Assembly (NCBI GenBank): GCA_052035095.1
Contig: JBPOHW010000007.1
Span: 65,705 to 129,704, forward strand
Length of the DNA: 64,000 bases
Direction of reading: 5' to 3'
Origin: Candidatus Moraniibacteriota bacterium
GTDB lineage: Bacteria > Patescibacteriota > Minisyncoccia > Moranbacterales > UBA1568
Shown: piece by piece, positions 1 through 64,000 of the stretch
Layout of the letters: each line of letters starts with the position of its first letter
Numbering within the stretch: the stretch's first letter is position 1
The notes under the pieces: model-generated
The model's input: only the letters and a program-made list of their open reading frames with translations
The model's database searches: none
What the model was told of the DNA's origin: nothing
Translations under genes and position numbers: made by a program

Positions 1-118
1 AAAGTATCTTAGACTGCTCAAATCCCTAAGAAAGGACTCCTGTCCTTTTTTTGGTGTACTCGCGCATTTAATCATTATCAACGAGAGGCGCGCTCGTTGG
101 AAACGTGAACCGATACAT

Positions 119-1474
119 ATGTCTCTCAAAAAAACCTTAAGTTCCCTCTTGGACGAAACCCTCGCCCTCCACAAAAAACCCAAGACCGGAGATGTGGACG
201 ATCAAACAAAGGATAAAGAAGAAGCGCCGAAGAAGAAAAGAACGAGCGTGAAAAAGTCGGCGACAACCGAGACAAGTAAGGCTGAAGAAAAACTCCCCAA
301 AGAAGCATCTTCGCAAGAAGAAACAGTCGAAAAACAACCGATCCTCAAGAAAAAATCCCCGAAAGTGGCAGTCGAAGCGGAACCGATAGACGATTCCGAG
401 ATGGGTCGCCTCCTCGCGGAGCACCCGATCGAAGTACCCAAAGTGGGCGACGTCCTCCAAGGAACCGTCATCGAAGTCGGCTCCAATTTCGCGCTCATCG
501 ACCTGGGACCCCTGGGAACCGGTACCGTCCTCGGCAAAGAAATGAAAGACGGCATGGCGGGCGGCATCAAGGTCAAGAAAGGCGAAACCGTGAGTGCGAC
601 CCTCATCGAGCTCGAAAATGACGACGGCGTGATCGAACTCTCCATCCGCGAGGCTTCCTATGACAAGTCATGGGAAGATATCCAGATGAAGCTCGAGAAG
701 AAAGAAGTTGTTTCCACGAAAATCCTCGAAGCCAACAAGGGCGGACTCATGATTGAGGTGAACGGAATACCGGGCTTCCTCCCGGTGTCCCAATTGGGGA
801 GCGAGCACTACCCGCGCGTCGAGGATGGCGACAAGAACAAAATCCTCGAACTCCTGAAACGGCTCATCGGTCAGGAGCTCCACGTCCGCATCCTGGACGC
901 CGATCGCGTCAATGAGAAGCTCATCGTAAGCGAAAAAGCGGCGAGAAGCGAAAAAGAACGCGCCGCTATCTCATCTCTCCATGTGGGCGATATCATTTCC
1001 GGCGAAGTAAGCGGCGTCGTCGACTTTGGCGCCTTCGTCAAATTCCCCATTCCCGACAATGAGAAAGAGCGTGTCGAGGGCTTGGTGCACATTTCCGAAC
1101 TCGCCTGGCAACTCATCGACGATCCGCGCACGGTGGTCCGAACCGGCGACCATGTGGACGCCAAGGTGATCGGTATCGAGGACACGCGCATTTCGCTTTC
1201 CATGAAGGCGCTCAAAGATGACCCGTGGATGAATATCGACGGGAAGTACAAAATAGGCGACACGGTAGATGGGAAAGTGGACAAAATCAACCATTTCGGC
1301 GCCTTCGTCTACCTCGACAAGGACATTCACGGCCTCTCCTACGTGAGCGAATTCCAAAATCTCTATCCGGGACGCAAAATGGAAGAAATTTTCCAAGTCG
1401 GCACCTCCTACAAATGGAAAATCCTCTCCATGGAACCCAAAAGCCACCGCATGGGACTTTTGCCTATAAAATAA
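119..1474 (+). CDS. rpsA: 30S ribosomal protein S1 (multi-S1-domain RNA-binding protein) with K/E-rich N-terminal extension
   Basis: 451-aa ORF with about four repeated S1/OB motifs (GDVLQGTV.., GDIISGEVSGVVDFGAFV, GDTVDGKVDKINHFGAFV); rho-independent terminator just downstream. Confidence 0.8.
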   Translation: MSLKKTLSSLLDETLALHKKPKTGDVDDQTKDKEEAPKKKRTSVKKSATTETSKAEEKLPKEASSQEETVEKQPILKKKSPKVAVEAEPIDDSEMGRLLAEHPIEVPKVGDVLQGTVIEVGSNFALIDLGPLGTGTVLGKEMKDGMAGGIKVKKGETVSATLIELENDDGVIELSIREASYDKSWEDIQMKLEKKEVVSTKILEANKGGLMIEVNGIPGFLPVSQLGSEHYPRVEDGDKNKILELLKRLIGQELHVRILDADRVNEKLIVSEKAARSEKERAAISSLHVGDIISGEVSGVVDFGAFVKFPIPDNEKERVEGLVHISELAWQLIDDPRTVVRTGDHVDAKVIGIEDTRISLSMKALKDDPWMNIDGKYKIGDTVDGKVDKINHFGAFVYLDKDIHGLSYVSEFQNLYPGRKMEEIFQVGTSYKWKILSMEPKSHRMGLLPIK

Positions 1475-1493
1475 AGACCGTATCCTTCTCAAG

Positions 1494-1528
1494 AAACAGC
1501 CCAACCAAAAGGGGCTGTTTTCTTTTCC
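1494..1528 (+). terminator. rho-independent terminator after rpsA
   Basis: hairpin acagccc..ggggctgt followed by T-run. Confidence 0.6.
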
Positions 1529-1851
1529 AAAAGACCTTGCCAAAAACAAGAAGCGCCACTATTATAAATAATGTCAATATGGGAAATGACCCTCTTGATA
1601 CCTACTCAACCCAAGGAGAACCCCCATGAGAGACCCGACCTGGGGCAATCAAAAAGACCCTACCGACATCTGACACCCCACCATACGTCAGGAGTGGTAG
1701 AATCCGCACAATCTCAACCCCACAAGAACAGCGCTTCTTGTGGGTTAATCTTTTACAAAGAGAATATGCAAAAATGGATCGCAATGCAATCCGAAAGATT
1801 GCATTTCTTACTGTTCCCAAGCCACAAACGACAATTTTCTTTAACAGGGCA

Positions 1852-1880
1852 TTGACAAGAATCCAATGATATGCTAAGTT
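1852..1880 (+). promoter_or_regulatory. sigma70-like promoter (TTGACA-17-TAAGTT)
   Basis: TTGACA at 1852-1857, 17-nt spacer, TAAGTT at 1875-1880, in ORF-free region upstream of small ORF. Confidence 0.35.
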
Positions 1881-2011
1881 GCTCACTGTCGACTTGATTT
1901 TAAGTCTTTTTTAGGTCGACACATCGGCTCTTTGTTTTCGGAATTTTCGAAAGTATATCCGAAGCAAAAGCCTTCCTGAATATGGCCAACCCTCAAAAGG
2001 AGGAATGTGCC

Positions 2012-2140
2012 ATGAAGAAGTTCATGAAAAATACGATGACCGCCAGCTTCGGCCGCCAAGTGAACGACGCGCCGATCCCGGCCAATCAGAACTTGGAATT
2101 GATCGACGACGGCGCCGGCGCCAACCTGGCCGCCAGCTAG
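2012..2140 (+). CDS. small ORF (42 aa), hypothetical peptide MKKFMKNTMTASFGRQVNDAPIPANQNLELIDDGAGANLAAS
   Basis: ATG 8 nt downstream of strong RBS AAAGGAGG; below ORF-track size cutoff; no recognisable family. Confidence 0.3.
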   Translation: MKKFMKNTMTASFGRQVNDAPIPANQNLELIDDGAGANLAAS

Positions 2141-2149
2141 CAAAACGAC

Positions 2150-2723
2150 ACCGGGGATAAAATCCCCACGCTAGCTCGGCATGCCAAGGTGTCCCTGGAG
2201 GAGTTTCCCGTTCTGTATGTGGGAAGCAGTGATACCTGGGGACGCCGAGAAGTGAGTTGCATCGCTTTGTCGGCGTGAGCTCGTTCGCTCACACAAAGCA
2301 TGTGCGGCATCGCCACATCCCTCGGGCAGATATTCTCTGTCGCATTCCCGAAGAGTGGCGAAAATGGTCCCGCAAGCACGCTTATTCCGCCTATTTCATA
2401 GCACGAGAACAAGCCCTTGTGGATCCCATCAACCCGCGGTAGGAGCCAAAGTCTCCCCGCACCCGCGCCTGATCGCAGGCGTTCCGCCCAAAGCATGATG
2501 ATGCGAAGGCGCGGTCGACCTAGCCAAAAAAAGGAGGGTAGGTTATGAAGGTCGTAACGGAAAACGCGTAGGTGGTAAACGGCGAGTCCACGCTCGCGTT
2601 CGGTAAATCTCGTCCAGTGATTTTGCAACAACCGTTATAGACGAGACAAGGAAGATTCGCGAACGCGAGTTAAGAGATAGTAACCCTCCGGAAAGGCAAT
2701 AAGCCAATCCGGAGTTTTTTTTA
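2150..2723 (+). ncRNA. candidate structured non-coding RNA (about 570 nt, ORF-free, ends in strong intrinsic terminator)
   Basis: no credible ORF on either strand (only shadow ORFs); hairpin ctccggaaaggcaataagccaatccggag + T8 at 2686-2723; GC-rich helices; identity unresolved. Confidence 0.3.
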
Positions 2724-2771
2724 TTTCCCCAAATCCTTGCTCCCGCGCCCAAAGCGCGCTAGCATACGACT

Positions 2772-3326
2772 ATGAAGTCACCGCTTTTCATCATTTCCGG
2801 TCCATCGGGATCCGGGCAGGATTCGGTCATCGAGGGGCTTGCGAAGCGCCTCCCGATCGAGCGCGTCATCACCACGACGACGCGACCCCTACGAGAAGGC
2901 GAATCCGACGGGCATCCGTACCATTTCATCTCGCAAGAAACCTTTGAACAAGGTCTGCAAAAAGGCACTTTCCTCGAACACGCCCGCCACTATGGTGGCG
3001 AATACTACGGCGTCACCCGTGAGGAAATCGATCGCGTCCGAAAAAGCGGCAAAATCGGCATCTGGAAAGTCGACTGGCAGGGTGTCGCGAATATCAAGAA
3101 ACTTTTCCCTGAGACTCGTGCCATCCTCATCACCGCCCCCCTCGACGTCCTCGAAGCGCGCCTGCGCCGCCGCGACCCCCACCGCTCCGAAGCTTCGCTC
3201 CAAGAACGCATGGCGTATTCCAAAGAATACCAAAACCACACCGATCTCTACGACTTCGTCATTGAAAATGAAGATGAAAAGCTCGATGAAGCTATCCGGA
3301 AGGTATTTGAAATTATACAAAAATAG
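2772..3326 (+). CDS. gmk: guanylate kinase
   Basis: P-loop GPSGSGQDS at N-terminus, 184 aa, typical Gmk length and motifs. Confidence 0.85.
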   Translation: MKSPLFIISGPSGSGQDSVIEGLAKRLPIERVITTTTRPLREGESDGHPYHFISQETFEQGLQKGTFLEHARHYGGEYYGVTREEIDRVRKSGKIGIWKVDWQGVANIKKLFPETRAILITAPLDVLEARLRRRDPHRSEASLQERMAYSKEYQNHTDLYDFVIENEDEKLDEAIRKVFEIIQK

Positions 3327-3467
3327 AAACGGCGCCACCGATATTTCTCACTCTCTGTCTCGCAGAGGAGGTCAAGAAAAAAGAATTTTTCGAACGTTTG
3401 CTGCACTGAGCATGTGAGAAAAATTCTTTTTTCTTGACCGACGTCCCAACCAAGCACGTGAAATTCA

Positions 3468-4457
3468 ATGCCCCATCCAATGTCCGCTTTCCTCAAAAAT
3501 ATCGAAAATTTCGCCCACCGCTTCCATCTCTGGGAGCGCGGTGACAAAATCCTTGTTGCCGTCTCGGGCGGTCCGGACAGTTTGTGTCTCCTAGAGGCAC
3601 TTTTTTGTCTTTCGAAAAAATATGACTGGACGCTTCACATCGCGCACGTAAACTACCGACTCCGCGGACAAGATTCCGACGCCGACGAAACCCTCGTCCG
3701 AGAACGAGCGGGGTTCTACCATATTCCTCTCTCAATCCTTCGACCAAAAAAGCCAAAAGAAAACCAAAATCTCGAATCACGCTTTCGCACCATTCGCTAC
3801 GAGTTCTTCGAAAAACAGCGAAAGAAGCTGGGGTATACATCCGTCGCCGTCGCCCACACCCGAGATGATCAGGCGGAAACCATTCTTCTGCGTCTCCTCC
3901 GCGGCGCGGGACTCCGCGGACTCAGCGCAATGCGCCCCAAAGACGGCGTAATTATCCGTCCCCTCCTTCTCACGCCAAAAACTGACATTCTCGCGTATCT
4001 CAAAGAAAAGAATCTCCCCTTTCGCACCGACGAAAGCAATACCGACCCACGCTTCACCCGAAACCGCATCCGCCACGACCTCCTCCCTCTGCTCGAAACC
4101 TTTAATCCCAATATCCGAGAAACACTCGCCGCAAACGCACTCTCCCTCGCCGATGACGCTGACGCTCTCGCGCTTTTTCTCAAACAAGCTATTTCAAATA
4201 TCACGCAAGAAAAAACGGGATACTCTCTCAACGCGAAAACATTCAATACTCTTCACCCCGCCATCCAGCGCGCCCTCCTTCGTTCCATCGCCGAAGAATC
4301 CGGCACGTACCCTCAACCCCCCTCCTCCAGCGAAATAGAAGAAATGCGCAAACTGATCGGAAGCGCCAAGAACAAAGTGGCTACAAAGACCTTTCAAGGC
4401 TTGAAATTCACCCGAAGAGGTGCTACAGTGTCTGTGTCAAAAGAGAAGAATACATAG
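3468..4457 (+). CDS. tilS: tRNA(Ile)-lysidine synthetase TilS
   Basis: PP-loop motif SGGPDS (VAVSGGPDSLCLLE); classic tilS-(hpt)-ftsH gene order. Confidence 0.8.
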   Translation: MPHPMSAFLKNIENFAHRFHLWERGDKILVAVSGGPDSLCLLEALFCLSKKYDWTLHIAHVNYRLRGQDSDADETLVRERAGFYHIPLSILRPKKPKENQNLESRFRTIRYEFFEKQRKKLGYTSVAVAHTRDDQAETILLRLLRGAGLRGLSAMRPKDGVIIRPLLLTPKTDILAYLKEKNLPFRTDESNTDPRFTRNRIRHDLLPLLETFNPNIRETLAANALSLADDADALALFLKQAISNITQEKTGYSLNAKTFNTLHPAIQRALLRSIAEESGTYPQPPSSSEIEEMRKLIGSAKNKVATKTFQGLKFTRRGATVSVSKEKNT

Positions 4458-4509
4458 GGTGTATTTACGTTATTACAATTACATTGAAGACTTCTGTCGT
4501 GCACGCCGA

Positions 4510-4583
4510 GACTGCAAAAGATAATTTTTTTCAAGTTTGCTCCGATAGAGAGGAGCTTGTGAAAAAAATTATCTTTTGCAGTC
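4510..4583. repeat. 22-bp perfect inverted repeat (gactgcaaaagataattttttt / aaaaaaattatcttttgcagtc) with 30-nt loop
   Basis: read directly; lies in tilS-ftsH intergenic region where hpt is usually found. Confidence 0.7.
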
Positions 4584-4640
4584 AAGGCAACTCACAAGGT
4601 AGCAGAGACTGGGTAAGTTATAACTCATCAAGCCATTTTC

Positions 4641-6454
<1,814 letters not shown>

Positions 6455-6458
<4 letters not shown>

Positions 6459-7363
6459 AACAGCAACCCCTCGACATCTTCGCCCTCTTCAAAAAAGCGT
6501 CGGGTATGGTTTTTTCCCGACCCTTGTTCTTCGTTTTCGGCGCCTGTATAACGTTTCCAAAGCTCTTATTCGAAACGTTCCTCAATGAAAATGAGCGATT
6601 CGCCTCCTTACTCACATCACTTGAATCCGGAGCATCCATTTCTTTTTCCTCCGAACTCCTCGCGCTTCCCCTTTTCCTTTTGTTCGCAATCATTACCGGA
6701 TCATTCGGCATTGCATCGCTCATCCTCCTCGCCAATGCCATCGAAAAAAACTCGGCGACTCCCAAGGCAAAAATGACGGTCAACAGCCGCAAGACCGCCG
6801 GCGTTCTTAAGCTTGAGATCACACTCATCGCGCTCACCATACTTGCCGGTGTCATTCTCGCCCTTCCCGCAACCATTGCGATGGCACGAGGACTCGAAGG
6901 CCTCGCTCATGCGCTCTCACTTTCGGCACTGGGGCTCTTACTCTCCATCGCGCTCCTTTTCTTTTTTCTGCGCCAGTATGCCGCGATCTACGTGTCTCTC
7001 TCAAACATTTCCTTGAGCGCCGCCCTCGAAAACGCGTACCGCCTCTTCCGAACCCACATCAAGGAAACAGCTCTCATCAGTCTCGCCATTTTCAGTGTCG
7101 AAATTATCCTCACCCTCTCACTCCTTTTCACCGAAACTCTTCTCGGGTCATTTTTCAAAGAATGGTTTCTCGTCATTTCATACGGGTATTGGTTCATATG
7201 GACAATGAGTCTTCTGATATTCTCGTTCTTCGAAGCCTGGAACTGGACGGTATGGACACTTCTTTTTCGCGTGATCGCCCTCCCCAAGGAACCGGAACCT
7301 GTTTTGCAAAAATCTGAAACCGTGATACAACAAGAAAGTGCCATAGGTCTCGACAAGGCGTAG
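6455..7363 (+). CDS. hypothetical polytopic membrane protein, translationally coupled to ftsH (ATGA overlap)
   Basis: 302 aa, multiple hydrophobic segments, start overlaps ftsH stop. Confidence 0.5.
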
Positions 7364-7375
7364 TACTCAGAGAAC

Positions 7376-7450
7376 GGACGACTAGCTCAGTTGGTTAGAG
7401 CGTCACATTGACATTGTGAAGGTCACTGGTTCGAGTCCAGTGTCGTCCAC
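7376..7450 (+). tRNA. tRNA-Val (anticodon GAC)
   Basis: cloverleaf: acceptor GGACGAC/GTCGTCC, D arm AGCTCAGTTGGTTAGAGC, anticodon loop TTGACAT, T loop GGTTCGAGTCC; CCA not encoded. Confidence 0.85.
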
Positions 7451-7544
7451 CGGATAACAAATCAAAAAAGAGCGCCCCGATTATGCCATCGAGGAGGTCT
7501 CCAGTTCGAGCCTGAACAGACCCATCTCGAAAAAGTATCAAAAA

Positions 7545-7575
7545 AATCCTCCTTAACCGGGGGATTTTTTGAAAA
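7545..7575. terminator. intrinsic terminator hairpin (atcctcc..gggggat) flanked by A/T runs, possibly bidirectional
   Basis: read directly downstream of tRNA-Val and of the convergent minus-strand gene. Confidence 0.5.
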
Positions 7576-7637
7576 ACCGCTACAGAAAATTGAAGAACTT
7601 CTCAGAAAATGGTTTCAGACAAAAGCAAGATAGAAAT

Positions 7638-8744
7638 CTAATTGGAATACCCTGAAGGACCCTCGGGGGATGACGTTATCGAGCGAGTGGTAGTTCCGGA
7701 TCCCTGACTCCCCACTGTATGAGAGGTAATAACATCCGTTCCAACGCCAGCCCCATTAAAAACCGTTCCGACACTGTAGTCAATCATATTATTCGTGCCA
7801 TCAGAAACCGCTTCACCCAAACTCGATGTCACTGATCCCAGCCCAACCTTACTCAGGGTTTTTTGAACAAGGGAGTTCACGTACGATTGAATAACACCGG
7901 TAATCAGCTCTTCAGGGTTTTCCGCCACTGCAATTGCCATCGCCGGAAGTGTTTGAATGGTTGAAACAATATCTGAAATAGTTTGAGGAGGTGTCACGAC
8001 TATCCCCTGCGCGTTGGTCTGCGGCTTATATCCAGTTATTCCCGCCTGCGTCTCCGCAATCTTCGCATTCTTTTCCATTTCCTCGATATACTTTTCTTCC
8101 GTAAGGAGCGGGATGCCGCGCGGATTATTCTGCGGCTGCATAATCGCCGAGAAACACGCGTAGTCGCCCTTACTCAAGGCGTCCGAAGGATTGGGACATA
8201 CCTGATCGAGCGAATACTTCACCGCACTACCCTTGAGGTTATCCAATGTGTTTTTTCCTATATTTTGGAGATACTCAGGATAATTTTTTATGGTATTGTA
8301 TGAAGAAACGAGCGAATTCACAGAATTCAATCCCCCCGATGAAGCCGTATAATTTCCCCCTGAACCCTTGCCGCTAAACATTTTTGGAAAAAAGTCATTA
8401 AGAACCACATCCTCCGCTTTCTTTGAAGATTGCGTATAAATGAAGTCTCTCCAATCCTCAATAACCAACGACCCCTGCCCCCATGTCCCATTCACCATAC
8501 CAAGCACTTGCTCATTGATAACTTTCAGCGCTTCGTTTTTCACAACGCTCAACACTATACCCTTTATCTTATAGGACATTTCTTCGAGATAATAGAGCAT
8601 TTGATTGGCGTAAATCGACTCACCCCAATACCCCGCTCGAGCCGGAGACGGCACAAAGAAACTCGCCGCAAAAAATATCGCAAGAAAAACTCCGACCCGA
8701 AAATTTTTGTTTGACACGTGTTTCTTGTTTTTCACAAACGTCAA
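7638..8744 (-). CDS. secreted hypothetical protein with G/S/T-rich C-terminus
   Basis: N-terminal signal peptide (..LAIFFAASFFVPSPARA), no recognisable catalytic motif. Confidence 0.5.
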   Translation of the reverse strand: MTFVKNKKHVSNKNFRVGVFLAIFFAASFFVPSPARAGYWGESIYANQMLYYLEEMSYKIKGIVLSVVKNEALKVINEQVLGMVNGTWGQGSLVIEDWRDFIYTQSSKKAEDVVLNDFFPKMFSGKGSGGNYTASSGGLNSVNSLVSSYNTIKNYPEYLQNIGKNTLDNLKGSAVKYSLDQVCPNPSDALSKGDYACFSAIMQPQNNPRGIPLLTEEKYIEEMEKNAKIAETQAGITGYKPQTNAQGIVVTPPQTISDIVSTIQTLPAMAIAVAENPEELITGVIQSYVNSLVQKTLSKVGLGSVTSSLGEAVSDGTNNMIDYSVGTVFNGAGVGTDVITSHTVGSQGSGTTTRSITSSPEGPSGYSN

Positions 8745-8784
8745 CTAACGAAAAAATGATTCGCGTACTCTATCGTATGTTATA

Positions 8785-9876
8785 TTACGATCCCAGCTCC
8801 ACGGGAATTTCCTCGATACCGATCTCTTTCATATCCGCATCAACTTGCTTCGCGAAACTCGAAAGAGCGCTAAAAATACCCTGCATCTTTGAAAGAACAA
8901 CGACATTGGCGAGCGGATCCGTATCGGACGATTCCAGTTCTTCCGGAAGCGTCGAAGCATATTGGAAGAGTTGTATCGCTTTTTTGTGCGAATCAAGCAT
9001 ATTCTCCGGAACCTCAATCGCGCCCAATTCAAGGAGCGCTCGTTCACCCTTCTCAATTAAATCATCAAAGTACTGAGCATCTCCACTTTCAATCGAAGTC
9101 ATAATACCGCCCATCATATCTTCCACGAGCGCCTCCAGATCTTCTGGCTCAGTTATTGCCCCCGGCATATGGCTCGCCAAAACATACACCACTTTTGTCA
9201 CATACTCCAGCGTATCTTCTTTGATTTTTGATGCGCGCTCTTCTTTTGAGAGATCATCATACGCCTGCTTCTTTATCAAAATATCTTCATCATCAATTTC
9301 GGGAAGATCCACGGCGCCAACGTTTCTCGCACTGAGAAGTTCTTCAAGATTTTTCTGAATATCCTGCAAGGAAAGCGAAACATCCGCACCTTCTTCGGAA
9401 GACTGTTTGAGAATTTCCGCAATTTGCTCGGAAACTTGCTCGGTCAAATTATCTGTTTCCGCGTCATCTACTCCGCCAGCACCCTCCAAAGATGATGCTG
9501 CTTCAGAAAGGGCAACCTTGTCCGTCGAACCCACATGGCCACTGACATCCCCTTCGGAACCTTCAAGCGAAACTCGATCCCCCGGAGCCGAACGAAGCGG
9601 ATCATATCCGCTCCGCACCTCAGCTCCATCTCCATACCCATCACCATCGGTATCGTATTTCTGAGAATCGGTTCCATACAGCCTCTCTTCATCATCCGTC
9701 AGTCCATCCTGATCGACATCTTGAAAAATGTTTTTCCCCGAAAAGTTTTCCGCCGCAATTGAAAAAAAACCAAGCCCAGCAAGCATCAAAAAGAAAAAAA
9801 CAAGAACAGAAGTCCGAACCCTTCCCGCGTCGATCGTTCGAGAAAAAAACTTCTTCATACAAAAATCATTCCACAA
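8785..9876 (-). CDS. acidic membrane-anchored/secreted hypothetical protein with Asp-rich calcium-binding-like repeats
   Basis: N-terminal TM (VLVFFFLMLAGLGFF), DxDxDG-type motifs (DVDQDGLTDDEE, DTDGDGYGDG); likely true start MKKFF at 9858. Confidence 0.45.
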   Translation of the reverse strand: MWNDFCMKKFFSRTIDAGRVRTSVLVFFFLMLAGLGFFSIAAENFSGKNIFQDVDQDGLTDDEERLYGTDSQKYDTDGDGYGDGAEVRSGYDPLRSAPGDRVSLEGSEGDVSGHVGSTDKVALSEAASSLEGAGGVDDAETDNLTEQVSEQIAEILKQSSEEGADVSLSLQDIQKNLEELLSARNVGAVDLPEIDDEDILIKKQAYDDLSKEERASKIKEDTLEYVTKVVYVLASHMPGAITEPEDLEALVEDMMGGIMTSIESGDAQYFDDLIEKGERALLELGAIEVPENMLDSHKKAIQLFQYASTLPEELESSDTDPLANVVVLSKMQGIFSALSSFAKQVDADMKEIGIEEIPVELGS

Positions 9877-10611
9877 AAAACAATAGTTGCATTATACCAC
9901 ATTTTTTTTAAACGCAAGCATCTAAAAATTTCATTGGCAGGACTTCCTCACTTTGATGCAGTTCAAGGAAAAACCGAGCACCGGAACGAGGTGTATGCTG
10001 TGATACTCCGAATGAGGAACGGAGGTTTTGACGAAGAAATGCGCAAAGTGAGGAAGTCCTAATTGGAAGATAACAAAGGGAACGCGGGGAATTAGAGATC
10101 CTTAACACAAAGAAAACTCAGAAAACAAGCTGCGTAAAAAATAGGCTCGACAGATACATGTCCCGCGAGCACCTCAGAATTTCTTCACCTCAACGCAGTT
10201 TCATCAACTCAAACACTCTTAATTTGAATAAGAGAAAGTACCATTGAATAAATTAAACTCGTTTGAAAAATAATTTCTTCCTTGTACATCCATACCAGCA
10301 CACACCAATACTGCTTCACTTCAACTCTAATTAAATTAGAGCATCAAACTTTTTAGTTTCTCTGAAAATAATCCAAACTTCCTATTAAGTTCGAAATCAT
10401 TGCAAGGAGCGACACCTGTCCATATTGCCAGCTTATGAACAATGTCGTACTGCAAATAGAATGTCAGCTTAAGGAGCACTGACAAGAAGCATTTACTCAT
10501 TACTGGACTGAAAATCAAAACGAGCCTATAAATTTCCAAATAAAATCCGGCACATTTTTTCAAAAAAATATTTATACATAAAAAATGAAAAGTGCTTCGA
10601 TACAGCTAAAT

Positions 10612-12282
10612 TGTTTCACGTGAAACAATTTAAATAAAAAATCAGCAAAAACAAACGTAGCGACTCCCCTCACAAAGAAGAAAATAAACAGCATCACACG
10701 AACACGGGAAATTTTCAGCTACATCTGCAAAGAATCGCTTAGCCTCATTACGCCAAGTAGCCTGCAGTTCCATGTGGAACATTTTTATTACCGCCATTTC
10801 CACGTGGAACGTGTAAACAAGAAAAAAATAAAATAATTTCTAAAAATTAGAAATATCAATGCGCGCGAGGTATTGTAGGCTAAAAAAAAATTGTTCCACG
10901 TGAAATAAGTCAAGAACCGCCAAGACAATATGTTGAGCAAGGCCACAATCAAAAGGAAAGAAATTCCATCCTTCCTTATTTTTCATACCACTCTAAATAT
11001 AATATACTCCAAAATGTTCCACGTGGAGCATACTATTTAAAAAATTTTAAATTTTAGTAAAATTTGTTCCACATGAAACACTTAATTTAAAACAGCAAAG
11101 AAAAAGTCTCAATAGGGTGCTCTCCCTATAAACCACCCTCATCATCCTCACACGCAGAGACGCGCAGCATCCACACAAAAAGAATTTTTGACTACCAAAA
11201 AAGTACGGCTACTTGTAATAAATCAATATGCCCTACAAGTTAGCGTCAGTTCCACGCAGAACAATAAAATATCCCCGGAAAAAACTTAACTTGTTCCACG
11301 TGGAAAAATATTCTTCAAATACATGTTACTCGTGGAACACGTGTGTAAATTTCTCTAATTACTTAAAAACTTAAAAAGCATACCCTCCTTACTCTCTTAA
11401 AAACTATATACCGCGCACTATAAAACCGGACGAACAAATTCGACTCTTCGGCTTTCTTGGGAAGTTTTTAATAAAGTTAAAAGTATCGTTTCATAGTTTT
11501 TGTGGTATAAACTGACCGACCAAAAAACAGAAAAAGATAGGATAGGGAAAAATTTCTAAACCTTTCAATAAAAGGACTAAGTTTTATATCCCTTTCCACG
11601 TGGAACACGACATAGGCTCTGCATTCTATAGCAAAAAACATTAAAAAATTCCCACGTGGAACAATTGTTGTAGAGGGCATCAGTATAAAAATCGCTTCAG
11701 CTAACCTAAAAAATCCCAAGAAAGAATCGTCTTTCTTGAAAAAACCTTTGAGCAAGCACCCTCAACCACAAGAAATGCTTCACGTGGAACTTTTCTAAAT
11801 AAAGACAAACAATAAAAATGATCGGAAACGAAAATATAGGGGACATCTTTGCTTTGGTGCAATTTAAGGAGAACACAAAAAGCGCGATAAATGGCATTTC
11901 AAAAGCATCAAGCACTGTAACGGCGAATCATGCCAAAAGACCCTGCTTCAAAAAATGAGGTGCTCCTGTTCCACGTGGAAAATGATTTTCTCTACAGTGT
12001 TCCACGTGGAATAGTACTCGCTATATCTCCTTGGTTTTATCAAATGTTCTACGTGAAACATATGGAATATGCGGACAGGGAGGAACACCAAAAGCATCAG
12101 TACTTCTACCAAAGGCAGGTACCCGCTTAAAGGGTACGTTATCACCAGTAAAAAATACATTAAAAAAAGAAAAAACAACCCCGGGAGAGGTCAATTTGGA
12201 ATCAGCAATGTTCCACAAGGAACAATACCTAAAACCATTTTGGGGATTGTACACTCTCCCAAAAAATGTTCCACGTGAAAAT
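10612..12282. repeat. array of >=15 parS-like 16-bp palindromes (TGTTnCACGTGnAACA) in an AT-rich, ORF-free island
   Basis: sites at 10612 (perfect TGTTTCACGTGAAACA), 10766, 10796, 10892, 11015, 11064, 11292, 11592, 11648, 11776, 11967, 11998, 12045, 12209, 12267, plus degenerate half-sites at 11333 and 12435. Confidence 0.8.
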
Positions 12283-12569
12283 TTCAAAAATTTTTTATTT
12301 CCATTCCCACTTCGAGCACTTGTAGGACGCATCTCTCGCACAAAGGGCTGAGAGCATTTATCAATGAACTGTCCCTTTCCCGAAAAGTGAGAAAGAACAT
12401 TCCGGATTTACTCTATTTTTGTTCTACAATTTCGTTCCACAATGGGGATTATAGCAACATCATAGTCTATTTCTCCATTTAAATATGGCACTTTCCAGCA
12501 ATATTATAGTTTGACGATCTTGTGAAACATGGTACGATACCCAAAAAGTCCACTCTTTTGTTGAAAGCT

Positions 12570-12578
12570 TGTGGATAA
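12570..12578. promoter_or_regulatory. perfect DnaA-box 9-mer TGTGGATAA
   Basis: exact match to consensus TTATCCACA (reverse orientation), located between parS array and tRNA-Ala. Confidence 0.3.
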
Positions 12579-12588
12579 GTCTAAAAAA

Positions 12589-12661
12589 GGGCCGTTAGCT
12601 CATTTGGTAGAGCACTTCCATGGCATGGAAGGGGTGAGGAGTTCGAATCTCCTACGGTCCA
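12589..12661 (+). tRNA. tRNA-Ala (anticodon GGC)
   Basis: acceptor GGGCCGT with G3:U70 Ala identity pair, anticodon loop ATGGCAT, T loop AGTTCGAATCT. Confidence 0.8.
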
Positions 12662-12669
12662 CTTTTTTC

Positions 12670-12741
12670 GCCCCTGTAGTTCAATGGATAGAACAGATCC
12701 GTCCTAAGGATGAGATAGAGGTTCGATTCCTCTCGGGGGCA
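12670..12741 (+). tRNA. tRNA-Arg (anticodon CCU)
   Basis: acceptor GCCCCTG/CGGGGGC, anticodon loop GTCCTAA, T loop GGTTCGATTCC; 8 nt after tRNA-Ala. Confidence 0.75.
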
Positions 12742-12829
12742 CCGCAAAGACGAAAATCCACAAGACAAGGAACACTTGATACTCTGAAAAGAAGTTGCTA
12801 TGATGCAACTTCTTTTCAGGGAAAAAATT

Positions 12830-13186
12830 ATGTCATCTTTACGACTCGAAAAGATAAATAGCCTCATCCGAGAAGAGCTCGGAAAACTTTTCTTAACTGA
12901 AACTAGCCTCAAAGGAGGTGTCTTTGTAACCATTGCGAAAGTGCGTGTCACACCTGACATACGAAATGCCTTCGTTTCCATCAGTGTATTTCCGGAACAC
13001 GAAACCGAATACACTCTGAAATCACTTCAAAAAGAACTTTCTAAAATTCAACAGCACCTCAATCTGCGTCTCTCCATGCGGCCGCTCCCGCGCCTCATTC
13101 TCGAAAGCGACGAGACTGAACAACAGGCGCAAGCCGTTGAGGAAGCAATCTCTGTTCTCAAAAAAGAACGCGAACCCAGACTATGA
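12830..13186 (+). CDS. rbfA: ribosome-binding factor A
   Basis: about 118 aa from MSSLRLEKINSLIREELG..; RbfA-like KH fold signature; ORF-track start at 12800 is probably an upstream extension. Confidence 0.7.
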   Translation: MSSLRLEKINSLIREELGKLFLTETSLKGGVFVTIAKVRVTPDIRNAFVSISVFPEHETEYTLKSLQKELSKIQQHLNLRLSMRPLPRLILESDETEQQAQAVEEAISVLKKEREPRL

Positions 13187-14151
13187 AACCGTTTACCGCC
13201 GAATTTCGAACGCTTCTCTACATTATTCGAAAATCACCCTCTTTTCTCCTTTTCGCGCACACGCGTCCGGACGCGGATACTGTCGGAGCAACACTGGCAC
13301 TTGCAGCCTTCCTAAAGGAAGAGGGGCGAGAGGTCGCCATCGCTTGTTTTGACCCGTTTCCGCCAAACCTTAACACCCTCTTTTCGGACACGAACGAGAC
13401 ATTCCTTCATCCAGATCAGCTCAATCTCGATCATTATGAAACCATAATCGCTTGCGACTCGGCAGACCGAGGATTTGATCGGATCGCCTCACGGCTCAAC
13501 AAAAAACAAACAACCGTCATACTTGATCATCACCCGGATATCGCAGTCTCAAGCGATCTCCTGATACTTGATTCGGGCGCTTCATCCACATGTGAAATTC
13601 TGCACAATTTCTTTGAAAAATCGGGTATCGCCATAACCAAACAGATGGCAACCGCGCTTCTTACGGGTATAATCTTTGATACCGGAAACTTCCAACACAT
13701 CTGCACCACACCACGCGTCATGGAAGTAGCGAGCGATCTCGCAAAGAAAGGCGCTCCTCTCGGGAAAATCGTCGACGCCATCTTTACCAACAAGAGCATA
13801 CCGGCGCTCCGACTCTGGGGAAAAGCTTTCGAACGCTCCGTTTTCAATGAAAAAAACGGGATGCTCCTCACAGTCATTACCGCAAAGGACGTCGAGGAAT
13901 GCAAAGCATCGATAGAAGATATCTATAATGTTACTTCAATCTTGAGCACCGTCCCTGAAGCAAAGTTTGCCATGGTCATTTCCGAGCGCGATCATGAGAC
14001 GGTACGAGCCAGCTTGCGTTCTATGGAGAATCACAACATCGATGTCTCCGCGATCGCTCATCAATTTGGCGGGGGCGGACACCGGCTCGCGAGCGGTTTT
14101 GAAATTCCCGGGGAACTGACAAAAACAGAGACCGGCTGGGTCGTGATATAA
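13183..14151 (+). CDS. nrnA: DHH-family phosphoesterase (NrnA-like oligoribonuclease/pAp phosphatase)
   Basis: DHH motifs RPDADTVG and ILDHHPD; rbfA-nrnA adjacency is common. Confidence 0.7.
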   Translation: MKPFTAEFRTLLYIIRKSPSFLLFAHTRPDADTVGATLALAAFLKEEGREVAIACFDPFPPNLNTLFSDTNETFLHPDQLNLDHYETIIACDSADRGFDRIASRLNKKQTTVILDHHPDIAVSSDLLILDSGASSTCEILHNFFEKSGIAITKQMATALLTGIIFDTGNFQHICTTPRVMEVASDLAKKGAPLGKIVDAIFTNKSIPALRLWGKAFERSVFNEKNGMLLTVITAKDVEECKASIEDIYNVTSILSTVPEAKFAMVISERDHETVRASLRSMENHNIDVSAIAHQFGGGGHRLASGFEIPGELTKTETGWVVI

Positions 14152-14200
14152 TGCATCCGCCATTCGAAATTGTCTTTTCCACATAATATCCACAGAATCT

Positions 14201-14815
14201 ATGGGTGATGACGGAAATAGGGAAGAGAAATTGCAAGCCCTCCTCAAGCTCAACCAGGAGATGGCACGGCTATGTACCTGCAAACTCAAAGAAACGGCAA
14301 TCAATGTTGTCCCCGGCATTGGAAGCGCCTCGGCGCGACTCCTCTTTATCGGAGAAGCGCCGGGAAAAAAGGAGGATGAAACCGGAAAACCCTTCGTAGG
14401 CGCGGCAGGGAAGTTTCTCGACGAGATGCTCACATCAATCAGCCTCGATCGAAATGACATTTACATTACCAATGTCGTCAAGTACCGCCCGCCCAACAAT
14501 CGCGACCCGCTCCCGGAAGAAGTTGCCGCCTGCTGGCCATGGCTCCGCGCGCAAGTCGAACTCATTAATCCCGCGCTCATCATCCTCCTCGGACGCCACG
14601 CGCTCGAACGTTTTGTTCCCGGAAAGCTCATCTCAGTAGAACATGGCAAAGCCTTCCGTCGCGCCGTTCCCGATCTCGGTACCTATGTGTTCTTTGCCCT
14701 CTACCACCCCGCCGCCGCACTCTACAACGGCAGTATGCGAGAGACTCTCCTCAAAGACTTTGCAAAAATTCCAAAAATACTGGAAAAACTCAAAAAAGAA
14801 AAACAAGGCTTATAA
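14201..14815 (+). CDS. uracil-DNA glycosylase, family 4
   Basis: motif A FIGEAPG and motif B region YHPAAALYN. Confidence 0.75.
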   Translation: MGDDGNREEKLQALLKLNQEMARLCTCKLKETAINVVPGIGSASARLLFIGEAPGKKEDETGKPFVGAAGKFLDEMLTSISLDRNDIYITNVVKYRPPNNRDPLPEEVAACWPWLRAQVELINPALIILLGRHALERFVPGKLISVEHGKAFRRAVPDLGTYVFFALYHPAAALYNGSMRETLLKDFAKIPKILEKLKKEKQGL

Positions 14816-14828
14816 GCCTTGTTTTTGT
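14801..14828. terminator. intrinsic terminator (aaacaaggcttataagccttgttt + T-run), overlaps UDG stop and abuts tRNA-Leu 3' end
   Basis: perfect hairpin read directly. Confidence 0.6.
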
Positions 14829-14829
14829 G

Positions 14830-14913
14830 TGGGCAAGGAGGGACTCGAACCCTCACGTCCCAAAGGACAATGAATTTTAAGTCCATTGCGTCTACCAGTT
14901 CCGCCACTCGCCC
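14830..14913 (-). tRNA. tRNA-Leu (anticodon UAA), class II with long variable arm
   Basis: reverse complement gives GGGCGAGTGGCGGAACTGGTAGACGC..anticodon loop CTTAAAA..long variable arm..GGGTTCGAGTCCC. Confidence 0.8.
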
Positions 14914-14997
14914 CGCTGTCGCAACGTTCGGCAATCAGCTGTCAGCGTTCAGCTTTCGGGGGAAAAACCACTGTTGATTGCTGAAAGCTGGAACATG

Positions 14998-15068
14998 AGG
15001 CCGGAAGGAGAATTGAACTCCTGTACGAGGTTTTGCAGACCTCTCCCTCACCACTCGGGCATCCGGCC
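14998..15068 (-). tRNA. tRNA-Cys (anticodon GCA)
   Basis: reverse complement: acceptor GGCCGGA/TCCGGCC, anticodon loop CTGCAAA, discriminator U73 (Cys identity), T loop AGTTCAATTCT. Confidence 0.75.
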
Positions 15069-15155
15069 AATATCCGAAGACTACCAAATGCGCACAGAAG
15101 CGTCAACGAAAATCAAAAACGCTCCACAGTGGGAGCGTTTTTGAGTGTTTTGCTT

Positions 15156-15692
15156 TTATTGCACCACCTCGGCGAGGAGATTTCTCCGACCGAAAGCGAA
15201 CGCTTGTTTTTTAGTTTCCACGTATATATCGAAGTGATTGCCCTTTATGGCGCCACCGCGGTCTTCACAGGTGTACACCCCATATCCCTCAATCGCAATT
15301 TTCACTCCAAAGGGATACATCGGGGGACAGGCAAGCGTTCGATTTTCCGCTACTTTCACTCCTGACGCCGTAATACCGTCAGACTTCCCGCATTCATCCG
15401 CCGCCGCCGTATAGGCAGAAGCGTTGATGACAAATTTTTCTTCAGGAAGAGCTTTCCACAAATGCGCCTGTTTCAGCCTCCACCGCGCAAGCGATTGCTC
15501 CCGCATATCGGAAACTGATACATCTTTTTTCATCTCGAGAGTTGATTGTTCGAGAACATCGCCCCAGGTCACTAATTTTGTTTCATTTTGACCAACTTCT
15601 GTTTTGGTATCGGTATCAATCTCCGCCCGCGCCACCCCCGAAAAGCCGAGGAAAAGAAGCACAAGGAGGATCAGGGTACCAAAATACCGCAT
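15156..15692 (-). CDS. secreted 3D-domain protein (MltA-like fold, cell-wall associated)
   Basis: signal peptide; C-terminal 3D-domain signature ..TASGVKV..RTLACP..FGVKIAIEGYGVYTCEDRGGAIKGNHFDIY. Confidence 0.65.
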   Translation of the reverse strand: MRYFGTLILLVLLFLGFSGVARAEIDTDTKTEVGQNETKLVTWGDVLEQSTLEMKKDVSVSDMREQSLARWRLKQAHLWKALPEEKFVINASAYTAAADECGKSDGITASGVKVAENRTLACPPMYPFGVKIAIEGYGVYTCEDRGGAIKGNHFDIYVETKKQAFAFGRRNLLAEVVQ

Positions 15693-15992
15693 AGAATATC
15701 CTCAAGAATTAACCCGGATTTTCTAAGAACAAGCCTCCAAAAAGCCACATTTCCGGTGCCTCGCCCTTTCGGACTCGACTTGCCATACTAGCATAGAATA
15801 CTCAAAATGTCAATGAATCATAACGAAAAAAATAGATATTTTTGCCTTTATAGAGCCATATTTCTACACTCAAACCGCAAAAATACGCCATCTTTTGAAA
15901 GAAAGTTAGCCTATTCAAGTCAAACCACTCAAAAAGAAAACCCCCGCCAAGCTACGACGAGGGAACAGACGAAAAAATAGGGGGGTATATAA

Positions 15993-16394
15993 CTAACTCG
16001 CAAAAACTTCTCGAACGACGCCGGCGACCTTCCGCGGCGTTGTCAATGCCTTGATAAGAAAAAATCGTGTATTAAATTCACCAGCCGCCCGAAACGAGTC
16101 CTCATTATCGGTATTACTCAAAATAACCACCGGAATTCTGGAAATAGCCTTGTCCTCCGCGATCGCGCGAAGTACCGCGAAGCCGTCCATAACCGGCATT
16201 TGAAGGTCTAGCAGGATTACATCCGGATGTTCAGCACGAATGAGCGCAAGTCCCGCCTCGCCATTATCCGCCGAGACGACATCAAATCCCTCAGAGACAA
16301 GCCCCGTCGTGTACATCTCGCGGATATCATCCTCATCATCAATGAGGCACACCTTAAACCGCTGTGCAGACAATTCCGGCGCCGGATCTTTCAT
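15993..16394 (-). CDS. single-domain response regulator (CheY-like receiver)
   Basis: receiver motifs DDEDD and phosphoacceptor region VILLDLQMPVMDG, 133 aa, no output domain. Confidence 0.85.
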   Translation of the reverse strand: MKDPAPELSAQRFKVCLIDDEDDIREMYTTGLVSEGFDVVSADNGEAGLALIRAEHPDVILLDLQMPVMDGFAVLRAIAEDKAISRIPVVILSNTDNEDSFRAAGEFNTRFFLIKALTTPRKVAGVVREVFAS

Positions 16395-16502
16395 AGGAAA
16401 GAATGTAAGAAGTTAGCTTTCGAGCACCCGCATTATACCACATTCAAATAACAGGCCTTGAAAACACTTTCAATCATTCATTCTTTGTTTTTTGTTCAAT
16501 CT

Positions 16503-17051
16503 TTACATTTTCCGCAGAATATCCGTGACGGCATTTTTGATATTCTCATTCCAGTCATGTCCAGCCGCAACTTCTCTCACGTCATAATTCTGCTCTCGTA
16601 AAATGGAGATATCTTCTTCGGTGCAAAAATAGGCATCGTGATCACCCCTGATTATGATAAGATTCTCTTTGGGAATTTTCTGAAATTCCTTAAGGATATC
16701 AAGTTTAAGCAGTTGAAGCGCCGTTCTCATATTGCCAAACCAAAAGGTGCTGGGCACAAGTTTCTTTTTGCTAATGCCTTCAAAAATAAGAAACCGTATC
16801 CAACGAAAAAACAATGACACGATTTTTCTTTTCTTAATGAGTGGATTGATAAGAATGAATCGGCACGAAGGATCAACAGTCCCGCTCAAAATAAAGTGGA
16901 CCCCCAAACTATGCCCGATAAACACCCGAGCGGTCGGAAAAACTTCCCTTTGCCCGCACCAAATATCAGCGCCGCGGTACGTGCCATAGTTTTTCACATA
17001 TTGCCCCGTCCCGGGCACCAGAAACGCCTCTTCATCCTTCACCATAACCAT
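16503..17051 (-). CDS. small alpha/beta-hydrolase (YdeN/RBBP9-like serine hydrolase)
   Basis: about 180 aa with nucleophile elbow HSLGV (GxSxG). Confidence 0.45.
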   Translation of the reverse strand: MVMVKDEEAFLVPGTGQYVKNYGTYRGADIWCGQREVFPTARVFIGHSLGVHFILSGTVDPSCRFILINPLIKKRKIVSLFFRWIRFLIFEGISKKKLVPSTFWFGNMRTALQLLKLDILKEFQKIPKENLIIIRGDHDAYFCTEEDISILREQNYDVREVAAGHDWNENIKNAVTDILRKM

Positions 17052-17136
17052 TTCTCACAAAATTATTCCTCATCCTCTCCACAAGTATACCAAAAAAAGA
17101 AACATCCCCACACAAATGGGGATATTTCTTTTTCTG

Positions 17137-17208
17137 AGCGGGTAACGGGAGTCGAACCCGTATCTTAACCTTAGCAAGGTTACATAATAGCCGCTATACG
17201 ATACCCGC
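17137..17208 (-). tRNA. class-I (short variable arm) tRNA with anticodon GCU; non-canonical for tRNA-Ser
   Basis: reverse complement GCGGGTATCGTATAGCGGCTATTATGTAACCTTGCTAAGGTTAAGATACGGGTTCGACTCCCGTTACCCGC; anticodon loop TTGCTAA; 4-nt variable loop; discriminator U. Confidence 0.55.
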
Positions 17209-17296
17209 TTCGCGAACATCTCAACAGAAAAAGATCCCTCCCTATATTTTCGCTCTCTTGGATTGTACAATATCCTCTCTTTTTGGCAATTCCTTG

Positions 17297-17368
17297 TGGG
17301 ACCGGCTGGATTCGGACCAGCGACCAAGAGATTATGAGTCCCCTGCTCTACCGCTGAGCTACGGTCCC
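17297..17368 (-). tRNA. tRNA with CAU anticodon (elongator Met or Ile2/lysidine)
   Basis: reverse complement GGGACCGTAGCTCAGCGGTAGAGC..loop CTCATAA..GGTCCGAATCC; G1:C72 so not initiator. Confidence 0.7.
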
Positions 17369-17383
17369 TGGACGAACAAAATG

Positions 17384-17458
17384 TGGTGCCGAGGGGGAGA
17401 ATCGAACTCCCGACACGAAGATTTTCAGTCTTCTGCTCTACCACTGAGCTACCTCGGC
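17384..17458 (-). tRNA. tRNA-Phe (anticodon GAA), CCA encoded
   Basis: reverse complement GCCGAGGTAGCTCAGTGGTAGAGCAGAAGACTGAAAATCTTC..GAGTTCGATTCTCCCCCTCGGCACCA. Confidence 0.85.
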
Positions 17459-17505
17459 GGCTCCGTAACTGACAACGAACAACTATCAACTAACAACACC
17501 CCCTG

Positions 17506-17579
17506 TGGACAATGCTGGACTCGAACCAGCGACCTCCTCGGTGTAAACGAGGCGCTCTAACCAACTGAGCTAATTGTCC
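17506..17579 (-). tRNA. tRNA-Val (anticodon UAC)
   Basis: reverse complement GGACAATTAGCTCAGTTGGTTAGAGCGCCTCGTTTACACCGAGG..GGTTCGAGTCC. Confidence 0.8.
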
Positions 17580-17627
17580 AAAGCGTACACAAAAAAAAGA
17601 AAAGGAGCAACCCCACGGCGTCAGCAT

Positions 17628-17653
17628 ACCAGAAAAAAACAAAAAGCCAAGGG
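17628..17653. repeat. 26-bp direct repeat ACCAGAAAAAAACAAAAAGCCAAGGG (copy 1; copy 2 at 19051-19076)
   Basis: identical 26-mers flanking purD, read directly. Confidence 0.8.
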
Positions 17654-17660
17654 GAAATCA

Positions 17661-17700
17661 AAAAAAAAAAACGCCCCATGTCTCAAGGAAACATAGGGCG
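17661..17700 (-). terminator. intrinsic terminator of purD (hairpin cgccctatgt..acatggggcg + T12 on minus strand)
   Basis: read directly. Confidence 0.55.
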
Positions 17701-17706
17701 CATCTA

Positions 17707-18990
17707 TCAGAATACCAATCCAAGGGCTTTCGCGCCAATGTCACGGCGATAATACATCCCTTCAAACTCAATACATCGCACCGCTTCGTATGCGCGATCA
17801 AGCGCGGATTGAAGCGTTTCGCCTCTTGCGGATACACCCAACACTCGACCGCCGGACGTTTTCAGTATTCCGCCATCAAAACTCGTCCCCGCATGAAACA
17901 CAACGACACCCGGCACCTGTTCCGCCTCAGCCATGCCATAAATCGGCATACCTTTTCGGTATTTTCCGGGATAACCGCCAGAGACAATAGTCACGCACAC
18001 CGCAAAACCGGAGTACCACTCAAGGGTGAGTTTGGCGAGTGTTCCGTCAACACATGCCTCTAAAAGATCGAGCAAATCGGTTTTGAGAAAACGCATAAAA
18101 CTCTGCGCTTCAGGATCACCGAATCTCGCATTGAACTCCAATACTTTCGGTCCGTCACTTGTCATTTTAAGTCCAGGATACAACAATCCTGTAAATGACC
18201 GCTTGCGATTTGCCAGCGCTTCAAGTGTCGGTCGAACAATACGCTCGCCAAAAACCCGCAAAGTATCCACACTCACCCATGGAACAGGGACAATTGTACC
18301 CATACCGCCGGTATTTTCCCCTTTGTCGCCGTCGCATATCGATTTATGGTCTTGTGCGGGTGGAAACAAGACGAAACTCTCTCCATCGCACAATGCATGA
18401 ATGGAAATTTCTTGACCATCAAGAAATTCCTCAATAATCACTTCCTCACCCGCATTCCCATAGACACGCTCAAGCATAATTTGCGTAAGCGCACCTTCCG
18501 CTTGCGCAAATGTTTTGCAAACATACACGCCCTTACCGAGCGCGAGTCCGTTTGCCTTAATGACAATGGGTATGCCACGTTCACGCACATACGCAAGCGC
18601 TCGGTCATATTCGCTAAAATTCTGGAATGGAGCGGTCGGTATCCCAGCTTCACTCGTTAAATTTTTTGCAAATATTTTTGACGATTCAATTTCTGCAGCA
18701 ACACGAGTCGGTCCGAAAATCGACAATCCCTGTGCGCGAAACACGTCGACGATGCCAAGGGCAAGCGAATCATCAGGTCCGACAATGGTCAAATCGATCC
18801 CATTTTCCTTGGTGAATTGCAGAAGCTTGCTTATATCAGTGGCATCAATCGGAACATTTTCCGCAAAGCTCTGTGTACCGCCATTTCCCGGAGACGCGTA
18901 AAGTCTCCCGATACGAGGTGACTGCGCAAGTTTCCATACAAGTGCATGCTCTCTTCCGCCACTTCCAATAACTAAGACGTTTGTGCTCAT
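17707..18990 (-). CDS. purD: phosphoribosylamine--glycine ligase (GAR synthetase)
   Basis: start MSTNVLVIGSGGREHALVWKL.. (PurD N-terminal signature), ATP-grasp domain; ORF-track N-terminal extension to 19158 judged spurious. Confidence 0.85.
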   Translation of the reverse strand: MSTNVLVIGSGGREHALVWKLAQSPRIGRLYASPGNGGTQSFAENVPIDATDISKLLQFTKENGIDLTIVGPDDSLALGIVDVFRAQGLSIFGPTRVAAEIESSKIFAKNLTSEAGIPTAPFQNFSEYDRALAYVRERGIPIVIKANGLALGKGVYVCKTFAQAEGALTQIMLERVYGNAGEEVIIEEFLDGQEISIHALCDGESFVLFPPAQDHKSICDGDKGENTGGMGTIVPVPWVSVDTLRVFGERIVRPTLEALANRKRSFTGLLYPGLKMTSDGPKVLEFNARFGDPEAQSFMRFLKTDLLDLLEACVDGTLAKLTLEWYSGFAVCVTIVSGGYPGKYRKGMPIYGMAEAEQVPGVVVFHAGTSFDGGILKTSGGRVLGVSARGETLQSALDRAYEAVRCIEFEGMYYRRDIGAKALGLVF

Positions 18991-19050
18991 TACTTTCCCC
19001 TGGGCTTGAAAGTTGCTCTTTAAAGAACTAGATTCAGTATAACTTATGCC

Positions 19051-19076
19051 ACCAGAAAAAAACAAAAAGCCAAGGG
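19051..19076. repeat. 26-bp direct repeat, copy 2 (see 17628-17653)
   Basis: identical to copy 1. Confidence 0.8.
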
Positions 19077-19102
19077 CAAAAACCCTCGACCTTTTGTCTT
19101 TC

Positions 19103-19192
19103 TGTGGGGATAGAGGGACTCGCCCCGTCATTCGACGGGGCGCCATGTCGAATGACATGGCGAACCCTCACGCCACAAGGGTCCCCGCACCA
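19103..19192 (-). pseudogene. truncated tRNA-Leu 3' fragment (variable arm + T arm + acceptor 3' strand) interrupted in the T loop by a 40-nt double-hairpin insertion
   Basis: 19103-19122 and 19163-19184 nearly identical to 3' part of the adjacent tRNA-Leu gene; insert 19123-19162 is two hairpins sharing a 10-bp core in opposite orientation (gtcattcgac / gtcgaatgac). Confidence 0.6.
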
Positions 19193-19216
19193 TTTTTTTC
19201 AATTTACATTTTCTTC

Positions 19217-19301
19217 TGGTGGGGATAGAGGGACTCGAACCCTCATGCCACAAGGGCCACGCCCCTCAAACGTGTGTGTATACCAATTCCACCATATCCC
19301 C
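19217..19301 (-). tRNA. tRNA-Leu (anticodon GAG), class II, CCA encoded
   Basis: reverse complement GGGGATATGGTGGAATTGGTATACAC..anticodon region TTGAGGG..long variable arm..GGGTTCGAGTCCCTCTATCCCCACCA. Confidence 0.75.
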
Positions 19302-19308
19302 ATTTTCT

Positions 19309-19764
19309 CTATTTCGCTGTTTCTTGAGCGGTTTCACTCTCGGCAACTGCGGGCTCGGCAAGGACTGAAGCGGCGGTTTTTTTGGAGGGCTTTGTAATCG
19401 TCATACCCTTGGCAGGAATTTCTTTGAGTTTGCGACTCAAGACCTTGGCAGACTTGTCGCGCACATAGTAAAGCTTGGAGCGACCGGCCTTGGTGCGCTT
19501 CACAAACTCAATCTTCTCAATCTGAGGCGAATCAACGGGAAAAATAAATTCCACTCCGACACCAAAAGACACTTTGCGCACCGTAAGCGTCGGAGACGAG
19601 CTCTGCCCGCCTTTCTTGGCAATAATCATCCCTTCGAAGATCTGCGTCCGCTCTTTGCCACCTTCTTTGATCTTGCGCGTCACACGCACGACATCACCCG
19701 TCCGAACCGGCGGAATATCGGTGCGGCGCTGGGAAAGATTGAATTCGATAAGCTTCTGATCCAT
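19309..19764 (-). CDS. rplS: 50S ribosomal protein L19 with C-terminal extension
   Basis: N-terminal about 115 aa matches L19 signature (..RTGDVVRVTRKIKEGGKERTQIFEGMIIAKKGG..TLTVRKVSFGVGVE). Confidence 0.85.
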   Translation of the reverse strand: MDQKLIEFNLSQRRTDIPPVRTGDVVRVTRKIKEGGKERTQIFEGMIIAKKGGQSSSPTLTVRKVSFGVGVEFIFPVDSPQIEKIEFVKRTKAGRSKLYYVRDKSAKVLSRKLKEIPAKGMTITKPSKKTAASVLAEPAVAESETAQETAK

Positions 19765-19961
19765 ACTCGTGCCAAATAAGTAAAAAGGTGAGTCGAAAGA
19801 AAAACACCCCCGAAAGGGTCCTGACGCTTCGTACTTGCCACTCTAAAAGATATTTCGGATTTCGTCAATACGAGAGCATTCGGGGACAAAAACATCTCGA
19901 CAAAGAGAAAACCGTGTGATAGCATAGGGAAGCGCCGGGAAAATATTTCCCGAGATTTCTT

Positions 19962-20624
19962 TTGACTTCTTGTATGAATATCCAGTACTACGGCGATTTT
20001 TGTTTCAAAATAACCACCAAGCCCGGCGGTCGCGCGACAGACGATATCGTCATCGTCATCGACCCCTGTGAAAAGGATACGGGACTTCGCGCGCCACAGG
20101 GACAAATCGACCTTGTTCTCAAGACGCATTCAAGTGAGAAAGATCGCGACCTCCCCGAAGAAACAAACCTTTTTGACTGCCCGGGCGAATACGATGTGCG
20201 TGGCATTCCCATTTTCGGTCTCCCGTCTTTTCGCGATGAGGAATCCGGCGCGCTCCGCGGGAAAAACACCCTCTTTACGCTCCAAAGCGAAGACATCGTC
20301 CTCTGTCATTTGGGCGCATTGGGACACGAGCTCTCCTTGAACACCATCGAAAAACTCGGCCATATCGACATTCTCTTTGTTCCGGTCGGAAACAAAGACA
20401 CGCTTGCTATCAAGCATCTCGACGAACTCGTTCGAAAAATAGAGCCGGCCATCGTCATTCCCATGCACTACAAATTTCCCGGATTCGAGACCGAGAGCGA
20501 AGATGAAAAAGAATTCTGCAAGCACGTCGGCAATTGCCCGGAAACATCACTTCCAAAGCTCACACTCAAAAAGAAAGACCTGGAAGGAAAAAATATGGAG
20601 GTCGTGATCCTTGAACGGGCATAG
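19962..20624 (+). CDS. MBL-fold metal-dependent hydrolase (UPF0173-like)
   Basis: 220 aa, His/Asp-containing beta-lactamase-fold motifs (VIDP.., HLGALGH, IPMHY). Confidence 0.45.
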   Translation: MTSCMNIQYYGDFCFKITTKPGGRATDDIVIVIDPCEKDTGLRAPQGQIDLVLKTHSSEKDRDLPEETNLFDCPGEYDVRGIPIFGLPSFRDEESGALRGKNTLFTLQSEDIVLCHLGALGHELSLNTIEKLGHIDILFVPVGNKDTLAIKHLDELVRKIEPAIVIPMHYKFPGFETESEDEKEFCKHVGNCPETSLPKLTLKKKDLEGKNMEVVILERA

Positions 20625-20697
20625 AGCGTGTTGAAAAAGCATCAAAGCGGAACATCTTGCGCAAAGTTTTTTGGGGAAAATTGTTTTTTTGCGGCTT

Positions 20698-20718
20698 TCC
20701 TGCCTTGCCGGCAGGCAG
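20698..20718. repeat. REP-like palindrome CCTGCCTTGCCGGCAGGCAGG (related copies at 42901 and 46852)
   Basis: read directly. Confidence 0.6.
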
Positions 20719-20820
20719 GCGAACGAAGTGGAAGACAAGCAAAAAAATAATTTTTCCCAAAAAACGGACTTTCTTAGTGCGCTCTTGGAAATGTGGTCAT
20801 TTTAACAGCAAAACAAAACT

Positions 20821-21261
20821 ATGGCATCTTTCCTTGAGCGCGTGCGGCAAAAACCGGAAGCGACGCGCGTGCGGTACCTTTTTTTCTCGGTTGGAGCCTC
20901 ATTCTTTTTGGTTGCGATCCTCTGGATGTTTTCTCTCAAAACATCCCTCGGATCCCTCATAGAGGGTGAAACCATGGAAACCGTGAAAGAAGGCGTCCGC
21001 GACATCACAAAAGACGTCCCAACCTCACTCGACGCGCTCATAAAAGCAGGGAAGACCCTTCAAGGAGAGGGGGAGGCACTCGAAGATACAAAGCACAGCG
21101 AAGGAATCGAAAGTCTTTTGCCAAACATCGACAATCAGCCTATACCGACAGCTGAAACACCCAAGGAAGAAGCGAAGCCGGTCGAAGATGTTTCACCGGA
21201 AATTCCCAAGGAAGCTCTCCCTCCAAAAGAAAATCAAGATTCTCCTCAATCGAACCCATGA
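20821..21261 (+). CDS. hypothetical single-TM protein with acidic C-terminus
   Basis: 146 aa; one hydrophobic segment; 4-nt spacing to gyrA start. Confidence 0.4.
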   Translation: MASFLERVRQKPEATRVRYLFFSVGASFFLVAILWMFSLKTSLGSLIEGETMETVKEGVRDITKDVPTSLDALIKAGKTLQGEGEALEDTKHSEGIESLLPNIDNQPIPTAETPKEEAKPVEDVSPEIPKEALPPKENQDSPQSNP

Positions 21262-21264
21262 TCT

Positions 21265-23730
21265 ATGAAAAGAACTGACACAACGCCGCAAACGCCATTT
21301 GAAGAGCACATTCGCCTCCAGCCGATCACGGACGAAGTGCGCAAATCCTACCTCGACTACGCGATGAGTGTCATCGTGGCGCGCGCGCTTCCCGATGTGC
21401 GCGACGGCTTGAAACCGGTGCACCGCCGCATTCTCTATTCCATGTGGTCAACGGGGCTCAAAGCAAGCGCCAAATTCCGCAAATCCGCAACCGTCGTCGG
21501 GGAAGTCCTCGGCAAATACCACCCGCACGGCGACACCGCCGTCTATGACACCATGGTCCGCATGGCGCAGGACTTCTCCCTCCGCTATCCGCTCGTCTGG
21601 GGACAGGGAAACTTCGGCTCGATGGATGGCGACAGCCCCGCCGCCTACCGCTACACCGAGGCCAAACTCGCCCCAATCGCCGAAGAAATGCTCTTCGATA
21701 TTGAGAAAGACACGGTAGACTTTGTGCCCAATTTTGACGGCGTTCACAAAGAACCGGTCGTCCTCCCGGCAAAACTCCCGCAACTCCTCGCGAACGGAAC
21801 CGTCGGCATCGCGGTCGGTATGGCGACCAATATCCCACCACACAATCTCTCCGAACTCATCGACGGCATCGCGCATCTCATCGAAAATCCCGAGGCAAGC
21901 ACCGAAGACCTCCTCAAATTCATCAAGGGTCCCGACTTCCCGACGGGCGGCAGTATTTACAATTACAAAGACATTCGTGAAGCCTACGCGACCGGTCGCG
22001 GCAAAATCACGACCCGCGCCAAAGCCGAAATCATCGAAACCAAAGCCGGCGCCTTCCAAATCATCGCGACCGAAATCACCTACATGACCAACAAGGCGAC
22101 CCTGATCCAAAAGATCGCCGAACTGGTCAAAGATGGCAAACTCCAGGGCATCAAGGATCTTCGCGACGAATCCGACAAAGACGGCGTCCGCATCGTGATC
22201 GACCTCAAAAAAGAAGCCTTTCCGCAAAAGGTGCTCAACAAACTCTACTCGCTCACCGACTTCCAGAAAAACTTCAACATGAATATGTTGGCGCTGGTGA
22301 ATGGCATCGAGCCGCAAGTCTTGAATCTCAAGTCCATTCTCGAGCATTTCATCGCGCACCGCGAGATCGTGGTCACTCGTCGCACCCGATTTGAACTCCA
22401 AAAAGCCAAGGATCGCGCGCATATCCTCGAAGGGCTCAAAACCGCGCTCGATCACATAGACGAAGTCATTGCCGTCATCAAGAAATCCCCCGACAAAGAA
22501 ACGGCCAAGACGCGCCTTATGAAAAGCTTCGGGCTTTCAAGCGCGCAAACCGATGCCATTTTGGAGATGCGCCTCCAGACACTCTCGGGACTGGAACGGA
22601 AAAAAATAGAAGACGAGCTCGCCGAAAAACGCAAACTCATCGCGTACCTCGAAGATCTCCTCGGAAGCCGCGCCAAAATCCTGAAGCTCGTCAAAACCGA
22701 ACTCCTCGATCTTCGCGAAAAATACGGCGACGCTCGCAAAACCAAGGTAGTCCGTTCCGCAATCGGAGAGTTTTCCCAAGAAGACCTTATCCCCAACGAA
22801 GAGGCAATCGTCACACTCTCCGAGGACGGCTATGTGAAGCGGATGAATCCGGACGTCTATCGCGTCCAAAAGCGCGGCGGCAAAGGCGTGATCGGCGCGA
22901 CCACCAAGGAAGGCGACGCGATCGCCAAGGTGTTGGGCATTATGACCCATGACAACCTCATGTTTTTCACCAATACCGGCAAAGTGTTCCAGACCAAGGC
23001 CTACGAAATCCCCGAATCGTCCCGCACCGCCAAAGGACAAGCGATCGTCAACTTCCTCCAACTCGGAAATGAAGAAAAAATCACCGCCCTCATCGCTTTC
23101 AACAAGGACGACGATTTCAAATACCTCTTTATGGCGACCGAGCAAGGAACCATCAAGAAGTGCAAACTCGAAGAATTCGAAAACGTGCGCCGAAGCGGTC
23201 TCATCGCGATCAATCTCGACAAAGGCGATATGCTGGGCTGGGTCGCGCCCACGACCGGTTCCGATCACATCATCTTTACGACGAGCGAAGGGCAAGCTAT
23301 CCGTTTCAAAGAAAGCGACGTGCGCCCGATGGGGAGGGGCGCCGGCGGCGTCCGCGGCATCAAGCTCTCCGCGAGTGACACCGTCGTCGGTATGAATATC
23401 ATCCGCGCCGAAGGCAAGGACTTCGAACTCGTCATCCTCTCGGGAAACGGCTTCGGCAAGCGCACCGATCTCAAGCACTACAAGCTCCAGCATCGCGGGG
23501 GATCCGGGATGAAGACCGCCAAAGTGACGCCGAAAATCGGCAAACTCGTCGGCGCGCAGGTGATCCACAAAGACGACCTCACCGAATGCGATCTCATCGC
23601 GACCTCCAAGAAGGGAACCATCATTCGCATTCCCCTGAAAAGCGTCCCCCTCCTCTCCCGCGTCACCCAAGGCGTCCGCGTCATGCGCCCGCAAGGAGGC
23701 GACGCCGTCGCGTCATTTACAGTATTATAA
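21265..23730 (+). CDS. gyrA: DNA gyrase subunit A
   Basis: 821 aa; active-site region [26 protein letters not shown]; C-terminal beta-pinwheel repeats. Confidence 0.95.
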
Positions 23731-23832
23731 ATTTGCACAAAAAGCCTACCCGTGGTAGGCTTTTTTCATAATTCATTAGGGGACGAGCCTGGATTGGTTT
23801 ATACGAACGAATCCTGCGCCGTACGAAAAGCT

Positions 23833-24096
23833 ATGTTGACGACGAAGCAGAAGGCGAAAGCGACCAAGGAGGTGAAGCGACACGACAAGGATACCGGGTC
23901 ACCGGAGTATCAGATCGCGATGTTTACCGAGCGAATCAAGAAGCTCACCGATCACCTCAAGAAGAACAAGAAAGACTTCCACTCCCGCCGAGGACTCCTC
24001 AAAATGGTTTCAAAGCGCAAGCGCTTGATGGGCTATCTCCAGAAAACCGACGAGAAAGCCGCCAAGTCCCTCGCCAAGAAACTCAAACTCGCGTAG
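23833..24096 (+). CDS. rpsO: 30S ribosomal protein S15
   Basis: 88 aa from [10 protein letters not shown]..; S15 signature ..[48 protein letters not shown]. Confidence 0.85.
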
Positions 24097-24192
24097 TTTT
24101 TCCATCCCGCACTTTGCACCCAAGGTACGGGATTGGTTTTTGTAGTTTTGCCTTATTCCTTATTCTTCATTCCTCATTCTCCATTCTATCCT

Positions 24193-24690
24193 ATGGCAAA
24201 ATTCAAAGAACAACGCGTCGGGATGCTCGTTGATGTACAGAATATGTACTACAGCGCGCGCATCCTTTTTAGCAAAAAGGTGAGCTTCAAGAATGTGCTC
24301 CTCGCCGGCACCGCCGACCGGAAACTCATTCGCGCGATCGCCTACGGCATCAAGACGGTCGAAGGCATGGAAGACAAATTTTTCGAAGCGCTCGAAAAGT
24401 CCGGCTTCGAAGTGAAGACCAAAGACCTCCAAATTTTCCCCGATGGCTCCAAGAAGGGTGACTGGGATGTCGGTATCGCGATGGATGCCGTCCGCATGGC
24501 GCGAAACCTCGACGTCATCATCCTCGTCTCGGGCGATGGCGACTATATCCCACTCGTCGAGTATATCCAATCAACCACCGGCTGTCGCGTCGAAGGTATG
24601 GCGTTCAAGGAATCCGCGAGCTCCAAACTCATCGAACAACTCGACGACTTCATCAATCTCTCGGATGATAAGAAACTGTTTTTGATATAG
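24193..24690 (+). CDS. NYN-domain (LabA-like) putative RNase
   Basis: MAKFKEQRVGMLVDVQNMYY..; acidic NYN motifs GDWDVGIAMDAV and VSGDGDY. Confidence 0.65.
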   Translation: MAKFKEQRVGMLVDVQNMYYSARILFSKKVSFKNVLLAGTADRKLIRAIAYGIKTVEGMEDKFFEALEKSGFEVKTKDLQIFPDGSKKGDWDVGIAMDAVRMARNLDVIILVSGDGDYIPLVEYIQSTTGCRVEGMAFKESASSKLIEQLDDFINLSDDKKLFLI

Positions 24691-25081
24691 GAATCGAAAT
24701 TAACACTCGACTTTTCTTAGAAAACCCCGAACCTTTCGGGGTTTTCTCTTTTCAAAAAACGATGAAGCACATTGACATCACAAAAAACTCATACTACACT
24801 CCGATTTCGACCAAAAATTCTCCGTATGCTCTCCGAAGAACTCCTCACTCTCCTCATCCTCCTTATGAGCGGCGCCGCCATTTCGATGGCGGTTGATTTG
24901 GCGCTCGGCATCCGGTGGCAACGATTCAAAGCCTGGAAATGGCTCGTCCACATCACCACCCTCATCCTCTACGGCACTTTCATCGCCGCGTATATGCTTC
25001 TCCGTTGACAAATTCTGAAAAATTACTATATTTGAAGGTCATTGGAACCGCAATGACTTCTCGACACCCAAGGAGAACTCC

Positions 25082-25248
25082 ATGAAAAACCTGTTCATTT
25101 TACTCTTTATCGTCCTGCTTTGTGGAATCTTTGGTGTTTATATTGAAGAAAATTTTACAAAGCAGCTCTTCTTGACAGTGCTCAACCTATACGTAGCATG
25201 GTTCACCCTCAAGTGCCACCGTATTACGTCTGAATGTCTCGCCGCTTA
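25082..25248 (+). CDS. small hydrophobic ORF (55 aa) abutting the IS30 end, possibly a gene remnant
   Basis: RBS-like GGAGAA upstream; MKNLFILLFIVLLCGIFGVYIEENF..; below ORF-track cutoff. Confidence 0.2.
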
Positions 25249-25259
25249 AACAGGGTGAG

Positions 25260-26355
25260 TTCTAGAATTTAATGCCCCTTTTTCTTCTTTCACTTTCCGG
25301 CAACCACTTCCGCAAGCACTTCATTCGGCGTCTTGTATCCGAGACACTTCCTCGGACGATTATTCAACCGTTCCTGAATCTCAAATATCTCCTCATCCGT
25401 CATTGAATCAAACGCACACTTTCTTGGCAAATACTCTCGAATGAGTCCGTTCAGATTTTCCACCCCTCCCTTTTGCCATGAAGCGTACGTATCGCAGAAG
25501 TAGGAAGGAAGATTCAACATCCGTTTTGTTTCTTCATGGAGCACATTCTCGGTGCCATTGTCCCTTGTCATACTTTTGCGAAGAGTCTCCGGTATCTTGG
25601 ATAAATGCCGTTGTATCGCTCGTTCACTCTCATTCGCCGTTTTGTTTTTTGCTTTGGTCAAACGGCAGAGTCGCATCTTCCGTTCGTTCTGCACCGAGAG
25701 TATCGACTCCTGTTGTGAAAAGATCATCGAATCCGTTTCCCAATCTCCGTATCGTTCCCGTTCCCCGATAATCTTGGGTCGCTCCTGAATTGGAACACGG
25801 CTTGGAATGAGGGTTTTCTTTGGTTTCCTGCCAAACCGACGAGTACGAACTTTCTGTTTCCTCCGGAGATATTTGAAGAGTCCCCCCATACGACCGGACC
25901 CGGTATAGATGTACTGATAAATGGTTTCAGCACAGACCGTGCCATCCTTTTCATTCAAGGAATGTTCCCGATCCCGTACCCGCATTCTCCCCGCAATTTG
26001 TTCTGGCGAATGTCCTTCTTCAAGGGAGGTTTCTACAAACTTTTTCAGCTTTCGATGTTTTTCTTTTTCCAATTTTCTCGTATTTGTTTTCTTCGCGTTT
26101 CGATCAGCTATTCCTTGAGCGGAGCGGGCGGTGTAGGGAAGATGCTCGCCGGAGTTTCTTCGAATCTCTCGTTTGATCACCGAGAGATCTCGCTTCAACT
26201 TTTCCGCAATCCAGGTTTTCTTTTTCTTCATGCGTACATACATCTCTATCCGTTCCCGTTCGGGGAATGTTATTCGTTGAATGGGCATACTTTTTCGGTT
26301 GATATGGGTTAAAAACCATAGTATCCGAAAAAGGGGCAATGGGGATAGAATTCAG
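25260..26355 (-). mobile_element. IS30-family insertion sequence (about 1.1 kb) with imperfect terminal inverted repeats ending ..TGCCCCTTTTTC
   Basis: single transposase ORF; both ends carry ..(a)tgcccctttttc in inverted orientation (25264-25290 and 26321-26352). Confidence 0.7.
25290..26339 (-). CDS. IS30-family DDE transposase
   Basis: 349 aa, N-terminal HTH, C-terminal integrase-core/DDE region (..WETDSMIF..DNGTENV..). Confidence 0.8.
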   Translation of the reverse strand: MPLFRILWFLTHINRKSMPIQRITFPERERIEMYVRMKKKKTWIAEKLKRDLSVIKREIRRNSGEHLPYTARSAQGIADRNAKKTNTRKLEKEKHRKLKKFVETSLEEGHSPEQIAGRMRVRDREHSLNEKDGTVCAETIYQYIYTGSGRMGGLFKYLRRKQKVRTRRFGRKPKKTLIPSRVPIQERPKIIGERERYGDWETDSMIFSQQESILSVQNERKMRLCRLTKAKNKTANESERAIQRHLSKIPETLRKSMTRDNGTENVLHEETKRMLNLPSYFCDTYASWQKGGVENLNGLIREYLPRKCAFDSMTDEEIFEIQERLNNRPRKCLGYKTPNEVLAEVVAGK

Positions 26356-26547
26356 GCAGTAGCAAGAAAAATTGACTTCCCGCCACAAAAGCCGTACACT
26401 TCGTTTCGAAGGTACGGTTTGTTTTTTTCTTTAACACGCGTCCAAAAGGAGCGAGCCCTCGGCACAGAAGGATTTTTGAATACTGATAAAGGATGTATTC
26501 GATGATTCTTCCGTGTTTAGTGGCTTCTCTGCGGACGAAGAAGATGT

Positions 26548-28656
26548 ATGCAGGAGCAAAAATGGTCCCTCCAGATCGGAGGGCGGGTCCTCGAACTTTC
26601 GACCGGACTCCTTGCCGGGCAGGCAAATGGCGCCGTCAGGGCGCAGTATGGCGATACGGTCGTCCTCGCGACCGCGGTGATGGGCAAAAATCCCTCGAAT
26701 ATCTCGGGGTATTTTCCGCTTCTCGTTGATTACGAGGAACGCTACTACGCGGCGGGAAAAATCAAAGGCTCGCGTTTTATCAAGCGCGAAGGTCGCCCAT
26801 CGGACGACGCCGTCCTCACAGGGCGCGCGGTCGACCGCACCATTCGACCACTCTTCAATCCCCGCATGCGAAACGACGTGCAGGTCATCGTCACGACGCT
26901 TTCCTTCGACAATGAGAATGACCCCGACACCATCGGTATGATTGCCGCCTCCGCCGCTCTCGCCCTCTCCGACATTCCATGGAATGGACCGATCGGCGCG
27001 GTGCGCGTAGGGAAAATCGGCGAAAACTTCATTTTGAATCCGGTCAATGGGGAACGAACCGAGAGCGAATTTGACCTTCTTATCGCCGGCACAAGCGAAA
27101 AAGTGAATATGATGGAAGTTGCCGCCAAAGAAGTGCCGGAAGCGGTGATGGTCAAGGCATTCGCCTTTGGGTTCGAGGCGATCAAAAAGATTGCGAATTT
27201 TATCGAATCCATCCGAAAGGAAGCGGGAAAAGAAAAACTCATCCCAACCCTCCTCGAGGCACCCAAAGAAGTGGAGTCTGACATCCGGACGTGGTTTGAA
27301 GAAAAAGGCCTCGCGCAAGCGCTCTATCTCAAGGGCAAAAAAGAAACGTATGATAAGCTTCGTGAAATCCGCGAGTACGTGGATGCGAAAGTCGCCGAAA
27401 CGTACGCAAGCGTTCCGAAAATCCGCGAAGTGACCGAACAGGTCTTCGAAGAACTCTCCGACGAAATCGTCCATGAGAATATTTTGAAGCACGGGAAGCG
27501 CCCCGATGGACGAACGCTCGCCGAAGTCCGCCCCATCACCTGCCAGGTCGGCATTTTGCCCAGGACGCACGGCACCGGACTCTTCACGCGCGGCGAAACG
27601 CAAGCGCTCACCGTTGCCACCCTCGGCTCCCCGGGCGATGAACAAATTATCGACACGATGGAGGTCGATATGAAGAAGCGCTATATCCATCACTACAACT
27701 TCCCCCCCTATTCCGTCGCGGAAGTAAAGCCGATGCGCGGACCCGGTCGTCGAGAGGTAGGTCACGGCGCCCTCGCTGAAAAAGCGCTCGTGCCGGTACT
27801 CCCCGCCAAAGACGTGTTTCCGTATACCATACTCCTCGTCTCCGAAATCCTCTCTTCAAATGGTTCCTCCTCAATGGCGTCAACTTGCGGCTCGACGCTC
27901 GCTCTTATGGATGCCGGTGTCCCGATTTCCGCGCCGGTTTCAGGTATCGCGATGGGTATTATCGTGGGCGATGAAAAAAATTACAAAGTCTTGACCGATA
28001 TTCAGGGACTCGAAGATCACTACGGCGATATGGATTTCAAAGCGGCGGGAACCGCTATGGGCTTGACTGCCGTCCAGATGGACGTGAAAGTCGATGGCGT
28101 CACACTCGAGATGCTCGAAGCGGTACTCCTCCAAGCAAAAGTTAATCGCGCCGAGATTCTCGAAAAAATGCTCGCAACCCTTCCCACCGCGCGCCCCAAT
28201 CTCTCACCATACGCGCCGCGCATTATCGTCCTCCACATCAATCCGGAGAAAATTCGCGATGTGATCGGACCGGGCGGCAAGATGATTAATCGGATCATTG
28301 ATGAAACCGGTGTCCAGATCGATATCGAAGACGACGGATCAATCTTTGTCACCTCGCCCGACGAGGGAAGCGCCAAAAAAGCCGTTGACTGGATTATGAA
28401 CATCACTCGCGAAGTAAAGCCCGGCGAACTCTTTCAGGGTCGCGTCACGCGCCTGATGAATTTCGGCGCCTTTGTGGAAGTGCTTCCCAATCAAGAGGGA
28501 CTCGTCCATATTTCCGAACTCGCCGATACCAGGGTTGAACGCGTCGAAGATGTCGTCCATGTCGGCGATATGATTCCCGTTATCGTCAAAAACATCGATG
28601 ATCAGGGGCGTATCAATCTCTCACGAAAGGCCGCTCTCGGAAAAACAATCGAATAA
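26548..28656 (+). CDS. pnp: polyribonucleotide nucleotidyltransferase (PNPase)
   Basis: 702 aa; two RNase PH domains, KH and C-terminal S1 domain (..[28 protein letters not shown]). Confidence 0.95.
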
Positions 28657-28714
28657 TAGTTCCCTTGAAAGATTTATGATAGAATAGAGAGGCGGATATG
28701 TCCGCCTCTCTTTC

Positions 28715-30139
28715 TTGTCCGAAAACAAAAATACTATGGGGTTTTTCTCAAGCAAATCGCCTCAAAAAATATCGCCGGACGCGCAGGATACGGTTGACGC
28801 AAAAATCCACGTTATGCAGCACGACCTTGAGGAAGCGCTCAAACGTGGTCACGTAAAGGTAGAGCCGACAACGGAGTCAAAGGAGTCAAAAGGCTCGGCG
28901 CCACTCGCGAAAAGCGACGTCTCAAGCGAAAGTCCGTTTTTACAATCGGATGGATCTGCCTCCAATGCTCTCCCCGACATTTCTCACGCCGTTCATCCCC
29001 AAGAAATTCCATCACCTCTCGCAACACCCTCACGCGAGGCGGATGAGACGCCTTCAGTCGCGCCATTGCATATTCAAGCCCCCCCACCAACGCCAGAAAT
29101 CCGCAAGCTGGAGATATCCCCCGTCATTCAAACGCTAGAATCAGAAATATCAGACTCGTCACTTGCACCAAAACCAGAAAGCGCCCTAAAACAACTCGGA
29201 AGCAATCAAGCGTCACTTAGAACTGGAACGTGGCCAATCGGGCAACCGGAAAAAAAGGGCATTCAACAAAAACCTTCGGCGTCAAAAACGATTCCGAAAA
29301 AAGTATTTATTCGAAGACCGACCACTGATAAGAAGTCTCTCTCGGAGAACATCATCCTCAAGGAACAGTGGGGATGGAAACAATATCTGATTATCATCTT
29401 CATTGTAACCGTCTTGGGTGGCGGCGCGTTTCTTTTCCGAAAAACTCGATTTCCCAATACAGGTTTCTTTGATTTTTCCCTGCCGGAAATTCCAGATATC
29501 AGTCTCAATCCCGCAGCGGAAGAAATTCGGAAAGAACCGGAAGTAAAAAACGACCTTCCATTTTCAACCACCAACACCAATACATTCCTCATCGACGTCG
29601 AAACGGAAAGTGTTTCAACACTTCGAGAAAAACTCCTGCAACAGGCCGAAACCATGCGAAACGCCGATATGAAAGAGCCGATCCCGTTTTCCGTTGTGGA
29701 CAAAACAAACACGCCGATCGCCTTCTTTATCTTTGCCTCCGTTTTCAATCTCGGACTTTCGGGCGATCTCTTAAACAGCCTTGACAATCAATTCACCCTC
29801 TGGCTCTTTCTTGAAGACGAGGCACCGCGACTCGCACTCTCGATTCGCATCAAACACGCTGACAACGCGGCGAAATATCTCTCCGAATCAGAAAAGACCC
29901 TCCCAATCAGTCTCAAGAATATCTTTCTCGCCGAAACACCCCTCGAAAAATCCGATCCAAATTTTGGCGACGGACTCTATCGCGGCGTCCCCGTCCGTTA
30001 TCTCAATTTCCAATCTGAGGAGTCTCTCTCCATCGACTACGGATTCGTTAATACGGAACTCATCCTCGGCACAAGTAGAGACTCGACGCGCGCGGTCATC
30101 GACGCGTTTCTCGATACCAAGTCGGAGGAAAAGTTATAG
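28715..30139 (+). CDS. hypothetical Pro/Ser-rich single-TM protein
   Basis: 474 aa, low-complexity N-terminal half, TM YLIIIFIVTVLGGGAFLF, no known motif. Confidence 0.4.
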   Translation: MSENKNTMGFFSSKSPQKISPDAQDTVDAKIHVMQHDLEEALKRGHVKVEPTTESKESKGSAPLAKSDVSSESPFLQSDGSASNALPDISHAVHPQEIPSPLATPSREADETPSVAPLHIQAPPPTPEIRKLEISPVIQTLESEISDSSLAPKPESALKQLGSNQASLRTGTWPIGQPEKKGIQQKPSASKTIPKKVFIRRPTTDKKSLSENIILKEQWGWKQYLIIIFIVTVLGGGAFLFRKTRFPNTGFFDFSLPEIPDISLNPAAEEIRKEPEVKNDLPFSTTNTNTFLIDVETESVSTLREKLLQQAETMRNADMKEPIPFSVVDKTNTPIAFFIFASVFNLGLSGDLLNSLDNQFTLWLFLEDEAPRLALSIRIKHADNAAKYLSESEKTLPISLKNIFLAETPLEKSDPNFGDGLYRGVPVRYLNFQSEESLSIDYGFVNTELILGTSRDSTRAVIDAFLDTKSEEKL

Positions 30140-30293
30140 TTTTTTGGCTTACGCTCGCAAAGAAAAAGAGATGGTTCTTTTTTCTTTCGAAAATATTTGA
30201 TCGAATGTCGCAAGAAAACGACGCGCGAAAATTCCAAGCAACTTCCCAAAAAACGCCTTAATACCGCTCGCGAAAAAATAAGAATTCCCTCGT

Positions 30294-30325
30294 TGACCCA
30301 TCACTCATTTCTTGCTATACTGGAA
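30294..30325 (+). promoter_or_regulatory. sigma70-like promoter TTGACC-17-TATACT in a 700-bp ORF-free region
   Basis: read directly; followed by several hairpins (30400-30480, 30600-30640, 30800-30850) and no ORF. Confidence 0.3.
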
Positions 30326-30969
30326 ATGTTCTCGATGAAGAAAGTTCCTTAAAAAATTCTCATTCGCCATCAATCGTTGACTCGACCGTCTTTTGTCCTC
30401 CTTCTAAAAATCTCAACCGAGATTTCATCGAATGGTAGCGGGGTTCCCATCGCCATTTGCCCCTATTTGCGATTGGAACCCCCCTACTGTTCCTCTTCCC
30501 GAAAACTCGGGAAGCTCTTCTCTCTCCGAGGAGGAGAACCAAAAAAACAAAAACAAAATTTTCCTGTCGAACAAAAAAATAAAGACAGAAAAATAAAAAG
30601 AAAAAGAAAACAACAGTTCTTTCAAAAAGGAATGCAAAGCATTCCAAAAAATAGGCTATATGCCAAGGACACGGTACGGGCGGCATTCATTCGGAAGAAT
30701 GCTATCAACACAATTATGCGCACAAACTGCGCGAAGTTCTTATTGGATTACTGATGCTCCTCACCCGTGCTAGGTAACCGGAACACGCGTTGGCGCATAG
30801 CCGGACGCCCCTCGTCATATAATATTATATACGGACGCATGTGGCGTCCGGCACCCAACTTTTTCCCAACGAAAACACTTCTCACCAAAAAAAGAAACCC
30901 GAAAGGGTGTTTTTTGTTTGGGAAAAACCTGTTATACTGAAAGGCACTAAAAAACTCGGAAAAACCTCT

Positions 30970-31371
30970 ATGACCCTTCCCATATTTTCCTTTTTTTGTC
31001 GGAAGGACGAACCGATTGGGAAGAAGGGTGAGCAGGTGGCGGCAGAGTATTTGAAGAAAAAGGGCTACAGAATTCTCGAGATGAATTATAAGAATCCCAA
31101 GGGGAAGCAACTCGGGGAAATAGACATTGTGACACGGAAAGGGAAAGACATCGTCTTTGTGGAAGTAAAAACGCGGCGAGGAACGCCGGGAAAAGCCTTT
31201 CCGGAAGACAATCTCACCCCCGGTAAGCTTCATAAACTCGAAAAAATCGCTGCGCACTTCCTTCAATCACACCGTATTCAAGGCACTTCATATCACTTCG
31301 ATGCCGTCACGGTACTCTTTGATGAAAAGAAAACCGCCACCATCCGCCACTTCGAGCACATCTTCACCTGA
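30970..31371 (+). CDS. yraN: UPF0102/YraN-family endonuclease-like protein
   Basis: ..GEQVAAEYLKKKGYRILEMNYKNPKGKQLGEIDIVTRKGKDIVFVEVKTRR.. typical YraN signature; start taken at internal Met. Confidence 0.7.
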   Translation: MTLPIFSFFCRKDEPIGKKGEQVAAEYLKKKGYRILEMNYKNPKGKQLGEIDIVTRKGKDIVFVEVKTRRGTPGKAFPEDNLTPGKLHKLEKIAAHFLQSHRIQGTSYHFDAVTVLFDEKKTATIRHFEHIFT

Positions 31372-31449
31372 AATTGGACAAACACGTTCTCTCCTCCTAT
31401 ACTTCAAACCATCAACTACTCGATACTAACTACTAACTACTAACTCCCT

Positions 31450-31800
31450 ATGTCCCTCGATCCAAGCATCCTTGCTGAACTCAAAGACACGCTTCTCGCT
31501 GAAAAAAAGCGCCTCGAAGACGCGCTCTCGAAATTTGCCACCAAGACCGACGTGCCGGGCGAATATGAGACGCGCATGGAAGAAATCGGCACCGACATGG
31601 AGGACAACGTCACCGAAGTCGAAGGCTATGTCGACAACCTCGCTGTCGAGGCAAATCTCGAACACGAACTCCGCGACGTACTCGACGCGCTCGAGAAAAT
31701 GGACGCCGGCACCTACGGAATCTGCGAAAAAACCGGCACAGAAATCGCTCTTGACCGTTTACGTGCTTATCCTGCCGCTCGCACCGCGATTAGCAAGTAG
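31450..31800 (+). CDS. DksA/TraR-family-like small regulator (coiled-coil plus degenerate Zn-finger tail)
   Basis: 116 aa, acidic coiled-coil N-terminus, C-terminal GICEKTGTEIALDRL resembles DksA/TraR finger. Confidence 0.4.
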   Translation: MSLDPSILAELKDTLLAEKKRLEDALSKFATKTDVPGEYETRMEEIGTDMEDNVTEVEGYVDNLAVEANLEHELRDVLDALEKMDAGTYGICEKTGTEIALDRLRAYPAARTAISK

Positions 31801-31803
31801 TCT

Positions 31804-32220
31804 ATGTCTCTCCGAAACAAGGCTTGGCGTATTTTTCTCGCAAGCCTTGTTTTTTTTATTCTCTGCCGCATTTCACATCAATTCCTCGGAAAGCCCATCG
31901 TTTGCAATACCGGTATCGGTCTTGGCATTGAAATTCCACCGGTACTTCTCGTTGCCATCATTGCTTTGACGCTGACACTCGCTCTTTTTCTCTTTCGAAA
32001 CATTCTCCGCAATACCGAAAGCCTCACCCTGGCCATACTCCTTGGCGGATCACTTTTCTTCGGTGGCGCCCTCTCCAATATCGTCGATCGCCTCCATATG
32101 GGTTGCGTTCCCGACTTTTTTCCTATAGGCTGGTTTCCAGCCTTCAATGTCGCGGATATCGGAGTAAATTTTGGTGCATTTCTTCTCTTTGTTTCAATCG
32201 TTTATAAAAAAGATACGTAG
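31804..32220 (+). CDS. lspA: lipoprotein signal peptidase (signal peptidase II)
   Basis: four TM segments; conserved NIVDR and FNVADIGVNFGA motifs. Confidence 0.8.
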   Translation: MSLRNKAWRIFLASLVFFILCRISHQFLGKPIVCNTGIGLGIEIPPVLLVAIIALTLTLALFLFRNILRNTESLTLAILLGGSLFFGGALSNIVDRLHMGCVPDFFPIGWFPAFNVADIGVNFGAFLLFVSIVYKKDT

Positions 32221-32237
32221 AACGAAGGGTTCTCAAA

Positions 32238-32368
32238 GCACCAAATTCAAAATTTCAAGCTCCAAATAAGCATCAAATCACAAAAAAACAAATGGGAAAT
32301 TTTTTATTTTGTCTGGTTTTTAATGTTAGAATTTGAAATTTATTTGGAACTTGAAATTTTGAATTTGA
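32238..32368. repeat. MITE-like AT-rich element, family A, copy 1 (about 130 bp, 28-bp terminal inverted repeats CAAATTCAAAATTTCAAGCTCCAAATAA)
   Basis: near-identical copy at 35023-35147; ends form a long hairpin. Confidence 0.75.
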
Positions 32369-32450
32369 AATTTTCTTTTGACACGGCTCTCAACTCATTC
32401 TCCGTTCTCCTGTTTTCCTGTCAACTGTCAATTGTTAACTGTTCGCCAGT

Positions 32451-33977
32451 ATGCCTGCCAAACTGTTTTCCGCCGCGACTCTGGGACTCGAGAGCGAACT
32501 CGTCGAAGTCGAAGTGGATGCCTTCAATACCGGTATGCACCACTTCACCGTGGTGGGGCTTCCGGACACCACCATCAAGGAATCTCGCGATCGCGTCTCT
32601 TCCGCCATCAAAAATAGCGGTTTCCTCCCGCCACACCGCTTCGGCAGGATCACGGTGAATCTCGCCCCCGCCGATCTCCCCAAGAATACCCCAGTCTACG
32701 ACGTACCCATGGCCCTGGGATTTCTCTTGGCGACCGAACAGCTCTCTTTTGATTTCCGCGACAAGCTCTTCGTCGGCGAGCTCTCCTTGGACGGCAAAGT
32801 CCGTCCCATAAGCGGCGTCCTCCCGATCGCCCTCCTCGCCAAGCGCTTTGGCTTCGCCGAGCTCTATGTGCCCGAGAAAAACGCTGACGAAGCCTCCATG
32901 GTACAAGGCATCCGCATCGTTCCGATTACCTCACTCTTTGACACGGCGCAACACCTCGCAAACATTCGAAATATCGCCCCACATCCGGATATCGACATGG
33001 CGTCACTCTTCCGAGAAGAGTCCTTCCTCCTCGATATGAAAGACGTCCGCGGCCAAGAACACGCGAAGCGCGCCCTCGAAATCGCCGCCGCGGGCGGTCA
33101 CAATATCCTGATGAGCGGTCCCCCGGGAAGCGGCAAAACCGTCCTTGCCAAAACCCTCCCCTCAATCCTCCCCAAGCTCAATTTCGAAGAAAGCATAGAA
33201 ATCACCAAAATTTTCTCGATCGCCGGGTTCTTGACGCGCGGAAACACTCTCGTCACCACGCGCCCCTTCCGCTCGCCCCACCACAGCGCCTCGGCGGTTT
33301 CTTTGGTCGGCGGCGGTTCCTTCCCCAAGCCCGGCGAAATCAGCCTCGCCCACCGTGGAGTCCTCTTCCTCGATGAATTCGGTGAGTTCTCCAAAAGTGT
33401 CCTCGAAAACCTGCGGCAGCCCCTCGAAGACGGCCACATCACGGTCTCCCGCGCCAAGGGCTCCCTTCACTTCCCGGCACGCTTTATTCTTGTCGCCGCG
33501 ATGAATCCCTGCCCCTGCGGCAACTTGGGCGATCCCGAGCGCCTCTGCTCCTGCTCGCCCCGCGAAACCGCGCGCTACAAGACACGAATTTCCGGCCCCA
33601 TTATGGACCGGATCGACCTTCACATCGAAGTCCCGCACGTCCCCTTCGACAAACTCGAAGCCCCGGGCGACTCCGAAAAGAGCCTCGACATCCGCGCGCG
33701 CGTCGAGCGTGCTCGCGCTATTCAGCGCGCGCGTTTTGCCGGGAAAAACATCTTTACCAATGCCGAAATGAACTCCGCGCTCCTCCGCGAGCTCTGCCCC
33801 CTCGACCAAGCCGGCAAAGACCTCCTGCGCCAAGCTGTCTCCTCTATGCGCCTCTCCGCCCGCGCCTACTACCGCCTCATCAAACTCGCCCGCACCATCG
33901 CCGACCTCGAAGAGGGGGACTGCATCCTCCCCAAACACCTCGCCGAAGCCGTCCAGTACCGGTTCAAAACGGAGTAG
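32451..33977 (+). CDS. comM: YifB/ComM-family Mg-chelatase-like AAA+ ATPase
   Basis: 508 aa; N-terminal Lon-like domain, Walker A GPPGSGKT, Walker B VLFLDEF, C-terminal ChlI domain. Confidence 0.9.
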   Translation: MPAKLFSAATLGLESELVEVEVDAFNTGMHHFTVVGLPDTTIKESRDRVSSAIKNSGFLPPHRFGRITVNLAPADLPKNTPVYDVPMALGFLLATEQLSFDFRDKLFVGELSLDGKVRPISGVLPIALLAKRFGFAELYVPEKNADEASMVQGIRIVPITSLFDTAQHLANIRNIAPHPDIDMASLFREESFLLDMKDVRGQEHAKRALEIAAAGGHNILMSGPPGSGKTVLAKTLPSILPKLNFEESIEITKIFSIAGFLTRGNTLVTTRPFRSPHHSASAVSLVGGGSFPKPGEISLAHRGVLFLDEFGEFSKSVLENLRQPLEDGHITVSRAKGSLHFPARFILVAAMNPCPCGNLGDPERLCSCSPRETARYKTRISGPIMDRIDLHIEVPHVPFDKLEAPGDSEKSLDIRARVERARAIQRARFAGKNIFTNAEMNSALLRELCPLDQAGKDLLRQAVSSMRLSARAYYRLIKLARTIADLEEGDCILPKHLAEAVQYRFKTE

Positions 33978-34019
33978 GGAAACAAGCATCTATCAAGAGC
34001 CACTGTCAAAACATCATCA

Positions 34020-35015
34020 TTGACGTCACTCTCATTTCCAAGGCACAATGAGTGGGTGGCGAACATTTTTTCCAAAAGAGTGGTGCGGGTTTCATTCGGC
34101 GCCGTCGGGGTCGGCGGGGCTCTCTTTTTCTTGTTTCCCGAGGAGAAAGCCGCAAAGACCGCGCCCGCGCCGCAAGACTTTCCGGTTCATGTTGCCGTTC
34201 AAGGCTTGTCCCTGCCGGAAAAAGCAAAGCGCGGCGAAACGGTGGAGGCTTTCCTCAAACGAGTCGGTGTCTCTTTCGGTGAACATGACCTCTTGTCGCC
34301 ATCCAGAGAAACGCTCCTCGCACCCAACGCGCGTATCATGCTTTCTCCTGCCAAAAAATATTCCATAAAAACCAAAGAAGGGAAGAAAGAAGGGGAAACG
34401 ACACTCCGCACCATAGGGCAACTCCTCGACGAAGAGGGGATATCCGTCGGGAAGCACGATCTCGTCACGCCGGAGCCGGAGAAAGCTTTAACTGACGGCG
34501 TCAAAATATCCATCATCGCGGTGGACATCAGGGAAGACGTCACGAAAAAGCCCATTCCTTTTGAAACGAAAGAAACCGAAGATCCGAAGCTCTCGTGGCG
34601 CAAACGCGTGGTAACTCAAAAAGGCGAGAAGGGAAGCAGAGAATTTACCTATGAGGTTATTTCGCATGACGGGAAAATCATCAAAAAAACCCTCCAAAAA
34701 AGCGTCGTCGTGAAAGAACCCATCACGGAAATCGTGACCCAAGGCACCAAGGTGGAAGTCGGCAAAAAACACACGGGGCTCGGCTCATGGTATCGCTTCA
34801 CCGGGACGCTCTCGGCGGCAAACCCCTGGCTCCCGATCGGAAGCCATGTCCGCGTCACCAATGAAGCAAACGGCAAATCCGTCATCGTCCGCATCAATGA
34901 CCGCGGCCCCTTTGGCCCCAATCGCATCATCGACCTCGACGCCGTCGCTTTCGAGAAAATCGCCAGTCTCGGCGCCGGCATCATCGAAGTCAAAATGGAA
35001 GAAATCACGAATTAG
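34020..35015 (+). CDS. membrane-anchored G5-domain + RlpA-like double-psi beta-barrel (DPBB) protein
   Basis: N-terminal TM; G5-like segment (RKRVVTQKGEKGSREFTYEV..); C-terminal RlpA signature GLGSWY..LPIGSHVRVTNEANGKSVIVRINDRGPF; non-ATG (TTG) start likely. Confidence 0.65.
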   Translation: MTSLSFPRHNEWVANIFSKRVVRVSFGAVGVGGALFFLFPEEKAAKTAPAPQDFPVHVAVQGLSLPEKAKRGETVEAFLKRVGVSFGEHDLLSPSRETLLAPNARIMLSPAKKYSIKTKEGKKEGETTLRTIGQLLDEEGISVGKHDLVTPEPEKALTDGVKISIIAVDIREDVTKKPIPFETKETEDPKLSWRKRVVTQKGEKGSREFTYEVISHDGKIIKKTLQKSVVVKEPITEIVTQGTKVEVGKKHTGLGSWYRFTGTLSAANPWLPIGSHVRVTNEANGKSVIVRINDRGPFGPNRIIDLDAVAFEKIASLGAGIIEVKMEEITN

Positions 35016-35022
35016 AAGAGAA

Positions 35023-35147
35023 GCACCAAATTCAAAATTACAAGCTCCAAATAAGCACCAAATCACAAAAAACAAATGGGAAATGTTTTGCTTGAGTTTG
35101 AATATTGAAATTTGAGATTTATTTGGAACTTGTAATTTTGAATTTGG
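35023..35147. repeat. MITE-like AT-rich element, family A, copy 2
   Basis: see 32238-32368; lies directly upstream of rsmA. Confidence 0.75.
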
Positions 35148-35162
35148 AATTTTTTCTTTCAT

Positions 35163-36005
35163 ATGTTTCCAAAAAAATCCTTCAGTCAAAACTTTCTCCG
35201 CGACGAATCCGTCATAGAGCGCATTGCCCGAGAGGGAAGCGCGGATTCTTTTGACTGGATCGTGGAAATCGGCGCCGGAGAAGGCGTGCTCACGGAAAAG
35301 CTCGCCAAGAGAGCAAAAAACGTCATCGCGCTCGAATTCGACCGCGACCTCATCCCGGGACTTCTCAAAAAATTTCCGCTCTCCTCCAATGTATCCATCA
35401 TAGAAACCGATATCCTCCGCACCGATATTCCAAAACTACTTGCACAAAAAGGGTTTCAGCTCCAATCAAAGGAATCAAGAAAATCAAGCGAATCAAGGTC
35501 GGAATCGTGGTCGGTGTTTGGCAACATCCCCTACGCCATCACCGGAAAAATCATCCGCCTCCTCGTCGCGCTCGACCCCGCGCCCGATGCAATTATTCTC
35601 ATGGTCCAAAAGGAAGTCGCCGAGCGTATCGTCGGGAAAGACGGAAAGCAGAGCCTCCTCTCCCTCGCGGTCGCGCTCTTTGGCACTTCGGAAATACTTT
35701 TCTCCGTTTCCAAAGACGCCTTTTTCCCCGCACCGCAGGTTGAAAGCGCCATCATCCGTATCACGCCCGATAAAAATAGGCTTCCAAATGAAGAACGAGA
35801 ACGAATTCTTCGTCTCGCCAAAATCGGCTTTGCTTCCAAGCGCAAAACCCTCGCCAATAACTTTGCCGCCCACCGAGAATATTCGAAAGAGGCGATTGAA
35901 ACTTTCCTCGCGCGCATCGGAAAAAACAAAAACGCCCGCGCGGAAGAGTTGTCACCGAAAGAATGGATACAATTCTTCTCGTTAAAATCCGCGAAACGAC
36001 TGTAG
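35163..36005 (+). CDS. rsmA: 16S rRNA (adenine1518/1519-N6)-dimethyltransferase RsmA/KsgA with a Ser/Arg-rich insertion
   Basis: FSQNFL.. N-terminus, SAM motif IVEIGAGEGVLTEKL; about 25-aa low-complexity insert (..SKESRKSSESRSES..). Confidence 0.9.
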   Translation: MFPKKSFSQNFLRDESVIERIAREGSADSFDWIVEIGAGEGVLTEKLAKRAKNVIALEFDRDLIPGLLKKFPLSSNVSIIETDILRTDIPKLLAQKGFQLQSKESRKSSESRSESWSVFGNIPYAITGKIIRLLVALDPAPDAIILMVQKEVAERIVGKDGKQSLLSLAVALFGTSEILFSVSKDAFFPAPQVESAIIRITPDKNRLPNEERERILRLAKIGFASKRKTLANNFAAHREYSKEAIETFLARIGKNKNARAEELSPKEWIQFFSLKSAKRL

Positions 36006-36043
36006 AGACGCAAAATTTTGCGTCTCTACACACTGGCACATGC

Positions 36044-37672
36044 CTACAAAAGTACTCCTACCGCCCAGAAACCATAAGCGCTCGCCAATCCCAATATCCA
36101 CCACAACACCGACCGGTAGGTAAGCCTGCCGGTTTTTGCTTGCATCAGAGAGACTGCCCAGAAAGACGCGCCCCCAAAAAGCAGCGCCGGAACAAAAAGT
36201 GCCGGCGCGCGAAACACGAAGACGCTCGCGAGATAAGAAAAAAATATTCCGGCGCCAATCGCGAGCTTGGCGCGTTCGACGCCAAGAACAACCGGCAATG
36301 TCCACACGCCATCTTTCGCGTCGCCTTCGATATCCTTGAAGTCCTTAAGCGGAATCGAGACTGCGTACGCAAAAAGAAACAGGAAGACGAGCGATACCGG
36401 GAGTGTCGTAAGCGTCCCATCAGGAGAGAGTGTCGTAAATCCGAGAAACACAATCAAGACACTCGCGACAGCGCTCACGCAGGAAGCAACAACCGGAAAG
36501 CGTTTGAGACGAAAGGGTGGCGACGAATATCCCCACGCAATTGCCTGATAGAGGAGGAGGAACAGCGCCCCTTTCATAGAGACCAGCGCCGCGAAAAGAA
36601 GGGAGGTCGCGAAAAATCCCGCGCCAATTGCCGCAAACATCGAACGAGCAATCGCGCCCGACGGAAGCGGTCGCGCCGGATTTGTCTCGCAATCGATAGC
36701 GGTATCAAAACAATCATTCGGCACGACCGACGCAAGCCACGCCGACACGACCGCGACGACCAAGAGTGCAATCGCCAGTATGTCAAAAAGACCAAAAGAA
36801 AGCTTCGGGTGGGAGAAAATCACCGCAAGCCCCATACCGACAAAGAGGAGTCCCGCGTGATACACCGCCTGCGGCAAGCGCGCGTTCCGGAAGAGCGCGA
36901 GAAACACCGTTCGATGACGCCACAAAAGCCATATTCCCAGCACGCAAGGAAGTAACGTCGCGTACACGAGACTCATTTTGACATTCAAAAGAGAGCGCGG
37001 ATCCACGAGGTCGCGAGAAAAGAACGAGAGCGGCGACAGAAACACTCCCGCCACATCCGGAGCGCGAAGCATCCACCGCCCATCGGAAATCCCGAGAACC
37101 ACCATTGCCGCCCACGAAGGGAACGTGCCGAGGAAAAAAAGCAGTGTATACGAGGAAAGCCCGGCACAAAAGGCGCGAAGGTATTGTTTTGTTTTCAAAA
37201 AAACATAATAGCCGAAAAAAATCGTGACGAGCGCCACCTCGACCCGCACGCCATAGGTAATTCCCATATCCGGTCGATCGCCAAAAAACGTGAAGTACCG
37301 AGAGACGAGCCCAAAAAACCCGTCAAAAATATAGAAACTCCACAATCCCTTCCCATCCGACACGAGAAAATCAATAACGGGCGGCAAAAGAATGACCAAA
37401 AATCCGAAAAGAAGCATATTCGACGCGACCGAGAGCGACACGCGCGCGAAATATTGAAAGAGAGGCAAAAAGAGCAGAAACGAGAGGAGAAAAAAGAGAA
37501 AATTATGCGTAAATTCGTACCAGAGAAACAGCGCCGGTCGAGACTCAAACCCAAAGAGCCACGACTCCACCAAAAGCCGCGAAAGAATCAGGCACAGAAA
37601 CGCCACCATCCACAAGCCAAGGCTCGTTTTTGAAGTTTCAATCGAAAAAAGAATACGGCGAAGAATGTTCAT
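36044..37672 (-). CDS. large polytopic membrane protein with C-terminal UbiA-family prenyltransferase-like domain
   Basis: 542 aa; C-terminal half carries ND..D.AID and RPLPSG UbiA motifs; N-terminal about 270 aa extra multi-TM domain. Confidence 0.55.
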   Translation of the reverse strand: MNILRRILFSIETSKTSLGLWMVAFLCLILSRLLVESWLFGFESRPALFLWYEFTHNFLFFLLSFLLFLPLFQYFARVSLSVASNMLLFGFLVILLPPVIDFLVSDGKGLWSFYIFDGFFGLVSRYFTFFGDRPDMGITYGVRVEVALVTIFFGYYVFLKTKQYLRAFCAGLSSYTLLFFLGTFPSWAAMVVLGISDGRWMLRAPDVAGVFLSPLSFFSRDLVDPRSLLNVKMSLVYATLLPCVLGIWLLWRHRTVFLALFRNARLPQAVYHAGLLFVGMGLAVIFSHPKLSFGLFDILAIALLVVAVVSAWLASVVPNDCFDTAIDCETNPARPLPSGAIARSMFAAIGAGFFATSLLFAALVSMKGALFLLLYQAIAWGYSSPPFRLKRFPVVASCVSAVASVLIVFLGFTTLSPDGTLTTLPVSLVFLFLFAYAVSIPLKDFKDIEGDAKDGVWTLPVVLGVERAKLAIGAGIFFSYLASVFVFRAPALFVPALLFGGASFWAVSLMQAKTGRLTYRSVLWWILGLASAYGFWAVGVLL

Positions 37673-37736
37673 ACGAAAAGCATAGCAAACTCAACAGCCC
37701 TCGCGCAATTTTTGGCAATCATATAGAGTAGGGTGT

Positions 37737-39974
37737 ATGAGTAGCCTTGATACAAACCTCAATCCCGAACAACGGCGCGCGGTCGAAACCGTCGAGGGTC
37801 CGGTCCTCATCGTCGCGGGCGCCGGAAGCGGGAAGACCAAAACTCTGACCCACCGCGTCGCCTACCTTATGCAAAAAAAAGGGATTCGCGCGAGAAACAT
37901 CCTCGCCGTCACCTTCACTAACAAAGCCGCCGAGGAGATGCGGACAAGGGTGATGACACTCTTGTCCGCAGTCAGTAGTCAGCAGTCAGCAATGAGTAAA
38001 ACGCTCACTCCTTACTCCTCACTACCAACTACTTTGCCGCATATCGGCACCTTTCATAGCATTTGCGCGCGAATTCTCCGCAAAGACATCGCCGCCTTGG
38101 GATACAAGCCCACCTTTACCATTCTCGACAGCGACGATCAGCTCTCTCTCATGAAGCGCGTGATGAAATCGCTCGAAATTGATCCCAAAAACATTCATCC
38201 GCGCGCGCTCCTCGACACCGTTTCCCGCGCCAAAAACCAACTCGTCGACGAGCTCGTCTTCGAATCCCAAGCGGGGAGTCACTTCGAAGAGTTGGTCGCC
38301 AAAGCCTACCGGCGTTACCAAGAAGAGCTCCGCGGCAATCACGCGCTCGACTTCGACGATCTCCTGGGACTGACCATCCGCCTCTTCCGTGAATATCCCG
38401 AGACACTGGAGCGCTACCGCGCGCTCTTTCGCTATATTTTGGTCGACGAATATCAAGATACCAACCATTCACAGTATACGCTCATTCACCTCCTCGCCGA
38501 ACGCCATCGGAACCTCTTCGCGATCGGCGACGACTATCAGTCCATCTATGGCTGGCGTCAGGCGGATATCCGCAATATCTTGAACTTCGAAAAGGACTAC
38601 CCCGAAGCGACCATCGTCACGCTCGACCAAAACTATCGCTCAACCCAAGTCATTCTCGACGCCGCCGGCACCGTCATCGCCCAAAACCCCAACCAACGCC
38701 ACAAAAAACTCTGGACCGCGAAAACAGGTGGCGAACTCCTCACGGTTTTTGAGGCGGAGGACGAGCAAGAAGAGTCCGAATACGTCGTCCGCACCATTCA
38801 ATCATTCGCCGCAAAGAAACAGCGACGCTTTTCGGATTTCGCCGTGCTCTACCGCACCAATGCCCAGTCCCGCGCGCTCGAAGAAACCTGCCTCAAACAT
38901 TCTCTCCCCTACAAAATCGTCGGCGGCCTCAAATTTTACCAACGCAAAGAAATCAAAGACGCCGTTTCCTACCTGCGCCTCGTCGCCAATAATTGGGATA
39001 CCCTCTCTCTCGCCCGAATCGTGAACGAGCCGTCACGCGGCATCGGCAAAAAAAGTCTTGTTTCGTGGCTTGATACGGCGAAAACCGCGCAAACCGACCC
39101 GATTGCACTCGCGCGCGAAGATGACGGGAAACGGCTCGCCCTCGCCCCAAGCAAGCAAAAGTCCGCTGCGCGCTTCGCTAAAACCATATGTGAATACACA
39201 CAAAAACTTCCCCAAGAAGGCGTCCTCTCCTCATTTCTCCGCGAACTCTTGGAAACCGTCGGGTATCTGAAATCACTCGACGACGGCACCGATGAAGGGA
39301 AAATCCGCCTCGAAAATGTGCAAGAGCTCTTTTCCGTCACCAAAAAATATGACACCATCTCGCTCGAACACGCGACGACGCTCTTTCTCGAAGAGATTTC
39401 CCTCGTTTCGGACACGGACGCGCTCGACGAGCAAGCGAATGTCGTCCACCTAATGACGCTCCACAGCGCCAAGGGCCTCGAATTTCCCTTCGTCTTCATC
39501 GTGGGACTCGAAGAGGGCATCTTCCCGCATTCGAGAAGCGCGCTCTCGCCCGCCGAGCTCGAAGAAGAACGCCGCCTGATGTATGTGGGGCTCACTCGCG
39601 CCAAAGAAAAAGCATGGCTCGTCTCGGCGGAAACCCGTATGATATTCGGTTCGACGCAAATGAATGCCCCCTCGCGCTTCATTTCCGAAATCCCCGAACA
39701 CCTTGTGGAATACGAAGAATGGAAAAAGGGCAGAGAAAACAGCGAATTTTCCGATAGCTCATTAAACCGATCCACTTCTTCCAAAAAACAATCTTCCTTC
39801 GAAACCCGCAAAAAAGCGAAGTCTGACACCCTCCGCCCGGGCGATTCCGTCGCGCACCCCACTTTTGGAAACGGCGTCGTCATCAAAATCGAAGGCACCC
39901 TCGCAACAATAGCCTTCCGCACCAAGGGCATCAAAAAACTCGCCTTGGGGATCGCACCACTTGAAAGAACATAA
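37737..39974 (+). CDS. pcrA: ATP-dependent DNA helicase PcrA/UvrD
   Basis: 745 aa; Walker A AGAGSGKT, helicase motifs throughout, low-complexity insertion near residue 80. Confidence 0.95.
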   Translation: MSSLDTNLNPEQRRAVETVEGPVLIVAGAGSGKTKTLTHRVAYLMQKKGIRARNILAVTFTNKAAEEMRTRVMTLLSAVSSQQSAMSKTLTPYSSLPTTLPHIGTFHSICARILRKDIAALGYKPTFTILDSDDQLSLMKRVMKSLEIDPKNIHPRALLDTVSRAKNQLVDELVFESQAGSHFEELVAKAYRRYQEELRGNHALDFDDLLGLTIRLFREYPETLERYRALFRYILVDEYQDTNHSQYTLIHLLAERHRNLFAIGDDYQSIYGWRQADIRNILNFEKDYPEATIVTLDQNYRSTQVILDAAGTVIAQNPNQRHKKLWTAKTGGELLTVFEAEDEQEESEYVVRTIQSFAAKKQRRFSDFAVLYRTNAQSRALEETCLKHSLPYKIVGGLKFYQRKEIKDAVSYLRLVANNWDTLSLARIVNEPSRGIGKKSLVSWLDTAKTAQTDPIALAREDDGKRLALAPSKQKSAARFAKTICEYTQKLPQEGVLSSFLRELLETVGYLKSLDDGTDEGKIRLENVQELFSVTKKYDTISLEHATTLFLEEISLVSDTDALDEQANVVHLMTLHSAKGLEFPFVFIVGLEEGIFPHSRSALSPAELEEERRLMYVGLTRAKEKAWLVSAETRMIFGSTQMNAPSRFISEIPEHLVEYEEWKKGRENSEFSDSSLNRSTSSKKQSSFETRKKAKSDTLRPGDSVAHPTFGNGVVIKIEGTLATIAFRTKGIKKLALGIAPLERT

Positions 39975-40017
39975 AATATGAAAAGGAGAATATGGAACGG
40001 GAAGCATTTCCAATTCT

Positions 40018-40974
40018 TCATTCCGCATTCTCCATTCCTCTGCCCTTCCCATGAAATTTCTCATGCACTTCGCGAAGTCCTTCGTCGGTTACGTGGGTGT
40101 AAATCTGCGTCGTCGTGATGGATGAGTGCCCGAGGAGCGCCTGGACGCTTCGAATATCGGCGCCGTTTCGCAAGAGATCGGTCGCGAAGCTATGCCGGAG
40201 TGTATGCGGATGAACCGACTTCATAATGCCGGCTTTGGTCGCGAGACGCGCCACAATGCGTTCGACCGTCCTTACCGTGATACGGAGATCATCGCGCGCT
40301 GTTTTCCGGGTGAAACCCTTGGTCGTTGAAACAAAAAGTGCCGGGTCGATGTCTTTCCTCACCTCGAGATACGAAGAAATCACCGCGCGCGCCCGATCAG
40401 AAACAAAAACCATTCGTACCTTGCCGCCCTTGCCGCGCACACTAAACTCGCCGGTTTCGAGATTGACCGACTCCCGATCGAGACCAACCAATTCCGAAAC
40501 GCGAAGTCCCGATGAAAAAAGGAGTTCGAGGAGCGCGCGATCCCGACAAGCAACTTCGCTTTTCCCTTCCGCCACGGCAAAAAGCCGCTCCAATTCTTCC
40601 GGTTCCAAAAAATCCACCTGCCGCTCAGGCACCTTTGCCATTTCGATTCGCTCCGGCTCCGCCGAGGCGATTCCCTCTTTCGCGAGGTAGCGCAGGAACC
40701 CCCGAAGGACGATGCCGTGATAATTTTGGGTGATTTTCTTGAGTTCACCGCCTCGGACAGTTTGTTTCCGATTCAAAAAAATCCGATATTTTCGAATCAT
40801 GTCAAGGGTAATGTCTTTCGGGTCTTGAATTTTCCCGAAACGGAAGAAATCGCGGAGCACCCGGTCATAACTCTCGACCGTTTTGGGTGAACGACCCCGT
40901 TCTATCTCCACATATTCGAGAAATTTCATCAGACAAGCGGCGATGGTCGGCATACGAAGAAAAAGAAAAAACAA
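40018..40974 (-). CDS. tyrosine site-specific recombinase, XerC/XerD family
   Basis: C-terminal catalytic motifs ..RHSFATDLL.. and LLGHSSITTTQIYTHV. Confidence 0.85.
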   Translation of the reverse strand: MFFLFLRMPTIAACLMKFLEYVEIERGRSPKTVESYDRVLRDFFRFGKIQDPKDITLDMIRKYRIFLNRKQTVRGGELKKITQNYHGIVLRGFLRYLAKEGIASAEPERIEMAKVPERQVDFLEPEELERLFAVAEGKSEVACRDRALLELLFSSGLRVSELVGLDRESVNLETGEFSVRGKGGKVRMVFVSDRARAVISSYLEVRKDIDPALFVSTTKGFTRKTARDDLRITVRTVERIVARLATKAGIMKSVHPHTLRHSFATDLLRNGADIRSVQALLGHSSITTTQIYTHVTDEGLREVHEKFHGKGRGMENAE

Positions 40975-41058
40975 CCGTCACTCCGTGAGTATACCACAGT
41001 TTTAGCCTCTCAGAGAAGCCTCAAGAAAACCAAATTTGACAAAAAGAGCCAAAAAATT

Positions 41059-41087
41059 ATTGACAAGAAACTCCGGCTTCCCTATAC
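41059..41087 (+). promoter_or_regulatory. strong sigma70-like promoter TTGACA-17-TATACT upstream of LysM-CHAP gene
   Basis: read directly; followed by about 180-nt leader containing a GC hairpin + T-run (ctcggggggctattttgtttttt). Confidence 0.5.
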
Positions 41088-41269
41088 TCAACCTTGCGTA
41101 AAAATCTTCAGTTTCGTCCTCGATGACCCGTCCGTTTCTTTGAGACCGGTCTAGACGACGAAGCCATTGAAAGGACCAGCGTATCTCAACGCGCATTCTC
41201 GGGGGGCTATTTTGTTTTTTCCGACGAGCCAAAACACTCGCGAGAAAAAGCAACACTACGATTCACCGA

Positions 41270-42379
41270 TTGCAGAGAAAATGTGTTGTTTGCTTTAAAC
41301 AACACAAAACTGTTCGAGTTCTTCATCTGTTCCGTCAATATTCAGCGCTCACCGTTGTCGTATCGAGCGCTTTTTTGGTAACCGGAACCAATATCGCCTC
41401 ACAGGAAAAGCCGGGGGGTATTCTTTCCGGCTATTTCCATACCCAAAACACCGCCGTTCCGGAAGCGAAGTTCGCTCACAAAGAAGAAAAGAAAGAAAGC
41501 CTCTCACTCGTGCCGCTTGCGGTCGCTTCAAATACCGTCGATCCGGACGCAAAACTCGAAGACCCCTCTGTCATCGCAAACCCCAGCCTCATCATCGCCT
41601 CTTCCGACCTCTCTCCGGTGATCCAAAAAGACCCGGAAGAAGAAGGTGGCGTCACTATCTACACCGTTCTCGAAGGCGATACCGTAAGCGGCATCGCTCA
41701 AAAGCACTCCATCACCACCAACACCATTCTCTGGGCAAACGACCTCGCCAATGTGGATGAAATTCGTCCGGGCGACCAAATCTTCATTCTTCCGGTTGCC
41801 GGACTCAAGCACATCGTCGCGGAGGGCGACACCATAGAGAGTATCGCCAAAAAATACAAGGGAGACAAAGATCGCATCATCGCCTTCAACGAGCTTCCGG
41901 CAAATGGACGTCTTGAAACAGGCGAGGAGATCATCATTCCCGACGGCTCCAAGGAAATTCCAACACCGCCCGCTTCCGGTGGCATTCTGGATCGGCGCCA
42001 ATACGCAACCTCAACCGGCGGCACCGCGACCGATATTTCCGGTTGGCGCACCCCCGAAGGCAAAGCCGGCACCGGACACAAGTTTCCCTACGGCTACTGC
42101 ACCTGGTACGTCGCCTCAAAGCGCTATGTCCCCTGGGGCGGCAATGCCGGTACCTGGCTCTACAACGCGAAGTCCCTCGGATACAAAACCGGAAAAACAC
42201 CCCGCGTAGGAAGCATTGTCGTCACTACCGAAAACCGCTACTACGGCCACGTCGCCCTCGTCGAGAAGGTTTCAGGCGGCGAAATCACCGTGAGTGAAAT
42301 GAACTATGTCGGCTGGAGCAAAACCAATCGCCGCACCCTCTCCGCGAGTAGCCGAAGTATTAAGGGATATATATATTAA
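41270..42379 (+). CDS. secreted peptidoglycan hydrolase: two LysM domains + C-terminal CHAP domain
   Basis: LysM repeats (YTVLEGDTVSGIAQKH.., HIVAEGDTIESIAKKY..), CHAP Cys/His (..GYCTWYV.., ..YYGHVALV..). Confidence 0.85.
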   Translation: MQRKCVVCFKQHKTVRVLHLFRQYSALTVVVSSAFLVTGTNIASQEKPGGILSGYFHTQNTAVPEAKFAHKEEKKESLSLVPLAVASNTVDPDAKLEDPSVIANPSLIIASSDLSPVIQKDPEEEGGVTIYTVLEGDTVSGIAQKHSITTNTILWANDLANVDEIRPGDQIFILPVAGLKHIVAEGDTIESIAKKYKGDKDRIIAFNELPANGRLETGEEIIIPDGSKEIPTPPASGGILDRRQYATSTGGTATDISGWRTPEGKAGTGHKFPYGYCTWYVASKRYVPWGGNAGTWLYNAKSLGYKTGKTPRVGSIVVTTENRYYGHVALVEKVSGGEITVSEMNYVGWSKTNRRTLSASSRSIKGYIY

Positions 42380-42802
42380 TCGCTCAACTTCGATGTTTCT
42401 CAAAAGCCGCCACTTGGCGGTTTTTGTTTTTTTTAAAAACACTCCTTCCTCCCCATCCTTTCAGTTTTCCTGTTTCATTTTGTTCACATCCTGTGGATAA
42501 CCCGGTATTTTCCCGCGCGAAACTCTTGTATTCACCTGCGGGAAACCCATAAGAAATTCTGCATAACTCCACCCCACCTCCCCACAGACACACACGTCAC
42601 CGAGAATCCCAAATCTATCTTTAAGCATCACCCCTCAGAAAATCCTTTCTTAAAACAGTATTCCTCTCTTTTCAACTTTTCCACCGGACTAATAGTAATA
42701 ATATTTATATTTTAAAAAATATATTCAATACCATAGAGAGAGGGTGAAGAATGAAGAACCCACCTTACGCAGTTACTGAAATAAGAGCTAAAAACCTAAC
42801 CC

Positions 42803-42947
42803 GTCATACCCGCGAAGGCGGGTATCCAGGTTCCATTCGTCTTCAGTAAATATATTACAAGATTTTGTTCGTTGGGTGATTATATTCAGCAGGTGGTGAC
42901 TACCTGCCTGCCGGTAGGCATGGGCTTCCCGCCTTCGCGAGAATGAC
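42803..42947. repeat. MITE-like element, family B, copy 1 (about 145 bp; terminal inverted repeats GTCAT(A/T)CCCGCGAAGGCGGG(T/A)ATCC; internal CTGCC..GGCAG palindrome)
   Basis: second copy at 46828-46978; read directly. Confidence 0.7.
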
Positions 42948-42982
42948 GAAAAGAAAGACGGTGTTTAAGATGAGTAAATTTC

Positions 42983-45007
42983 TTGACGTGTACTTTTTGT
43001 GGTATACTATTTTCAGAAAAATGTTTTTGTCTTTCGTGTGTGAATGAGCGTTCCAAAATAAAAAGATCGTTTCTCTTTCGATTGAGTCTTTTCTTTAAGA
43101 ACCACCCCGTTCTGCTCTTTGTGACGCTCTCGGGGTGTTTTTTGTTGCTGCCGTATGCATCTTACGCTGGAATATGGGATACTGTTTCTCAACCAATTGT
43201 AACGGGAGCGAAGTATTTAGTATATGCTTTTTATTGGTTTTTCTCTCTTTTTGTAAATTTAGCGTCAGCGCTTTTTGTATGGGCGATTGACACGAAAACG
43301 TTTTCGGATCTCATGAATAACGCGGCTATATATACCGTATGGCTTACGGTGCGGGATTTTTGTAATATTTTCTTTATTCTCGTTCTTCTCTTTTCCGCTT
43401 TTGCGACCATCTTTCAGCTTGAGAGGTATGAATACAAGAAAACGATTCCCATGCTCATTCTCATGGCGCTTCTCGTGAATTTTAGCTTCCCGATATCGCG
43501 CTTCGTGATTGATCTTGCGAATGTTCCGATGTATTTCTTTGCACAGAATACGGTCGGGGAAAGTGGGAATATTAGTAGTCTCTCGAGTGGTCTTTTGGGC
43601 GCGTCAAATATACGTGGCGTGATACTTCCCAATTCGCAATCGCCCGATAAAGATATTACTGATTACGATTTTGTGCATTTGCTTGTGGCGGCTACATGTA
43701 TGTTTCTTTTTGGAATTTCGTTTTTTGTGCTGGCGCTTCTTATGTTGATTCGCATGATTGCATTGGTGATATTGGTGATGTTTTCTCCGATTGGATTTGT
43801 GGGAATGATTACGCCGGCACTCCATAAGTTTGCCCATGATTGGTGGGACAAACTCTTTAAATGGGCATTCTACGGGCCGATAGCGGTGATGCTTGTTTTG
43901 GTGGCGCTCGTCGTTATGAAGGCGGCCGGATCAGTGAGTACTACCATGAAGCCGCTCGCTGGTGACAGTGTGAGTAATGACTTTCTTTCTTCCGCCCTTT
44001 TCCTTGCTATTCCCATTGTCCTCTTCTGGATCGCTATCACGCAGGCGGAGAAGTATAGCAATGATATGTCCGGCTTGGGGATAAAGTGGGGGTCGAATAT
44101 AGGGCGAAAGATGGGGGGATGGATGCGACAAGGAACATGGGGTGCAACCAAATGGACGGCAAAAGCCCCATTTAAAGGTGTTGATAATCTTTCGGGGAAT
44201 ACAATTTCCGGGACAGCGCTTGGAATACGGGAGGCATGGAGAAATAGGCAGTCGGCATGGTGGGGCGGAAGTGATATTGATAAGAGAAAGAAGCAGGTTC
44301 AGGATAGCGTTTCTTCTGCATTGAAGAGGAAAGGGACAAGTACACAGGAAGTTCAAAAGAAAGTTTCTGAGCACGAGAAAGAGCATACAACGGAAACAGA
44401 GCTACGAAGACTTGTTGACCAAAACAAAGACGTTGCCGCGGCTATGGTTCTTGCGAAACAGGGGAAGCTTACGAGTGAGGAATTTACAAAAGTTCGGGCA
44501 ACCTTGGATGCAAGTGATCCGAAGAGTGAGCAGGTTATTAATCTTCTTGAAGGAAAGGTGAAGGAGAAACGGTTGGATCTTGTTATGAATTACAAAATGG
44601 GTACAAATGAGGTGAAAGATGAAATAGCAAAGAAGCGAGTTGCTAATCCAGCCTTGAGTGCGGATGATGCTCGTGATGAGGTTTACAAAGAGGTTGTTAG
44701 GAAGGAAATGGCGAAAATAAATCCCTCAAAATGGAGGGAGCAGAACCTTGAAGAGATGTTTAGTCTTGGGAAAGATGCAAGTGGAAGCGAAAGGCAATAT
44801 TCGGTTATTAGGGATGTGCATGGAAATGTGACTGATATTGCAGAGGGTGGAGTTATTATTAACACGAAAGAATCTCAAGAGTTGAAAGCGAGAATTTCAG
44901 GTGCACAGGAAGCATTTAATCGTCATTCATCAAAAAATAAAGATAAAATAATTGACGATATAAGTGGTGATAACTTCGATGCTGGAAGAAAGACGGGTAT
45001 TTGGTAG
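42983..45007 (+). CDS. VirB6/TrbL-like polytopic membrane protein with long charged C-terminal domain
   Basis: N-terminal about 390 aa with 6-7 TM segments typical of VirB6/TrbL; hydrophilic K/E-rich C-terminal 280 aa; clustered with VirB3/VirB4 homologues. Confidence 0.5.
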   Translation: MTCTFCGILFSEKCFCLSCVNERSKIKRSFLFRLSLFFKNHPVLLFVTLSGCFLLLPYASYAGIWDTVSQPIVTGAKYLVYAFYWFFSLFVNLASALFVWAIDTKTFSDLMNNAAIYTVWLTVRDFCNIFFILVLLFSAFATIFQLERYEYKKTIPMLILMALLVNFSFPISRFVIDLANVPMYFFAQNTVGESGNISSLSSGLLGASNIRGVILPNSQSPDKDITDYDFVHLLVAATCMFLFGISFFVLALLMLIRMIALVILVMFSPIGFVGMITPALHKFAHDWWDKLFKWAFYGPIAVMLVLVALVVMKAAGSVSTTMKPLAGDSVSNDFLSSALFLAIPIVLFWIAITQAEKYSNDMSGLGIKWGSNIGRKMGGWMRQGTWGATKWTAKAPFKGVDNLSGNTISGTALGIREAWRNRQSAWWGGSDIDKRKKQVQDSVSSALKRKGTSTQEVQKKVSEHEKEHTTETELRRLVDQNKDVAAAMVLAKQGKLTSEEFTKVRATLDASDPKSEQVINLLEGKVKEKRLDLVMNYKMGTNEVKDEIAKKRVANPALSADDARDEVYKEVVRKEMAKINPSKWREQNLEEMFSLGKDASGSERQYSVIRDVHGNVTDIAEGGVIINTKESQELKARISGAQEAFNRHSSKNKDKIIDDISGDNFDAGRKTGIW

Positions 45008-45040
45008 GAATTAAGTTTTTTTCGTGTAAATTTCTTATCT

Positions 45041-46333
45041 ATGATATCTTCCGGTACCATGAATAGTCAGTTCATAAATAGATCGGTAACCCCTGTTTTG
45101 GTTTGGACTGAAAAAAATCCGGATGAGGAAACTCGAGAGCAAGTGATTGCGAATCATGAGCGATTTCGAATGCTTCCTCCGGAAGCGAAGTATAAGCTCG
45201 GATTTCAGTATACTCCCGAGATTATCAAAAAAATTGGGGAAGACTTCAGTTTGGATCCGCTGAAAATGGCGAGTATTGCTCGTGCGGTACGGAATTTCTA
45301 TTTTGGCGATCTTCCAAAAGAGAAAATTGAAGGATTCTTAATGGAAGAAATGGAAATATCTTCGGAACAAGCTCAAAAAATAGCCTTGATTGTTGATCAA
45401 AAAATCATCAGTGCGCCGATTCCCAAAGATGTTTCTGAACAGACAGTAGAAATTCCCCTTCTCGACGCCCTCTCAAAGTATCAGCGGTTGTCGGAGCAGG
45501 CGGTGACGGAGGATAGAATTGTGGTGAAGGGAGAGGGTCAGCCGGTACGGGGGTCGATTCGCAATTGGCTCCGGCACTATCGGGACGTGGTGGGGATTCG
45601 GAAGCACTCCGCGATGGAACGGGGACAGTTTTTGTTCCAGGGGGAGAATACCAAGCGACTCTCCGCGCCGGATCGGGAAAAGCTCTCACTTCTCTTTCGT
45701 TCGCTCGATGAGAATATGCCGATTTCAATCGATGTCGAGCGACAGGAGGTGATATTCCCAGCATTTGAAGAAAAGTCGAACGCGAATCAAGCGCCTCTCG
45801 AGGAGAAAGTGACGCCGACGCTTGGCACCTCATTTCGTCCGATCGAAAAGTTCCCCGCCTCTTCCACTCCCATAAAGAAGGCGCTCGAGTGGAAGACAGA
45901 GAAAACAGCGATACCGCCGCTTTTTGGGAATGTTCCCGCGCCACCACGACCCGAGATTACGTCATCGAAATCGGTCGGCGTTTCTGCTCCGGTATACGCG
46001 ATTCCCCCTATTCCTGTGTCGCCGAGCGGAGATGCTCGCGCGGAGGGAGGTAAGAGTGGAGGAATGCCTGCGGCGCAAGAAGGAATGTCGGTCTCGTCGC
46101 CGTTTTCCGCGCCGGGAAATATGAGTTTTAGTTCAAGTCACGTGCTTCCCCACGAGAAGGCAGCTCTTCCTGCGGAGCCGCCGCAAGAGGGAGTATCAAG
46201 CGAAGGACATCCTCCTTCAAGGGGTCCCGAGGCAATCAGTGTCATTAAGCCTCGTGGCGATCAGTTTGGCTTTCGCGGGAAGTCGTCGGGAGATGACTTC
46301 GATGCTCCTCGTGTGGTAAACTTACGGGGTTAG
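45041..46333 (+). CDS. hypothetical protein with Pro-rich low-complexity C-terminus
   Basis: 430 aa, no recognisable motif. Confidence 0.4.
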   Translation: MISSGTMNSQFINRSVTPVLVWTEKNPDEETREQVIANHERFRMLPPEAKYKLGFQYTPEIIKKIGEDFSLDPLKMASIARAVRNFYFGDLPKEKIEGFLMEEMEISSEQAQKIALIVDQKIISAPIPKDVSEQTVEIPLLDALSKYQRLSEQAVTEDRIVVKGEGQPVRGSIRNWLRHYRDVVGIRKHSAMERGQFLFQGENTKRLSAPDREKLSLLFRSLDENMPISIDVERQEVIFPAFEEKSNANQAPLEEKVTPTLGTSFRPIEKFPASSTPIKKALEWKTEKTAIPPLFGNVPAPPRPEITSSKSVGVSAPVYAIPPIPVSPSGDARAEGGKSGGMPAAQEGMSVSSPFSAPGNMSFSSSHVLPHEKAALPAEPPQEGVSSEGHPPSRGPEAISVIKPRGDQFGFRGKSSGDDFDAPRVVNLRG

Positions 46334-46379
46334 AAAAACTGACAACGTACAACGAACAACAGGAATCCTTTGTTTTATT

Positions 46380-46823
46380 GTGGTTGTTTGTTGCCAGTTG
46401 ATTGTTGTCTGTATTTTTCCTATGCTCTTCAATGTTCCGCAATTCATCGATGTGGAGGATAAGATCGCGGGACCGCTTACTGTGAAGCAGGTGTTGTGGC
46501 TTATCGGGATGGGGGCGGTGCTGTTTATCGTATGGACTTTTTTTGATACGCCAACGTTTTTCGTCCTTTCCGTTCCTATTATCCTCATTTTCGCGCTGTA
46601 TGCCTTCTATCGACCGTACAATCAGTCTATGCTTTCCTTTACCATTCACGGGGTGATGTTTTTTTTTCGACCCAAGCTCTATACATGGGATCGACCGGGA
46701 GTAATGAAACGACCGGATCCGAAACCGGTGGAAAATAAACCGATATCGGAATCCCCTCGACCGCTTTCCTTTGAAGAAATACAAGCATTGGCGAAAGTGG
46801 TGGATAGAGGTGGGAAGCGATAG
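46380..46823 (+). CDS. PrgI/VirB3-like small two-TM protein of type IV secretion systems
   Basis: 147 aa; N-terminal ..FIDVEDKIAGPLTVKQVLWLIGMGAVLFIV.. resembles PrgI family; positioned immediately upstream of VirB4. Confidence 0.5.
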   Translation: MVVCCQLIVVCIFPMLFNVPQFIDVEDKIAGPLTVKQVLWLIGMGAVLFIVWTFFDTPTFFVLSVPIILIFALYAFYRPYNQSMLSFTIHGVMFFFRPKLYTWDRPGVMKRPDPKPVENKPISESPRPLSFEEIQALAKVVDRGGKR

Positions 46824-46827
46824 CACT

Positions 46828-46978
46828 GTCATTCCCGCGAAGGCGGGAATCCCTGCCTTCCGGCAGGCAGGCAGGTGTCACAATGCCCAATGTAACATCT
46901 TTACAAATGAAGTCTGTAAACATTTTCTGTAAGCTGGTGGAGCCTGGTTCCCTCCCGCTGAGGCGGGACGGGGATGAC
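46828..46978. repeat. MITE-like element, family B, copy 2, filling the virB3-like/virB4 intergenic gap
   Basis: GTCATTCCCGCGAAGGCGGGAATCC at 46828 and inverted partner ending 46978. Confidence 0.7.
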
Positions 46979-46980
46979 GA

Positions 46981-47697
46981 TTGGATGAATTCTTTTTATC
47001 TATGGAAACCCTGAATCCTCAAAAATCCGTGTCGAAAGATTCGAATTCGAGCACTCAGCGCTACGTAAATGTAGAAGAGGTGCGCGATGGCGTTATCGTG
47101 CTCAAAAACGGCGCGCTTCGTTCGGTGCTTCTGGTGTCGTCGCTCAACTTCGATCTCAAGTCCGCCGAGGAACAGGACGCGATCATTTTGCAGTACCAAA
47201 ATTTTCTCAATTCGCTCGACTTTCCCGTGCAGGTGGTCATTTCTTCGCGCCGATTCGATATTCGCCCGTATATCGAGCTCCTCAAGGATAAAGAAAATCA
47301 CCAGCGAAATGAACTCCTTCGGCTTCAAATATCGGAGTATCAGAACTTTATCAAGAATCTCGCCGAGGTATCGAATATTATGTCGAAGCTTTTCTATCTC
47401 GTGATACCGTTTTCGCCCGTCGAGGACAAAGAAAAAGGCCTCTTTCACAGTTTGACGACGCTCTTTAATCCGTCGGGGGCGGTTTTGGAACGGCGGGAAT
47501 TTTTCGAAACCTACAAAAATCAGCTCTGGCAGAGGGTGGACCACGTGAGTTTCGCGCTCTCCCAAACGGGAGTGCGAGTCGCGCCGCTCAATACCGAAGA
47601 GCTCATCGAACTCCTCTATAATTCCTACAACCCTTCACTTTTTACGACACGTCTCACCAAAAACATCGAAGCGATTGATTTGGAGATAGAACGATGA
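46981..47697 (+). CDS. VirB4/TrbE N-terminal domain protein (separate ORF)
   Basis: ..VNVEEVRDGVIVLKNGALRSVLLVSSLNFDLKSAEEQDAIILQYQNFLNSLD.. matches CagE/TrbE/VirB N-terminal domain. Confidence 0.55.
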   Translation: MDEFFLSMETLNPQKSVSKDSNSSTQRYVNVEEVRDGVIVLKNGALRSVLLVSSLNFDLKSAEEQDAIILQYQNFLNSLDFPVQVVISSRRFDIRPYIELLKDKENHQRNELLRLQISEYQNFIKNLAEVSNIMSKLFYLVIPFSPVEDKEKGLFHSLTTLFNPSGAVLERREFFETYKNQLWQRVDHVSFALSQTGVRVAPLNTEELIELLYNSYNPSLFTTRLTKNIEAIDLEIER

Positions 47698-47708
47698 GGG
47701 AATGACGG

Positions 47709-49571
47709 TTGTGGTTTGTGGTAGTATTCTGTGGTTGTTGTCAATACCATATGCGTGTTCCATTTCTCGCTCCTTCAATGGGCGAACAAGATGAAATTTT
47801 ACAGAGTGAAATGCTCTACCAACGAGGCGTCGCGCGCGTTCGTGATTTGATCGCGCCCTCCGCTATCAAGGTGAGTGCAAATTCACTGCAGGCGGGGGAG
47901 ACGGTTACGCGGACACATTTTATCATCGCGTATCCGCGTTATCTCAATACCAATTGGTTCGCGCCGGTCGTGAATCTCGACTTTCCTATGGATGTCGCGA
48001 TGTTTATCCACCCGGTCGATACGCGGGATATTTTGAAGAGTCTCCTCAAATCTGCGACGCGCGTCGAGTCATCCATTCAGATGGAGGCCGAGGCGGGAAA
48101 GGTGCGCAGTCCCATTCTGGAAACCGCGCTTCAGGATATCAATGAGCTTCGCGACAAACTTCAACAGGGAACGGAAAAGTTTTTTCGCTTCGGCATCTAT
48201 ATCGCGCTCTACGCCTCGTCGATCGAGGAATTGAATCGTATGAGCCGGTCAATCGAATCGCTCCTTGAAGCGCAACTTGTCTACGTGAAGCCGGCGGTGA
48301 TGCGGATGGAGCAAGCATTCACCTCGACGCGGCCGATTGCCATGGATGAGCTTGATGTCGCCAATAATCTCAACACCGCGCCGCTCTCGACAACCTTTCC
48401 CTTTGTTTCCGCCGATCTCTCGTCTAATGACGGCATCCTCTACGGGATCAATCGCCACAACAACAGCCTCATCCTCTTCGATCGCTTCAAGCTGGAGAAC
48501 GCTAATATGGTGATTTTCGCGAAATCGGGAGCGGGCAAGAGTTATTTCGTGAAGCTCGAAATTTTGCGGTCGATGATGTTTGGTACGAGCGTGATCGTGA
48601 TTGATCCGGAGAATGAATACAAGCACCTTTCAGAAACCGTGGGGGGCTCGTTCATTCATATGAGTCTCAATTCTCCGTTTCGTATCAATCCCTTCGATCT
48701 CCCGAAGAAGCGCGATGATCAAGAGGACTTTGAGGGACTTTTGCGAAGCAATATCGCCACGTTGATCGGACTGCTTCATCTGATGCTCGGGAGCGTGACG
48801 CCGGAAGAGGACTCTATCCTCGATCAGGCGCTCCGCGAAACGTATGCCGTGCGGGATATTACGGGAAGAACCGACCTTGCGACGCTCACGCCAAGCTCCT
48901 TTCCCACGATGACCGATCTCTACGAGGTGTTGCGGAATATGGAGGGGACGGAATCGCTTGCCGCGCGGCTTGAGAAGTATACGCAGGGGATTTTTTCGGG
49001 ATTTTTGAATCACGCGAGCAATATTTCGGTTCAGAACCAAATGGTGGTGTTCAATATTCGCGACCTCGAAGAAGAACTCCGTCCGATCGCTATGTATCTC
49101 ATCCTGCACCTTGTGTGGAATGAAATGCGTTCCGAAATGAAACGCCGCCTTGTTGTGGTGGATGAGGCGTGGATTATGATGCAAAACGACGATGCGGCGA
49201 GCTTTCTTTTCGGTATCGCGAAGCGCGCGCGGAAATATTACTGTGGACTTACTACGATTACGCAGGACATCAGTGATTTTATGGGATCGCGCTACGGCAA
49301 GCCCATCGTGACCAACTCTTCGCTCCAGCTCCTTTTGCGTCAATCGGTTTCCTCAATCGACGTGGTGACGGAGACGTTCTATCTCACGGATCACGAGAAA
49401 TTCCTCCTTCTGGAGAGCGCGGTCGGCGAGGGAATTTTCTTTGCCGGGTCAAAACACGTCGCGATCAAAGTGGTCGCTTCTTACAGTGAAGATCAAATCA
49501 TCACTTCAAATCCAGAACAATTGGTCGAGATCGAAGCCGCGAAAAAGGAATTTGACGAACAGGGAATGTGA
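47709..49571 (+). CDS. VirB4/TraC-like type IV secretion ATPase (ATPase domain)
   Basis: Walker A VIFAKSGAGKSY, IDPENEY, Walker B/DEAW motif LVVVDEAWIMM; in different frame from preceding N-domain ORF. Confidence 0.7.
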   Translation: MWFVVVFCGCCQYHMRVPFLAPSMGEQDEILQSEMLYQRGVARVRDLIAPSAIKVSANSLQAGETVTRTHFIIAYPRYLNTNWFAPVVNLDFPMDVAMFIHPVDTRDILKSLLKSATRVESSIQMEAEAGKVRSPILETALQDINELRDKLQQGTEKFFRFGIYIALYASSIEELNRMSRSIESLLEAQLVYVKPAVMRMEQAFTSTRPIAMDELDVANNLNTAPLSTTFPFVSADLSSNDGILYGINRHNNSLILFDRFKLENANMVIFAKSGAGKSYFVKLEILRSMMFGTSVIVIDPENEYKHLSETVGGSFIHMSLNSPFRINPFDLPKKRDDQEDFEGLLRSNIATLIGLLHLMLGSVTPEEDSILDQALRETYAVRDITGRTDLATLTPSSFPTMTDLYEVLRNMEGTESLAARLEKYTQGIFSGFLNHASNISVQNQMVVFNIRDLEEELRPIAMYLILHLVWNEMRSEMKRRLVVVDEAWIMMQNDDAASFLFGIAKRARKYYCGLTTITQDISDFMGSRYGKPIVTNSSLQLLLRQSVSSIDVVTETFYLTDHEKFLLLESAVGEGIFFAGSKHVAIKVVASYSEDQIITSNPEQLVEIEAAKKEFDEQGM

Positions 49572-49629
49572 GGAGGAATAGGGAAGAGGAAATGGGATCG
49601 GTTACTTCATATATTACCTTTGATTTTGT

Positions 49630-50388
49630 ATGGCAATTGCGCAACCGATTACCAAGGAACAGGATATACGCGATCAAAAGGAGCGCGAAAAAAAAGAGCA
49701 AGCATTTTTGAAGCAAGAAAAAAATTCGATGCCGACGGCGAATGACGCGCGATATGATCGTCCGGCGGCAAACGACGCGAATTTTGACGAATCGGAAAGA
49801 GAACGACTTCAACAAGAGGCGAATATGCTTCGGAATGCCCAACGGCCGGCGAGAATCCTTCAAGAAGAAGCTGAGATTTCCGAAATGGAAGAAGGAATGG
49901 GGAGTGGAAACGGAGATATGAAAAGAAAGACGGAATCGGTGAAGCTCTCATCGTATTCGGCGCCCTTGATAGTCGCAGTTTTCAAGGATCTTATGGATTA
50001 TACAGTGGTGCTCGCGCTTCCCGGCGTTGGCACGGTCCTCAGTTTTTGCGCGAATATCTTGATACTCCTTCTCCTCTTCTTCCCGAAGCGCCGCTACAAG
50101 ATCGCTTCGAATGCGCGGATTGCCATTATCGATGCCTTTATCTTGATCGGGCTGGTTCCGCTTGAGGGATTGATGTTTCCCTTTAATCTTCTTCCCTTTA
50201 CGATTGCGGCGGTTGGTATGATCTACTCCGTCGACAAAAAATTTGTCGCCAAACGAAACGCGAAAACATTCGATAAAAAAGAAATGAAGGGGAAGCTGTC
50301 AGCCGTGCTTCGCCAGGTCTATGCGGATCGAGCGGTACCAATGAAAGACAAGAGCGGGGTTCGAGAACGAATGCGCGAAGCGTTTTGA
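49630..50388 (+). CDS. hypothetical membrane protein (charged N-terminus, 3-4 TM C-terminus)
   Basis: 252 aa; no known motif. Confidence 0.4.
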   Translation: MAIAQPITKEQDIRDQKEREKKEQAFLKQEKNSMPTANDARYDRPAANDANFDESERERLQQEANMLRNAQRPARILQEEAEISEMEEGMGSGNGDMKRKTESVKLSSYSAPLIVAVFKDLMDYTVVLALPGVGTVLSFCANILILLLLFFPKRRYKIASNARIAIIDAFILIGLVPLEGLMFPFNLLPFTIAAVGMIYSVDKKFVAKRNAKTFDKKEMKGKLSAVLRQVYADRAVPMKDKSGVRERMREAF

Positions 50389-50413
50389 TTTCCTCGCTCT
50401 TGTTTCTCAGTTA

Positions 50414-51115
50414 TTGAATACTATGTCTCAATATTCAACAACTATCCGTATGCTTCTTACCGACCGTCGATTTCTTGCGGCGCATATGGTGGCGTTCGCG
50501 GGAATGGCCTTGGTTGCGTTCTTTCCTGGAGCGGAAACTATTCCAGCAATGCTCATGCTTCTTCTTGCGGGCTACGGTCTTTTGCCGGCGATATTTATTC
50601 ACTTTGTTCTGAAGGAATCGATTGCCTCGTACGGATTTCATTGGGGGAGGGGGAGATTCTTTCCGACTCTCGGACTTTTGATTTTGATGATTACGATAGC
50701 GCTCGGCGCGGTTTGGTCGTTTCTTTCCTTTACGGACGCGGGGCTTCGATATGTTGACGGAACGAATATCGCGTTGCTTCGCGGGAGCTTTTCGGCATTT
50801 TTGATTTTTTCCGCGCTGTCGGTACCGGTTCTTTTTTTGACGGAAGCGTTCTTTCGGGGATTTCTTCTCGGGATATGGCGTCGGTATTTCGGGATATGGA
50901 GCGTGGTTTTATCGGTTGTCGCGACACTTTTTCTCTCATGGATTCGAGTGAGCGATGTATCGAGTCACGCTTTTTTCGGAGAAATGACCATCCTCGCCAT
51001 TGGTTCGATATGCGCCTCGATCATTGCTTTTTTCTCGGGATCGTACTTGCTCTCCTTTTGTTTTTTCTTTTTTTTTGATACACTGTCAACAGTGTTTGCG
51101 ATGATACTTTCATGA
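50414..51115 (+). CDS. CPBP (CAAX protease / Abi) family intramembrane metalloprotease-like protein
   Basis: multi-TM; motif LTEAFFRGFLLG (EExxxR-like) and downstream His-containing motifs. Confidence 0.45.
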   Translation: MNTMSQYSTTIRMLLTDRRFLAAHMVAFAGMALVAFFPGAETIPAMLMLLLAGYGLLPAIFIHFVLKESIASYGFHWGRGRFFPTLGLLILMITIALGAVWSFLSFTDAGLRYVDGTNIALLRGSFSAFLIFSALSVPVLFLTEAFFRGFLLGIWRRYFGIWSVVLSVVATLFLSWIRVSDVSSHAFFGEMTILAIGSICASIIAFFSGSYLLSFCFFFFFDTLSTVFAMILS

Positions 51116-54100
51116 AACAAAAAAAATACATTTTTTTCCTCAAGGCGCTTTTCCTCTCGGTATTTACGATGATGCAAATCTTCTTGCCGGGCACGATTGC
51201 GTTCGCTATCACCGTGGATAAGGTGACCGATAATGTTTTTGATGATGCTGCCAATTTTTTTGAGCGGCGATACCACCTCAATAAGGGGAGTCTTCAGGAT
51301 CAGGGGGAAAATTTTAACGTTTCGTCGCAAAAGGGGCAAGCGCCGCAGGTACTTCTCTATTTCACTCCGTCGGATCCGAAGCCGGGCGAGGAGGTGGAGG
51401 CGCGCGCGTTTCCGGAATTTTTCGGGAACTCAACCGACACACTCTACTATACGTGGTACTTGAAGCGAAAGCGGTGTTCCTTGACTGATCGCCTTACTAA
51501 TAGCGATGCTGATAAAGAGAAAAAGCTTCTCTGTGATCGCAATGATGATGACAAGATAACCGTCGAAGACTGGAAAATCGAAGCGATGCAGGCGGTTGCC
51601 GCTCGAGATTTTGACTCCACCTGCGCTTTGAACGGGAGTCTCTCTGAAGAAGAGCGCGAAGAATGCGCCGAAAATATGTATAATCCGGACGCGAAGAGTC
51701 GAATCAATGTTTCGGGATCGAAAGGAACCGATCGAGATAAGGATGGGTATATCGCGTCGGTTGGTGGGGATGGTCGATCGGGGTTTGCCGGGGATTGCTC
51801 GCCGTCGGATGGTGGCGAAGAGGAGAGTGATGATGGGAGCGCCGACCCTTTTGATCCGACATCGGAGGATACCGGTGCAGGTCGGCTCTATGCGTCGTCG
51901 ACAATAGGTGGGACGACGCGAAGCGTGACGCTTTCGTCGAGCCAAACGTTTTATGAAATTGCCACCGGATTCAGCGATACTAACTCCGAATTGTGTTATG
52001 AGATCTACGGCGTAGGAATAGGTGAATCGCATGGCGAAGGATCATGTAGCGGAAATGACAACTGGAGGGCGGCGACCGAGTACATTTCCTCCAGTGATTC
52101 TTTGATATATGGCGGCGGAACATGGACGCGTACCATTGCTCCCGTGAGTGCCGTTTTTCCTGCGGGGCACACGTATCATTTGTTTTGGCGCGATTCAAGT
52201 TCTCTCTCGGCGGCGAAGCTGACGGTTTCGAGTGACGGGTCAAGTGGGAGTGGCAATACTTGTACGGGCGAGAGCGTGTGTTATATCCACGATTTTGGAG
52301 ATGGGTACAACTATGAACTTCCGTCGTGTCAGCATCTTTTCCCGGATAACTACAAGATGGATGGAACGGGCGATATTCGGCGCGCGGGCGATATCGGCGC
52401 CGATGACTGCAGTCCCGGGGTGTGCGCCGAGTTTCCGATCGATGAGGAACGCTTCTGGCGAACCGACCCGGAAGATCCGAGTACCGCGCAGAACGGCACC
52501 AAAGACGAAGCGAATCTCGCGGGCTTGGGAGCAGATACCTTCCGCTGGGTGTACGCGCCGGAGGACAAGGTAGGCGTCGCGGTCGAGGGGGTCTCTATGT
52601 ACAATACTAAGTATGATAATTCGAGCGCCATGGTGATGTGGGCGCTTCCGAAGAATAAGTGCGATGTGACAGGGAAGTCGACGCGGACAGAAACGATAAA
52701 AGGATATAGTGTTGCTATAAAAACCGCGACGACGAACATCAATGACTGCCTCGAGGATAATCTTGTAGATCCGACCGAAGGCGGACAGGCGGAAAATGTC
52801 GATCTTTCGCTTTCATATACGCCAAACGAGCCCTCCGCCAAGTTGATTCCCTGGGGAGAAAACGCGGCGAGTGAGAAGTCACTCGCGGAAACGGGGGATA
52901 TGCTGGTGGTAAACGCCGCCTCATCCAACGCGAATCGAGATGCTTCATTTGCAAATTATCTCTGGCGCGTTCAAGCGAGTGGGAGCGGAACCTTTGATAC
53001 TCGTTTCAGCGATGAAAATGTATGGGTGGATATCACGAAGGATCTCCAAATAGCGAAAAATATCAGCGCGACGAGCGGAAACGGGGTGAATTCCCTCTCC
53101 ATTAACCTCAATCTCAATGAGAAAGAATTTTATAGCGATAAGCTCAAGGGGACCGTGCCTGGATTCGCTCGATACTTTAACGACGATGTCGCCTATTTCC
53201 GTATTTCCGCGAGCGCGACGGAGAATTTCTCCGGACAGACGAGCCGGAGCGGATCGGGGTCCGTGGTAGTCAAGGTCGTCGCCAACAAATCGATCGATGT
53301 TTACCATATAAAAACGGAAACTGATGCTTCGACGGGACTCGTGCGTGTCGCGCTCGATACGGATACCCCTCTGTGTCCCCTCTCGGGAAGCGCGGGGCGT
53401 GTCGGTACCTCTCAGCAAGTAATATGTCCGGTACTGAAAAATCAAGTGGTCGGTGTCTTCCTCTCAACTTCTTCGGGGGAGATTCGCGATTATGCCTGGA
53501 CGCTCGACGGCAAGGCACTCGCCTGCTCGAAACACGTCTCGGAGGACTGCGACGACAGCCGACAGGGAGCGACCAACTTTTTCCCCGTGTCGGGAGAAGT
53601 AGGAGATCTCTATACGCTCTCGGTGGTGGCAAATAATGCCGAGACGGGCAGATCCTTTACGGTGACACGCCGATTTCAAGTCGTGAGTCCCGACGCGGAT
53701 CTCGTCTCGGAAGACGGGGAAACCGCCTGGCCGAAGATTTTGGGGAGCTATACCAATCTTGACGGGTCGACATCGGATGATGTGAGTAAGACCTCATTTG
53801 AAGGCATTCCCGGGTCGACTGCGAAATTTTCCGCGGTCTTCCGTCCGGAAATACTGGGAACCTTTATTCTTGACGGCATCAAAGCGGGCGACGACCAAAA
53901 TGAAATGATTTGGTCAATTAACGGCAAGCCCTTCAAGTGGAACGATACCGGACTCTCGCTCGCGCTCGACGGCACTGTGGGCGATATCTATACCGTCACC
54001 CTCTCCGGCGCCTACAATCAGCCCCGCGAGCTCAGGAAAGCCCTCTATGATATCTGGAAAATATCTCCCTTTAATTCCGAAACCGTGCGGTTTTCGAAAG

Positions 54101-54294
54101 AGATACAAATTCGACTGGTAACTGCCGGAGAGAGTCCTTACGCGAAGGGAGGGGCAAATACTTTCTTTGCCTCGCTCATTTCCGCCGTGCCGCCTCTCGT
54201 GTTGTTCTCGGTTCGCCTCATCCTCTCGATGGGTCTCATTCTCCTCGTGGTCGGCGTCGCTTTTTCGGCAATGCCGGAGAGGAGACGGGAGTAG
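51112..54294 (+). CDS. giant secreted/surface protein (1060 aa) with N-terminal signal peptide and C-terminal TM anchor
   Basis: signal peptide ..FLPGTIAFAITV; Cys/Asp/Gly-rich extracellular region; C-terminal hydrophobic anchor. Confidence 0.55.
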   Translation: MKQKKYIFFLKALFLSVFTMMQIFLPGTIAFAITVDKVTDNVFDDAANFFERRYHLNKGSLQDQGENFNVSSQKGQAPQVLLYFTPSDPKPGEEVEARAFPEFFGNSTDTLYYTWYLKRKRCSLTDRLTNSDADKEKKLLCDRNDDDKITVEDWKIEAMQAVAARDFDSTCALNGSLSEEEREECAENMYNPDAKSRINVSGSKGTDRDKDGYIASVGGDGRSGFAGDCSPSDGGEEESDDGSADPFDPTSEDTGAGRLYASSTIGGTTRSVTLSSSQTFYEIATGFSDTNSELCYEIYGVGIGESHGEGSCSGNDNWRAATEYISSSDSLIYGGGTWTRTIAPVSAVFPAGHTYHLFWRDSSSLSAAKLTVSSDGSSGSGNTCTGESVCYIHDFGDGYNYELPSCQHLFPDNYKMDGTGDIRRAGDIGADDCSPGVCAEFPIDEERFWRTDPEDPSTAQNGTKDEANLAGLGADTFRWVYAPEDKVGVAVEGVSMYNTKYDNSSAMVMWALPKNKCDVTGKSTRTETIKGYSVAIKTATTNINDCLEDNLVDPTEGGQAENVDLSLSYTPNEPSAKLIPWGENAASEKSLAETGDMLVVNAASSNANRDASFANYLWRVQASGSGTFDTRFSDENVWVDITKDLQIAKNISATSGNGVNSLSINLNLNEKEFYSDKLKGTVPGFARYFNDDVAYFRISASATENFSGQTSRSGSGSVVVKVVANKSIDVYHIKTETDASTGLVRVALDTDTPLCPLSGSAGRVGTSQQVICPVLKNQVVGVFLSTSSGEIRDYAWTLDGKALACSKHVSEDCDDSRQGATNFFPVSGEVGDLYTLSVVANNAETGRSFTVTRRFQVVSPDADLVSEDGETAWPKILGSYTNLDGSTSDDVSKTSFEGIPGSTAKFSAVFRPEILGTFILDGIKAGDDQNEMIWSINGKPFKWNDTGLSLALDGTVGDIYTVTLSGAYNQPRELRKALYDIWKISPFNSETVRFSKEIQIRLVTAGESPYAKGGANTFFASLISAVPPLVLFSVRLILSMGLILLVVGVAFSAMPERRRE

Positions 54295-54322
54295 CGAGTA
54301 TTTTAGTATCTAGCAATGTCGT

Positions 54323-55606
54323 ATGAAATTTCTGAAACAGAGCGGGAAAATGTTCGTTTTTTTGTCTGTAATTGCGGTTGTCTTTGGTTTCTTTGGAAAT
54401 TTGTCTTTTGCTGCGGAACCAAACAGTGATATCACCTGCAATGCAAAGCCTCTTGACGGTGTCTGCAAGGAAGCGGGAAAGGAGTGTACGCCAGGTGCTG
54501 GATATCAAAAGTATGGGCATTGCGATAAGGTGGATGCGCCCTGCTGTGTGCCTGATGCGAATGTTCCGAAATCTGGATCAACACCCATTACGACCAAGAC
54601 TGAGTGTGAAGCCACGAAAGGATCTGATGGAAAGAATGCTTACTGTATAACGACGGTCGGTCAGAATTGCTCAACTTTTTCTTTGGATCAAATCGGAACA
54701 TGCGCCGACCTTGGTTCAGGCACGGCGTGTTGTGCTGCAAAGGGCACCCCTGTTCCTGGCGGTAGTACCTCGTCAACTCCTTCTTCTAGTGCTAGCTCGC
54801 TTCAGTATGCCCCACTTGAGAATTTGCCGGGGTTTGAGGGGGAGAGTGGGGACTTTGCGACGTATTTCAAAAATGTATATCTCTTGGCGCTCTGGATTGT
54901 GGGGATATCGGCGCTCTTTATGCTCGTCGTGGGCGGGTTCCTCTACCTCTCGAGCGCGGGGAATACGTCGACTCTGGGCTATGCCAAAAAGACGATCTAT
55001 GGAGCGCTCATCGGGCTCGTCATCGCGCTCATTTCATGGCTCCTCCTCAATACTATCAATGCCGATCTCACCAATTTGAAATTGAGTGGATTGTCGGGAG
55101 TAGCGGGACTAGGCGGTGGGTCGTCAACGACGACTACACCACCATCGGGAAATGCTGATCCGGAGGGATGCAAGAATTTGAAAAATCTCCGTTCTGACAT
55201 TGCAAATCAGTGTAATCTTGCTTCAAAAGAGTTGGTTGCCATGATGTCCTGCATGGAAGGAAAGGGTATAAAAAATACATGGACGTCAATTTCCGCCAGT
55301 AATATTGGGGGGGATCAAAATGCGGCGGCGGCGTGTTGCGGAGATTCGCGACCAGCTTCGTGTAAACATTCAAAAGTTACTTGCCATTATGGATGTACCT
55401 TTGGAACGAAGGGGCTTTCTTACGGAGTTGATATTGGAGGGTTAACGAGTGCATCGAGTGATGCTACCTTGTGCGCCGTAGCGAGTGCGGCTAAATCTTG
55501 CGGAGGGGGAAATATATGGGGGCCTCGGACACTAAGTTGCGGTGTGACATATCAGGATGGCCATAATGATCATCTTCATGTTAGTGTTTCTGGGTGCCCA
55601 CATTGA
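54323..55606 (+). CDS. Cys-rich secreted protein with central two-TM hairpin and C-terminal HxH-containing domain
   Basis: signal peptide; repeated Cys patterns; TM hairpin ..LALWIVGISALFMLVVGGFLYL..GALIGLVIALISWLLL..; C-terminal ..GHNDHLHVSVSGCPH. Confidence 0.5.
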   Translation: MKFLKQSGKMFVFLSVIAVVFGFFGNLSFAAEPNSDITCNAKPLDGVCKEAGKECTPGAGYQKYGHCDKVDAPCCVPDANVPKSGSTPITTKTECEATKGSDGKNAYCITTVGQNCSTFSLDQIGTCADLGSGTACCAAKGTPVPGGSTSSTPSSSASSLQYAPLENLPGFEGESGDFATYFKNVYLLALWIVGISALFMLVVGGFLYLSSAGNTSTLGYAKKTIYGALIGLVIALISWLLLNTINADLTNLKLSGLSGVAGLGGGSSTTTTPPSGNADPEGCKNLKNLRSDIANQCNLASKELVAMMSCMEGKGIKNTWTSISASNIGGDQNAAAACCGDSRPASCKHSKVTCHYGCTFGTKGLSYGVDIGGLTSASSDATLCAVASAAKSCGGGNIWGPRTLSCGVTYQDGHNDHLHVSVSGCPH

Positions 55607-55612
55607 TTTTTT

Positions 55613-56764
55613 ATGAAGAAGTTCTTCATCGCTACTTCCGTTCTTTTTGGAATTTTTCTCCTCTTTTTCCTCATATACAATTTTTTGTTCAAGCACAATC
55701 CGTTCGAGGGGAGGGTGCCCAATACGGCGGTGATACCAAATGAAACCGGATCGAGCAAAGAAGAGATAGAGGAAACGAAAGCAATCGCGAACGTGACGGA
55801 TGAGGAGGTGGTGGCGCCGATATTTGATGTCGAAGATCAGGCGATCCTCTATCTCGTGCCGGAAGAACAGGCGCTCAAAGAAACCTTCCTCGTGACCAAT
55901 GCGCCGCGCACGGTCGCGCGGTTCTCTTTTGTGCCGAGAAATATCATCTGGTCGCCGGATAGGAAGCGGGCGCTCGTCAAAAAGAGCGATACCGAATGGG
56001 CGCTCTTCACGCGCGAAAAAAAGGGAGAGGCGAATGAGGGTTCGCCCGTACAAATGCTGAAGCCCGGCATCGAAAGCCCCGCGTGGACGACGCTTGGGGA
56101 CAAGATTGTTTACAAATACTACGATCCGGCATTGGAAACGCGCACGCTCACCCTCGCGAATCCCGATGGGACGGATTGGGAGATGATCGGCGAGACGACA
56201 TTTCAGTTTTTGGAAATACAAGCGGTGCCGAAGAGTTCGCTCATTGCGTTTTGGAATTGGGGGAATGCTTTTGAGGAGACATCGCTCTCGGTTGTGGGGG
56301 CGATGGGGGGCGAAGTGAAAGAAATTTTTTCCAAACACTATGGCGTCGACTACGCGATCGCGCCAAATGGCAACACGATACTTTTGAGCAATACGATCGA
56401 AAAGGGTGGGACGGCGGTGACGCTTGCGACCATCAATGTAAAGGGTGGCAACTACCGTAATCTCGCCATCCCGACTCTCGCCGGAAAGACCGTCTGGGCC
56501 AAAAACAGTCGCGTGATTTACTACGCGCTCCCGGGCGCCATCCCCGCGGGGAGTATTCTGCCCAATGATTACTACCGGAAACCGATCCTGACTGCCGATA
56601 CGTTCTGGAAGATGGATATGGAGACGAATGAAAAATCTCGCCTTGTTGATCCGGCCGATATCGACCGGAGCTATGACGCCGAAAACCTCGTCCTCGATAC
56701 GGACGAGACCACGCTCTTCTTCCGCAATCGCCACGATGGGAAGATATACAAAATCAACCTCTGA
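55613..56764 (+). CDS. membrane-anchored hypothetical protein, probable beta-propeller (TolB-like) fold
   Basis: N-terminal TM; repeated ..DG..ILLSN/ IVYKYYD.. style beta-strand motifs; no catalytic motif. Confidence 0.4.
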   Translation: MKKFFIATSVLFGIFLLFFLIYNFLFKHNPFEGRVPNTAVIPNETGSSKEEIEETKAIANVTDEEVVAPIFDVEDQAILYLVPEEQALKETFLVTNAPRTVARFSFVPRNIIWSPDRKRALVKKSDTEWALFTREKKGEANEGSPVQMLKPGIESPAWTTLGDKIVYKYYDPALETRTLTLANPDGTDWEMIGETTFQFLEIQAVPKSSLIAFWNWGNAFEETSLSVVGAMGGEVKEIFSKHYGVDYAIAPNGNTILLSNTIEKGGTAVTLATINVKGGNYRNLAIPTLAGKTVWAKNSRVIYYALPGAIPAGSILPNDYYRKPILTADTFWKMDMETNEKSRLVDPADIDRSYDAENLVLDTDETTLFFRNRHDGKIYKINL

Positions 56765-58308
56765 GTTTTTCCACCCCTCCTTTGCAAGGAGGGGAGCGGG
56801 GTGGTTCCGGTTTGCGGCTCCGGCTTCAAACCCCTTTGTCTCGAGCCCGAGCCACCCCGCCTTTGCCAAGGGGATGGCGAAACCCCCATAAAAAACACGA
56901 TCCAGAAACTATACGCGAGCCCGAGTCGCCAGTAGGTGGTGTCAACGAGTCCGTGAATGAGTACTGTGAGCATTATTGCCGTGAGTGCCGAGAGAATCAA
57001 GTGATTCTCTTCTTTTTTTATTTCAAAAAAAACAGTCCGGAACCACCAAACAACCAAAAAGCCGAATGCCAAAAGCCCCATAAGACCGCCTCCGAGCCAA
57101 AACGCGAGGAAAATAGTGTGCGGCTCCGGCACCGACCACTCGAGGTAGGGCGGGAAGTATTGTTGATACGCGAGATAGCAGGATTGGAAATTTCCGGGTC
57201 CCACGCCAAAGAGAGGCGAATTGGCGATCATTGCTTTCGCTGATCGCCAAATCATCAGGCGTGAGGCGAAAGAAGAACGCGAATCGGGATCAAAAAAATG
57301 TTCAAAACGCGGAGTGTTCCACTGGGAGAGAATGATTATTCCTGAAAATACAAGAAACACGGCGGTGTATCGTAGGGGCGAATAATTATTCGCCCGTACC
57401 CCTTCTCGTACCCATCTAGTTCGCGTCATGTATTCAAACAAGAAAATCCCAATCGCAACTGCGATCCACGCGGAAATGGAATGGGTGAGGAAGAGAAGGA
57501 AGGAAAGCAAAATGAAAAATGAAAAATGAAAAATGAAAAATTGGGAACGGGAAATGCGGGAACGGAAAAAGTACCATAAGAGAATGATGGCGGGGGTGAG
57601 GTGCATGGCGAGGGCGTTGGGGGAATTGAATATTCCGGAGAGACGATGGTCATAGGTCATACCGCTTCCAAAAATCCACCCAAGAAGCGAGAGAATGGAA
57701 ATCGGGAGGAACGATACCGTGAAAATGAAAAGGAGTTTTTCGCGCGAAAAATACCGACCGGAGGCGCGAAAAAGAATCCACCCGAAGAGTATTGGAAATG
57801 CAAACCACGATTTCAGAATACCGAGCGCTCGCAGGAGTCCTTCCTGCGACATTGGACAGAGAGCATGACGTGAAAACGCGGCAACGAGTGTGGAGGAAAG
57901 AACGCCGAGAAGAAGGACAACCATCCCAATGTGTACGGGCGAATAATTATTCGCCCGTACGAAGCGCATTGATGTCAACATCATTTTTCCCCATTGTTTT
58001 CCCTTTATTCCTCCCGTTTCTTCCTTCCTTTGCGCTCCCTTTCTCCACCCTTCTATGTTTTCAATTCTTTGCGAAATCTCCCCCTTTTGTTTTCGTGTCC
58101 AAAACAGCACCGCCGCTGACGCTATCACTCCCATCTCGACCATATATATCGGCACGCCGAATAGCACCACTTTTGCGTTTTCAAAGTGGAGGAGGAAGAA
58201 TGTCGCGGCGAGGCTACCGAGCAAGTATGGTCTTATGCTCATACGAAGAAAATGCGAAGAGAACGAGGAGGAGTGGGAGGATGTGCACCGAATAGATCGG
58301 CGTTTCAA
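56671..58308 (-). CDS. O-antigen ligase/polymerase (Wzy_C)-family membrane protein carrying two in-frame palindromic insertions
   Basis: multi-TM; motif RLSGIFNSPNALAMHL; true start probably internal; contains 28-bp palindromes at 57372-57399 and 57933-57960 and a heptamer tandem repeat. Confidence 0.55.
   Translation of the reverse strand: MKRRSIRCTSSHSSSFSSHFLRMSIRPYLLGSLAATFFLLHFENAKVVLFGVPIYMVEMGVIASAAVLFWTRKQKGEISQRIENIEGWRKGAQRKEETGGIKGKQWGKMMLTSMRFVRANNYSPVHIGMVVLLLGVLSSTLVAAFSRHALCPMSQEGLLRALGILKSWFAFPILFGWILFRASGRYFSREKLLFIFTVSFLPISILSLLGWIFGSGMTYDHRLSGIFNSPNALAMHLTPAIILLWYFFRSRISRSQFFIFHFSFFILLSFLLFLTHSISAWIAVAIGIFLFEYMTRTRWVREGVRANNYSPLRYTAVFLVFSGIIILSQWNTPRFEHFFDPDSRSSFASRLMIWRSAKAMIANSPLFGVGPGNFQSCYLAYQQYFPPYLEWSVPEPHTIFLAFWLGGGLMGLLAFGFLVVWWFRTVFFEIKKEENHLILSALTAIMLTVLIHGLVDTTYWRLGLAYSFWIVFFMGVSPSPWQRRGGSGSRQRGLKPEPQTGTTPLPSLQRRGGKTQRLILYIFPSWRLRKKSVVSSVSRTRFSAS
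57372..57399. repeat. 28-bp palindrome GTA(G/C)GGGCGAATAATTATTCGCCCGTAC, copy 1 (one mismatch)
   Basis: read directly; encodes RANNYSP on both strands. Confidence 0.8.
57517..57550. repeat. tandem heptamer repeat (ATGAAAA)x4
   Basis: read directly inside the ligase-like ORF. Confidence 0.7.
57933..57960. repeat. 28-bp perfect palindrome GTACGGGCGAATAATTATTCGCCCGTAC, copy 2
   Basis: read directly. Confidence 0.85.
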
Positions 58309-59563
58309 AAAGGGAATGAGCGAGGAATATGAGGAGGGAAAAACCGACGGCGAGTTTGAGCGGTTCGAGAGATGCGAGGGCTCGGGTGATTGAGATAGTG
58401 AGAAGGAGGAAGAAAACGATGCCGTTTACGATACCGGTTTCGGCCGAGATATCAAGGAAAATATTGTGCGCGTAGCGCGGTTCGCGATACTCCGCGGAGG
58501 GCTTCACGGTATTGGAATAGTTGCCGAGTCCGACGCCGGTTACGGGGTGTTTGGCGATAATGTCGAGGGCTTCGTTCCAGATGGCGAGGCGGCCGCTCGT
58601 TGAATGGTCGGCGGGGTCGAGAGAAGAAAGGAGTCGCGAGGCGATAGGGTTCGGGATGAAGAAGAAGGCAAGGAGAAGAAGAAAACAGAAGAAGAGTGCC
58701 GGAATATATTTTTTGAAAATCAGTGAAGGGAAAATCGCGAGCGAAACCGCGAGCGCCAGAAGAAGCGCGAGGTAGCCGCCGCGTGAAAAGGTGAGTATAT
58801 CGGCGATGAAAATGAATATGGACGCTATTATGAAATAGAGTTTCGCGCGATGGGTGGAACTTTGAGTGAACGCGAGCGCCAAGGGGAGCGTCATCCCCCA
58901 GAAAAAAGAGGCGATATGCGGATCTGGGAAAAAAGCGCTCGCGCGCAGGAGATTCCCGCCGCCGACATTCGCCACCATGCTCGAATATTCCGAGACGACG
59001 CCGGAAAAGGTTGTTCCGGAGAAAATCGGGAGGATATTCTTTTGCCAGAAAAGAAGCGTCGGATCGAGTCCGATCGCGAAGGGGAGGAGAAACTGTACGA
59101 TGCCGATTCCCGCCGAAAGCGCGGAACCCGCGACAAGCCACTCCGCGAATTGTTTTCCATATCCCTTCTCTTGAAACACGGAAAACGCGACGAAGAAGAG
59201 AGGAGTGAACGAAAAGAGAAAGAGAAGTTTTCGAATTCCCCATGAGACATTCTCTGCAAAAAAAAGAGAGAACGCCGAGAAAAAAAGAAAAGAGATAAGG
59301 AGGAGTGTTTCGGCGCGCGCCGGGAGTATGAGCCTCTGTCGGAAGAGCGAGATTGTGATCCAGAAAGACCCAAGTCCGAGCGCGAAGAAGCGAGAAATAT
59401 GCAGATCGATCCCGGGCGCGGGACTCAACGCAAACTGAAACGGCAGGGTCGCGAAGAAGAGAAGAAAAAGGAAGCGCATGAAAGAATGGTGAATGGTGAA
59501 TGGTGAATGAAGAATATAGGAAAGAAAACAGGAACGATTTATTCCCCATTCTTTACTCCCCAT
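58214..59563 (-). CDS. O-antigen ligase (Wzy_C)-family membrane protein
   Basis: 449 aa, 10+ TM; ..FSRGGYLALLLALAV.. Wzy_C-like motif. Confidence 0.6.
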   Translation of the reverse strand: MGSKEWGINRSCFLSYILHSPFTIHHSFMRFLFLLFFATLPFQFALSPAPGIDLHISRFFALGLGSFWITISLFRQRLILPARAETLLLISFLFFSAFSLFFAENVSWGIRKLLFLFSFTPLFFVAFSVFQEKGYGKQFAEWLVAGSALSAGIGIVQFLLPFAIGLDPTLLFWQKNILPIFSGTTFSGVVSEYSSMVANVGGGNLLRASAFFPDPHIASFFWGMTLPLALAFTQSSTHRAKLYFIIASIFIFIADILTFSRGGYLALLLALAVSLAIFPSLIFKKYIPALFFCFLLLLAFFFIPNPIASRLLSSLDPADHSTSGRLAIWNEALDIIAKHPVTGVGLGNYSNTVKPSAEYREPRYAHNIFLDISAETGIVNGIVFFLLLTISITRALASLEPLKLAVGFSLLIFLAHSLFETPIYSVHILPLLLVLFAFSSYEHKTILAR

Positions 59564-60368
59564 TCCCCATTCTTGCTACTCCCCGTAGGAATTTGAGAAG
59601 CTTTCCCTCGTACCATGGTCGATGGAGGGAAAAATAGCTATCTTGAGACGTGCGATAGGCATTTTTTTGTTCTTTCCGTGATGCGTCTGTACTTCCACCA
59701 CCCATATGGAGAACGCAAATATCCGGAAGAAGGAGAATTTTTTTGCGGAATTTTTTCACTCGAGCGCACAGGTCCGCGTCCTCATAGTAGAGGAAGAATC
59801 GCTCGTCGAATCCGTGTACGCGAAAGAAAAGCGCGCGAGGGATGGCGAGGGCGGCGCCACTTACCCACGCGACCCTTCGAGGCGCTTCCGATTTCCAGAG
59901 TGTGGCGCTTCTTGGAAACCCGCTATGGTTTCGAATGAGGTCGAGGAGGGTGATATCGGTGCCGACGCCCCACGGCTGGGGCATTTCCGGCTCAATGAAG
60001 AGCTTGAAACCGGCGATGCCGAGCGTGGAATCTCGCTCGAATTTCTTTAAGACGGCGCTCATATCTCCCGAGAGGAAGCGCGCGTCTGGATTGAGGAGGA
60101 TAAGTATGGTTCCCTGAGCGCGCTCGGCCGCTCGATTGACGGCATATCCGAAACCGCGATTTTCAGTGAGAGTAATGAGGGTAAAAGGAAATCGCTCTTG
60201 TAATGTCCGAAGCGTCACGGTTTCTTCGGGGTCGTTGTTGACCACGAGGCACTCGTATGGCGCGGGGAAGGTGATATTTTGAAAAGATGAAAAACACGCG
60301 GGCAAGTGAATTGCGCTTCGGTAGTTGACGATGATGAAGGAGAAACGCGGTGCGTTGTTAGTATCCAT
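59553..60368 (-). CDS. glycosyltransferase family 2
   Basis: start MDTNNAPRFSFIIVNYRS.. (internal Met of ORF-track entry); GT2 N-terminal signature; overlaps next GT2 gene by 11 nt. Confidence 0.7.
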   Translation of the reverse strand: MDTNNAPRFSFIIVNYRSAIHLPACFSSFQNITFPAPYECLVVNNDPEETVTLRTLQERFPFTLITLTENRGFGYAVNRAAERAQGTILILLNPDARFLSGDMSAVLKKFERDSTLGIAGFKLFIEPEMPQPWGVGTDITLLDLIRNHSGFPRSATLWKSEAPRRVAWVSGAALAIPRALFFRVHGFDERFFLYYEDADLCARVKKFRKKILLLPDICVLHMGGGSTDASRKEQKNAYRTSQDSYFSLHRPWYEGKLLKFLRGVARMGNGE

Positions 60369-61221
60369 ATTTCCAGAAATCTCGAAAGGCGTCTCGGACG
60401 GATCGGGCGGTGGCGTCTTCGGGGGAGGAAACGACGCGGAACATATTCCAGAGCTTTCGGAACGCGAAGGAGATCCAGAAATAGGGCTGTCCCCAGAAGG
60501 GGAAATTTTTCCGAAAGAAAAAGAGTCCCGATCGGACGAGCCAATACGTTTTTTCAGGATTTCTTTTGCTTTCTTCGGAGTGCGTGATGGTGGCTTTCGG
60601 ATGAACGACAATGGGAAATCCGGCGCGTTTCGTTCGGATCGAGAGGTCGGCATCTTCGTAGTAAAGGAAAAAACGCTCGTCGAAGAGTCCGACCATACGG
60701 AAAACCGGAACCTTGACGAGCGGAGCGCATCCAGATAGGAAGCCGGTTTCAAATGGAATGGCGCGACTTCTTGGTTTGGTATGAAGGGCTCGGAGGCGAA
60801 ACCAGGCTATTTTCCCGCCGCCGAACCATATCCTGCGTCGCGAAGGTGTAAAAATGATCGGGGAAGCGATGCCGACGGACGCGTGATGCTCGAGGAGTTC
60901 GACCAAACGATGGAGGGACTCCTTCGAGACGATCGTATCGGGATTGACCAACCAAACATACTCGGCTCGTTGGTCGAGAGCGAAGCGAATACCGACATTC
61001 ATACCGCGCGCGAAGCCGACATTTTCGGAATTTCGGATGAAATGCGCTTGCGAATAGCGTTCTTTGGCGGATTCAAATGAACCGTCCGTTGAGGCGTTGT
61101 CGATCACGACGACGCGGAACATCGGGTATTCGAGGCGAAAAATCGAGCGAAGACATGAAAGAAGTGTTTCGCGACTGTTGTAATTCAAGACGAGGATGAA
61201 CACGAGAGGGGAACGATACAT
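60358..61221 (-). CDS. glycosyltransferase family 2
   Basis: ..VFILVLNYNSRETLLSCLRS..VVVIDNASTDGS.. GT2-A motifs. Confidence 0.8.
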   Translation of the reverse strand: MYRSPLVFILVLNYNSRETLLSCLRSIFRLEYPMFRVVVIDNASTDGSFESAKERYSQAHFIRNSENVGFARGMNVGIRFALDQRAEYVWLVNPDTIVSKESLHRLVELLEHHASVGIASPIIFTPSRRRIWFGGGKIAWFRLRALHTKPRSRAIPFETGFLSGCAPLVKVPVFRMVGLFDERFFLYYEDADLSIRTKRAGFPIVVHPKATITHSEESKRNPEKTYWLVRSGLFFFRKNFPFWGQPYFWISFAFRKLWNMFRVVSSPEDATARSVRDAFRDFWKYGY

Positions 61222-61306
61222 AAGAGATGTCTAAAAACGTTCAATTTTTCGGTTTTATGAAACTTGTTGGATACGCTCTAAGGTAAGGAGTGGAAAATTT
61301 TGATAT

Positions 61307-62761
61307 CTAGGAGCCCATTGGAGCAATGGGGAATTCAGCTTCATCTGATTTTCGAGCGAGGAGCGAGGCAATTTCATCGGTTCCGATGGAGCCGGTCAGG
61401 GAGAGAAAGGCGATATAGATGAGCGCGCCGCCCACAAGGAGTATCGGGAAGGAGAGGAAAGAAAACGAGAACAGGAACAATCCCATGGCGCCTGTCGAGA
61501 AGAGGATGCCGGGAATGCCTTTGAAGGATGGGGAGTAGTGAAGAAATCTGAAAGCGAGAAAAGCGGTCGCGATCGCGACAAAGCCTTCGGTCAAGAGCGA
61601 GACGCTCGCCGCGCCCGCGAAGGAGTAGCGCGGAATGAGGAGGAGGTTGAGCGTGATGTTGACGATGGCGATAGAGGCGAGTACAGCGAGAAGACGCTTC
61701 TGAAGATTGCCGGCAATCAGAATCGCATTAAAAAAATTGCCAAAAAATATGGCGGCGAGAGAAAAAATGAGAATGCGCAGTGGCATCGCCGCCCTCTGAA
61801 ATTCCGGACCGCCGATAAGGAGGACGAGTGACTCGGCAAGGAAGAATCCACCGACGGCGAGCGGCGCCGCGAAGACGGCGAAGACCTTGAAGGTTTTGTC
61901 GGCGACGAGACGAAATTTCTCCGGCTCGTGGAAGATATAGCGGGAGAAAAGCGGAAGGACGAGCCCGGCGATCATAGCCGGGAAGAACGTGAGATTTTCG
62001 ATGATTTTATAGGCGGCATTGTAGATGCCGACTTCCGCGCTTCCTTGGAGTACCGAGAGAAGGATAGTGTCCATCTTGAAGTACGCGAACGAGACGATGG
62101 AAATAAGGCCGATCGGGAGGGAGGCACGGAGGAAAGTTTTCCAAAACGGGATATCGAAAGAGAGTCGAAAGCGAAGGAATCGCCGGCTTATAACCAGAAG
62201 AATGCCGGCATTGAAGACCATATAGGCGAGAAGCGCGATGATAATGGCGCCGAAGCCCCAATCAAAAGAGACGGCGGCAATGATGAGTCCCAATTGGAGG
62301 CACTTGCCGAGAAGTTCGACGGTTGCCACCCAAAACATCGCCAGGCGCTTTTGGAAAAGACCATTTAAAACGCCGGAAGAGGAGGCAAAGACGAAGGCCG
62401 CCGCCGCGACAATGATGCCGAAACGCAATTCGGGCGTATAAGGTAAAAAGGGAACGGCGATGAGCGCGAGCGCGAACACGATCGAAGAGCTCGCGATGCG
62501 GAGCGCGAACACTTTTCCGACGAGAGTCTCTTCCGGCGCGTCCTTGCGGGAGATTTCTCGGGTAAGGAGCGAGGCGAGTCCCAAATCCGCGAGCGCGCCA
62601 AAAAGTCCGAAAAAAGCGAGGACGGTCGCGTAATTGCCAAACCCCTCGGTTCCAAGATAACGCGTGATAAAGCCGATCGCGACGAGCGCCAACACCGTCG
62701 AGAGAATTTTCGCGACGGAATTGAAAACAACATTGTACGCGATGCGTCGTGCGAGGGGCAT
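61307..62761 (-). CDS. polysaccharide biosynthesis flippase (Wzx/MOP superfamily)
   Basis: 484 aa, 12-14 TM, N-terminal ..RRIAYNVVFNSVAKILS.. typical of Wzx. Confidence 0.8.
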   Translation of the reverse strand: MPLARRIAYNVVFNSVAKILSTVLALVAIGFITRYLGTEGFGNYATVLAFFGLFGALADLGLASLLTREISRKDAPEETLVGKVFALRIASSSIVFALALIAVPFLPYTPELRFGIIVAAAAFVFASSSGVLNGLFQKRLAMFWVATVELLGKCLQLGLIIAAVSFDWGFGAIIIALLAYMVFNAGILLVISRRFLRFRLSFDIPFWKTFLRASLPIGLISIVSFAYFKMDTILLSVLQGSAEVGIYNAAYKIIENLTFFPAMIAGLVLPLFSRYIFHEPEKFRLVADKTFKVFAVFAAPLAVGGFFLAESLVLLIGGPEFQRAAMPLRILIFSLAAIFFGNFFNAILIAGNLQKRLLAVLASIAIVNITLNLLLIPRYSFAGAASVSLLTEGFVAIATAFLAFRFLHYSPSFKGIPGILFSTGAMGLFLFSFSFLSFPILLVGGALIYIAFLSLTGSIGTDEIASLLARKSDEAEFPIAPMGS

Positions 62762-62852
62762 GAGAAGGGGTGGAATAAAGAATAGGGAATAAAGAATAGG
62801 GCGAGAATTGCGGAAATGGACGCCTAATTCATAATTCCTTATTCCGAATTCT

Positions 62853-63329
62853 CTATAAATCGCTTTTCGGTTTCACGATGATTTTTCGGTTTTCGCCCAT
62901 ACCCGAACTTTCGGTGACGACCGTTTCGGACTCGGCGAGCGCGAGGTGGACACACTTGCGTTCAAAAGGCGTCATGGGACGAAGGAAAACCGCTCCCTTG
63001 TCTCGCGCCGCTTTCGTTTCGGCGTCTTTGGCTTCCGCGGAAAGCGCCCGTGCTTTTTCTGTCCAGTAGTGATTGACGTCGATTGAAAAATTCGCCCACC
63101 CGTCACAGGCTCGTCGAGCTATGAGGCGAGCAAGCGCTTGGAGCGCCTCTAAATTGAGACCGCGCTGGCCAATCAAAAGATTCGATCCTTCGGTAACGTG
63201 TATATGACACACGAAATCTCCCTGGATGGGGAGAACCGGCGATTCCACCGTGACTTCGGCGGGAATCGTCATTTTTTCAAGAAGCGCGCGCACGATACCG
63301 GCGACGACTTCGGCTTTGTCATGATCCAT
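62853..63329 (-). CDS. jag: Jag/KhpB-like KH + R3H domain RNA-binding protein
   Basis: 158 aa; KH-like and C-terminal R3H segment (..FLRPMTPFERKCVHLALAE..); located next to yidC as in rnpA-yidD-yidC-jag operons. Confidence 0.7.
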   Translation of the reverse strand: MDHDKAEVVAGIVRALLEKMTIPAEVTVESPVLPIQGDFVCHIHVTEGSNLLIGQRGLNLEALQALARLIARRACDGWANFSIDVNHYWTEKARALSAEAKDAETKAARDKGAVFLRPMTPFERKCVHLALAESETVVTESSGMGENRKIIVKPKSDL

Positions 63330-63613
63330 ACGGTTTTTTCATTGGGTTAGAGGTCGGCGGGGTGCGCCGAAATCCTCCCCTCCTTCTTCCGAGAATATCA
63401 CCGTTTCGCCCCAATGAAAAGAGCCCGACGCGTTTTGCCCCGGGCTCTTTCGAGTGTGAAAAATTTTTTGAAATAAAATGGGAGTTGCCAAGATTGCAAA
63501 AATGAATTTTTCTCACACGTTTCGCGAATGCTGATCCGACGTTTCGTCCCGCCAAGGCGGGATTGCAATCTTGGCGTGCGTTGAAAATAAACTTTTGTTT
63601 TTGTTGGCTCTAT

Positions 63614-64000
63614 TTATGCCGGAAGAGGGTGTGTGCCCGCGAGCTTTTGTTTCTTGAGGAGGTGCCACTGCTGGGCGATCATAAAGAGAGTGGAAGCGAG
63701 CCAGTAGAGCGCGAGGCCCGAGGGGAAGGTCATTCCGAAGAAGAGGGTGAGCGCGGGACCGATATAGAGCATTTGTTTCATCATGATTTCATTGAAATCC
63801 GGAGCGTCCTTCTCGGTTTTTGCCGGACTCTGTATCGTGGTGGCTGATTTTTTGTCGAGCGTCTTCTTACTCTCCATAATCATTTTCATCTGATAGTACT
63901 GCGCGAGCGCCGTCATAATCGCGAGGAGCGCGCTCGGCTTGGAGAGATCGAGAAGACCGAGGAATAGTCGACCGATTTGTCCCGGGTTTGAAACAAAGGT
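63614..64000 (-). CDS. yidC: membrane protein insertase YidC (C-terminal part; gene continues beyond window edge)
   Basis: C-terminal YidC signature ..PSGLALYWLASTLFMIAQQ..; ORF open to the window end. Confidence 0.75.
   Translation of the reverse strand, partial: TFVSNPGQIGRLFLGLLDLSKPSALLAIMTALAQYYQMKMIMESKKTLDKKSATTIQSPAKTEKDAPDFNEIMMKQMLYIGPALTLFFGMTFPSGLALYWLASTLFMIAQQWHLLKKQKLAGTHPLPA

Follow-up and report, generated by a model that had tools for sequence, protein, structure and literature searches.

The window, as the whole 64 kb stretch of DNA analysed is called here, is chromosomal in context and carries rpsA, ftsH, gyrA, pnp and tRNA genes. Between a gene for a TSP3-repeat protein (Pfam PF18884) and a pair of tRNA genes followed by rbfA and an nrnA-like gene lies an AT-rich island of 2,712 bp, with a GC content of 36.5% compared with 49.8% for the window as a whole (Table 1). 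The transcription units on its two sides are divergent, and the array of sites described below sits between them. Identical proteins from the same species were found on short Logan contigs only.

No gene within the island is supported. The longest ORFs are two of 106 codons each, overlapping one another at 12021-12351, so the earlier note's statement that no ORF exceeds 100 codons was slightly off; Pfam matches were found neither for these two nor for seven further ORFs of the island. Rfam searches of the island at gathering thresholds and at E<=1 returned tRNAs and no other ncRNA. Promoter and terminator scans remained at background level except for the tRNA promoter, an equivalent of which (TTGACG-N17-TATGAT) lies upstream of tRNA-Ala in the related loci L005, L012, L019 and L021.

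parS-like sites of the island

The whole 64 kb was scanned with the query TGTTYCACGTGRAACA at up to 4 mismatches, and sites were counted at <=3 mismatches. Seventeen parS-like 16-mers were found, all of them in the array: one without mismatch, seven with 1, six with 2 and three with 3 (8 sites at <=1), with zero sites at <=3 mismatches in the remainder of the window. They match the 16 bp inverted repeat of chromosomal parS, tGTTNCACGTGNAACa. Shuffling of the island gives an expectation of 0.02 sites against the 17 observed, and a strict-consensus search returned 11 matches where 0.25 would be expected. The density of half-site 7-mers is 7.4 per kb inside the island and 0.15 per kb outside. Most sites pair one perfect arm with an imperfect one, and at least one perfect 7 nt arm is kept in 15 of the 17. 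The earlier note had claimed a dense, irregularly spaced array of at least 15 parS palindromes that includes one perfect canonical copy, and all of this is borne out; its symmetric variant TGTTCCACGTGGAACA, given as the commonest variant, has no perfect copy in the window and is merely approximated by the sites.

Table 1. Coordinates of the parS array, its individual sites and other features of the window
Feature	Position	Strand	Remarks
TSP3-repeat protein gene	8785-9876	-	Pfam PF18884; conserved left neighbour, syntenic in L004, L157, L160, L162, L010
AT-rich island without supported gene	9877-12588	.	TSP3-repeat gene on one side, tRNA-Ala on the other
parS array	10612-12282	.	17 sites in 1,671 bp
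parS site 1, TGTTTCACGTGAAACA	10612-10627		Perfect canonical palindrome; aligns with sites in L004, L160, L162
parS-like site 2, AGTTCCATGTGGAACA	10766-10781		2 mismatches
parS-like site 3, ATTTCCACGTGGAACG	10796-10811		3 mismatches
parS-like site 4, TGTTCCACGTGAAATA	10892-10907		1 mismatch; common to all four subclade genomes
parS-like site 5, TGTTCCACGTGGAGCA	11015-11030		1 mismatch
parS-like site 6, TGTTCCACATGAAACA	11065-11080		1 mismatch
parS-like site 7, AGTTCCACGCAGAACA	11248-11263		3 mismatches; AGTTCCACGTAGAACA here in the 98%-identical strain L157
parS-like site 8, TGTTCCACGTGGAAAA	11292-11307		1 mismatch
parS-like site 9, TGTTACTCGTGGAACA	11324-11339		2 mismatches
parS-like site 10, CTTTCCACGTGGAACA	11592-11607		2 mismatches
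parS-like site 11, ATTCCCACGTGGAACA	11648-11663		3 mismatches
parS-like site 12, TGCTTCACGTGGAACT	11776-11791		2 mismatches
parS-like site 13, TGTTCCACGTGGAAAA	11967-11982		1 mismatch
parS-like site 14, TGTTCCACGTGGAATA	11998-12013		1 mismatch
parS-like site 15, TGTTCTACGTGAAACA	12045-12060		1 mismatch
parS-like site 16, TGTTCCACAAGGAACA	12209-12224		2 mismatches
parS-like site 17, TGTTCCACGTGAAAAT	12267-12282		2 mismatches
Isolated half-site GTTCCAC	12434-12440	.
Promoter-like TTGACG-16-TACGAT	12511-12538	+	5' of the tRNA genes
Isolated half-site GTGAAAC	12522-12528
Solitary perfect DnaA box, TGTGGATAA	12570-12578		Between tRNA promoter and tRNA-Ala
tRNA-Ala(GGC) + tRNA-Arg(CCT)	12589-12743	+	Right neighbours in all relatives
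rbfA + nrnA-like DHH phosphoesterase	12800-14151	+	Pfam; syntenic anchors for finding relatives
Intergenic region with GC-skew sign change, candidate replication origin	42380-42982	.	~30 kb from array
jag (R3H) + yidC C-terminus	62853-64000	-

The spacing between sites is irregular (30-268 bp, with close pairs at 30-58 bp) and the flanks of the sites are unconserved. TRF detected no tandem array and no fixed period, and no repeat family longer than the 16-mer motif was found. Short palindromic repeats in AT-rich DNA could be taken for a generic dispersed repeat of the REP/MITE type, or for an assembly artefact such as a repeat collapse. However, the 16-mer alone recurs: it is not part of a longer unit, has no direct repeats at its flanks and follows no tandem period. 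Outside the arrays, no site with <=2 mismatches is present in ~440 kb of DNA from the clade. Additionally, all 17 sites recur in unchanged order in L157, a 98%-identical strain that was assembled independently, and two closed genomes carry comparable arrays. An explanation by repeats or misassembly is hardly credible.

As the earlier note had stated, parA and parB are absent from the window, according to Pfam searches of ~58 ORFs and tblastn; regular expressions for ParB box II and the ParA Walker motif, applied to six-frame translations, returned nothing. The tblastn queries were B. subtilis Spo0J and Soj sequences and were run on the window and all clade loci. A weak Spo0J match at ~26.3 kb is an IS30-type transposase. 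Neither ParB nor ParA was found in ~0.45 Mb of related clade loci, no relative has parAB within 10 kb of its array, and no ParA or polar anchors were seen near the locus. The same queries were also run on 120 unrelated metagenome loci, obtained by a scan for two perfect parS 15-45 bp apart, and found parA and/or parB in 56 of them, typically directly beside the parS pair. The queries thus succeed in other loci but not in those of the clade, and the cognate ParB reader of the array is an assumption. A search of the available papers returned nothing on centromeres or on parS/ParB/ParABS in CPR/Patescibacteria.

With no ParB found nearby and an array placed between divergent transcription units, the sites could instead be a platform for another protein or purpose. 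They might be bound by a regulator of palindromic sites, ParB-like or otherwise, that keeps the TSP3-repeat gene or the tRNA-rbfA operon silenced or insulated, or they might be of the Noc type. In P. aeruginosa, promoters next to a ParB-parS complex can be repressed by it (PMC5961200). However, the sequence is that of canonical chromosomal parS and not of a Noc or KorB site, and 17 sites in 1.7 kb far exceed what a promoter operator needs. Noc-type sites are dispersed genome-wide, whereas the present sites are confined to one locus, and the identity of the array is kept inside coding sequence beside other neighbours, such as gyrA in L164 and L165. A regulatory platform of this kind is thus very unlikely.

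Position relative to the replication origin

GC and GC3 skew change sign at 42.4-43.0 kb, regardless of gene strand. That the skew is a by-product of gene orientation was considered and rejected, as, to either side of 42.7 kb, the plus-strand skew and the GC3 skew hold their sign whichever way the genes point. The window ends on the right in jag and yidC; in the closed genome CP064994.1, yidC-jag abut rnpA-rpmH, followed by dnaA-dnaN, and by this synteny dnaA would lie just beyond the right end of the window (64 kb). Given the skew flip 30 kb away and the probable place of dnaA, the array is origin-proximal, as the earlier note had it, but is not oriC; the origin itself is a candidate located by skew and synteny. 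parS sites are typically found within the ori domain (PMC7022226).

The earlier note had also suggested that the island might be combined with oriC, in which case parS sites would be interspersed with those of the origin. The island is indeed AT-rich, gene-free and within the origin-proximal region, and a perfect DnaA box does lie at its right edge. However, neither GC nor GC3 skew changes sign across the island, and DnaA boxes at <=2 mismatches are not enriched within it (17 versus 10.8 +/- 3.3 in shuffles) and form no cluster. The perfect box is real but solitary; the tRNA promoter lies ~30 bp upstream of it, and its conservation is partial and does not reach beyond the subclade to which the window belongs. 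Moreover, most relatives have an intact protein-coding gene at this position. The island thus lacks the combination that would mark an oriC, a DnaA-box cluster with an AT-rich unwinding element at the skew switch, and a role as origin is highly improbable. A second perfect DnaA box, at 42492, falls inside the skew-switch region, where DnaA boxes likewise show no enrichment or significant cluster.

The array in related genomes

Relatives were found through the rbfA and nrnA-like anchors, the best 120 matches of the homologue search being listed. In every relative with sequence at the locus, L157, L160 and L162 included, a parS array occupies the syntenic position, in the order TSP3-repeat gene, array, tRNA-Ala(GGC)-tRNA-Arg-rbfA-nrnA; this conservation supports the reading given in the earlier note. 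Upstream DNA is available for 16 of 20 species-level relatives, and all 16 carry 5-10 sites at <=2 mismatches.

In most relatives the position of the island is taken by a gene for a Wzy_C-like membrane protein (synteny with L010 and others), and 5-12 mostly perfect sites, commonly 5-7, lie inside this gene. Its parS sites fall at 5 orthologous positions and in three reading frames, where they encode the peptides FHVE/K, V(P/S)R(G/E)T or CSTWN. Because the reading frame at one and the same orthologous position differs between genomes, the sequences indicate that selection at these sites is on the DNA and not on the peptide. Other lineages have 8-10 perfect sites in non-coding DNA.

The subclade of the window, which includes two closed 1.1 Mb genomes (CP064974.1 and CP064989.1), lacks the Wzy_C-like gene, and five genomes of ~1.1 Mb hold 2.7-3.7 kb of gene-free DNA at the array locus. 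Searches by tblastn and profile HMM in all reading frames of the island detected no remnant of the host gene; such matches as arose were driven by parS-encoded peptides only. Subclade arrays consist of ~17-20 degenerate sites in non-coding DNA, the majority with one perfect arm, and have 0-1 perfect copy per array, whereas nearly all sites are perfect elsewhere, and many of the changes are CpG to TpG/CpA in the central CACGTG. Loss of the gene and degeneration of the sites raise the possibility that the island is a decaying relic, the remains of a pseudogenised parS-carrying Wzy_C-like gene whose sites no longer act as a centromere.

The pattern of conservation speaks against such decay. Spacers in the subclade are 45-57% identical compared with 42-54% in shuffled controls, i.e. 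no more alike, yet ~15 sites are kept in order across the four subclade genomes. Each of the 15 site groups keeps its collinear place in three or four of these genomes, a measure that is partly circular in that the alignment is anchored on the motifs. Invariant columns among the four make up 56% inside shared sites versus 20% outside, and conservation of the sites among related genomes exceeds the neutral expectation. Neutral 16-mers would have disappeared along with the spacers. Additionally, the subclade arrays have more sites (17-20) than the gene-embedded arrays (5-7, at most 12), and a compact genome type has kept this gene-free DNA in five genomes. Decay is thus very unlikely as an account of the array as a whole. 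Individual sites may nevertheless be weak or dead, as 1 of the 17 is perfect and 9 carry 2-3 mismatches, whereas perfect sites have been kept in other lineages.

Comparison with known partition systems

Experiments have established both the perfect site TGTTTCACGTGAAACA and the GTTCCAC arm as targets of ParB (P. aeruginosa PMC5961200; review PMC7022226). The sites share their consensus and their GTTCCAC/GTTTCAC arms with those of B. subtilis Spo0J, P. aeruginosa parS1-4, Caulobacter and C. glutamicum. Like these canonical chromosomal parS, which can be intragenic as well, they lie in the ori domain (PMC5961200; PMC7022226). However, the 1-10 sites of those species are distributed over anything from 10 kb to several hundred kb, whereas all detectable sites here fall within 1.7 kb, and in relatives up to 12 are packed in a single ORF.

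The earlier note had set the array apart from those of known chromosomes, which does not hold, since M. xanthus has 22-24 parS in ~3 kb, located 4 kb from parA and ~30 kb from ori (PMC3899335; PMC3778016), and its ParB binds the 22-parS cluster in vitro (PMC3899335). In both organisms canonical 16 bp sites are densely clustered (17 in 1.7 kb here, 22 in ~3 kb there) tens of kb from ori rather than at oriC, in the present case 30 kb from the skew switch. The array thus has the density and placement of a Myxococcus-type cluster (at least ~15-20 parS in a few kb, at a distance of tens of kb from ori). The differences are that the M. xanthus cluster has parAB 4 kb downstream of it, whereas the 64 kb window has no parAB; that the genomes are 9.1 Mb and ~1.1 Mb, respectively; and that the sites here are mostly imperfect, at a locus where sister lineages have a coding gene.

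Reiterated sites in a short non-coding stretch, nucleating one partition complex, are also known from F sopC, R1 parC and P1 parS. In sopC and parC a fixed unit is repeated head to tail beside the par operon and is read by plasmid-specific proteins. The likeness to sopC/parC drawn in the earlier note does not hold: the present sites are irregularly spaced, TRF and the repeat-family search found no fixed-period unit beyond the 16-mer, the motif is the chromosomal one, and the context is chromosomal too, with no adjacent par operon such as sopAB or parMR. Among the 120 metagenome loci, most have only 2-4 sites, next to parAB, and the close pairs of the present array recall the paired parS upstream of parA-parB there. 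Seven or more sites in 2 kb were found in 8 of the 120, four of which (L143, L119, L120 and L096) are CPR loci of the present type.

Taken as a whole, the sequence evidence makes it very probable that the island is the chromosomal centromere, a parS array, of this Candidatus Moranbacteria (CPR/Patescibacteria) genome of ~1.1 Mb. Canonical chromosomal ParB dimers would recognise the 16 bp palindromes, close into CTP-bound clamps, and slide or spread along the AT-rich island and into its flanks. One partition complex would thereby form ~30-55 kb from the origin, to be moved by ParA and/or used for SMC loading. The ancestral-type state would be that of 5-12 near-perfect parS written into loops of the Wzy_C-like membrane protein gene, from which the array of the window may have been derived as a form with many weak sites after loss of the host gene.

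A further possibility is that the clade deliberately houses its centromere in Wzy_C-like coding sequence, with transertion, i.e. co-transcriptional translation and membrane insertion of the polytopic protein in these ultra-small cells, tethering ParB-parS to the membrane; the subclade of the window would have lost the host gene and compensated with a larger non-coding array of weak sites. Although unlikely, this would, if true, be a new coupling of centromere and envelope, possibly replacing ParA or polar anchors.

The array adds to the known dense parS clusters, and its coding-embedded ancestry is the interesting part. As the role of a dense array is already known from the Myxococcus clusters, the array itself may come as a moderate surprise to specialists. 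In the gene-embedded state, DNA-level selection appears to be superimposed on protein-coding sequence in three reading frames. The lineages provide a natural series for the tuning of centromere strength, from 5-12 perfect sites in a gene, through 8-10 perfect sites outside coding sequence, to 17-20 sites that are likewise non-coding but weak. CPR/Patescibacteria are ultra-small and mostly uncultured, with reduced genomes and an essentially unknown cell cycle. For Moranbacteria, the locus would be a concrete, conserved cis-element that marks the site of chromosome segregation, and it could serve as a landmark to orient MAGs and locate the ori domain.

Layout of the parS array and its island

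A degenerate-consensus scan of the 64-kb window returned 17 parS-like sites with up to three mismatches to TGTTYCACGTGRAACA, all of them within the array (one perfect, seven with one mismatch, six with two and three with three); elsewhere in the 64 kb only four-mismatch matches occur. Shuffles predict 0.25 sites for the strict parS consensus, of which 11 were observed, and 0.02 parS-like sites for the island versus the 17 present. The dense array described in the earlier note is thus borne out, with the exception of its perfect TGTTCCACGTGGAACA copies, none of which are present: the majority of sites combine one perfect arm with one imperfect arm. Spacing from site to site is irregular (30–268 bp), the sequences flanking them show no conservation, and neither a repeat unit longer than the 16-bp motif nor a tandem period was found in the array.

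The island has a GC content of 36.5 %, against 49.8 % for the window. The claim that it contains no ORF above 100 codons fails by six codons, the longest ORFs being two overlapping frames of 106 codons each. Nine island ORFs gave no meaningful Pfam match. Only the flanking tRNAs were matched when the island was compared with Rfam. To the left of the array, where the island is free of parS, lies a perfect 17-bp inverted repeat (AGGACTTCCTCACTTTG / CAAAGTGAGGAAGTCCT) enclosing 88 nt, with a predicted fold of −55.4 kcal/mol (z = −6.75; minus strand, z = −6.8). No Rfam family matches it, and it recurs neither elsewhere in the window nor in the fetched loci; it is possibly a small structured RNA or DNA element adjoining the start of the TSP3-repeat gene.

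Coordinates of features in the window and in the fetched loci (L-numbers) of relatives and metagenome contigs
Feature	Locus	Position	Detail
Island	window	9877–12588	2,712 bp; bounded by TSP3-repeat gene and tRNA-Ala
Inverted repeat	window	9939–10060	
parS array	window	10612–12282	
IS30-family transposase	window	25290–26339 (−)	
Skew switch	window	42380–42982	intergenic
T4SS-like cluster	window	42983–56764	
VirB4/TraG-type ATPase	window	47709–49571	in T4SS-like cluster
T4SS pilin	window	54323–55606	in T4SS-like cluster
yidC–jag spacer	window	~63330–63613	short-read contig breaks
Coding-state examples	L010	7776–9086	
	L143	10711–12939	
	L096	214–1812	
	L008, L015, others		
CACGTG-altered sites	L160	6650–8338	
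	L162	7351–9047	
	window	10766, 11065	
Split dnaA	L028 (CP064994.1)	6712–8231	302 aa + 204 aa
Bactofilin and DUF4446 genes	L163 (MFEU01000009.1)	15449–15814	Doudnabacteria
Compact parS arrays	L061	3977–4327	
	L114	6–803	
	L046	854–1080	GC 74 %

Position relative to the replication origin

Pfam annotation of about 50 ORFs identifies the window as bacterial chromosome. Genes present include rpsA, gmk, tilS, ftsH, rbfA, nrnA-like, udg, purD, rplS, gyrA, rpsO and pnp, as well as comM-like, ksgA, pcrA, xerC-like, a T4SS-like cluster, glycan genes, jag and the end of yidC. The IS30-family transposase (HTH_38 and DDE-type C-terminal region) lies between a NYN-domain gene and pnp. Several checks, Pfam annotation among them, found no ParA, ParB or DnaA in the 64 kb, in agreement with the earlier note on parAB.

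On the plus strand, GC skew and GC3 skew alike are below zero in all genes between 0 and 42.4 kb and above zero from 43 kb, in either gene orientation. The sign is unaffected by gene orientation and thus marks a replication-type switch (cumulative minimum), 30 kb from the array. The right end of the window holds jag and the yidC C-terminus; beyond these two genes the closed genome CP064994.1 has rnpA and rpmH, then dnaA–dnaN. By this synteny dnaA should lie a few kb beyond the right end, approximately 53 kb from the array. By either estimate the array lies no more than about 3–5 % of a 1.1-Mb chromosome away from the origin region, where parS is expected (PMC7022226); an origin-proximal location is also what the earlier note proposed. 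Since the switch is more than 20 kb from the inferred dnaA, the origin may not adjoin dnaA, or a rearrangement may have affected this segment. The switch coincides with the left border of the T4SS-like cluster.

The suggestion that the array is combined with oriC is not supported. Skew does not change across the island, DnaA boxes are not enriched there, the sole perfect box is partly conserved at best and directly follows the tRNA promoter, and most relatives have a coding gene at this position.

Two possible assembly problems concern this gene neighbourhood. Nine of 10 independent short-read Logan contigs of the window's species that carry the identical jag (L025–L027, L151–L156) end 185–206 bp upstream of jag, in the yidC–jag spacer, which suggests a repeat or coverage problem. 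In CP064994.1, a closed long-read genome, dnaA is called as two ORFs, but L029, a Logan contig from that species, has a single 506-aa gene; the split is probably an assembly frameshift error.

Conservation and the three states of the locus

Relatives retrieved via the nrnA-like protein are Candidatus Moranbacteria/Moraniibacteriota and Paceibacteria MAGs (CPR). Of 20 species-level relatives, 16 have DNA upstream of rbfA, and all 16 carry a syntenic array of 5–10 sites (≤2 mismatches). Arrays of 17–19 sites (≤3 mismatches) are also found in a 98 %-identical strain (L157) and in the closed genomes CP064974.1 (1.11 Mb) and CP064989.1 (1.09 Mb). No site with ≤2 mismatches occurs outside the arrays in approximately 440 kb of fetched clade DNA; within that DNA the motif does not behave as a generic repeat, which the earlier note had named as a refuting outcome.

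The locus occurs in three states. In the coding state (12 relatives, genome scan), 5–7 sites, nearly all perfect, lie inside an intact minus-strand ORF of 430–470 aa at exactly the position of the island. This ORF is a real gene: motifs in it are conserved (FPFSWR, FNEYMD, YGTFPHPN, GxGxGTYR and DHYxWDIYQG among them) and two of the three members tested pass the threshold for Pfam Wzy_C (O-antigen ligase). The sites occupy five orthologous loop positions, where they encode FHVE/K in frame 1, V(P/S)R(G/E)T in frame 2 or CSTWN in frame 0. For one of these positions, the frame in which the identical DNA site is read differs between genomes, direct evidence that selection acts on the DNA motif and not on the peptide. 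In metagenome members, in-frame duplication of a module of about 45 aa bearing two sites brings the number per gene to 11–12; L143 and L119 encode a 742-aa protein with 3–4 in-frame copies (KCSTWNIKRGKM.KNLNFQQLSTTYIQTPIKYSENKQNVPRGT). In a profile search, approximately the top 40 matches carry 1–12 parS-encoded peptides, and the 75 of the 120 matches listed that lack them are essentially all more distant Wzy_C homologues. More distant lineages, including a Doudnabacteria MAG, have 2–8 perfect sites in a Wzy_C-like gene beside gyrA or other neighbours. In the Doudnabacteria locus this gene has two perfect sites and one two-mismatch site, and bactofilin and DUF4446 genes lie approximately 4 kb away; in Myxococcus xanthus, ParABS is positioned by bactofilins.

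The short non-coding state (L019, L021, L022) consists of 8–10 perfect TGTTCCACGTGGAACA sites in 0.5–0.8 kb immediately upstream of tRNA-Ala. The long non-coding state (the window, L157, L004, L160, L162) has 17–20 degenerate sites, 0–1 of them perfect, in 2.7–3.7 kb of gene-free DNA; no remnant of the Wzy_C-like gene is detectable in the window island.

Among four genomes of the window's subclade, nucleotide identity is 68–80 % for nrnA and 45–57 % for the island, versus 42–54 % for shuffled controls; the spacers are thus saturated. In a four-way alignment, 15 site groups are nevertheless collinear across three or more genomes, seven of them across all four, with 56 % invariant columns inside shared sites against 20 % outside, a measure that is partly circular because the aligner was anchored on the motifs. 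All 17 sites are present in the 98 %-identical strain, with four substitutions spread over three sites. Collinearity and the retention of 17–20 sites per genome argue against neutral decay. Many degenerate sites in the subclade (about 8 of 17 in L162) have the central CACGTG altered to CATGTG or CACATG, a CpG-to-TpG/CpA transition pattern that may point to methylation-linked decay or to a reader tolerant of the change.

Comparison with known parS systems and proposed role

The window motif is the canonical chromosomal parS sequence. ParB of Pseudomonas aeruginosa and of other species binds GTTCCAC/GTTTCAC arms, less tightly the more mismatches there are (PMC5961200). The earlier note likened the array to plasmid sopC/parC and regarded its density as foreign to chromosomes. 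The likeness fails because the array has neither a fixed unit nor an adjoining par operon. The second claim is too strong given documented chromosomal clusters: M. xanthus has a 3-kb cluster of 22 parS (24 by another count) that ParB binds in vitro and that lies 4 kb upstream of parA, at a distance of about 30 kb from ori (PMC3899335, PMC3778016), whereas the window lacks parA. A metagenome scan for two perfect sites 15–45 bp apart found at least 120 loci. Among the 120 listed, 56 have parA, parB or both, usually right next to the pair; most have 2–4 sites only, and 8 have at least seven in 2 kb, half of these being CPR loci of the window's type. Seven parS lie in 0.35–0.8 kb immediately upstream of parA–parB in two unrelated, higher-GC metagenome bacteria (L061, L114), and seven in 0.2 kb in another (L046); dense arrays thus recur in several phyla.

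A literature search found nothing on parS/ParB in CPR, and searches of the window and of every fetched clade locus (approximately 0.5 Mb in all) yielded neither ParB nor ParA. From the motif and its conservation we infer a cognate ParB reader. The array is a genuine, conserved, origin-proximal parS centromere array, and probably functions as a ParB loading platform. A link between the gene-embedded centromere of the relatives and membrane tethering by transertion is speculative and improbable. The window's form probably represents a derived, non-coding 'many weak sites' version of that gene-embedded centromere. More unusual than the array itself is what the relatives show: their version of this centromere lies within the coding sequence of a membrane protein, read in three frames.

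Follow-up and report, generated by a model that had tools for sequence, protein, structure and literature searches.

The closest described system is the NTS/SRM repeat together with its nuclease, Ssn (Chenal 2025, Nat Commun, PMC11893778). The available text of that paper gives the NTS/SRM consensus as CGTCATTCCCGCGMAVGCGGGAATCYRG, an extension of the dRS3 repeat of Neisseria, and describes an oriented motif, CGTCAT + ATTCCCGCG-MAV-GCGGGAAT + CYRG, with an 8-bp hairpin. Ssn is a GIY-YIG nuclease of ~95 aa with a single domain, which binds the folded NTS hairpin only as ssDNA, is described as not binding RNA, and cuts the NTS-sense strand a few nucleotides 5' of the hairpin. A GTC located 5' of the palindrome and a C immediately 3' of it are reported to be critical for cutting and binding. 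The ssn gene is of the cd10448 type of single-domain GIY-YIG and is typically flanked by NTS. The repeats are extragenic, are scattered through a genome in many copies, occur as inverted copies flanking genes, have a wide phylogenetic spread, cluster around membrane-protein genes, and affect transformation (PMC11893778). For surface genes flanked by dRS3/NTS in Neisseria, a role as recombination boundary or modulator has been proposed. Mobility of NTS doublets is offered in PMC11893778 as a hypothesis only. The genomes surveyed were RefSeq reference/representative genomes, and CPR bacteria are not mentioned in the available text (PMC11893778).

Two further groups of repeats are worth comparing. 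In Neisseria, NIMEs consist of RS units arrayed with dRS3 between them, and dRS3 serves as an integration target of the Nf prophage. The REP/BIME/REPIN-RAYT and IS200/IS605 systems, with the PATEs, resemble NTS in being hairpin-based, TSD-free inverted doublets recognized as ssDNA, with a small single-gene "parent"; they differ in having a different motif and an HUH Y1 fold in place of GIY-YIG. REP families are also lineage-specific, whereas the NTS 25-mer is identical across phyla.

Two NTS/SRM doublets in a T4SS locus

The stretch of DNA analyzed here (64 kb, the window) comes from a CPR bacterium (Moranbacteria-like). An earlier note on this sequence had pointed out two related elements of ~150 bp, and both are present (Table 1). 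By sequence and hairpin, these elements are members of the known NTS/SRM repeat family, with which they share the oriented motif, the extragenic position, and the inverted copies flanking genes. Their 25-mer ends correspond to the core of the NTS as published (PMC11893778, available text), and for the oriented matches of both copies to the 28-nt consensus the chance expectation is 0. The exact 25-mer core occurs twice in the window. In the left NTS of copy 1, both mismatches amount to a single compensatory T:A-to-A:T swap in the stem. An exact dRS3 core, ATTCCC-N8-GGGAAT, lies within the left NTS of copy 2. This core, and the position of the repeats beside variable membrane-protein genes, are shared with Neisseria; unlike NIMEs, the window has isolated doublets rather than arrays, and nothing in it is a counterpart to the prophage-target role of dRS3.

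Table 1. Features of the NTS/SRM doublets and the surrounding locus, in window coordinates.
Feature	Position	Strand	Remark
Solo CCTGCCTTGCCGGCAGGCAGG hairpin (20698-20719) in AT-rich inverted repeat, 27-bp arms	20666..20765	.	intergenic
LysM/CHAP cell-wall hydrolase, upstream of copy 1	41270..42379	+	intrinsic terminator 42401-42426
Copy 1, NTS/SRM inverted doublet, 145 bp	42803..42947	+	
Copy 1 left NTS, CGTCATACCCGCGAAGGCGGGTATCCAG	42802..42829	+	2 mismatches to published 28-nt NTS
Copy 1 hairpin module, (CCTG)n-GGTA-(GGCA)	42903..42922	.	
Copy 1 right NTS, GTCATTCTCGCGAAGGCGGGAAGCC on minus strand	42923..42947	-	2 mismatches, stem partly decayed
TrbL_3 (VirB6-like) membrane protein	42983..45007	+	
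430-aa protein, no Pfam family	45041..46333	+	
PrgI (VirB3-like), 133 aa as called	46422..46823	+	
Copy 2, NTS/SRM doublet, 151 bp, inverted relative to copy 1	46828..46978	-	
Copy 2 perfect 25-mer NTS	46827..46854	+	3 mismatches to 28-nt NTS, outer positions only
Copy 2 hairpin module, CCTGCCTTCCGGCAGGCAGGCAGG	46852..46875	.	
Copy 2 degenerate far end, GTCAT + TCCCGC-CTCA-GCGGGA hairpin	46946..46978	-	
VirB4 N-domain as separate protein, TraC-like, PF26593, 231 aa	47002..47697	+	
VirB4 ATPase part, DUF87/AAA_10/TraG P-loop, 606 aa	47751..49571	+	

The proposal of shared GTCAT terminal inverted repeats holds for three ends: terminal GTCATWCCCGCGAAGGCGGGWATCC is found at 42803 (+) and 46828 (+) with 0 mismatches and at 42923 (-) with 2, where shuffled sequences are expected to give 0 matches. 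GTCAT itself is present at 4 of 4 ends, and a C directly follows the palindrome at the same three. The fourth end is degenerate: its minus strand reads GTCATCCCCGTCCCGCCTCAGCGGGAGGGAACC, in which GTCAT and a hairpin are retained but the 25-mer is not, and compared with allele B in sister strains it contains 8 inserted nt. Decay affects 2 of the 4 NTS ends. Copy 1 is ordered as left NTS, CCAGGTTCCA, AT-rich core, CCTG/CAGG hairpin, and right NTS, and copy 1 (+) aligns with copy 2 (-).

The predicted NTS hairpin has an 8-bp stem and a GAAG loop (-8.6 kcal/mol), and copy 1 folded as ssDNA reaches -33 kcal/mol (z = -5.8). Over 224 distinct copies, Watson-Crick pairing in the stem runs at 92-98%, and 5 of the 8 pairs have compensatory variants, a count biased by the choice of these copies for their likeness to the consensus. 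A structure-based scan of the 64-kb window recovered no GTCA-hairpin variants beyond the two doublets.

The CCTGCC..GGCAGG palindromes reported in both copies, with a related copy at 20698, are real and consist of (CCTG)n and (CAGG)n arms. Within the window they are confined to 20704, 42903, and 46852 (5 overlapping matches vs 0.04 expected). No NTS lies beside the solo hairpin, and in a check of this hairpin for strain polymorphism the short-read contigs break inside it. The ~150-bp doublets of the window differ from described NTS/SRM in their CCAGGYTCCA box, AT-rich core, and extra (CCTG)n/(CAGG)n hairpin, as well as in their CPR host and in the absence of ssn from the 64-kb window. They represent a CPR subfamily in which this hairpin is optional: another CPR-like contig (L132) has two homologous copies of 155-177 bp within 5 kb, one with the CCTG hairpin and one without, in direct orientation around two unrelated genes. 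In a cross-phylum set, 0 of 221 NTS were adjoined by a (CCTG)n/(CAGG)n hairpin.

The genes first labeled VirB6-like, VirB3-like, and VirB4 correspond to TrbL_3, PrgI, and TraC-like plus TraG-P-loop proteins, and the locus is a conserved, chromosomal T4SS of the Gram-positive/CPR type. VirB4 as a frameshifted pseudogene was considered and rejected, the 231-aa N-domain protein (VirB4N) being a conserved separate gene with >6900 homologues. Copy 2 does lie in the gap between PrgI and VirB4 but nearly rather than exactly fills it: the gap measures 178 bp from the PrgI stop (46823) to the VirB4N ATG (47002), of which copy 2 takes up 151. GC skew switches at ~43 kb, next to the T4SS membrane genes. 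A replication origin at the copy 1 spacer was also considered; this spacer holds one perfect DnaA box but no cluster.

Spread of the repeat and its association with GIY-YIG nucleases

The exact 25-mer is found in at least 120 bacterial genome stretches from many phyla, including Bacteroidota, Proteobacteria, Chloroflexota, Planctomycetota, Patescibacteria, and Rickettsia, and on at least 120 viral contigs. Among the matches listed, doublets are mostly 54-140 bp and inverted. NTS-GIY-YIG-NTS units of ~360-520 bp make up 10 of the 240 loci listed (L070, L073, and L028 from genomes, and 7 viral), and their ORFs are single-domain PF01541 proteins. Among these loci, a GIY-YIG nuclease is the sole gene recurrently enclosed by GTCAT-hairpin ends. 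The NTS-ssn-NTS units described in PMC11893778 (available text) were thus recovered independently in our analysis.

No target-site duplication was found in 78 doublets, where direct matches between the flanks are as frequent as permutation predicts (k = 1-8). The inverted repeat of the doublets reaches YY-GTCAT...ATGAC-RR, and the window copies are flanked by ccc/gaa and act/gat. A doublet locus from a Klebsiella MAG gave no plasmid match. Searches with tblastn and HMMs found no GIY-YIG/ssn gene in the 64-kb window, and there is no ssn among the genes called over ~10 kb beyond its right end in a sister-strain locus (L261).

Strain polymorphism and alternative explanations

In strains with 100% identical VirB4N, the PrgI-VirB4N spacer holds the full element, a deletion remnant, or unrelated AT-rich sequence; allele C weakly resembles another AT-rich palindromic family of the window (E = 0.08-0.3). 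Strains that carry the deletion remnant between PrgI and VirB4N have no copy 1, and the other strain state at the copy 1 site is a different segment of ~105 bp in place of ~229 bp. Strain comparison yielded neither a clean filled-vs-empty pair nor a TSD at either site, but instead replacement or partial deletion. Elements have recently been gained, have decayed, or have been replaced at two intergenic sites of the T4SS locus.

We consider it likely that each element is a non-autonomous inverted NTS/SRM doublet, comparable to NTS-ssn-NTS minus ssn and built of the repeat that Ssn recognizes in ssDNA, and that it has undergone recent turnover in a conserved T4SS locus. The repeat unit reads (Y)GTCAT + ATTCCCGC-GAAG-GCGGGAAT + CC. 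Doublets of this kind may spread, or may once have spread, by an ssDNA-based, TSD-free mechanism with an Ssn-type enzyme acting in trans. Where Ssn is present, the sites would be cut in ssDNA during transformation, conjugation, or replication, and such cutting could limit or shape recombination around fast-evolving T4SS membrane genes. Against this explanation stand the lack of ssn in the window and the adjoining ~10 kb, the decay of half of the NTS ends, and the absence of a clean filled-vs-empty comparison at the two polymorphic sites. It is possible that the cognate enzyme is lacking and that these copies are inert relics. A stronger version appears doubtful: that the doublets are active non-autonomous elements mobilized via ssDNA by an Ssn-type GIY-YIG in a CPR bacterium, with the three alleles recording insertion, decay, and replacement, and that their position around hypervariable genes next to the ~43-kb GC-skew switch reflects Ssn-controlled recombination or preferential insertion into DNA that is often single-stranded.

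The elements could alternatively resemble NIMEs or "minimal mobile elements" in acting as recombination boundaries or modulators, promoting or restricting allelic replacement of hypervariable T4SS membrane genes after DNA uptake. Both element sites are allelic hot spots, and the most divergent tract between sister strains begins at the copy 1 site, with 60-85% identity over 42.8-44.0 kb vs about 96-99% in the flanks. The first ~1 kb of TrbL_3 (43.0-44.0 kb) is hypervariable, and three strains are mutually divergent in the tract. The published clustering of NTS at membrane-protein genes and their effect on transformation (PMC11893778, available text) are consistent with such a role. The other end of the tract (~44.0 kb), however, is not at an element, and the 44-46 kb region inside the bracket is 97-99% identical between sister strains. 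Strains L123 (copy 1 lacking, copy 2 a remnant) and L126 (copy 2 site free of NTS, copy 1 site off the contig) diverge from each other to the same extent in this tract. In distant relatives that have no NTS, too, the T4SS membrane genes evolve fastest, and the case comes from a single locus with no Ssn found. We regard this role as unlikely here.

A role at the RNA level, as terminators, insulators, or mRNA-stabilizing hairpins within the T4SS operon, is less probable still. Copy 2 sits between co-oriented genes that in relatives (72-89% VirB4N identity) are separated by a spacer of 10-38 bp with no NTS, the elements fold strongly, and related doublets overlap two small-RNA families of Rfam. 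The consensus of FtrB (Francisella sRNA B, RF02748) contains gucauuCcCGCGuAGGCGgGaauC, and WsnRNA46 (Wolbachia, RF02625) shares the GTCAT...GGATCCAGAAA doublet layout and matches doublets of Rickettsia. All of these matches are below gathering scores, with 20.7 bits vs 66 for FtrB in the window and 55.9 vs 65.3 for WsnRNA46, which matches only the Rickettsia doublets of L056 and nothing in the window. At the gathering threshold Rfam returned only tRNAs in the window, and at permissive E-values it named no family for the hairpins flanking GIY-YIG genes. FtrB and WsnRNA46 seem to represent transcribed members of this repeat class and not a function of the window elements. As no T-run follows the hairpins, the elements are not intrinsic terminators, and a terminator scan called neither of them. 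The terminator or insulator role suggested earlier also has to contend with the terminator upstream of copy 1 and with an operon found in relatives that have no such elements. In sister strains whose VirB4N is identical, the elements are missing or the spacers differ, and Ssn as published binds no RNA (PMC11893778, available text).

There is very little to recommend a composite-transposon-like bracket that moved or imported the TrbL_3-430aa-PrgI cassette, even though the copies are mutually inverted and both have their (CCTG-hairpin + NTS) end toward the genes. The gene order UbiA-UvrD-XerC-CHAP/LysM-TrbL_3-4xx aa-PrgI-VirB4N-VirB4C is identical in relatives without either element, which have no NTS in ~110 kb of sequence. 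These relatives keep the gene order, so the cassette was neither assembled nor brought in by the elements, and the operon neither needs them nor was built by them. The divergence profile is also not that of one bracketed unit, VirB4N and its partners are conserved across the homologues noted above, the L132 copies are direct and surround unrelated genes, and TSDs are lacking. The acquisition or rearrangement proposed in the earlier note is not supported, and both observations that the note itself named as refuting were made: this is a ubiquitous, generic repeat, and T4SS loci that are otherwise the same lack it without any rearrangement.

It is equally improbable that these are classical MITEs from a DDE-transposase IS or REP/REPINs moved by a RAYT (Y1 HUH) transposase, since the short, non-coding form, terminal inverted repeats, and REPIN-like doublet layout come with no TSD, no REP GTAG head, and, among the loci listed, a GIY-YIG nuclease as the recurrently enclosed gene. 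What the elements share with MITEs is small size and TIRs, and among the loci listed the only gene-carrying unit with these ends is NTS-GIY-YIG-NTS, whose protein is at most a putative transposase. The MITE-like/REP-like label is apt insofar as the elements are inverted, non-coding doublets of a hairpin repeat with dispersed copies, which near-identical strains have whole, cut short, or not at all; the functional proposals attached to it are unsupported.

Meaning for the NTS/SRM family

Identification of the elements as NTS/SRM doublets places a conspicuous, apparently new MITE family in the NTS/SRM-Ssn system, first described in 2025, and removes a false lead on acquisition of the T4SS cassette. 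A modest new point is the occurrence of NTS/SRM in CPR/Patescibacteria as a distinct subfamily of ~150 bp with an additional hairpin. Viral contigs commonly carry the exact 25-mer and are a plausible route for its spread between phyla, and near-identical strains that differ at two sites provide a natural system to test the mobility of NTS doublets.

Paired hairpin elements in a secretion locus

The earlier note described two short elements bracketing virB6- and virB3-like genes, and both were recovered where it had placed them (table). The pattern GTCATWCCCGCGAAGGCGGGWATCC matches the window at 42803 (plus strand), 42923 (minus) and 46828 (plus), against 0 matches expected by chance, and the fourth end (46946-46978, minus strand) retains GTCAT and a hairpin but is degenerate. 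Alignment of copy 1 on the plus strand to copy 2 on the minus strand places the two copies in opposite orientation. They have in common a module of about 50 nt, CCTGCCTGCCGG(W)AGGCA..GGG.TTCCCGCCTTCGCG.GAATGAC. Their opposite ends have a GTCAT-hairpin-CCAGGYTCCA box around an AT-rich core. The fold of each NTS end is a stem of 8 bp closed by a GAAG loop; for whole elements the folding z scores are -4.3 to -6.5. A structure-based scan of the 64-kb window found no further GTCA-hairpin variants.

Annotated features and repeats in the window
Feature	Positions	Description
Palindrome array	10600-12300	TGTTCCACGTGGAACA, 16 bp, 17 copies
tRNA-like segment	19094-19136	43 nt, 79% identical to 19209-19251
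AT-rich palindromic repeats	32236-32380; 35021-35160	CCAAATTCAAAATT...AAATTTTGAATTTGG, ~140 bp each
LysM/CHAP hydrolase	41270-42379	
Strong terminator	42401-42426	called for the LysM/CHAP hydrolase gene
Perfect DnaA box	42492-42500	in the CHAP-TrbL_3 spacer
Copy 1	42803-42947	145-bp element
TrbL_3	42983-45007	VirB6-like
430-aa protein	45041-46333	no family
PrgI	46422-46823	VirB3-like
Copy 2	46828-46978	151-bp element
VirB4N	47002-47697	TraC-like VirB4 N-domain protein, separate gene, 231 aa
VirB4 ATPase	47751-49571	606 aa
28-nt palindromes	56024; 57372-57399; 57933-57960	GTACGGGCGAATAATTATTCGCCCGTAC

The surrounding genes form a type IV secretion system (T4SS) of the Gram-positive/CPR type, with named homologues at 66-70% identity in Candidatus Moranbacteria, which suggests a Moranbacteria-like CPR host. 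VirB4 is encoded by two genes in different frames; we rejected a frameshift error or defect, since this split is kept in more than 6900 homologues, thousands of them from CPR.

Other repeats and GC skew

The palindrome array occupies about 1.7-2.5 kb that is poor in ORFs and low in GC (36% in the 10-12 kb bin), and its 17 copies with at most 3 mismatches compare with 0.19 expected. The palindrome matches the parS consensus, TGTTNCACGTGAAACA. So dense an array is centromere-like, and it is unusual beside typical chromosomes, which have few, dispersed parS sites. The two AT-rich palindromic repeats are 78-82% identical, each forms a long hairpin, and they are weakly similar to the spacer between PrgI and VirB4N in three sister strains (L126-L128). 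Two of the 28-nt palindromes are 96% identical and lie 561 bp apart. The tRNA-like segment resembles the 3' part of the neighboring tRNA-Leu gene region; ARAGORN called no tRNA within it, and the segment may be a remnant or fragment of a tRNA.

All 2-kb bins between 1 and 44 kb have negative GC skew, with a value of only -0.03 for the 42-44 kb bin, and all those between 44 and 64 kb have positive skew. The sign changes at 42.5-43.0 kb, within the CHAP-TrbL_3 spacer that bears copy 1. The same switch occurs in L134, L135, and L123 and is absent in the more distant L140. The spacer holds a single perfect DnaA box and no DnaA box cluster. In the sister strain L261, dnaA-dnaN lies just past the equivalent of the window's right end, at about 65-68 kb, and no skew change occurs there. 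The switch near 43 kb may mark a replication origin that is not adjacent to dnaA.

Relationship to the NTS/SRM repeats

Chenal et al. 2025 (PMC11893778) define NTS as CGTCATTCCCGCGMAVGCGGGAATCYRG, which extends the Neisseria dRS3 repeat and gives it an orientation; the form generalized across taxa is the Ssn-related motif (SRM). SsnA is there a 94-aa GIY-YIG protein of cd10448 that binds the hairpin in ssDNA only and cuts a few nucleotides upstream; the typical ssn layout is NTS-ssn-NTS, called IS-like by the authors, and in N. meningitidis the Ssn/NTS system lowers transformation by NTS-bearing DNA. This is exactly the system seen here, both in the motif and in the NTS-GIY-YIG-NTS units described below.

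The consensus that we derived, (Y)GTCATTCCCGCGAAGGCGGGAATCCAG, equals the published one. Compared with the 28-nt NTS, the intact ends in the window carry either 2 mismatches, a compensatory pair swap, or 3 mismatches at outer positions. Among the matches listed (224 distinct copies), stem pairs are 92-98% Watson-Crick and 5 of the 8 pairs have compensatory variants. An exact 25-mer scan of one genome per species returned at least 120 stretches, and the matches listed come from Bacteroidota, Alpha-, Beta-, Gamma-, and Deltaproteobacteria, Chloroflexota, Planctomycetota, Nitrospirales, Elusimicrobiota, Rickettsia, and Patescibacteria. Among these the motif occurs mostly as inverted pairs forming elements of 54-140 bp, while three listed loci (L070 and L073, 360 bp each, and L028, about 520 bp) enclose between the same ends an ORF of about 96 aa that consists of a single GIY-YIG domain (PF01541). 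None of the 78 doublets among the matches listed has a target-site duplication; their inverted repeat just continues outward as YY-GTCAT...ATGAC-RR. At least 120 viral contigs in IMG/VR (L141-L260) also carry the exact 25-mer, and the listed loci include doublets in 42/120 and NTS-GIY-YIG-NTS units of 370-380 bp in 7/120 (for example, L169 7786-8164 and L195 3389-3768). Since the exact motif, doublets, and gene units all occur on viral contigs, these sequences suggest phages or prophages as vehicles spreading the motif between phyla.

The CCTGCC..GGCAGG palindrome reported in both elements, with a related copy near 20698, was also confirmed, and it is found in the window only at 20704, 42903, and 46852. 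Its arms are (CCTG)n and (CAGG)n, and at 20698 the hairpin stands alone, within a separate AT-rich inverted repeat with 27-bp arms. A metagenome scan for the CCTG hairpin with NTS found a CPR-like contig (L132, with DedA/VTT, GalT, GT2, and RuvX genes) holding two homologous 155-177-bp elements in direct orientation with two unrelated genes between them, one with the CCTG hairpin and one without; L131 and L133 have a short nested variant. No CCTG hairpin adjoined NTS in the cross-phylum set (0/221 among the matches listed). Because of this absence and the L132 pair, the CCTG hairpin is an optional module of a CPR subfamily. The MITE-like and REP-like character proposed for the elements is borne out in a specific form, and on their sequences we assign them to a CPR subfamily of the already described NTS/SRM hairpin repeats, as MITE/REPIN-like doublets. 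The 64-kb window contains no ssn gene.

A CTGCC-AGCA-GGCA mini-hairpin resembling the CCTG/CAGG palindromes lies in the 38-bp PrgI-VirB4N spacer of a relative at 89% identity (L137 4483-4520), at the site that copy 2 occupies in the window.

Proposed roles and strain history of the elements

A role as transcriptional insulators or terminators, which had been suggested, is not supported. The terminator scan of the window called neither copy, because no T-run follows them. Rfam similarity is sub-threshold, to FtrB in the window and to WsnRNA46 for Rickettsia doublets, and the FtrB consensus contains the NTS hairpin. These similarities suggest occasional transcription of repeats of this type and point to no role for the elements in this locus.

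The elements had also been proposed to mediate rearrangement or acquisition of the cassette between them. Two elements within 4.2 kb have by our rough estimate a chance of about 0.1 under random placement, so that their co-location is weak evidence of enrichment. The window and the sister strain L123 share about 96% identity on either side of the bracketed segment, and inside it identity is not uniformly lower, being 60-85% at 42.8-44.0 kb (the 5' part of TrbL_3), 97-99% at 44-46 kb, and 78% in a short dip at 46.2-46.4 kb. Hypervariable mosaic tracts (43000-44000 and 44400-45200) fall in TrbL_3 and the start of the 430-aa gene, where identity among three strains, 96-99% elsewhere, falls to 62-85% in differing pairwise combinations; all three diverge from one another in the first tract (42.8-44.0 kb), and L126 has the second (44.4-45.2 kb). 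The T4SS membrane-protein genes here are also the least conserved among distant relatives without NTS. The segment thus reads as a mosaic of rapidly evolving genes for membrane proteins, and the elements lie at two of its variable spots. The pattern loosely parallels NTS-flanked surface genes of Neisseria but gives no evidence of a mobile cassette bounded by the elements. With divergence not extending across the bracket and the same gene order present without the elements, acquisition or rearrangement through them is not supported.

Contigs whose VirB4N protein is 100% identical to that of the window have three PrgI-VirB4N spacer alleles. The window and L121 have a 178-bp spacer with the full 151-bp element (allele A), six contigs have a 79-bp spacer in which GTCAT is joined straight to the element's last third (allele B), and three (L126-L128) have 103 bp of unrelated AT-rich sequence with no NTS (allele C). 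Allele B, which retains a decayed NTS, would most simply be a deletion of about 91 bp between CATT microhomologies; strains with this allele are also without copy 1, having a different segment of about 105 bp in place of about 229 bp. In relatives with 85%, 89%, and 72% VirB4N identity, the spacers are 10, 38, and 10 bp, about 110 kb of sequence from these loci contains no NTS, and the genes from UbiA through the downstream part of the T4SS keep their order. Because the spacer alleles differ among strains, copy 1 is absent alongside allele B, and the relatives lacking NTS are syntenic, we infer that the elements entered a conserved chromosomal locus recently and are unstable there.

Follow-up and report, generated by a model that had tools for sequence, protein, structure and literature searches.

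A type IV secretion system (T4SS) gene cluster is present in the 64-kb stretch of DNA analysed here (hereafter the window), whose source organism, judging from the names of homologues and from related loci, is a Candidatus Moranbacteria (Patescibacteria/CPR) with an ultra-small genome. The cluster is real, relaxase-less and Gram-positive-like, and of a kind already described for Patescibacteria in 2023-2025 (Wang 2023, PMC10633639; Quiñonero-Coronel 2025, PMC12102498). The locus is probably a chromosomal, vertically inherited T4SS of the Patescibacteria branch of MPF_FATA-like monoderm systems, serving contact-dependent exchange with a host and not plasmid conjugation; the same architecture and conclusion have been published for Patescibacteria (PMC12102498). 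A sequence-only reading had proposed a VirB6/VirB3/VirB4 module on the chromosome of a reduced, episymbiont-type genome, and each component that it named passed an independent test. Profile searches of the kind that it suggested assigned VirB4 (NCBIfam) and PrgI (Pfam), and not FtsK/HerA families only. Its view that plasmid conjugation is probably not the function agrees with the window, where relaxase and coupling protein (T4CP) are missing, and with the published conclusion (PMC12102498; PMC10633639). It had overlooked the split of VirB4 with its TrsD-like ORF, the pilin-domain gene and the LysM-CHAP hydrolase, all of which are present.

The T4SS block is larger than first described and comprises 11 plus-strand genes (~42983-56764), with the LysM-CHAP cell-wall hydrolase gene just upstream. 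The features are the following:

41270..42379, plus strand: peptidoglycan hydrolase with two LysM domains and a CHAP domain (Pfam LysM 8.8e-20, CHAP 2.1e-19)
42802..42948, unstranded: MITE-like element A, ~147 bp, an inverted repeat with 26-nt inverted ends GTCATxCCCGCGAAGGCGGGxATCC, upstream of the module
42983..43010, plus strand: promoter-like element TTGACG-N16-TACTAT (promoter scan)
43040..45007, plus strand: polytopic VirB6/TrbL-like membrane protein whose C-terminal domain is hydrophilic, 655 aa from GTG 43040 (ORF open from 42983)
45041..46333, plus strand: 430-aa soluble protein, N-terminal domain of 250 aa conserved, tail rich in Pro/Ser, always between VirB6 and PrgI
46422..46823, plus strand: PrgI/VirB3-like two-TM protein, 133 aa from ATG 46422 (ORF open from GTG 46380)
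46826..46975, unstranded: MITE-like element B, same family as A in opposite orientation, within the operon between the PrgI and TrsD-like genes
47002..47697, plus strand: TrsD-like protein, 231 aa, free-standing counterpart of canonical VirB4's extreme N-terminus (ORF open from TTG 46981)
47751..49571, plus strand: VirB4 ATPase, 606 aa, rest of the N-domain and P-loop C-domain (620-aa ORF open from 47709)
49630..50388, plus strand: membrane protein of 252 aa, N-terminus charged and variable, 3-TM core conserved (motifs KDLLD, LPGIGT, VEG..FGLNFLP)
50423..51115, plus strand: putative homologue of CPBP/Rce1-like intramembrane proteases, 7 hydrophobic (TM) segments, TEAFFRG motif
51112..54294, plus strand: 1060-aa surface protein with signal peptide, chain of Ig-like beta-sandwiches, C-terminal TM anchor and basic tail (homology, AF2, Foldseek)
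54323..55606, plus strand: 427-aa pilin-domain protein with signal peptide, two Cys-rich modules, T4SS-pilin two-TM domain and Cys/His-rich C-terminal domain (Pfam)
55613..56764, plus strand: 383-aa protein with N-terminal TM segment and large extracytoplasmic domain, last gene of the plus-strand block

Only one protein is universal to T4SSs, the VirB4-family ATPase. Its copy in the locus exceeds the cutoff of the NCBIfam model conju_CD1110 (348.7 bits against 325, model positions 185-734 of 752) and matches the structures of the VirB4 C-domain (PDB 4AG5, E=1.3e-49) and TrwK (E=3.7e-8), as well as Pfam P-loop_TraG (3e-28). Walker A (AKSGAGKS) and Walker B are intact, and the motifs IDPENEY and LVVVDEAW lie at nt 48600-48620 and 49149-49172. 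By NCBIfam scores the protein is closest to monoderm (FATA) VirB4s, with CD1110 first (349 bits), followed by the VirB4 of a Mycoplasma ICE (296), F-type TraC (190) and VirB4_CagE (133). Among the 120 homologues listed (71-100% identity), all named ones come from Moranbacteria, Patescibacteria or unclassified bacteria.

The sequence-only reading had recognised the N-domain and the Walker A, IDPENEY and DEAW motifs of VirB4, which stand, but it had placed them in one gene; the region 46981-49571 consists of two ORFs that do not share a frame (46981/47002-47697 and 47709/47751-49571). PrgI is not directly before VirB4, as had been claimed, because the TrsD-like ORF lies between them. The two ORFs map to consecutive, non-overlapping parts of single NCBIfam VirB4 models, and three VirB4 models match the TrsD-like ORF at N-terminal model positions only. 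A separate TrsD protein homologous to the VirB4 N-terminus is found here by matches that all fall below curated cutoffs: VirB4_plasma (positions 92-233, E=8e-10), TrsD NF041427 (E=7.9e-7) and CD1110 (positions 2-118, E=2e-5). A Pfam TraC-like domain (PF26593) is on record for the orthologue in the closest strain, L081, and an hhalign comparison of narrow TrsD and VirB4-N profiles was negative.

The small membrane protein VirB3 is represented by PrgI, whose gene lies 0.9 kb 5' of virB4. Its ORF, first called as 147 aa, passes the Pfam PrgI gathering cutoff (34.1 bits against 27, E=4.2e-8), as the earlier assignment had anticipated. The start codons originally given were over-extended: those of PrgI and VirB4 are probably ATG 46422 and ATG 47751, and the PrgI orthologue of L081, with its PrgI domain, is called as 133 aa. 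The start of VirB6 is probably GTG 43040, and TTG 42983, first read as a start codon, probably belongs to a conserved promoter as its -35 box. The loci L081, L001 and L004 share the block AAATTTCTTGAC...TGTGGTATACT with the window, whereas the DNA around it is not conserved, and a similar site occurs in L074.

VirB6 had been described as a 674-aa protein with a 6-7-TM N-terminus and a long C-terminal extension. This description held: in the over-extended ORF, the first 350 aa contain 7 hydrophobic segments, and a hydrophilic part of ~300 aa follows. The window protein is below detection in its own Pfam scan, and its identity as the polytopic channel subunit (VirB6/TrbL-like) is supported by family members and by a predicted structure with the VirB6 fold. 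Strain-level variation is concentrated in the VirB6 membrane-domain segments and in the outer domain of the pilin protein, which mark likely sites of host or phage interaction.

The 427-aa protein carries the VirB2-like T4SS_pilin domain (Pfam PF18895) at aa 182-245 (27.5 bits against a cutoff of 26.6). The domain is matched by 9/9 members of its family (best E 1e-7). From its sequence the protein is a predicted VirB2-like pilin-domain protein whose multidomain architecture is atypical for a pilin. The window and L081 copies differ by replacement of the C-terminal domain, and one family member has an SLT lytic transglycosylase domain instead (3.8e-13). Earlier, neither relaxase nor VirD4 nor pilin had been evident in the window. 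The first two are indeed undetected among the 43 window ORFs scanned with Pfam, some also with NCBIfam (a set that includes all 29 ORFs of at least 300 aa except four nested in confirmed genes, antisense to them or in a different frame), but the pilin domain is there.

The LysM-CHAP protein is a candidate VirB1-type enzyme for cell-wall remodelling. Its gene forms its own transcription unit with a terminator-like hairpin (42401-42426), and short intergenic gaps suggest that the module itself is an operon, with a MITE inside. The module was said to be embedded among core genes, as is the case (UvrD, XerC/D, KsgA, PNPase, GyrA, FtsH), and to be bracketed by MITEs, which does not hold: one lies upstream, one within the operon and none at the 3' end. 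The two ~150-bp copies with 26-nt inverted ends, for which an end-motif search expects 0 chance matches, are absent or partial in L081, which misses element A and lacks a 91-bp block of element B. Large secreted proteins follow the VirB6, PrgI and VirB4 genes, as noted before.

We evaluated synteny in 80 species-level loci of Moranbacteria. The gene order from UvrD and Xer over LysM-CHAP through VirB4 to the 1060-aa protein is kept in most of them. The PrgI gene was found in 76/80 loci, the TrsD-like gene in 78/80, and the genes of the 430-aa and 1060-aa proteins in 71/80 each, the former in the same position. LysM-CHAP is syntenic with the module in 46/80 loci, that is, in nearly all that reach so far, and the UvrD, XerC/D and LysM-CHAP flanks are the same in nearly all loci extending far enough. 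This conserved gene order indicates that the locus is vertically inherited and not a mobile element. All core genes are under purifying selection relative to L081 (dN/dS 0-0.24), with 0.013 for VirB4, 0 for the TrsD-like gene (dN=0) and 0.04 for the 1060-aa protein.

A different function, the import of DNA or nucleotides by a ComB- or Ced-like machine that pulls host or environmental DNA into a cell unable to make nucleotides, appears unlikely. It has been raised in the literature, as competence is dispensable and the T4SS essential in Southlakia (PMC11665869), and the absence of relaxase and T4CP from the window would suit it. VirB4 does match the archaeal DNA-import ATPase CedB (E=3.6e-15), but far more weakly than conjugative VirB4s (E 6e-104 and 4.5e-88). 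UvrD and Xer adjoin the module, perhaps as a matter of position only. The module has no recognised DNA-binding or nuclease component, and no partner specific to ComB or Ced was found.

DNA conjugation, by the mating-pair-formation module of an active or decaying integrated element with relaxase, oriT and coupling protein outside the window, is more improbable still. The best VirB4 models are those of the conjugative ATPases of Clostridioides CTn2 and Mycoplasma ICEs, an IS30 transposase and the MITE-like elements are found within the window, and a tyrosine recombinase lies 2 kb upstream. This recombinase was rejected as an element integrase, since it scores as XerC/XerD (247 and 244 bits) and is, with UvrD, part of the synteny conserved in most loci. 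Composition shows no boundary across the module except a strand-skew flip, the flanks are core genes and constant, and selection on the core genes is strongly purifying. The same chromosomal position is largely seen in relatives, which speaks against a conjugative element with its variable insertion context. Neither a MOB relaxase nor a VirD4/TcpA coupling protein was found among the ORFs scanned in the 64-kb window; either could be encoded elsewhere in the genome. Many Patescibacteria genomes do encode VirD4 homologues, usually at a distance from virB4, and relaxases were found in only 103 of 3,035, seldom near virB4 (PMC12102498). Finally, a generic FtsK/HerA-type P-loop ATPase among unrelated membrane proteins, a notion that could draw on the DUF87/HerA and AAA_10 matches, the weak match to CagE_TrbE_VirB (E=0.019) and a VirB6-like protein without its own Pfam match, is refuted by the VirB4 equivalog cutoff (HerA reaches only E=0.0035), the 4AG5 match and the VirB6 fold, with PrgI, the TrsD-like ORF and the pilin domain all present and syntenic.

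Under the preferred reading of a host-directed T4SS, the membrane translocon would consist of the VirB6-like channel subunit, the PrgI/VirB3 anchor and the split VirB4 (TrsD-like N-piece and 606-aa body). VirB4 with TrsD would power assembly and transport at the VirB6/VirB3 channel in a single membrane, hydrolase(s) would open the peptidoglycan, and the part facing outward to the host would be formed by the pilin-domain protein together with the multi-Ig protein anchored in the membrane. Such a machine may mediate contact-dependent exchange of protein or other macromolecules with a host cell, and not plasmid conjugation. No substrate, effector or transport direction is known for any Patescibacteria T4SS (PMC11665869).

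The remaining genes of the block encode envelope proteins. The 430-aa family comprises 769 representative clusters at E<=1e-3, with no Pfam match in 25 members or 10 distant representatives, and no hydrophobic segment was found in the window protein. The 252-aa membrane protein belongs to a family with no attributable Pfam match, and in 46/80 loci its gene lies +1.8 to +2.5 kb away from virB4. For the CPBP-like protein, the window copy was below detection in its own Pfam scan and showed only the TEAFFRG motif. Pfam Rce1-like (PF02517) was matched by 9/30 members of a mixed alignment (A8, best E 2.5e-6), and these nine matches are attributed to the CPBP-like family (16 members). The stop of this gene overlaps the start of the 1060-aa protein gene by 4 nt. 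The 1060-aa protein has many invariant Cys in its Ig-like domains, all of its homologues are Moranbacteria proteins that have neither a name nor a Pfam domain, and its AF2 model (pLDDT 82.1) matches CEA, titin, RPTP-sigma and complement C5 in Foldseek (E 2e-11 to 1e-8), making it a candidate adhesin or stalk. The 383-aa protein has no Pfam or NCBIfam match and was found by tblastn in only 10/80 loci. A VirB8-like bitopic subunit, rarely found in Patescibacteria (PMC12102498), had no Pfam or NCBIfam match among the module proteins; a divergent copy is possible among the 430-, 252- and 383-aa proteins.

Several of these parts are possibly new at the lineage level: the conserved small membrane protein, the putative CPBP protease, the multi-Ig surface protein, the 430-aa family and the pilin-domain protein with a swappable C-terminal domain. 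We propose, tentatively, that the outward half of the Moranbacterales T4SS is made of undescribed lineage-specific parts, namely the 3-TM protein, a CPBP-type protease translationally coupled to the multi-Ig protein with its C-terminal TM-plus-basic-tail signal, and the pilin-domain protein with a strain-exchanged, cell-wall-active C-terminal domain. If so, the anchored 1060-aa protein would be a target of the protease, which would process or sort it like a dedicated sorting enzyme, and the multi-Ig protein would be a host-contact adhesin or stalk missed by the published survey, which detected no adhesins (PMC12102498).

A large part of bacterial diversity belongs to Patescibacteria, and the one genetically tested T4SS of this kind, its counterpart in Saccharibacteria, is needed for growth as an epibiont, whereas comEC is dispensable (PMC10633639; PMC12857230). 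The Moranbacteria locus adds no new principle; it is a clean, fully syntenic example in which the promoter-like site is defined and VirB4 is split. Its order-wide accessory envelope genes (430-aa, 3-TM, CPBP-like, multi-Ig) are concrete candidates for parts that face the host or handle substrates and are so far missing.

Compared with other Patescibacteria T4SSs (PMC12102498; Southlakia epibionticum SEML1_0006-0019, PMC10633639), the locus is likewise chromosomal and shares VirB4 with a TrsD-like protein, PrgI/VirB3, VirB6, a nearby VirB2-like pilin-domain gene, a LysM-type hydrolase near virB4 (reported for Paceibacteria), the lack of a relaxase and of a nearby T4CP, and ksgA in the neighbourhood, with a possible link to the replication origin. 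Unlike in these systems, dnaA lies outside the window. Southlakia has an array of small pilins, whereas a single 427-aa multidomain pilin-domain gene is found here, and for the order-wide set (430-aa, 252-aa, CPBP-like, 1060-aa multi-Ig) we found no description. With the monoderm MPF_FATA systems (pGO1 TrsD/TrsE; C. difficile CTn2 CD1110; pCF10 PrgH/PrgI/PrgJ/PrgK) the locus has in common a VirB4 that passes the CD1110-family cutoff, the separate TrsD-like N-terminal piece seen in pGO1, a PrgI-type VirB3, a VirB6-like polytopic protein, a CHAP-domain cell-wall hydrolase and the absence of an outer-membrane core (VirB7/9/10). It differs from them in being fixed in the chromosome between conserved flanks, not carried on a plasmid or ICE, and in lacking a relaxase, an oriT and a coupling protein at the locus. 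Neither a VirB8-like subunit (PrgL/TcpC) nor an adhesin of the PrgB type is recognisable, and the locus has a pilin-domain gene, whereas Gram-positive systems are without one. To the diderm R388/VirB-type T4SS (TrwI/VirB6, TrwK/VirB4) sequence identity is ~10%, and VirB5, B7, B9, B10 and B11 were not recognised here. In contrast to that type, VirB4 is split and VirB6 carries an extra 300-aa C-terminal domain, as an "extended VirB6".

[quoted passage not shown] The genes are indeed found in the interval first proposed, 42983-49571, but this interval includes just the first five of 11 close-packed ORFs that occupy the plus strand from 42983 to 56764, with intergenic gaps of -4 to 58 nt and a single exception of 157 nt.

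Features of the block and its surroundings
25290-26339, minus strand: IS30-family transposase, among core genes (NCBIfam 233.6 bits, cutoff 80)
Upstream of the block: UvrD/PcrA
40018-40974, minus strand: tyrosine recombinase upstream of the block, scoring as XerC/XerD
41270-42379, plus strand: LysM-LysM-CHAP peptidoglycan hydrolase, upstream of the block
42983-43010: promoter-like motif TTGACG-N16-TACTAT, kept in four related genomes
45041-46333, plus strand: 430-aa protein
46422-46823, plus strand: PrgI/VirB3-like protein
46981/47002-47697, plus strand: TrsD-like ORF
47751-49571, plus strand: VirB4, 606 aa
49630-50388, plus strand: 252-aa protein
50423-51115, plus strand: CPBP-like protein
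51112-54294, plus strand: 1060-aa protein
54323-55606, plus strand: pilin-domain protein, 427 aa
55613-56764, plus strand: 383-aa protein
56671-59563, minus strand: two Wzy_C membrane proteins (O-antigen ligase-like) in tandem, converging on the block

On the 3' side, the Wzy-like and glycosyltransferase genes are convergent with the block. About 90 nt at the 3' end of the 383-aa gene are shared with the first Wzy_C gene, and the same arrangement occurs in the closest strain (L081) and in relatives L001, L002 and L004. The remaining window carries housekeeping genes (S1, TilS, FtsH, GyrA, PNPase, KsgA, tRNAs), in agreement with the proposed embedding among core genes. The segment 10001-12000 has a GC content of 0.36, compared with about 0.50 elsewhere, and contains no ORF of at least 150 aa; two tRNA genes lie just downstream.

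The 606-aa protein carries the three VirB4 motifs reported earlier (Walker A, IDPENEY and DEAW). It scores 348.7 bits, above the cutoff of 325, on the NCBIfam model "VirB4-like conjugal transfer ATPase, CD1110 family"; the model for VirB4 of Mycoplasma ICEs gives 296 bits, and HerA only E=0.0035. It also matches the solved VirB4 C-domain 4AG5 (E=1.3e-49) and R388 TrwK (3.7e-8). The ATPase has homologues of 71-100% identity in metagenome-assembled genomes, the named ones being Candidatus Moranbacteria/Moraniibacteriota or Patescibacteria. The genome belongs to the CPR, as guessed from the sequence.

VirB4 had been described as one gene directly after PrgI. The gene is present, but it is split, and the TrsD-like ORF, in a different frame, lies in between. 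This ORF matches the TrsD/TraD family (NCBIfam, E=8e-7) and aligns to VirB4 models at their N-terminal positions only (CD1110 2-118, VirB4_plasma 92-233, TIGR00929 4-124), while the 606-aa protein covers CD1110 positions 185-734. The two genes thus encode successive parts of a single canonical VirB4, which is likewise in two pieces, TrsD and TrsE, in pGO1. The link rests on the NCBIfam models, since direct comparison of TrsD with the VirB4 N-terminus was uninformative (BLASTP E=0.08; hhalign with narrow family profiles, probability 0.2); a PDB sequence search with the TrsD-like protein found nothing. A frameshifted pseudogene was rejected, because the same two genes occur in 78 of 80 related loci and are under strong purifying selection (against the closest strain, dN=0 and dS=0.10 for TrsD; dN/dS 0.013 for VirB4). 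Long VirB4 homologues (770-881 aa) could be TrsD-VirB4 fusions; the one tested, P0049 (857 aa), shows no similarity to the 238-aa form of the TrsD-like ORF and is thus not a fusion.

The PrgI/VirB3 identity of 46422-46823 was borne out by a score above the Pfam gathering threshold. That of the VirB6/TrbL-like protein, which has no Pfam match of its own, comes through its relatives: 14 of 62 homologues match TrbL/VirB6 (best E 4e-9), and TrbL_3 is on record for the orthologue in the closest strain. The TTG at 42983, previously taken as the start of a 674-aa ORF, turned out to be part of the -35 box (TTGACG) of the promoter-like element and is probably not a start codon. Four related genomes preserve this element but not the spacer around it, and a fifth genome has a similar site. 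The N-terminal consensus of the VirB6 family, MxxxxKxK followed by a hydrophobic stretch, agrees with a start at GTG 43040.

Two MITE-like elements, said to bracket the module, are real. Each copy is about 150 bp long and has 26-nt inverted ends; the two are oriented oppositely, and the closest strain lacks them or has only part of them. One (42802-42948) sits 35 bp ahead of 42983, the first position of the promoter-like element, and the other (46826-46975) separates the PrgI and TrsD genes within the block. The 3' end has none, so the module is not bracketed. A perfect-palindrome repeat of 28-35 nt, GTACGGGCGAATAATTATTCGCCCGTAC, belongs to a family distinct from these elements; its copies at 57370-57404 and 57928-57962, 523 nt apart, fall in the Wzy-like ORF region 56671-58308, with a weaker copy at 56024. 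The hairpin CCCGCnnnnGCGGG at 63548-63561, isolated and close to the window end, shares its core with the MITE ends.

GC skew across positions 1-64000 is negative over the left 42.5 kb and positive over the right 21 kb, independently of gene orientation. It flips within the 603-bp spacer that precedes the VirB6-like gene (42380-43040). Over 360 bp this spacer shares about 95% identity with the closest strain; it contains a single perfect DnaA box (minus strand, 42492-42500) and, at about 42690-42735, a stretch rich in AT. The flip, common to the two closest species only (2 of 41 loci), could mark oriC or an inversion breakpoint; no dnaA gene is present in the window.

Mapping every window protein to the 10 kb on either side of virB4 in 80 species-representative genomes recovered the order UvrD, Xer (minus strand), LysM-CHAP, VirB6, 430-aa, PrgI, TrsD, VirB4, 252-aa, CPBP-like, 1060-aa in nearly every sufficiently long locus. 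This recurring order indicates an old, chromosomal and vertically inherited locus rather than an island.

Several of these conserved proteins match no described domain. The family of the soluble 430-aa protein comprises 769 or more representative clusters; none of 35 members tested matches Pfam, and NCBIfam gave no match either. The 252-aa protein has a conserved three-TM core and invariant motifs; neither it nor its family matches Pfam or NCBIfam, and the same holds for the 383-aa protein and its family. In the CPBP-like family (233/230 aa), scanned as part of a mixed alignment of 30 members (A8), 9 of 16 members by our attribution match the CPBP/Rce1-like intramembrane protease model; the stop codon of this gene overlaps the start of the 1060-aa gene. 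The 1060-aa protein, whose homologues are apparently restricted to Moranbacteria, is strongly conserved, with many invariant cysteines, a signal peptide, a C-terminal TM anchor and a basic tail. Pfam and NCBIfam gave no domain annotation for it or its family, and an exact-sequence look-up returned no record. Its structural model (pLDDT 82.1) is a chain of Ig-like beta-sandwich domains matching CEA, titin, RPTP-sigma and complement C5, and the protein resembles an adhesin or stalk of the cell surface. A published survey detected no adhesins in Patescibacteria (PMC12102498).

No pilin had been evident from the sequence, but the ORF at 54323-55606 exceeds the cutoff of T4SS_pilin (PF18895) at aa 182-245, as do 9 of 9 members of its family. 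The protein is atypical, combining a signal peptide, two Cys-rich modules, a two-helix pilin domain and a lineage-variable C-terminal domain. One relative has an SLT lytic transglycosylase in this place (3.8e-13) and some have no such domain; in the window the domain is Cys/His-rich, and there an H...D...HxH pattern is only a lead towards a possible LAS/M15-type zinc peptidase, supported by no tool; a PDB sequence search with the protein gave nothing. Among the 80 loci, pilin-domain and 383-aa genes are detectable beside the locus only in the window's lineage and in a second group, which carries two to three pilin-domain genes in tandem. Such arrays are seen in the Moranbacteria loci L069, L077, L078 and L080, beyond the 1060-aa gene and at about +5.7 to +9.4 kb relative to virB4. 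With a narrow profile, most of the 80 loci show none within 10 kb.

Compared with L081, most genes have a dS of about 0.07-0.19 and two stand out. The VirB6-like gene reaches dS 0.44 and dN 0.11, with divergence confined to membrane-domain aa 41-120, 201-240 and 321-360 (43160-44060), its C-terminal 300 aa being about 100% identical. In the pilin-domain gene, the C-terminal domain (aa 241-427; 55040-55606) is replaced, at 23-65% identity, and the remainder is identical. Outside these hot spots, the operon shows 96-100% protein identity. The pattern looks like recombinational exchange of putatively exposed parts.

In the mechanism we propose, VirB4 and TrsD would energise a VirB6/VirB3 translocon in a single membrane, the cell wall would be remodelled by LysM-CHAP, possibly together with the pilin protein's C-terminal domain, and the pilin-domain and multi-Ig proteins would form the host-facing part. 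The system would thereby mediate contact-dependent exchange with a host cell, not plasmid conjugation. An importer of DNA or nucleotides, rather unlikely as a separate explanation, is in effect a sub-case of such exchange. A conjugation module with distant partners is highly improbable. As noted from the sequence, the window holds no relaxase or coupling protein, with 0 matches to relaxases or VirD4/TcpA-type proteins in 43 scanned ORFs (all those of at least 300 aa except four inside confirmed genes). A non-T4SS ATPase is excluded by the CD1110-family and HerA scores of VirB4.

Systems of this class are already known. Southlakia cannot grow epibiotically without its Gram-positive-like T4SS, which has pilins but no recognisable relaxase or coupling protein (Wang et al. 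2023, PMC10633639). In a survey of 3,035 Patescibacteria genomes (Quiñonero-Coronel et al. 2025, PMC12102498), VirB4s mostly formed one clade nested in MPF_FATA. TrsD, PrgI/VirB3, VirB6 and VirB2-like pilins were found near virB4, and VirB1-like hydrolases, some with LysM, were associated with it in Paceibacteria. Relaxases were rare, T4CPs mostly far away, and the loci often near dnaA, ksgA and the origin (PMC12102498). Reviews describe the function of these systems as unknown (PMC11665869; PMC12857230). The window locus agrees with the published systems feature by feature and is a member of this already described class. The lineage-level detail may be new, and its accessory genes and variation hot spots supply candidates for the machine's unknown outward half.

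Follow-up and report, generated by a model that had tools for sequence, protein, structure and literature searches.

A probable type IV secretion locus in a Moraniibacteriota bacterium encodes a VirB2-type pilin with a LAS-like zinc-motif domain

Introduction

The chromosomal type IV secretion systems (T4SSs) of the Patescibacteria (CPR) are related to monoderm conjugation systems of the MPF-FATA type (Quinonero-Coronel et al. 2025, PMC12102498; Wang et al. 2023, PMC10633639), and a free-standing TrsD-like protein corresponding to the VirB4 N-terminal domain has been reported for the group (PMC12102498). Patescibacteria generally have VirB2-like pilins near virB4, and most of these T4SSs have no relaxase. 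The genes further downstream are given as unannotated in surveys of these systems, the searchable text of which does not describe pilin–wall-hydrolase fusions, a pair of CPBP-like and large surface protein genes, or a three-module structure as reported below (PMC12102498, PMC10633639).

Wall hydrolases are encoded in T4SS loci, presumably for wall crossing; VirB1, PrgK, TraG and TcpG are such enzymes, and all are separate proteins. Mature VirB2 pilins of the classical kind measure only some 70-120 aa and have no globular domain. In modular type IV pilins, e.g. PilB and PilC of Streptococcus sanguinis, a grafted functional module is displayed by the filament. Catalytically inactive members also occur among CPBP/Rce1-like (Abi) proteins, S. 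aureus SpdC/LyrA being an example.

Here we consider five genes (p252, p233, p1060, p427 and p383) that follow VirB4 in a 64,000-nucleotide stretch of DNA from Candidatus Moraniibacteriota, the whole of which we call the window. Taking our interpretation as a whole, that is, the T4SS locus, the envelope components, the pilin with its zinc domain and the mechanism outlined in the Discussion, we think it probable that the block encodes conserved envelope components and makes up the distal half of a chromosomal T4SS locus of monoderm type (MPF-FATA-like) that has been inherited vertically.

Results

As the preliminary description had it, five consecutive same-strand genes with short spacers follow VirB4 (Table 1): from VirB4 through p252, p233, p1060 and p427 to p383 the spacers measure 58, 25, -4, 28 and 6 nt, the p233/p1060 junction being an ATGA overlap. 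Homology searches returned 65 matches for p427, at least 147 for p1060 (with E-values down to 0) and 149 for p383, and the same gene order was found again in dozens of other genomes. With strong homologues for each protein searched and a recurring gene order, the five ORFs are real genes.

Table 1. Features of the locus in window coordinates
Feature	Position	Strand	Details
Tyrosine recombinase	40018-40974		just upstream of T4SS locus
LysM x2 + CHAP peptidoglycan hydrolase, VirB1-like	41270..42379	+	head of locus; Pfam LysM 8.8e-20, CHAP 2.1e-19
Strong terminator-like hairpin	42401-42426		downstream of LysM-CHAP gene
Polytopic VirB6/TrbL-like channel protein	42983..45007	+	674 aa; L001 orthologue carries PF19590 TrbL_3
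Conserved protein	45041..46333	+	430 aa; position conserved in relatives
PrgI (VirB3-like)	46380..46823	+	Pfam PrgI 4.2e-08, 34.1 bits (cut-off 27)
TrsD/TraC-like, free-standing homologue of VirB4 N-terminal domain	46981..47697	+	NCBIfam TrsD 7.9e-07; VirB4 N-terminal matches
VirB4 ATPase, CD1110 type	47709..49571	+	NCBIfam conju_CD1110 5.1e-104, 349 bits (cut-off 325); Pfam P-loop_TraG 3e-28
p252	49630-50388	+	252 aa
p233	50414-51115	+	233 aa, TTG start
p1060	51112-54294	+	1060 aa
p427, modular VirB2-type pilin (whole gene)	54323-55606	+	427 aa
p427 residues 39-137, two 6-Cys repeats (C..C..C..C..CC)	54437..54733	+	C39-C75, C95-C137
p427 residues 178-250, pilin hairpin	54854..55072	+	Pfam T4SS_pilin 3.3e-06, 27.5 bits (cut-off 26.6)
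p427 residues 272-427, LAS-like (Hedgehog/DD-peptidase-type) domain	55136..55603	+	model, profile and fold matches
p383	55613-56764	+	383 aa
Glycan cluster: two Wzy_C, two GT2 glycosyltransferases, flippase	56671..62761	-	Wzy_C 7.5e-18 and 1.1e-23

The gene order of the locus agrees with the published description of Patescibacteria T4SSs (PMC12102498). Like these systems, it has a monoderm-type VirB4, a free TrsD-like protein, PrgI/VirB3, a VirB6-like protein, a CHAP hydrolase and a VirB2-like pilin near virB4, with no relaxase nearby and, in relatives, dnaA adjacent. The LysM-CHAP gene keeps its position in relatives and the VirB6/TrbL-like gene is kept upstream of VirB4 in most loci; counterparts of the TrsD/TraC-like protein in relatives carry PF26593, and the 430-aa protein matched no Pfam or NCBIfam family.

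The locus is syntenic across ~80 Moraniibacteriota species, its gene order being common to relatives at 39-76% identity, and the block genes have diverged to the same degree as their neighbours. In many species the conserved order stands beside R3H, YidC, RnpA and DnaA genes, and synteny with these relatives would place the present locus near dnaA. This argues against the terms "cargo-like block" and "effectors" under which the genes had first been described. Cargo, effectors or adhesins carried downstream of VirB4 by a mobile conjugative element might be suspected from the co-linearity with VirB4 over short spacers and from the tyrosine recombinase gene just upstream. However, the recombinase occupies the same place in relatives (48-73% identity) and therefore looks like a resident Xer-type gene, no compositional break is seen across the five-gene block, and the ORFs scanned with Pfam and NCBIfam models included neither a relaxase nor a coupling protein, relaxases being reported missing from most Patescibacteria T4SSs in any case. 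Set against a gene order conserved in so many species, a mobile element can hardly be the correct explanation.

The preliminary description saw no obvious database-type signature in any of the five proteins by eye, which does not quite hold for p233 and p383, whose orthologues match Rce1-like and PD40 models, respectively, nor for p427, whose hairpin exceeds the Pfam T4SS_pilin gathering score. The small membrane protein p252 is charged in its N-terminal half and contains three hydrophobic segments; family and PDB searches gave nothing informative for it. p233 is a six-TM, CPBP/Rce1-like protein: 22 of 45 orthologues match PF02517 (best E 1.9e-07) and, as in CPBP/Rce1-like (Abi) proteases, the E..FRG core of motif 1 is kept, with E144, R148 and G149 conserved in the family. 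This x-E-x-x-F-R-G is all that is kept of the catalytic motifs, and the orthologue alignment contains no conserved His column. Since motif 1 lacks its first Glu and neither His motif is present, p233 is, to judge from its sequence, unlikely to be active, so that its earlier designation as a CPBP-family protease stands as to family and is doubtful as to activity. Unlike other CPBP/Rce1-like proteins, it has, specifically in this lineage, a fixed partner, a surface protein of 1000 aa anchored at its C-terminus.

That partner, p1060, does have the signal peptide (hydrophobic segment 6-26) and C-terminal anchor (double hydrophobic, 1016-1056) first attributed to it, and is Asp/Gly-rich (D 8.1%, G 8.8%; S 10.7%) but not, as had been proposed, Cys-rich (18 Cys, 1.7%). 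Its C-terminal ~62% is conserved. Among the homologues, at least 147 in number, every taxon-bearing source name is Moranbacteria or Moraniibacteriota and none has a Pfam domain; p1060 itself has no PDB sequence match, with only faint PKD/CARDB hints. We regard it as a large surface protein of an orphan family. p383, rightly described before as membrane-anchored and TolB-like, consists of a single N-terminal anchor (1-28) and a TolB/PD40-like beta-propeller; PD40 is present in 14 of 25 homologues, and JGI calls several of the 149 matches "Tol biopolymer transport system component".

p427 comprises a signal peptide, two 6-Cys repeats, a VirB2-type hairpin and a C-terminal domain, with 24 Cys (5.6%) overall. 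The Cys-patterned N-terminal domain noticed earlier is thus present as two repeats; the region varies in length among aligned relatives, is predicted to be extracellular, and is modelled with mostly low confidence (pLDDT 33-48 for residues 31-90, 64-75 for the second repeat). The hairpin, where conservation in the family alignment is highest, is modelled as helices 178-210 and 215-244 joined by a short loop (SSAGNTSTLGYAKKT), and its proposed likeness to VirB2 pilins is borne out by a Pfam match just above threshold. All ten orthologous-position pilins tested match PF18895, five with scores that reach or exceed the gathering cut-off, and the full-length p427 model has a weak fold match to the archaeal conjugative pilin 8dfu (E 6.3). 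Like VirB2/TrbC pilins (PF18895; T-pilin, F-pilin), p427 has a signal peptide, forms a hydrophobic two-helix hairpin whose short loop is basic, and is encoded in a T4SS locus; unlike them, it is 427 aa long, the hairpin being preceded by ~130 and followed by ~155 additional residues.

A family-specific hairpin HMM found no small plain pilin in the window. A pilus of 427-aa subunits only, with two globular modules each, may be crowded.

The C-terminal domain, modelled with a pLDDT of 94.7, ends in ...GHNDHLHVSVSGCPH. It has no Pfam match, and p427 is recognised by neither the M15 nor the M23 models of Pfam. Searched against the PDB, its profile gave 22 matches, all of them Hedgehog N-domains aligned on H..H-x-D...HxH (E 0.036), and an independent profile of the canonical H-x6-D type had the same Hedgehog outcome; hhalign relates the two types with 85% probability (E 6e-06). 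With Foldseek, MepA is the top PDB match (E 1.7), several phage M15-family peptidases are among the top BFVD matches, and the top matches overall are MepA, Peptidase M15A/M15B, DD-carboxypeptidase and endolysin. The HxH tail thus belongs, as had been suspected, to a LAS-type (Hedgehog/DD-peptidase) zinc-motif domain, keeping in mind that all links to solved LAS enzymes are weak (HMMER E ~0.04, Foldseek E 0.08-4, TM 0.36-0.49).

We compared the domain with MepA, lysostaphin/LytM, M15 D-Ala-D-Ala carboxypeptidases, phage M15 endolysins and bacterial Hedgehog-like domains (Roelink 2018, PMC6027127). Its invariant His, Asp and HxH align with SLHYEGRAVDI and AHIHCSV of Shh, the motifs that contain zinc ligands H141/D148/H183 (PMC6027127). 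As in LAS enzymes, of which MepA and M15 peptidases provide the top fold matches, it is C-terminal in a larger protein and predicted to be extracellular. Unlike them, it is cysteine-rich, is missed by Pfam M15/M23 and, in the type seen in the window, has the motif H-x14-D in place of the H-x(3-6)-D that defines the class. Between the His and Asp ligands 7-8 residues are inserted; in the window's subclade, moreover, His replaces Glu three residues before HxH. The domain also differs from LAS enzymes in that it hardly ever occurs apart from a pilin hairpin, which lies upstream of it in 123 of the 143 best representative clusters (out of 568 at E<=1e-3).

Other pilins at the orthologous position carry instead canonical H-x6-D/HxH, NlpC/P60 or SLT domains (by weak matches: precomputed Pfam for NlpC/P60, sub-threshold Pfam for SLT or SLT_3). 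All of these are peptidoglycan hydrolase classes, which marks the pilins as putative pilin–peptidoglycan-hydrolase fusions. Where VirB1 and its analogues are separate proteins, the predicted hydrolase domain of p427 is covalently part of the pilin, and the locus encodes the LysM-CHAP enzyme besides. Modular type IV pilins belong to another filament system, have a class III signal peptide and are unrelated to VirB2-type pilins.

Might the domain be a non-catalytic zinc or binding module instead, making p427 a host-recognition adhesin on a pilin, comparable to the Hedgehog N-domain as a ligand? Among solved structures its only sequence-level relatives are indeed Hedgehog signalling domains; the His–Asp insertion and the His-for-Glu replacement are also compatible with this idea, and a binding surface is suggested by the abundance of cysteine and the variability of the N-terminal repeats. 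Yet all five residues that make up the LAS arrangement, four His and one Asp (H349, H355, D370, H417, H419), are invariant, along with cysteines, in 60 diverse members, HxH is present in all 143 of the best representative clusters, bona fide hydrolase classes (NlpC/P60, SLT) take the domain's place at the same position, and the fold matches are wall peptidases. A purely adhesive role strikes us as quite improbable.

Across relatives, the p252 orthologue directly follows VirB4 in 67 loci and is missing where VirB4 is missing, a p233-like gene directly precedes p1060 in 81 of 86, and VirB4 lies at most 5 kb upstream of p1060 in 55 of 61. Among the 49 loci with both flanks present, only nine show the window's arrangement (VirB4 upstream, p1060, pilin and/or propeller downstream); in 35, VirB4 and p1060 are present but neither pilin nor propeller is close by. 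The propeller, a constant partner of the pilin fusion, is followed by a Wzy cluster in 19 of 21 loci. By these counts the genes fall into three evolutionary modules: p252 with VirB4, the CPBP-like gene with p1060, and pilin plus propeller with a Wzy/glycosyltransferase cluster. In the window this cluster is convergent to the block, and the same genes accompany the pair in L001, L003, L004, L005 and L087. The proposed co-linearity with the T4SS core therefore holds as adjacency but not as a single unit, pilin and propeller tracking the Wzy cluster rather than VirB4. Conservation apart from the T4SS core, which the preliminary description would have counted against its own reading, does occur locally, in five loci without VirB4 within 10 kb.

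Alternatively, VirB4 adjacency in the window could be incidental, the fusion and propeller forming part of a Wzy/glycosyltransferase/flippase module for envelope biogenesis in which the hairpin is only a membrane anchor and the protein an autolysin tethered by it that serves wall growth, cell division or the attachment of glycan. Besides the prevalence of the Wzy cluster and the 35 loci lacking a nearby pilin or propeller, one assembly has the two parts on different contigs (L049 vs L005), and the L088 fusion has oxidoreductase genes around it and is far from any VirB4. However, p1060 accompanies pilin and propeller in the five loci without VirB4 nearby and, being otherwise VirB4-linked, joins both blocks. 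In L087, a plain small pilin directly adjoins the fusion inside a T4SS locus. The hairpin, moreover, matches T4SS_pilin in every orthologue tested, and pilins of this type near virB4 are the rule in Patescibacteria. We consider the envelope biogenesis scenario unlikely, if with some chance of being right.

Discussion

Of the roles first proposed for the block, structural surface components of the apparatus remains the best interpretation. Under this T4SS reading, p427 would be exported via Sec and its signal peptide removed. The hairpin would then be embedded in the membrane so that its short basic loop lies on the cytoplasmic side, and the double 6-Cys repeat and the LAS/Hedgehog-type zinc domain would both face outward, each on a Ser/Thr/Gly/Pro linker. 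The VirB4/TrsD/PrgI/VirB6 machine might pull the hairpin out and assemble a short pilus or conduit, on the outside of which the peptidase heads could cleave peptidoglycan peptide cross-links. Such cutting may open the producer's own wall for the apparatus, the wall of an attached host cell, or both, with p1060, its degenerate CPBP-like partner, p252 and the TolB-like propeller as possible scaffold or adhesion partners. A pilus subunit with a wall-cutting-type zinc head hints at how host-dependent, ultra-small bacteria breach cell walls.

A conserved five-gene block in a T4SS locus

Five same-strand open reading frames follow VirB4 with spacers of 58, 25, -4, 28 and 6 nt, as the preliminary description had it, and they can be taken as real genes because database searches return many homologues for them (65 for p427, at least 147 for p1060 and 149 for p383, many at E 1e-100 or better; genes are named by the length of their products). 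The names of these homologues assign the window to Moraniibacteriota. Besides VirB4 and a LysM-CHAP hydrolase, the genes upstream of the block encode a VirB6/TrbL-like protein, a 430-aa unknown protein, PrgI (VirB3-like) and a TrsD-like VirB4 N-domain protein; downstream, on the opposite strand, lie genes for two Wzy_C proteins, two GT2 glycosyltransferases, a flippase and Jag/R3H. VirB4 is split: the gene of the 620-aa ATPase is preceded, at a distance of 11 nt, by one for a 238-aa homologue of the VirB4 N-terminal domain (TrsD/TraC-like), and all relatives examined share this arrangement, a known Patescibacteria trait. Beyond the glycan cluster and Jag, relatives carry YidC and then DnaA, along with RnpA in loci L005 and L087 and rpmH in L005 only, and from this synteny we infer that dnaA lies just past the window end. 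No relaxase or T4CP was found among the ORFs scanned in the window. What is present (VirB4, TrsD, PrgI/VirB3, a VirB6-like protein and a wall hydrolase, chromosomal and with dnaA near by synteny) is the set that marks an MPF-FATA-like T4SS of Patescibacteria, and the locus agrees with the Patescibacteria-wide system reported to be chromosomal, relaxase-less, monoderm-type, close to dnaA and equipped with TrsD, PrgI and VirB2-like pilins (PMC12102498).

Features of the window (window coordinates)
Feature	Position	Strand	Remarks
Low-GC stretch	10001-12000		GC 0.36
Nine clustered tRNA genes	12589-19301		after the low-GC stretch
Tyrosine recombinase	40018-40974		left of the T4SS locus
LysM-LysM-CHAP hydrolase	41270-42379		strong terminator-like hairpin just after the gene
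Gene-free spacer, 600 bp	42380-43000		GC 0.41 (lower); between LysM-CHAP and VirB6-like genes
Perfect DnaA box	42492-42500		TTATCCACA; single copy
Split VirB4, both parts	46981-49571
VirB4 ATPase, CD1110-type	47709-49571	+	directly before the five-gene block
p252	49630-50388	+	252 aa
p233	50414-51115	+	233 aa
p1060	51112-54294	+	1060 aa
p427	54323-55606	+	427 aa
p383	55613-56764	+	383 aa
Wzy_C ORF	56671-58308	-	545 aa; convergent
Overlap of Wzy_C ORF and p383 3' end	56671-56764		94 nt
28-nt near-perfect palindrome, copy 1	57372-57399		GTACGGGCGAATAATTATTCGCCCGTAC; within the Wzy_C-like ORF
28-nt near-perfect palindrome, copy 2	57933-57960		561 nt from copy 1; within the Wzy_C-like ORF

The block had also been called cargo-like. 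That reading is unsupported, because the recombinase keeps its place in relatives and GC runs unbroken across the block (0.49-0.54, like the surroundings); synteny, moreover, is kept over 80 species loci. Mobile cargo would be recognised by patchy occurrence in relatives, mobility genes at its flanks and a break in composition, which are not seen here. The tyrosine recombinase, or integrase, was considered as a sign of a mobile element and discarded, being found at the same place in relatives with 48-73% identity.

A VirB2-type pilin with additional domains

Pfam bears out the suggestion that p427 contains a hairpin like those of VirB2 and other T4SS pilins: T4SS_pilin (PF18895) matches residues 182-245 at 27.5 bits, against a gathering cut-off of 26.6, and the same family matches ten of ten proteins tested from the orthologous position (E 5.7e-09 to 2.2e-03). 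Hydrophobic segments at residues 3-21, 182-213 and 223-250 fit a signal peptide and, after it, a two-helix hairpin; in the AF2 model of the whole protein (pLDDT 66) the hairpin helices span 178-210 and 215-244, with a short and basic loop, SSAGNTSTLGYAKKT. The Cys-patterned N-terminal region (24 Cys in the protein, two C..C..C..C..CC repeats) and the tail, GHNDHLHVSVSGCPH, are likewise as described earlier. At 427 aa, and with Cys repeats before the hairpin and a 155-aa domain after it, p427 is not a small pilin devoid of extra domains. VirB2 keeps its basic loop in the cytoplasm and its two ends outside; by analogy p427 would do the same, a topology that suits the Cys-rich domains on either side of the hairpin and the linkers of Ser/Thr/Gly/Pro.

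Further pilin genes, plain and small, are seen in some relatives. In L046 five pilin-hairpin ORFs (92-345 aa; 19908-22347) form an array about 7 kb downstream of p1060, and in L087 a 174-aa T4SS_pilin gene (9461-9985) lies directly 5' of the pilin-LAS fusion; a plain small pilin like these was not found in the window. In the more distant lineage of L088 (8289-11080), two T4SS_pilin genes, one of them a LAS-like fusion, are interleaved with pyruvate:ferredoxin oxidoreductase subunits, a DsbA-like thioredoxin gene lies nearby, and VirB4 is absent from the surrounding 10 kb.

The C-terminal domain points to the LAS superfamily

Compared with PDB by Foldseek, the full-length model of p427 returned only helical-bundle noise from the hairpin, and we therefore modelled the C-terminal domain (residues 272-427) alone with 15 homologues, obtaining pLDDT 94.7 and pTM 0.90. 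Its HxH tail had been likened to that of LAS-type zinc peptidases, the superfamily of Hedgehog N-domains, DD-peptidases, MepA and M15 enzymes. Residues 272-427 have no Pfam match, M15 and M23 do not match p427 (one family member matches Peptidase_M15_3 at 0.048), and a first profile of the domain, built from 15 sequences, found nothing in PDB or Pfam. Only when the profile was widened to 60 diverse members from a representative search did a match to Hedgehog emerge: all 22 of its 22 PDB matches are Hedgehog N-terminal domains, each of them weak (E 0.036-0.25). The alignment pairs C-x-H-x5-H-Y-G-G...A-V-D...H-x-H-x-S-V with H-H-S-E-E-S-L-H-Y-E-G-R-A-V-D...H-I-H-C-S-V of Shh, and the Shh zinc ligands that define the LAS arrangement, H141, D148 and H183 (PMC6027127), sit in the aligned motifs SLHYEGRAVDI and AHIHCSV. 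When the domain model was compared with PDB, Foldseek placed the LAS endopeptidase MepA at the top, again weakly (E 1.7-4.2; TMq at most 0.44 on two long alignments), and the top BFVD matches include a cell-wall hydrolase, Peptidase M15A (probability 0.84), M15B, an endolysin, a protein labelled 'Sonic hedgehog' and a D-Ala-D-Ala carboxypeptidase. The proposed resemblance thus stands in so far as the motif is kept and Hedgehog, MepA and M15 are matched, although the matches are weak throughout and Pfam M15/M23 gives none for p427. Weak as each statistic is alone, the profile and predicted-fold matches all point to one superfamily, LAS.

An exhaustive profile search with a cut-off of E<=1e-3 recovered 568 clusters (50% identity), in all of which the domain is C-terminal. 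The pilin hairpin lies upstream of it in 123 of the 143 best representatives, and HxH is present in all 143; the corresponding H417-L-H419 of the window protein is invariant in 60 of 60 diverse members, as are H349, H355, G357, S366, D370, C310, C347 and C393. Judged by these sequences, the LAS-like head represents a hitherto undescribed family of domains, with at least 568 such clusters, that occurs almost only as a pilin fusion. The window type departs from the LAS canon in two respects: H355-x14-D370, a 7-residue insertion relative to Shh, replaces H-x(3-6)-D, and a His rather than the canonical Glu stands three residues before HxH. Pilins at the orthologous position in L017, L076, L078 and L084 have the canonical S-x-H-Y-x-G-x-A-x-D and H-I-H; a profile of this canonical type aligns with the window type at an hhalign probability of 85% (E 6e-06), and, as independent evidence, Hedgehog N-domains account for 23 of the 25 PDB matches of this second profile, including the top 23 (E 0.033 and above).

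Exchange of C-terminal domains on the pilin scaffold

Pilins encoded at the same genomic position, beside the propeller, differ between relatives in their C-terminal domains. NlpC/P60 is found in L006 (a weak precomputed Pfam match) and L068b (assigned by eye from sequence); L071, L080 and L081 have lysozyme-like domains of SLT or SLT_3 type (Pfam matches below threshold, E 0.035 to 1.9e-05), L013a and L026 have GLFQIN-type sequences, and the homologue P0064 has a 3D domain. We read this as an exchange of three or four unrelated enzyme classes, with one common substrate, on a constant pilin scaffold, and of all the evidence this swapping of hydrolase classes speaks most strongly for peptidoglycan as what the LAS-like head of the window would act on. 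L006 also has an additional 233-aa gene (6707-7408) between its NlpC/P60-type pilin and the propeller; with 12% identity to the CPBP-like p233, it is unrelated in sequence.

Partner proteins

The description of p233 as a CPBP-family protease holds, by homology, for the family and is doubtful for the activity. Among 45 orthologues, 22 match PF02517 (best E 1.9e-07), which makes the protein CPBP/Rce1-like (p233 itself has no PF02517 match at E<=1), but the catalytic motifs EExxxR, FxxxH and HxxxN/D are missing: x-E144-x-F-F-R148-G alone is kept, the first Glu is replaced by Tyr/Thr, and no alignment column has 8 or more His among the 45 orthologues. The protein is probably a pseudo-protease; it has no match in PDB. 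Its fixed pairing with p1060 suggests that p233 may handle or anchor p1060. The latter does have the signal and anchor segments ascribed to it, with a conserved C-terminal double hydrophobic segment and a basic cluster at the end, but at 1.7% Cys 'Cys-rich' was an overstatement. Its profile has no match in PDB, Pfam yields only faint PKD/CARDB/EF-hand hints on 31 homologues (PKD and CARDB being Ig-like), and p1060 appears to be an orphan family confined to this lineage. For p252, a small membrane protein, no informative homology was found. A TolB-like anchored protein had been proposed for p383, and PD40 does match 14 of 25 homologues (best E 6.8e-06), although p383 itself is without a Pfam match; other homologues match other propeller families, several homologues bear the JGI name 'Tol biopolymer transport system component', and by homology we regard p383 as an anchored propeller.

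Three modules among relatives

For a census of 80 species-representative loci, fetched with the p1060 profile, we scored gene content by tblastn and home-built HMMs. In 55 of the 61 loci with sufficient flank, VirB4 is found no more than 5 kb upstream of p1060. A p252 orthologue directly follows VirB4 in 67 loci and is found in none where VirB4 is missing, whereas the p233 gene is immediately 5' of p1060 in 81 of 86 loci, VirB4-less ones included. Pilin and propeller follow p1060 in only 13-17 of 59 loci. In the 49 loci with both flanks present, the arrangement of the window, VirB4 and p1060 with pilin and/or propeller (type A), occurs 9 times; in 35 loci p1060 comes last and housekeeping genes are next (type B); and in 5, namely L068, L076, L078, L080 and L084, p233-p1060-pilin-propeller stands with no VirB4 within 10 kb (type C). 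In the two type C loci looked at, L068 and L076, the upstream genes encode PNPase and LspA, and gyrA as well in L076. The propeller is followed by a Wzy cluster in 19 of 21 cases, and in assembly CAZOKB01 the core with p1060 (L049) and pilin-propeller-Wzy-dnaA (L005) are on separate contigs.

From these linkage counts, p252 forms a unit with the T4SS core, p233 and p1060 a fixed pair able to sit with either block, and pilin and propeller a unit with the glycan cluster. The counts are compatible with the main rival reading, in which the hairpin does no more than anchor the protein, and pilin-hydrolase and propeller work for the adjacent glycan/envelope module: the pilin is encoded with VirB4 and other T4SS genes in the window and 9 of 49 fully flanked loci, and in most relatives elsewhere, adjoining the Wzy cluster. 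We judge this rival unlikely.

Two points concern the records themselves. Around 35 of the 80 are titled 'uncultured Bdellovibrionales bacterium' (L007-L086) although the locus is Moraniibacteriota-specific, which looks like systematic mislabelling of TPA MAG submissions. An apparent p1060-LAS fusion in L007 (1238-aa ORF) was rejected as an artefact of an N run in the record.

Other sequence features

GC skew is negative over the whole left part of the window and turns positive at about 43.0 kb, within the spacer that holds the DnaA box; dnaA itself would, by synteny, be some 22 kb off, beyond the window end. The flip could reflect a replication origin or a strand-bias artefact. The 28-nt palindrome reads ...VRANNYSP... 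in both strands' ORFs and resembles a small, palindromic repeat element that coding sequence can tolerate. The window Wzy_C has a low-complexity C-terminal tail, absent from its 470-aa L001 orthologue, and this tail, with the overlap into the propeller gene, may have arisen from a lost stop codon.

Enzymatically armed pili?

The best-supported reading, drawn from homology, conservation, linkage and motif invariance in the sequences compared, is a monoderm T4SS with a hydrolase-displaying pilin: the locus would build the apparatus, and its VirB2-type subunit would display a tethered zinc peptidase and a Cys-repeat module outside. The peptidase heads might cut wall cross-links, either to give the apparatus a way across the wall of the producer itself or to breach that of the host, with p1060, p233, p252 and the propeller perhaps acting as envelope scaffolds or adhesins. 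The topology of p427, its polymerisation, catalysis and target are what we infer here.

The system as a whole (PMC12102498, PMC10633639, PMC12857230) and the VirB2-like pilins of Patescibacteria are already known, and automated Pfam annotation already pairs T4SS_pilin with NLPC_P60 on some proteins; for pilin-hydrolase fusions, this LAS-like family and the three-module structure, we found no description in the papers searched. VirB2-like pilins were already held to be an oddity of monoderm systems, and many here are fused to wall-hydrolase domains swapped between classes, which points to peptidoglycan, the producer's or the host's, as the target of the fibre. The pseudo-CPBP/p1060 pair and p252 add further conserved, lineage-specific parts that are grey in current T4SS surveys.

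More tentatively, and with some doubt, we raise the possibility of enzymatically armed pili in Patescibacteria, where a VirB2-type subunit would carry an interchangeable hydrolase head (LAS-like, NlpC/P60 or lytic-transglycosylase-like) and the growing fibre would cut through the host wall. In the only Patescibacteria species tested, epibiotic growth requires the T4SS (PMC10633639), and a perspective from 2024 describes the role of this system as 'completely unknown' (PMC11665869). An enzyme borne by the pilin subunit is unusual among VirB2-type pili and offers a testable handle on the essentiality of CPR T4SS; if true, armed pili would explain by a concrete mechanism what this essential system does in epibiotic ultra-small bacteria.
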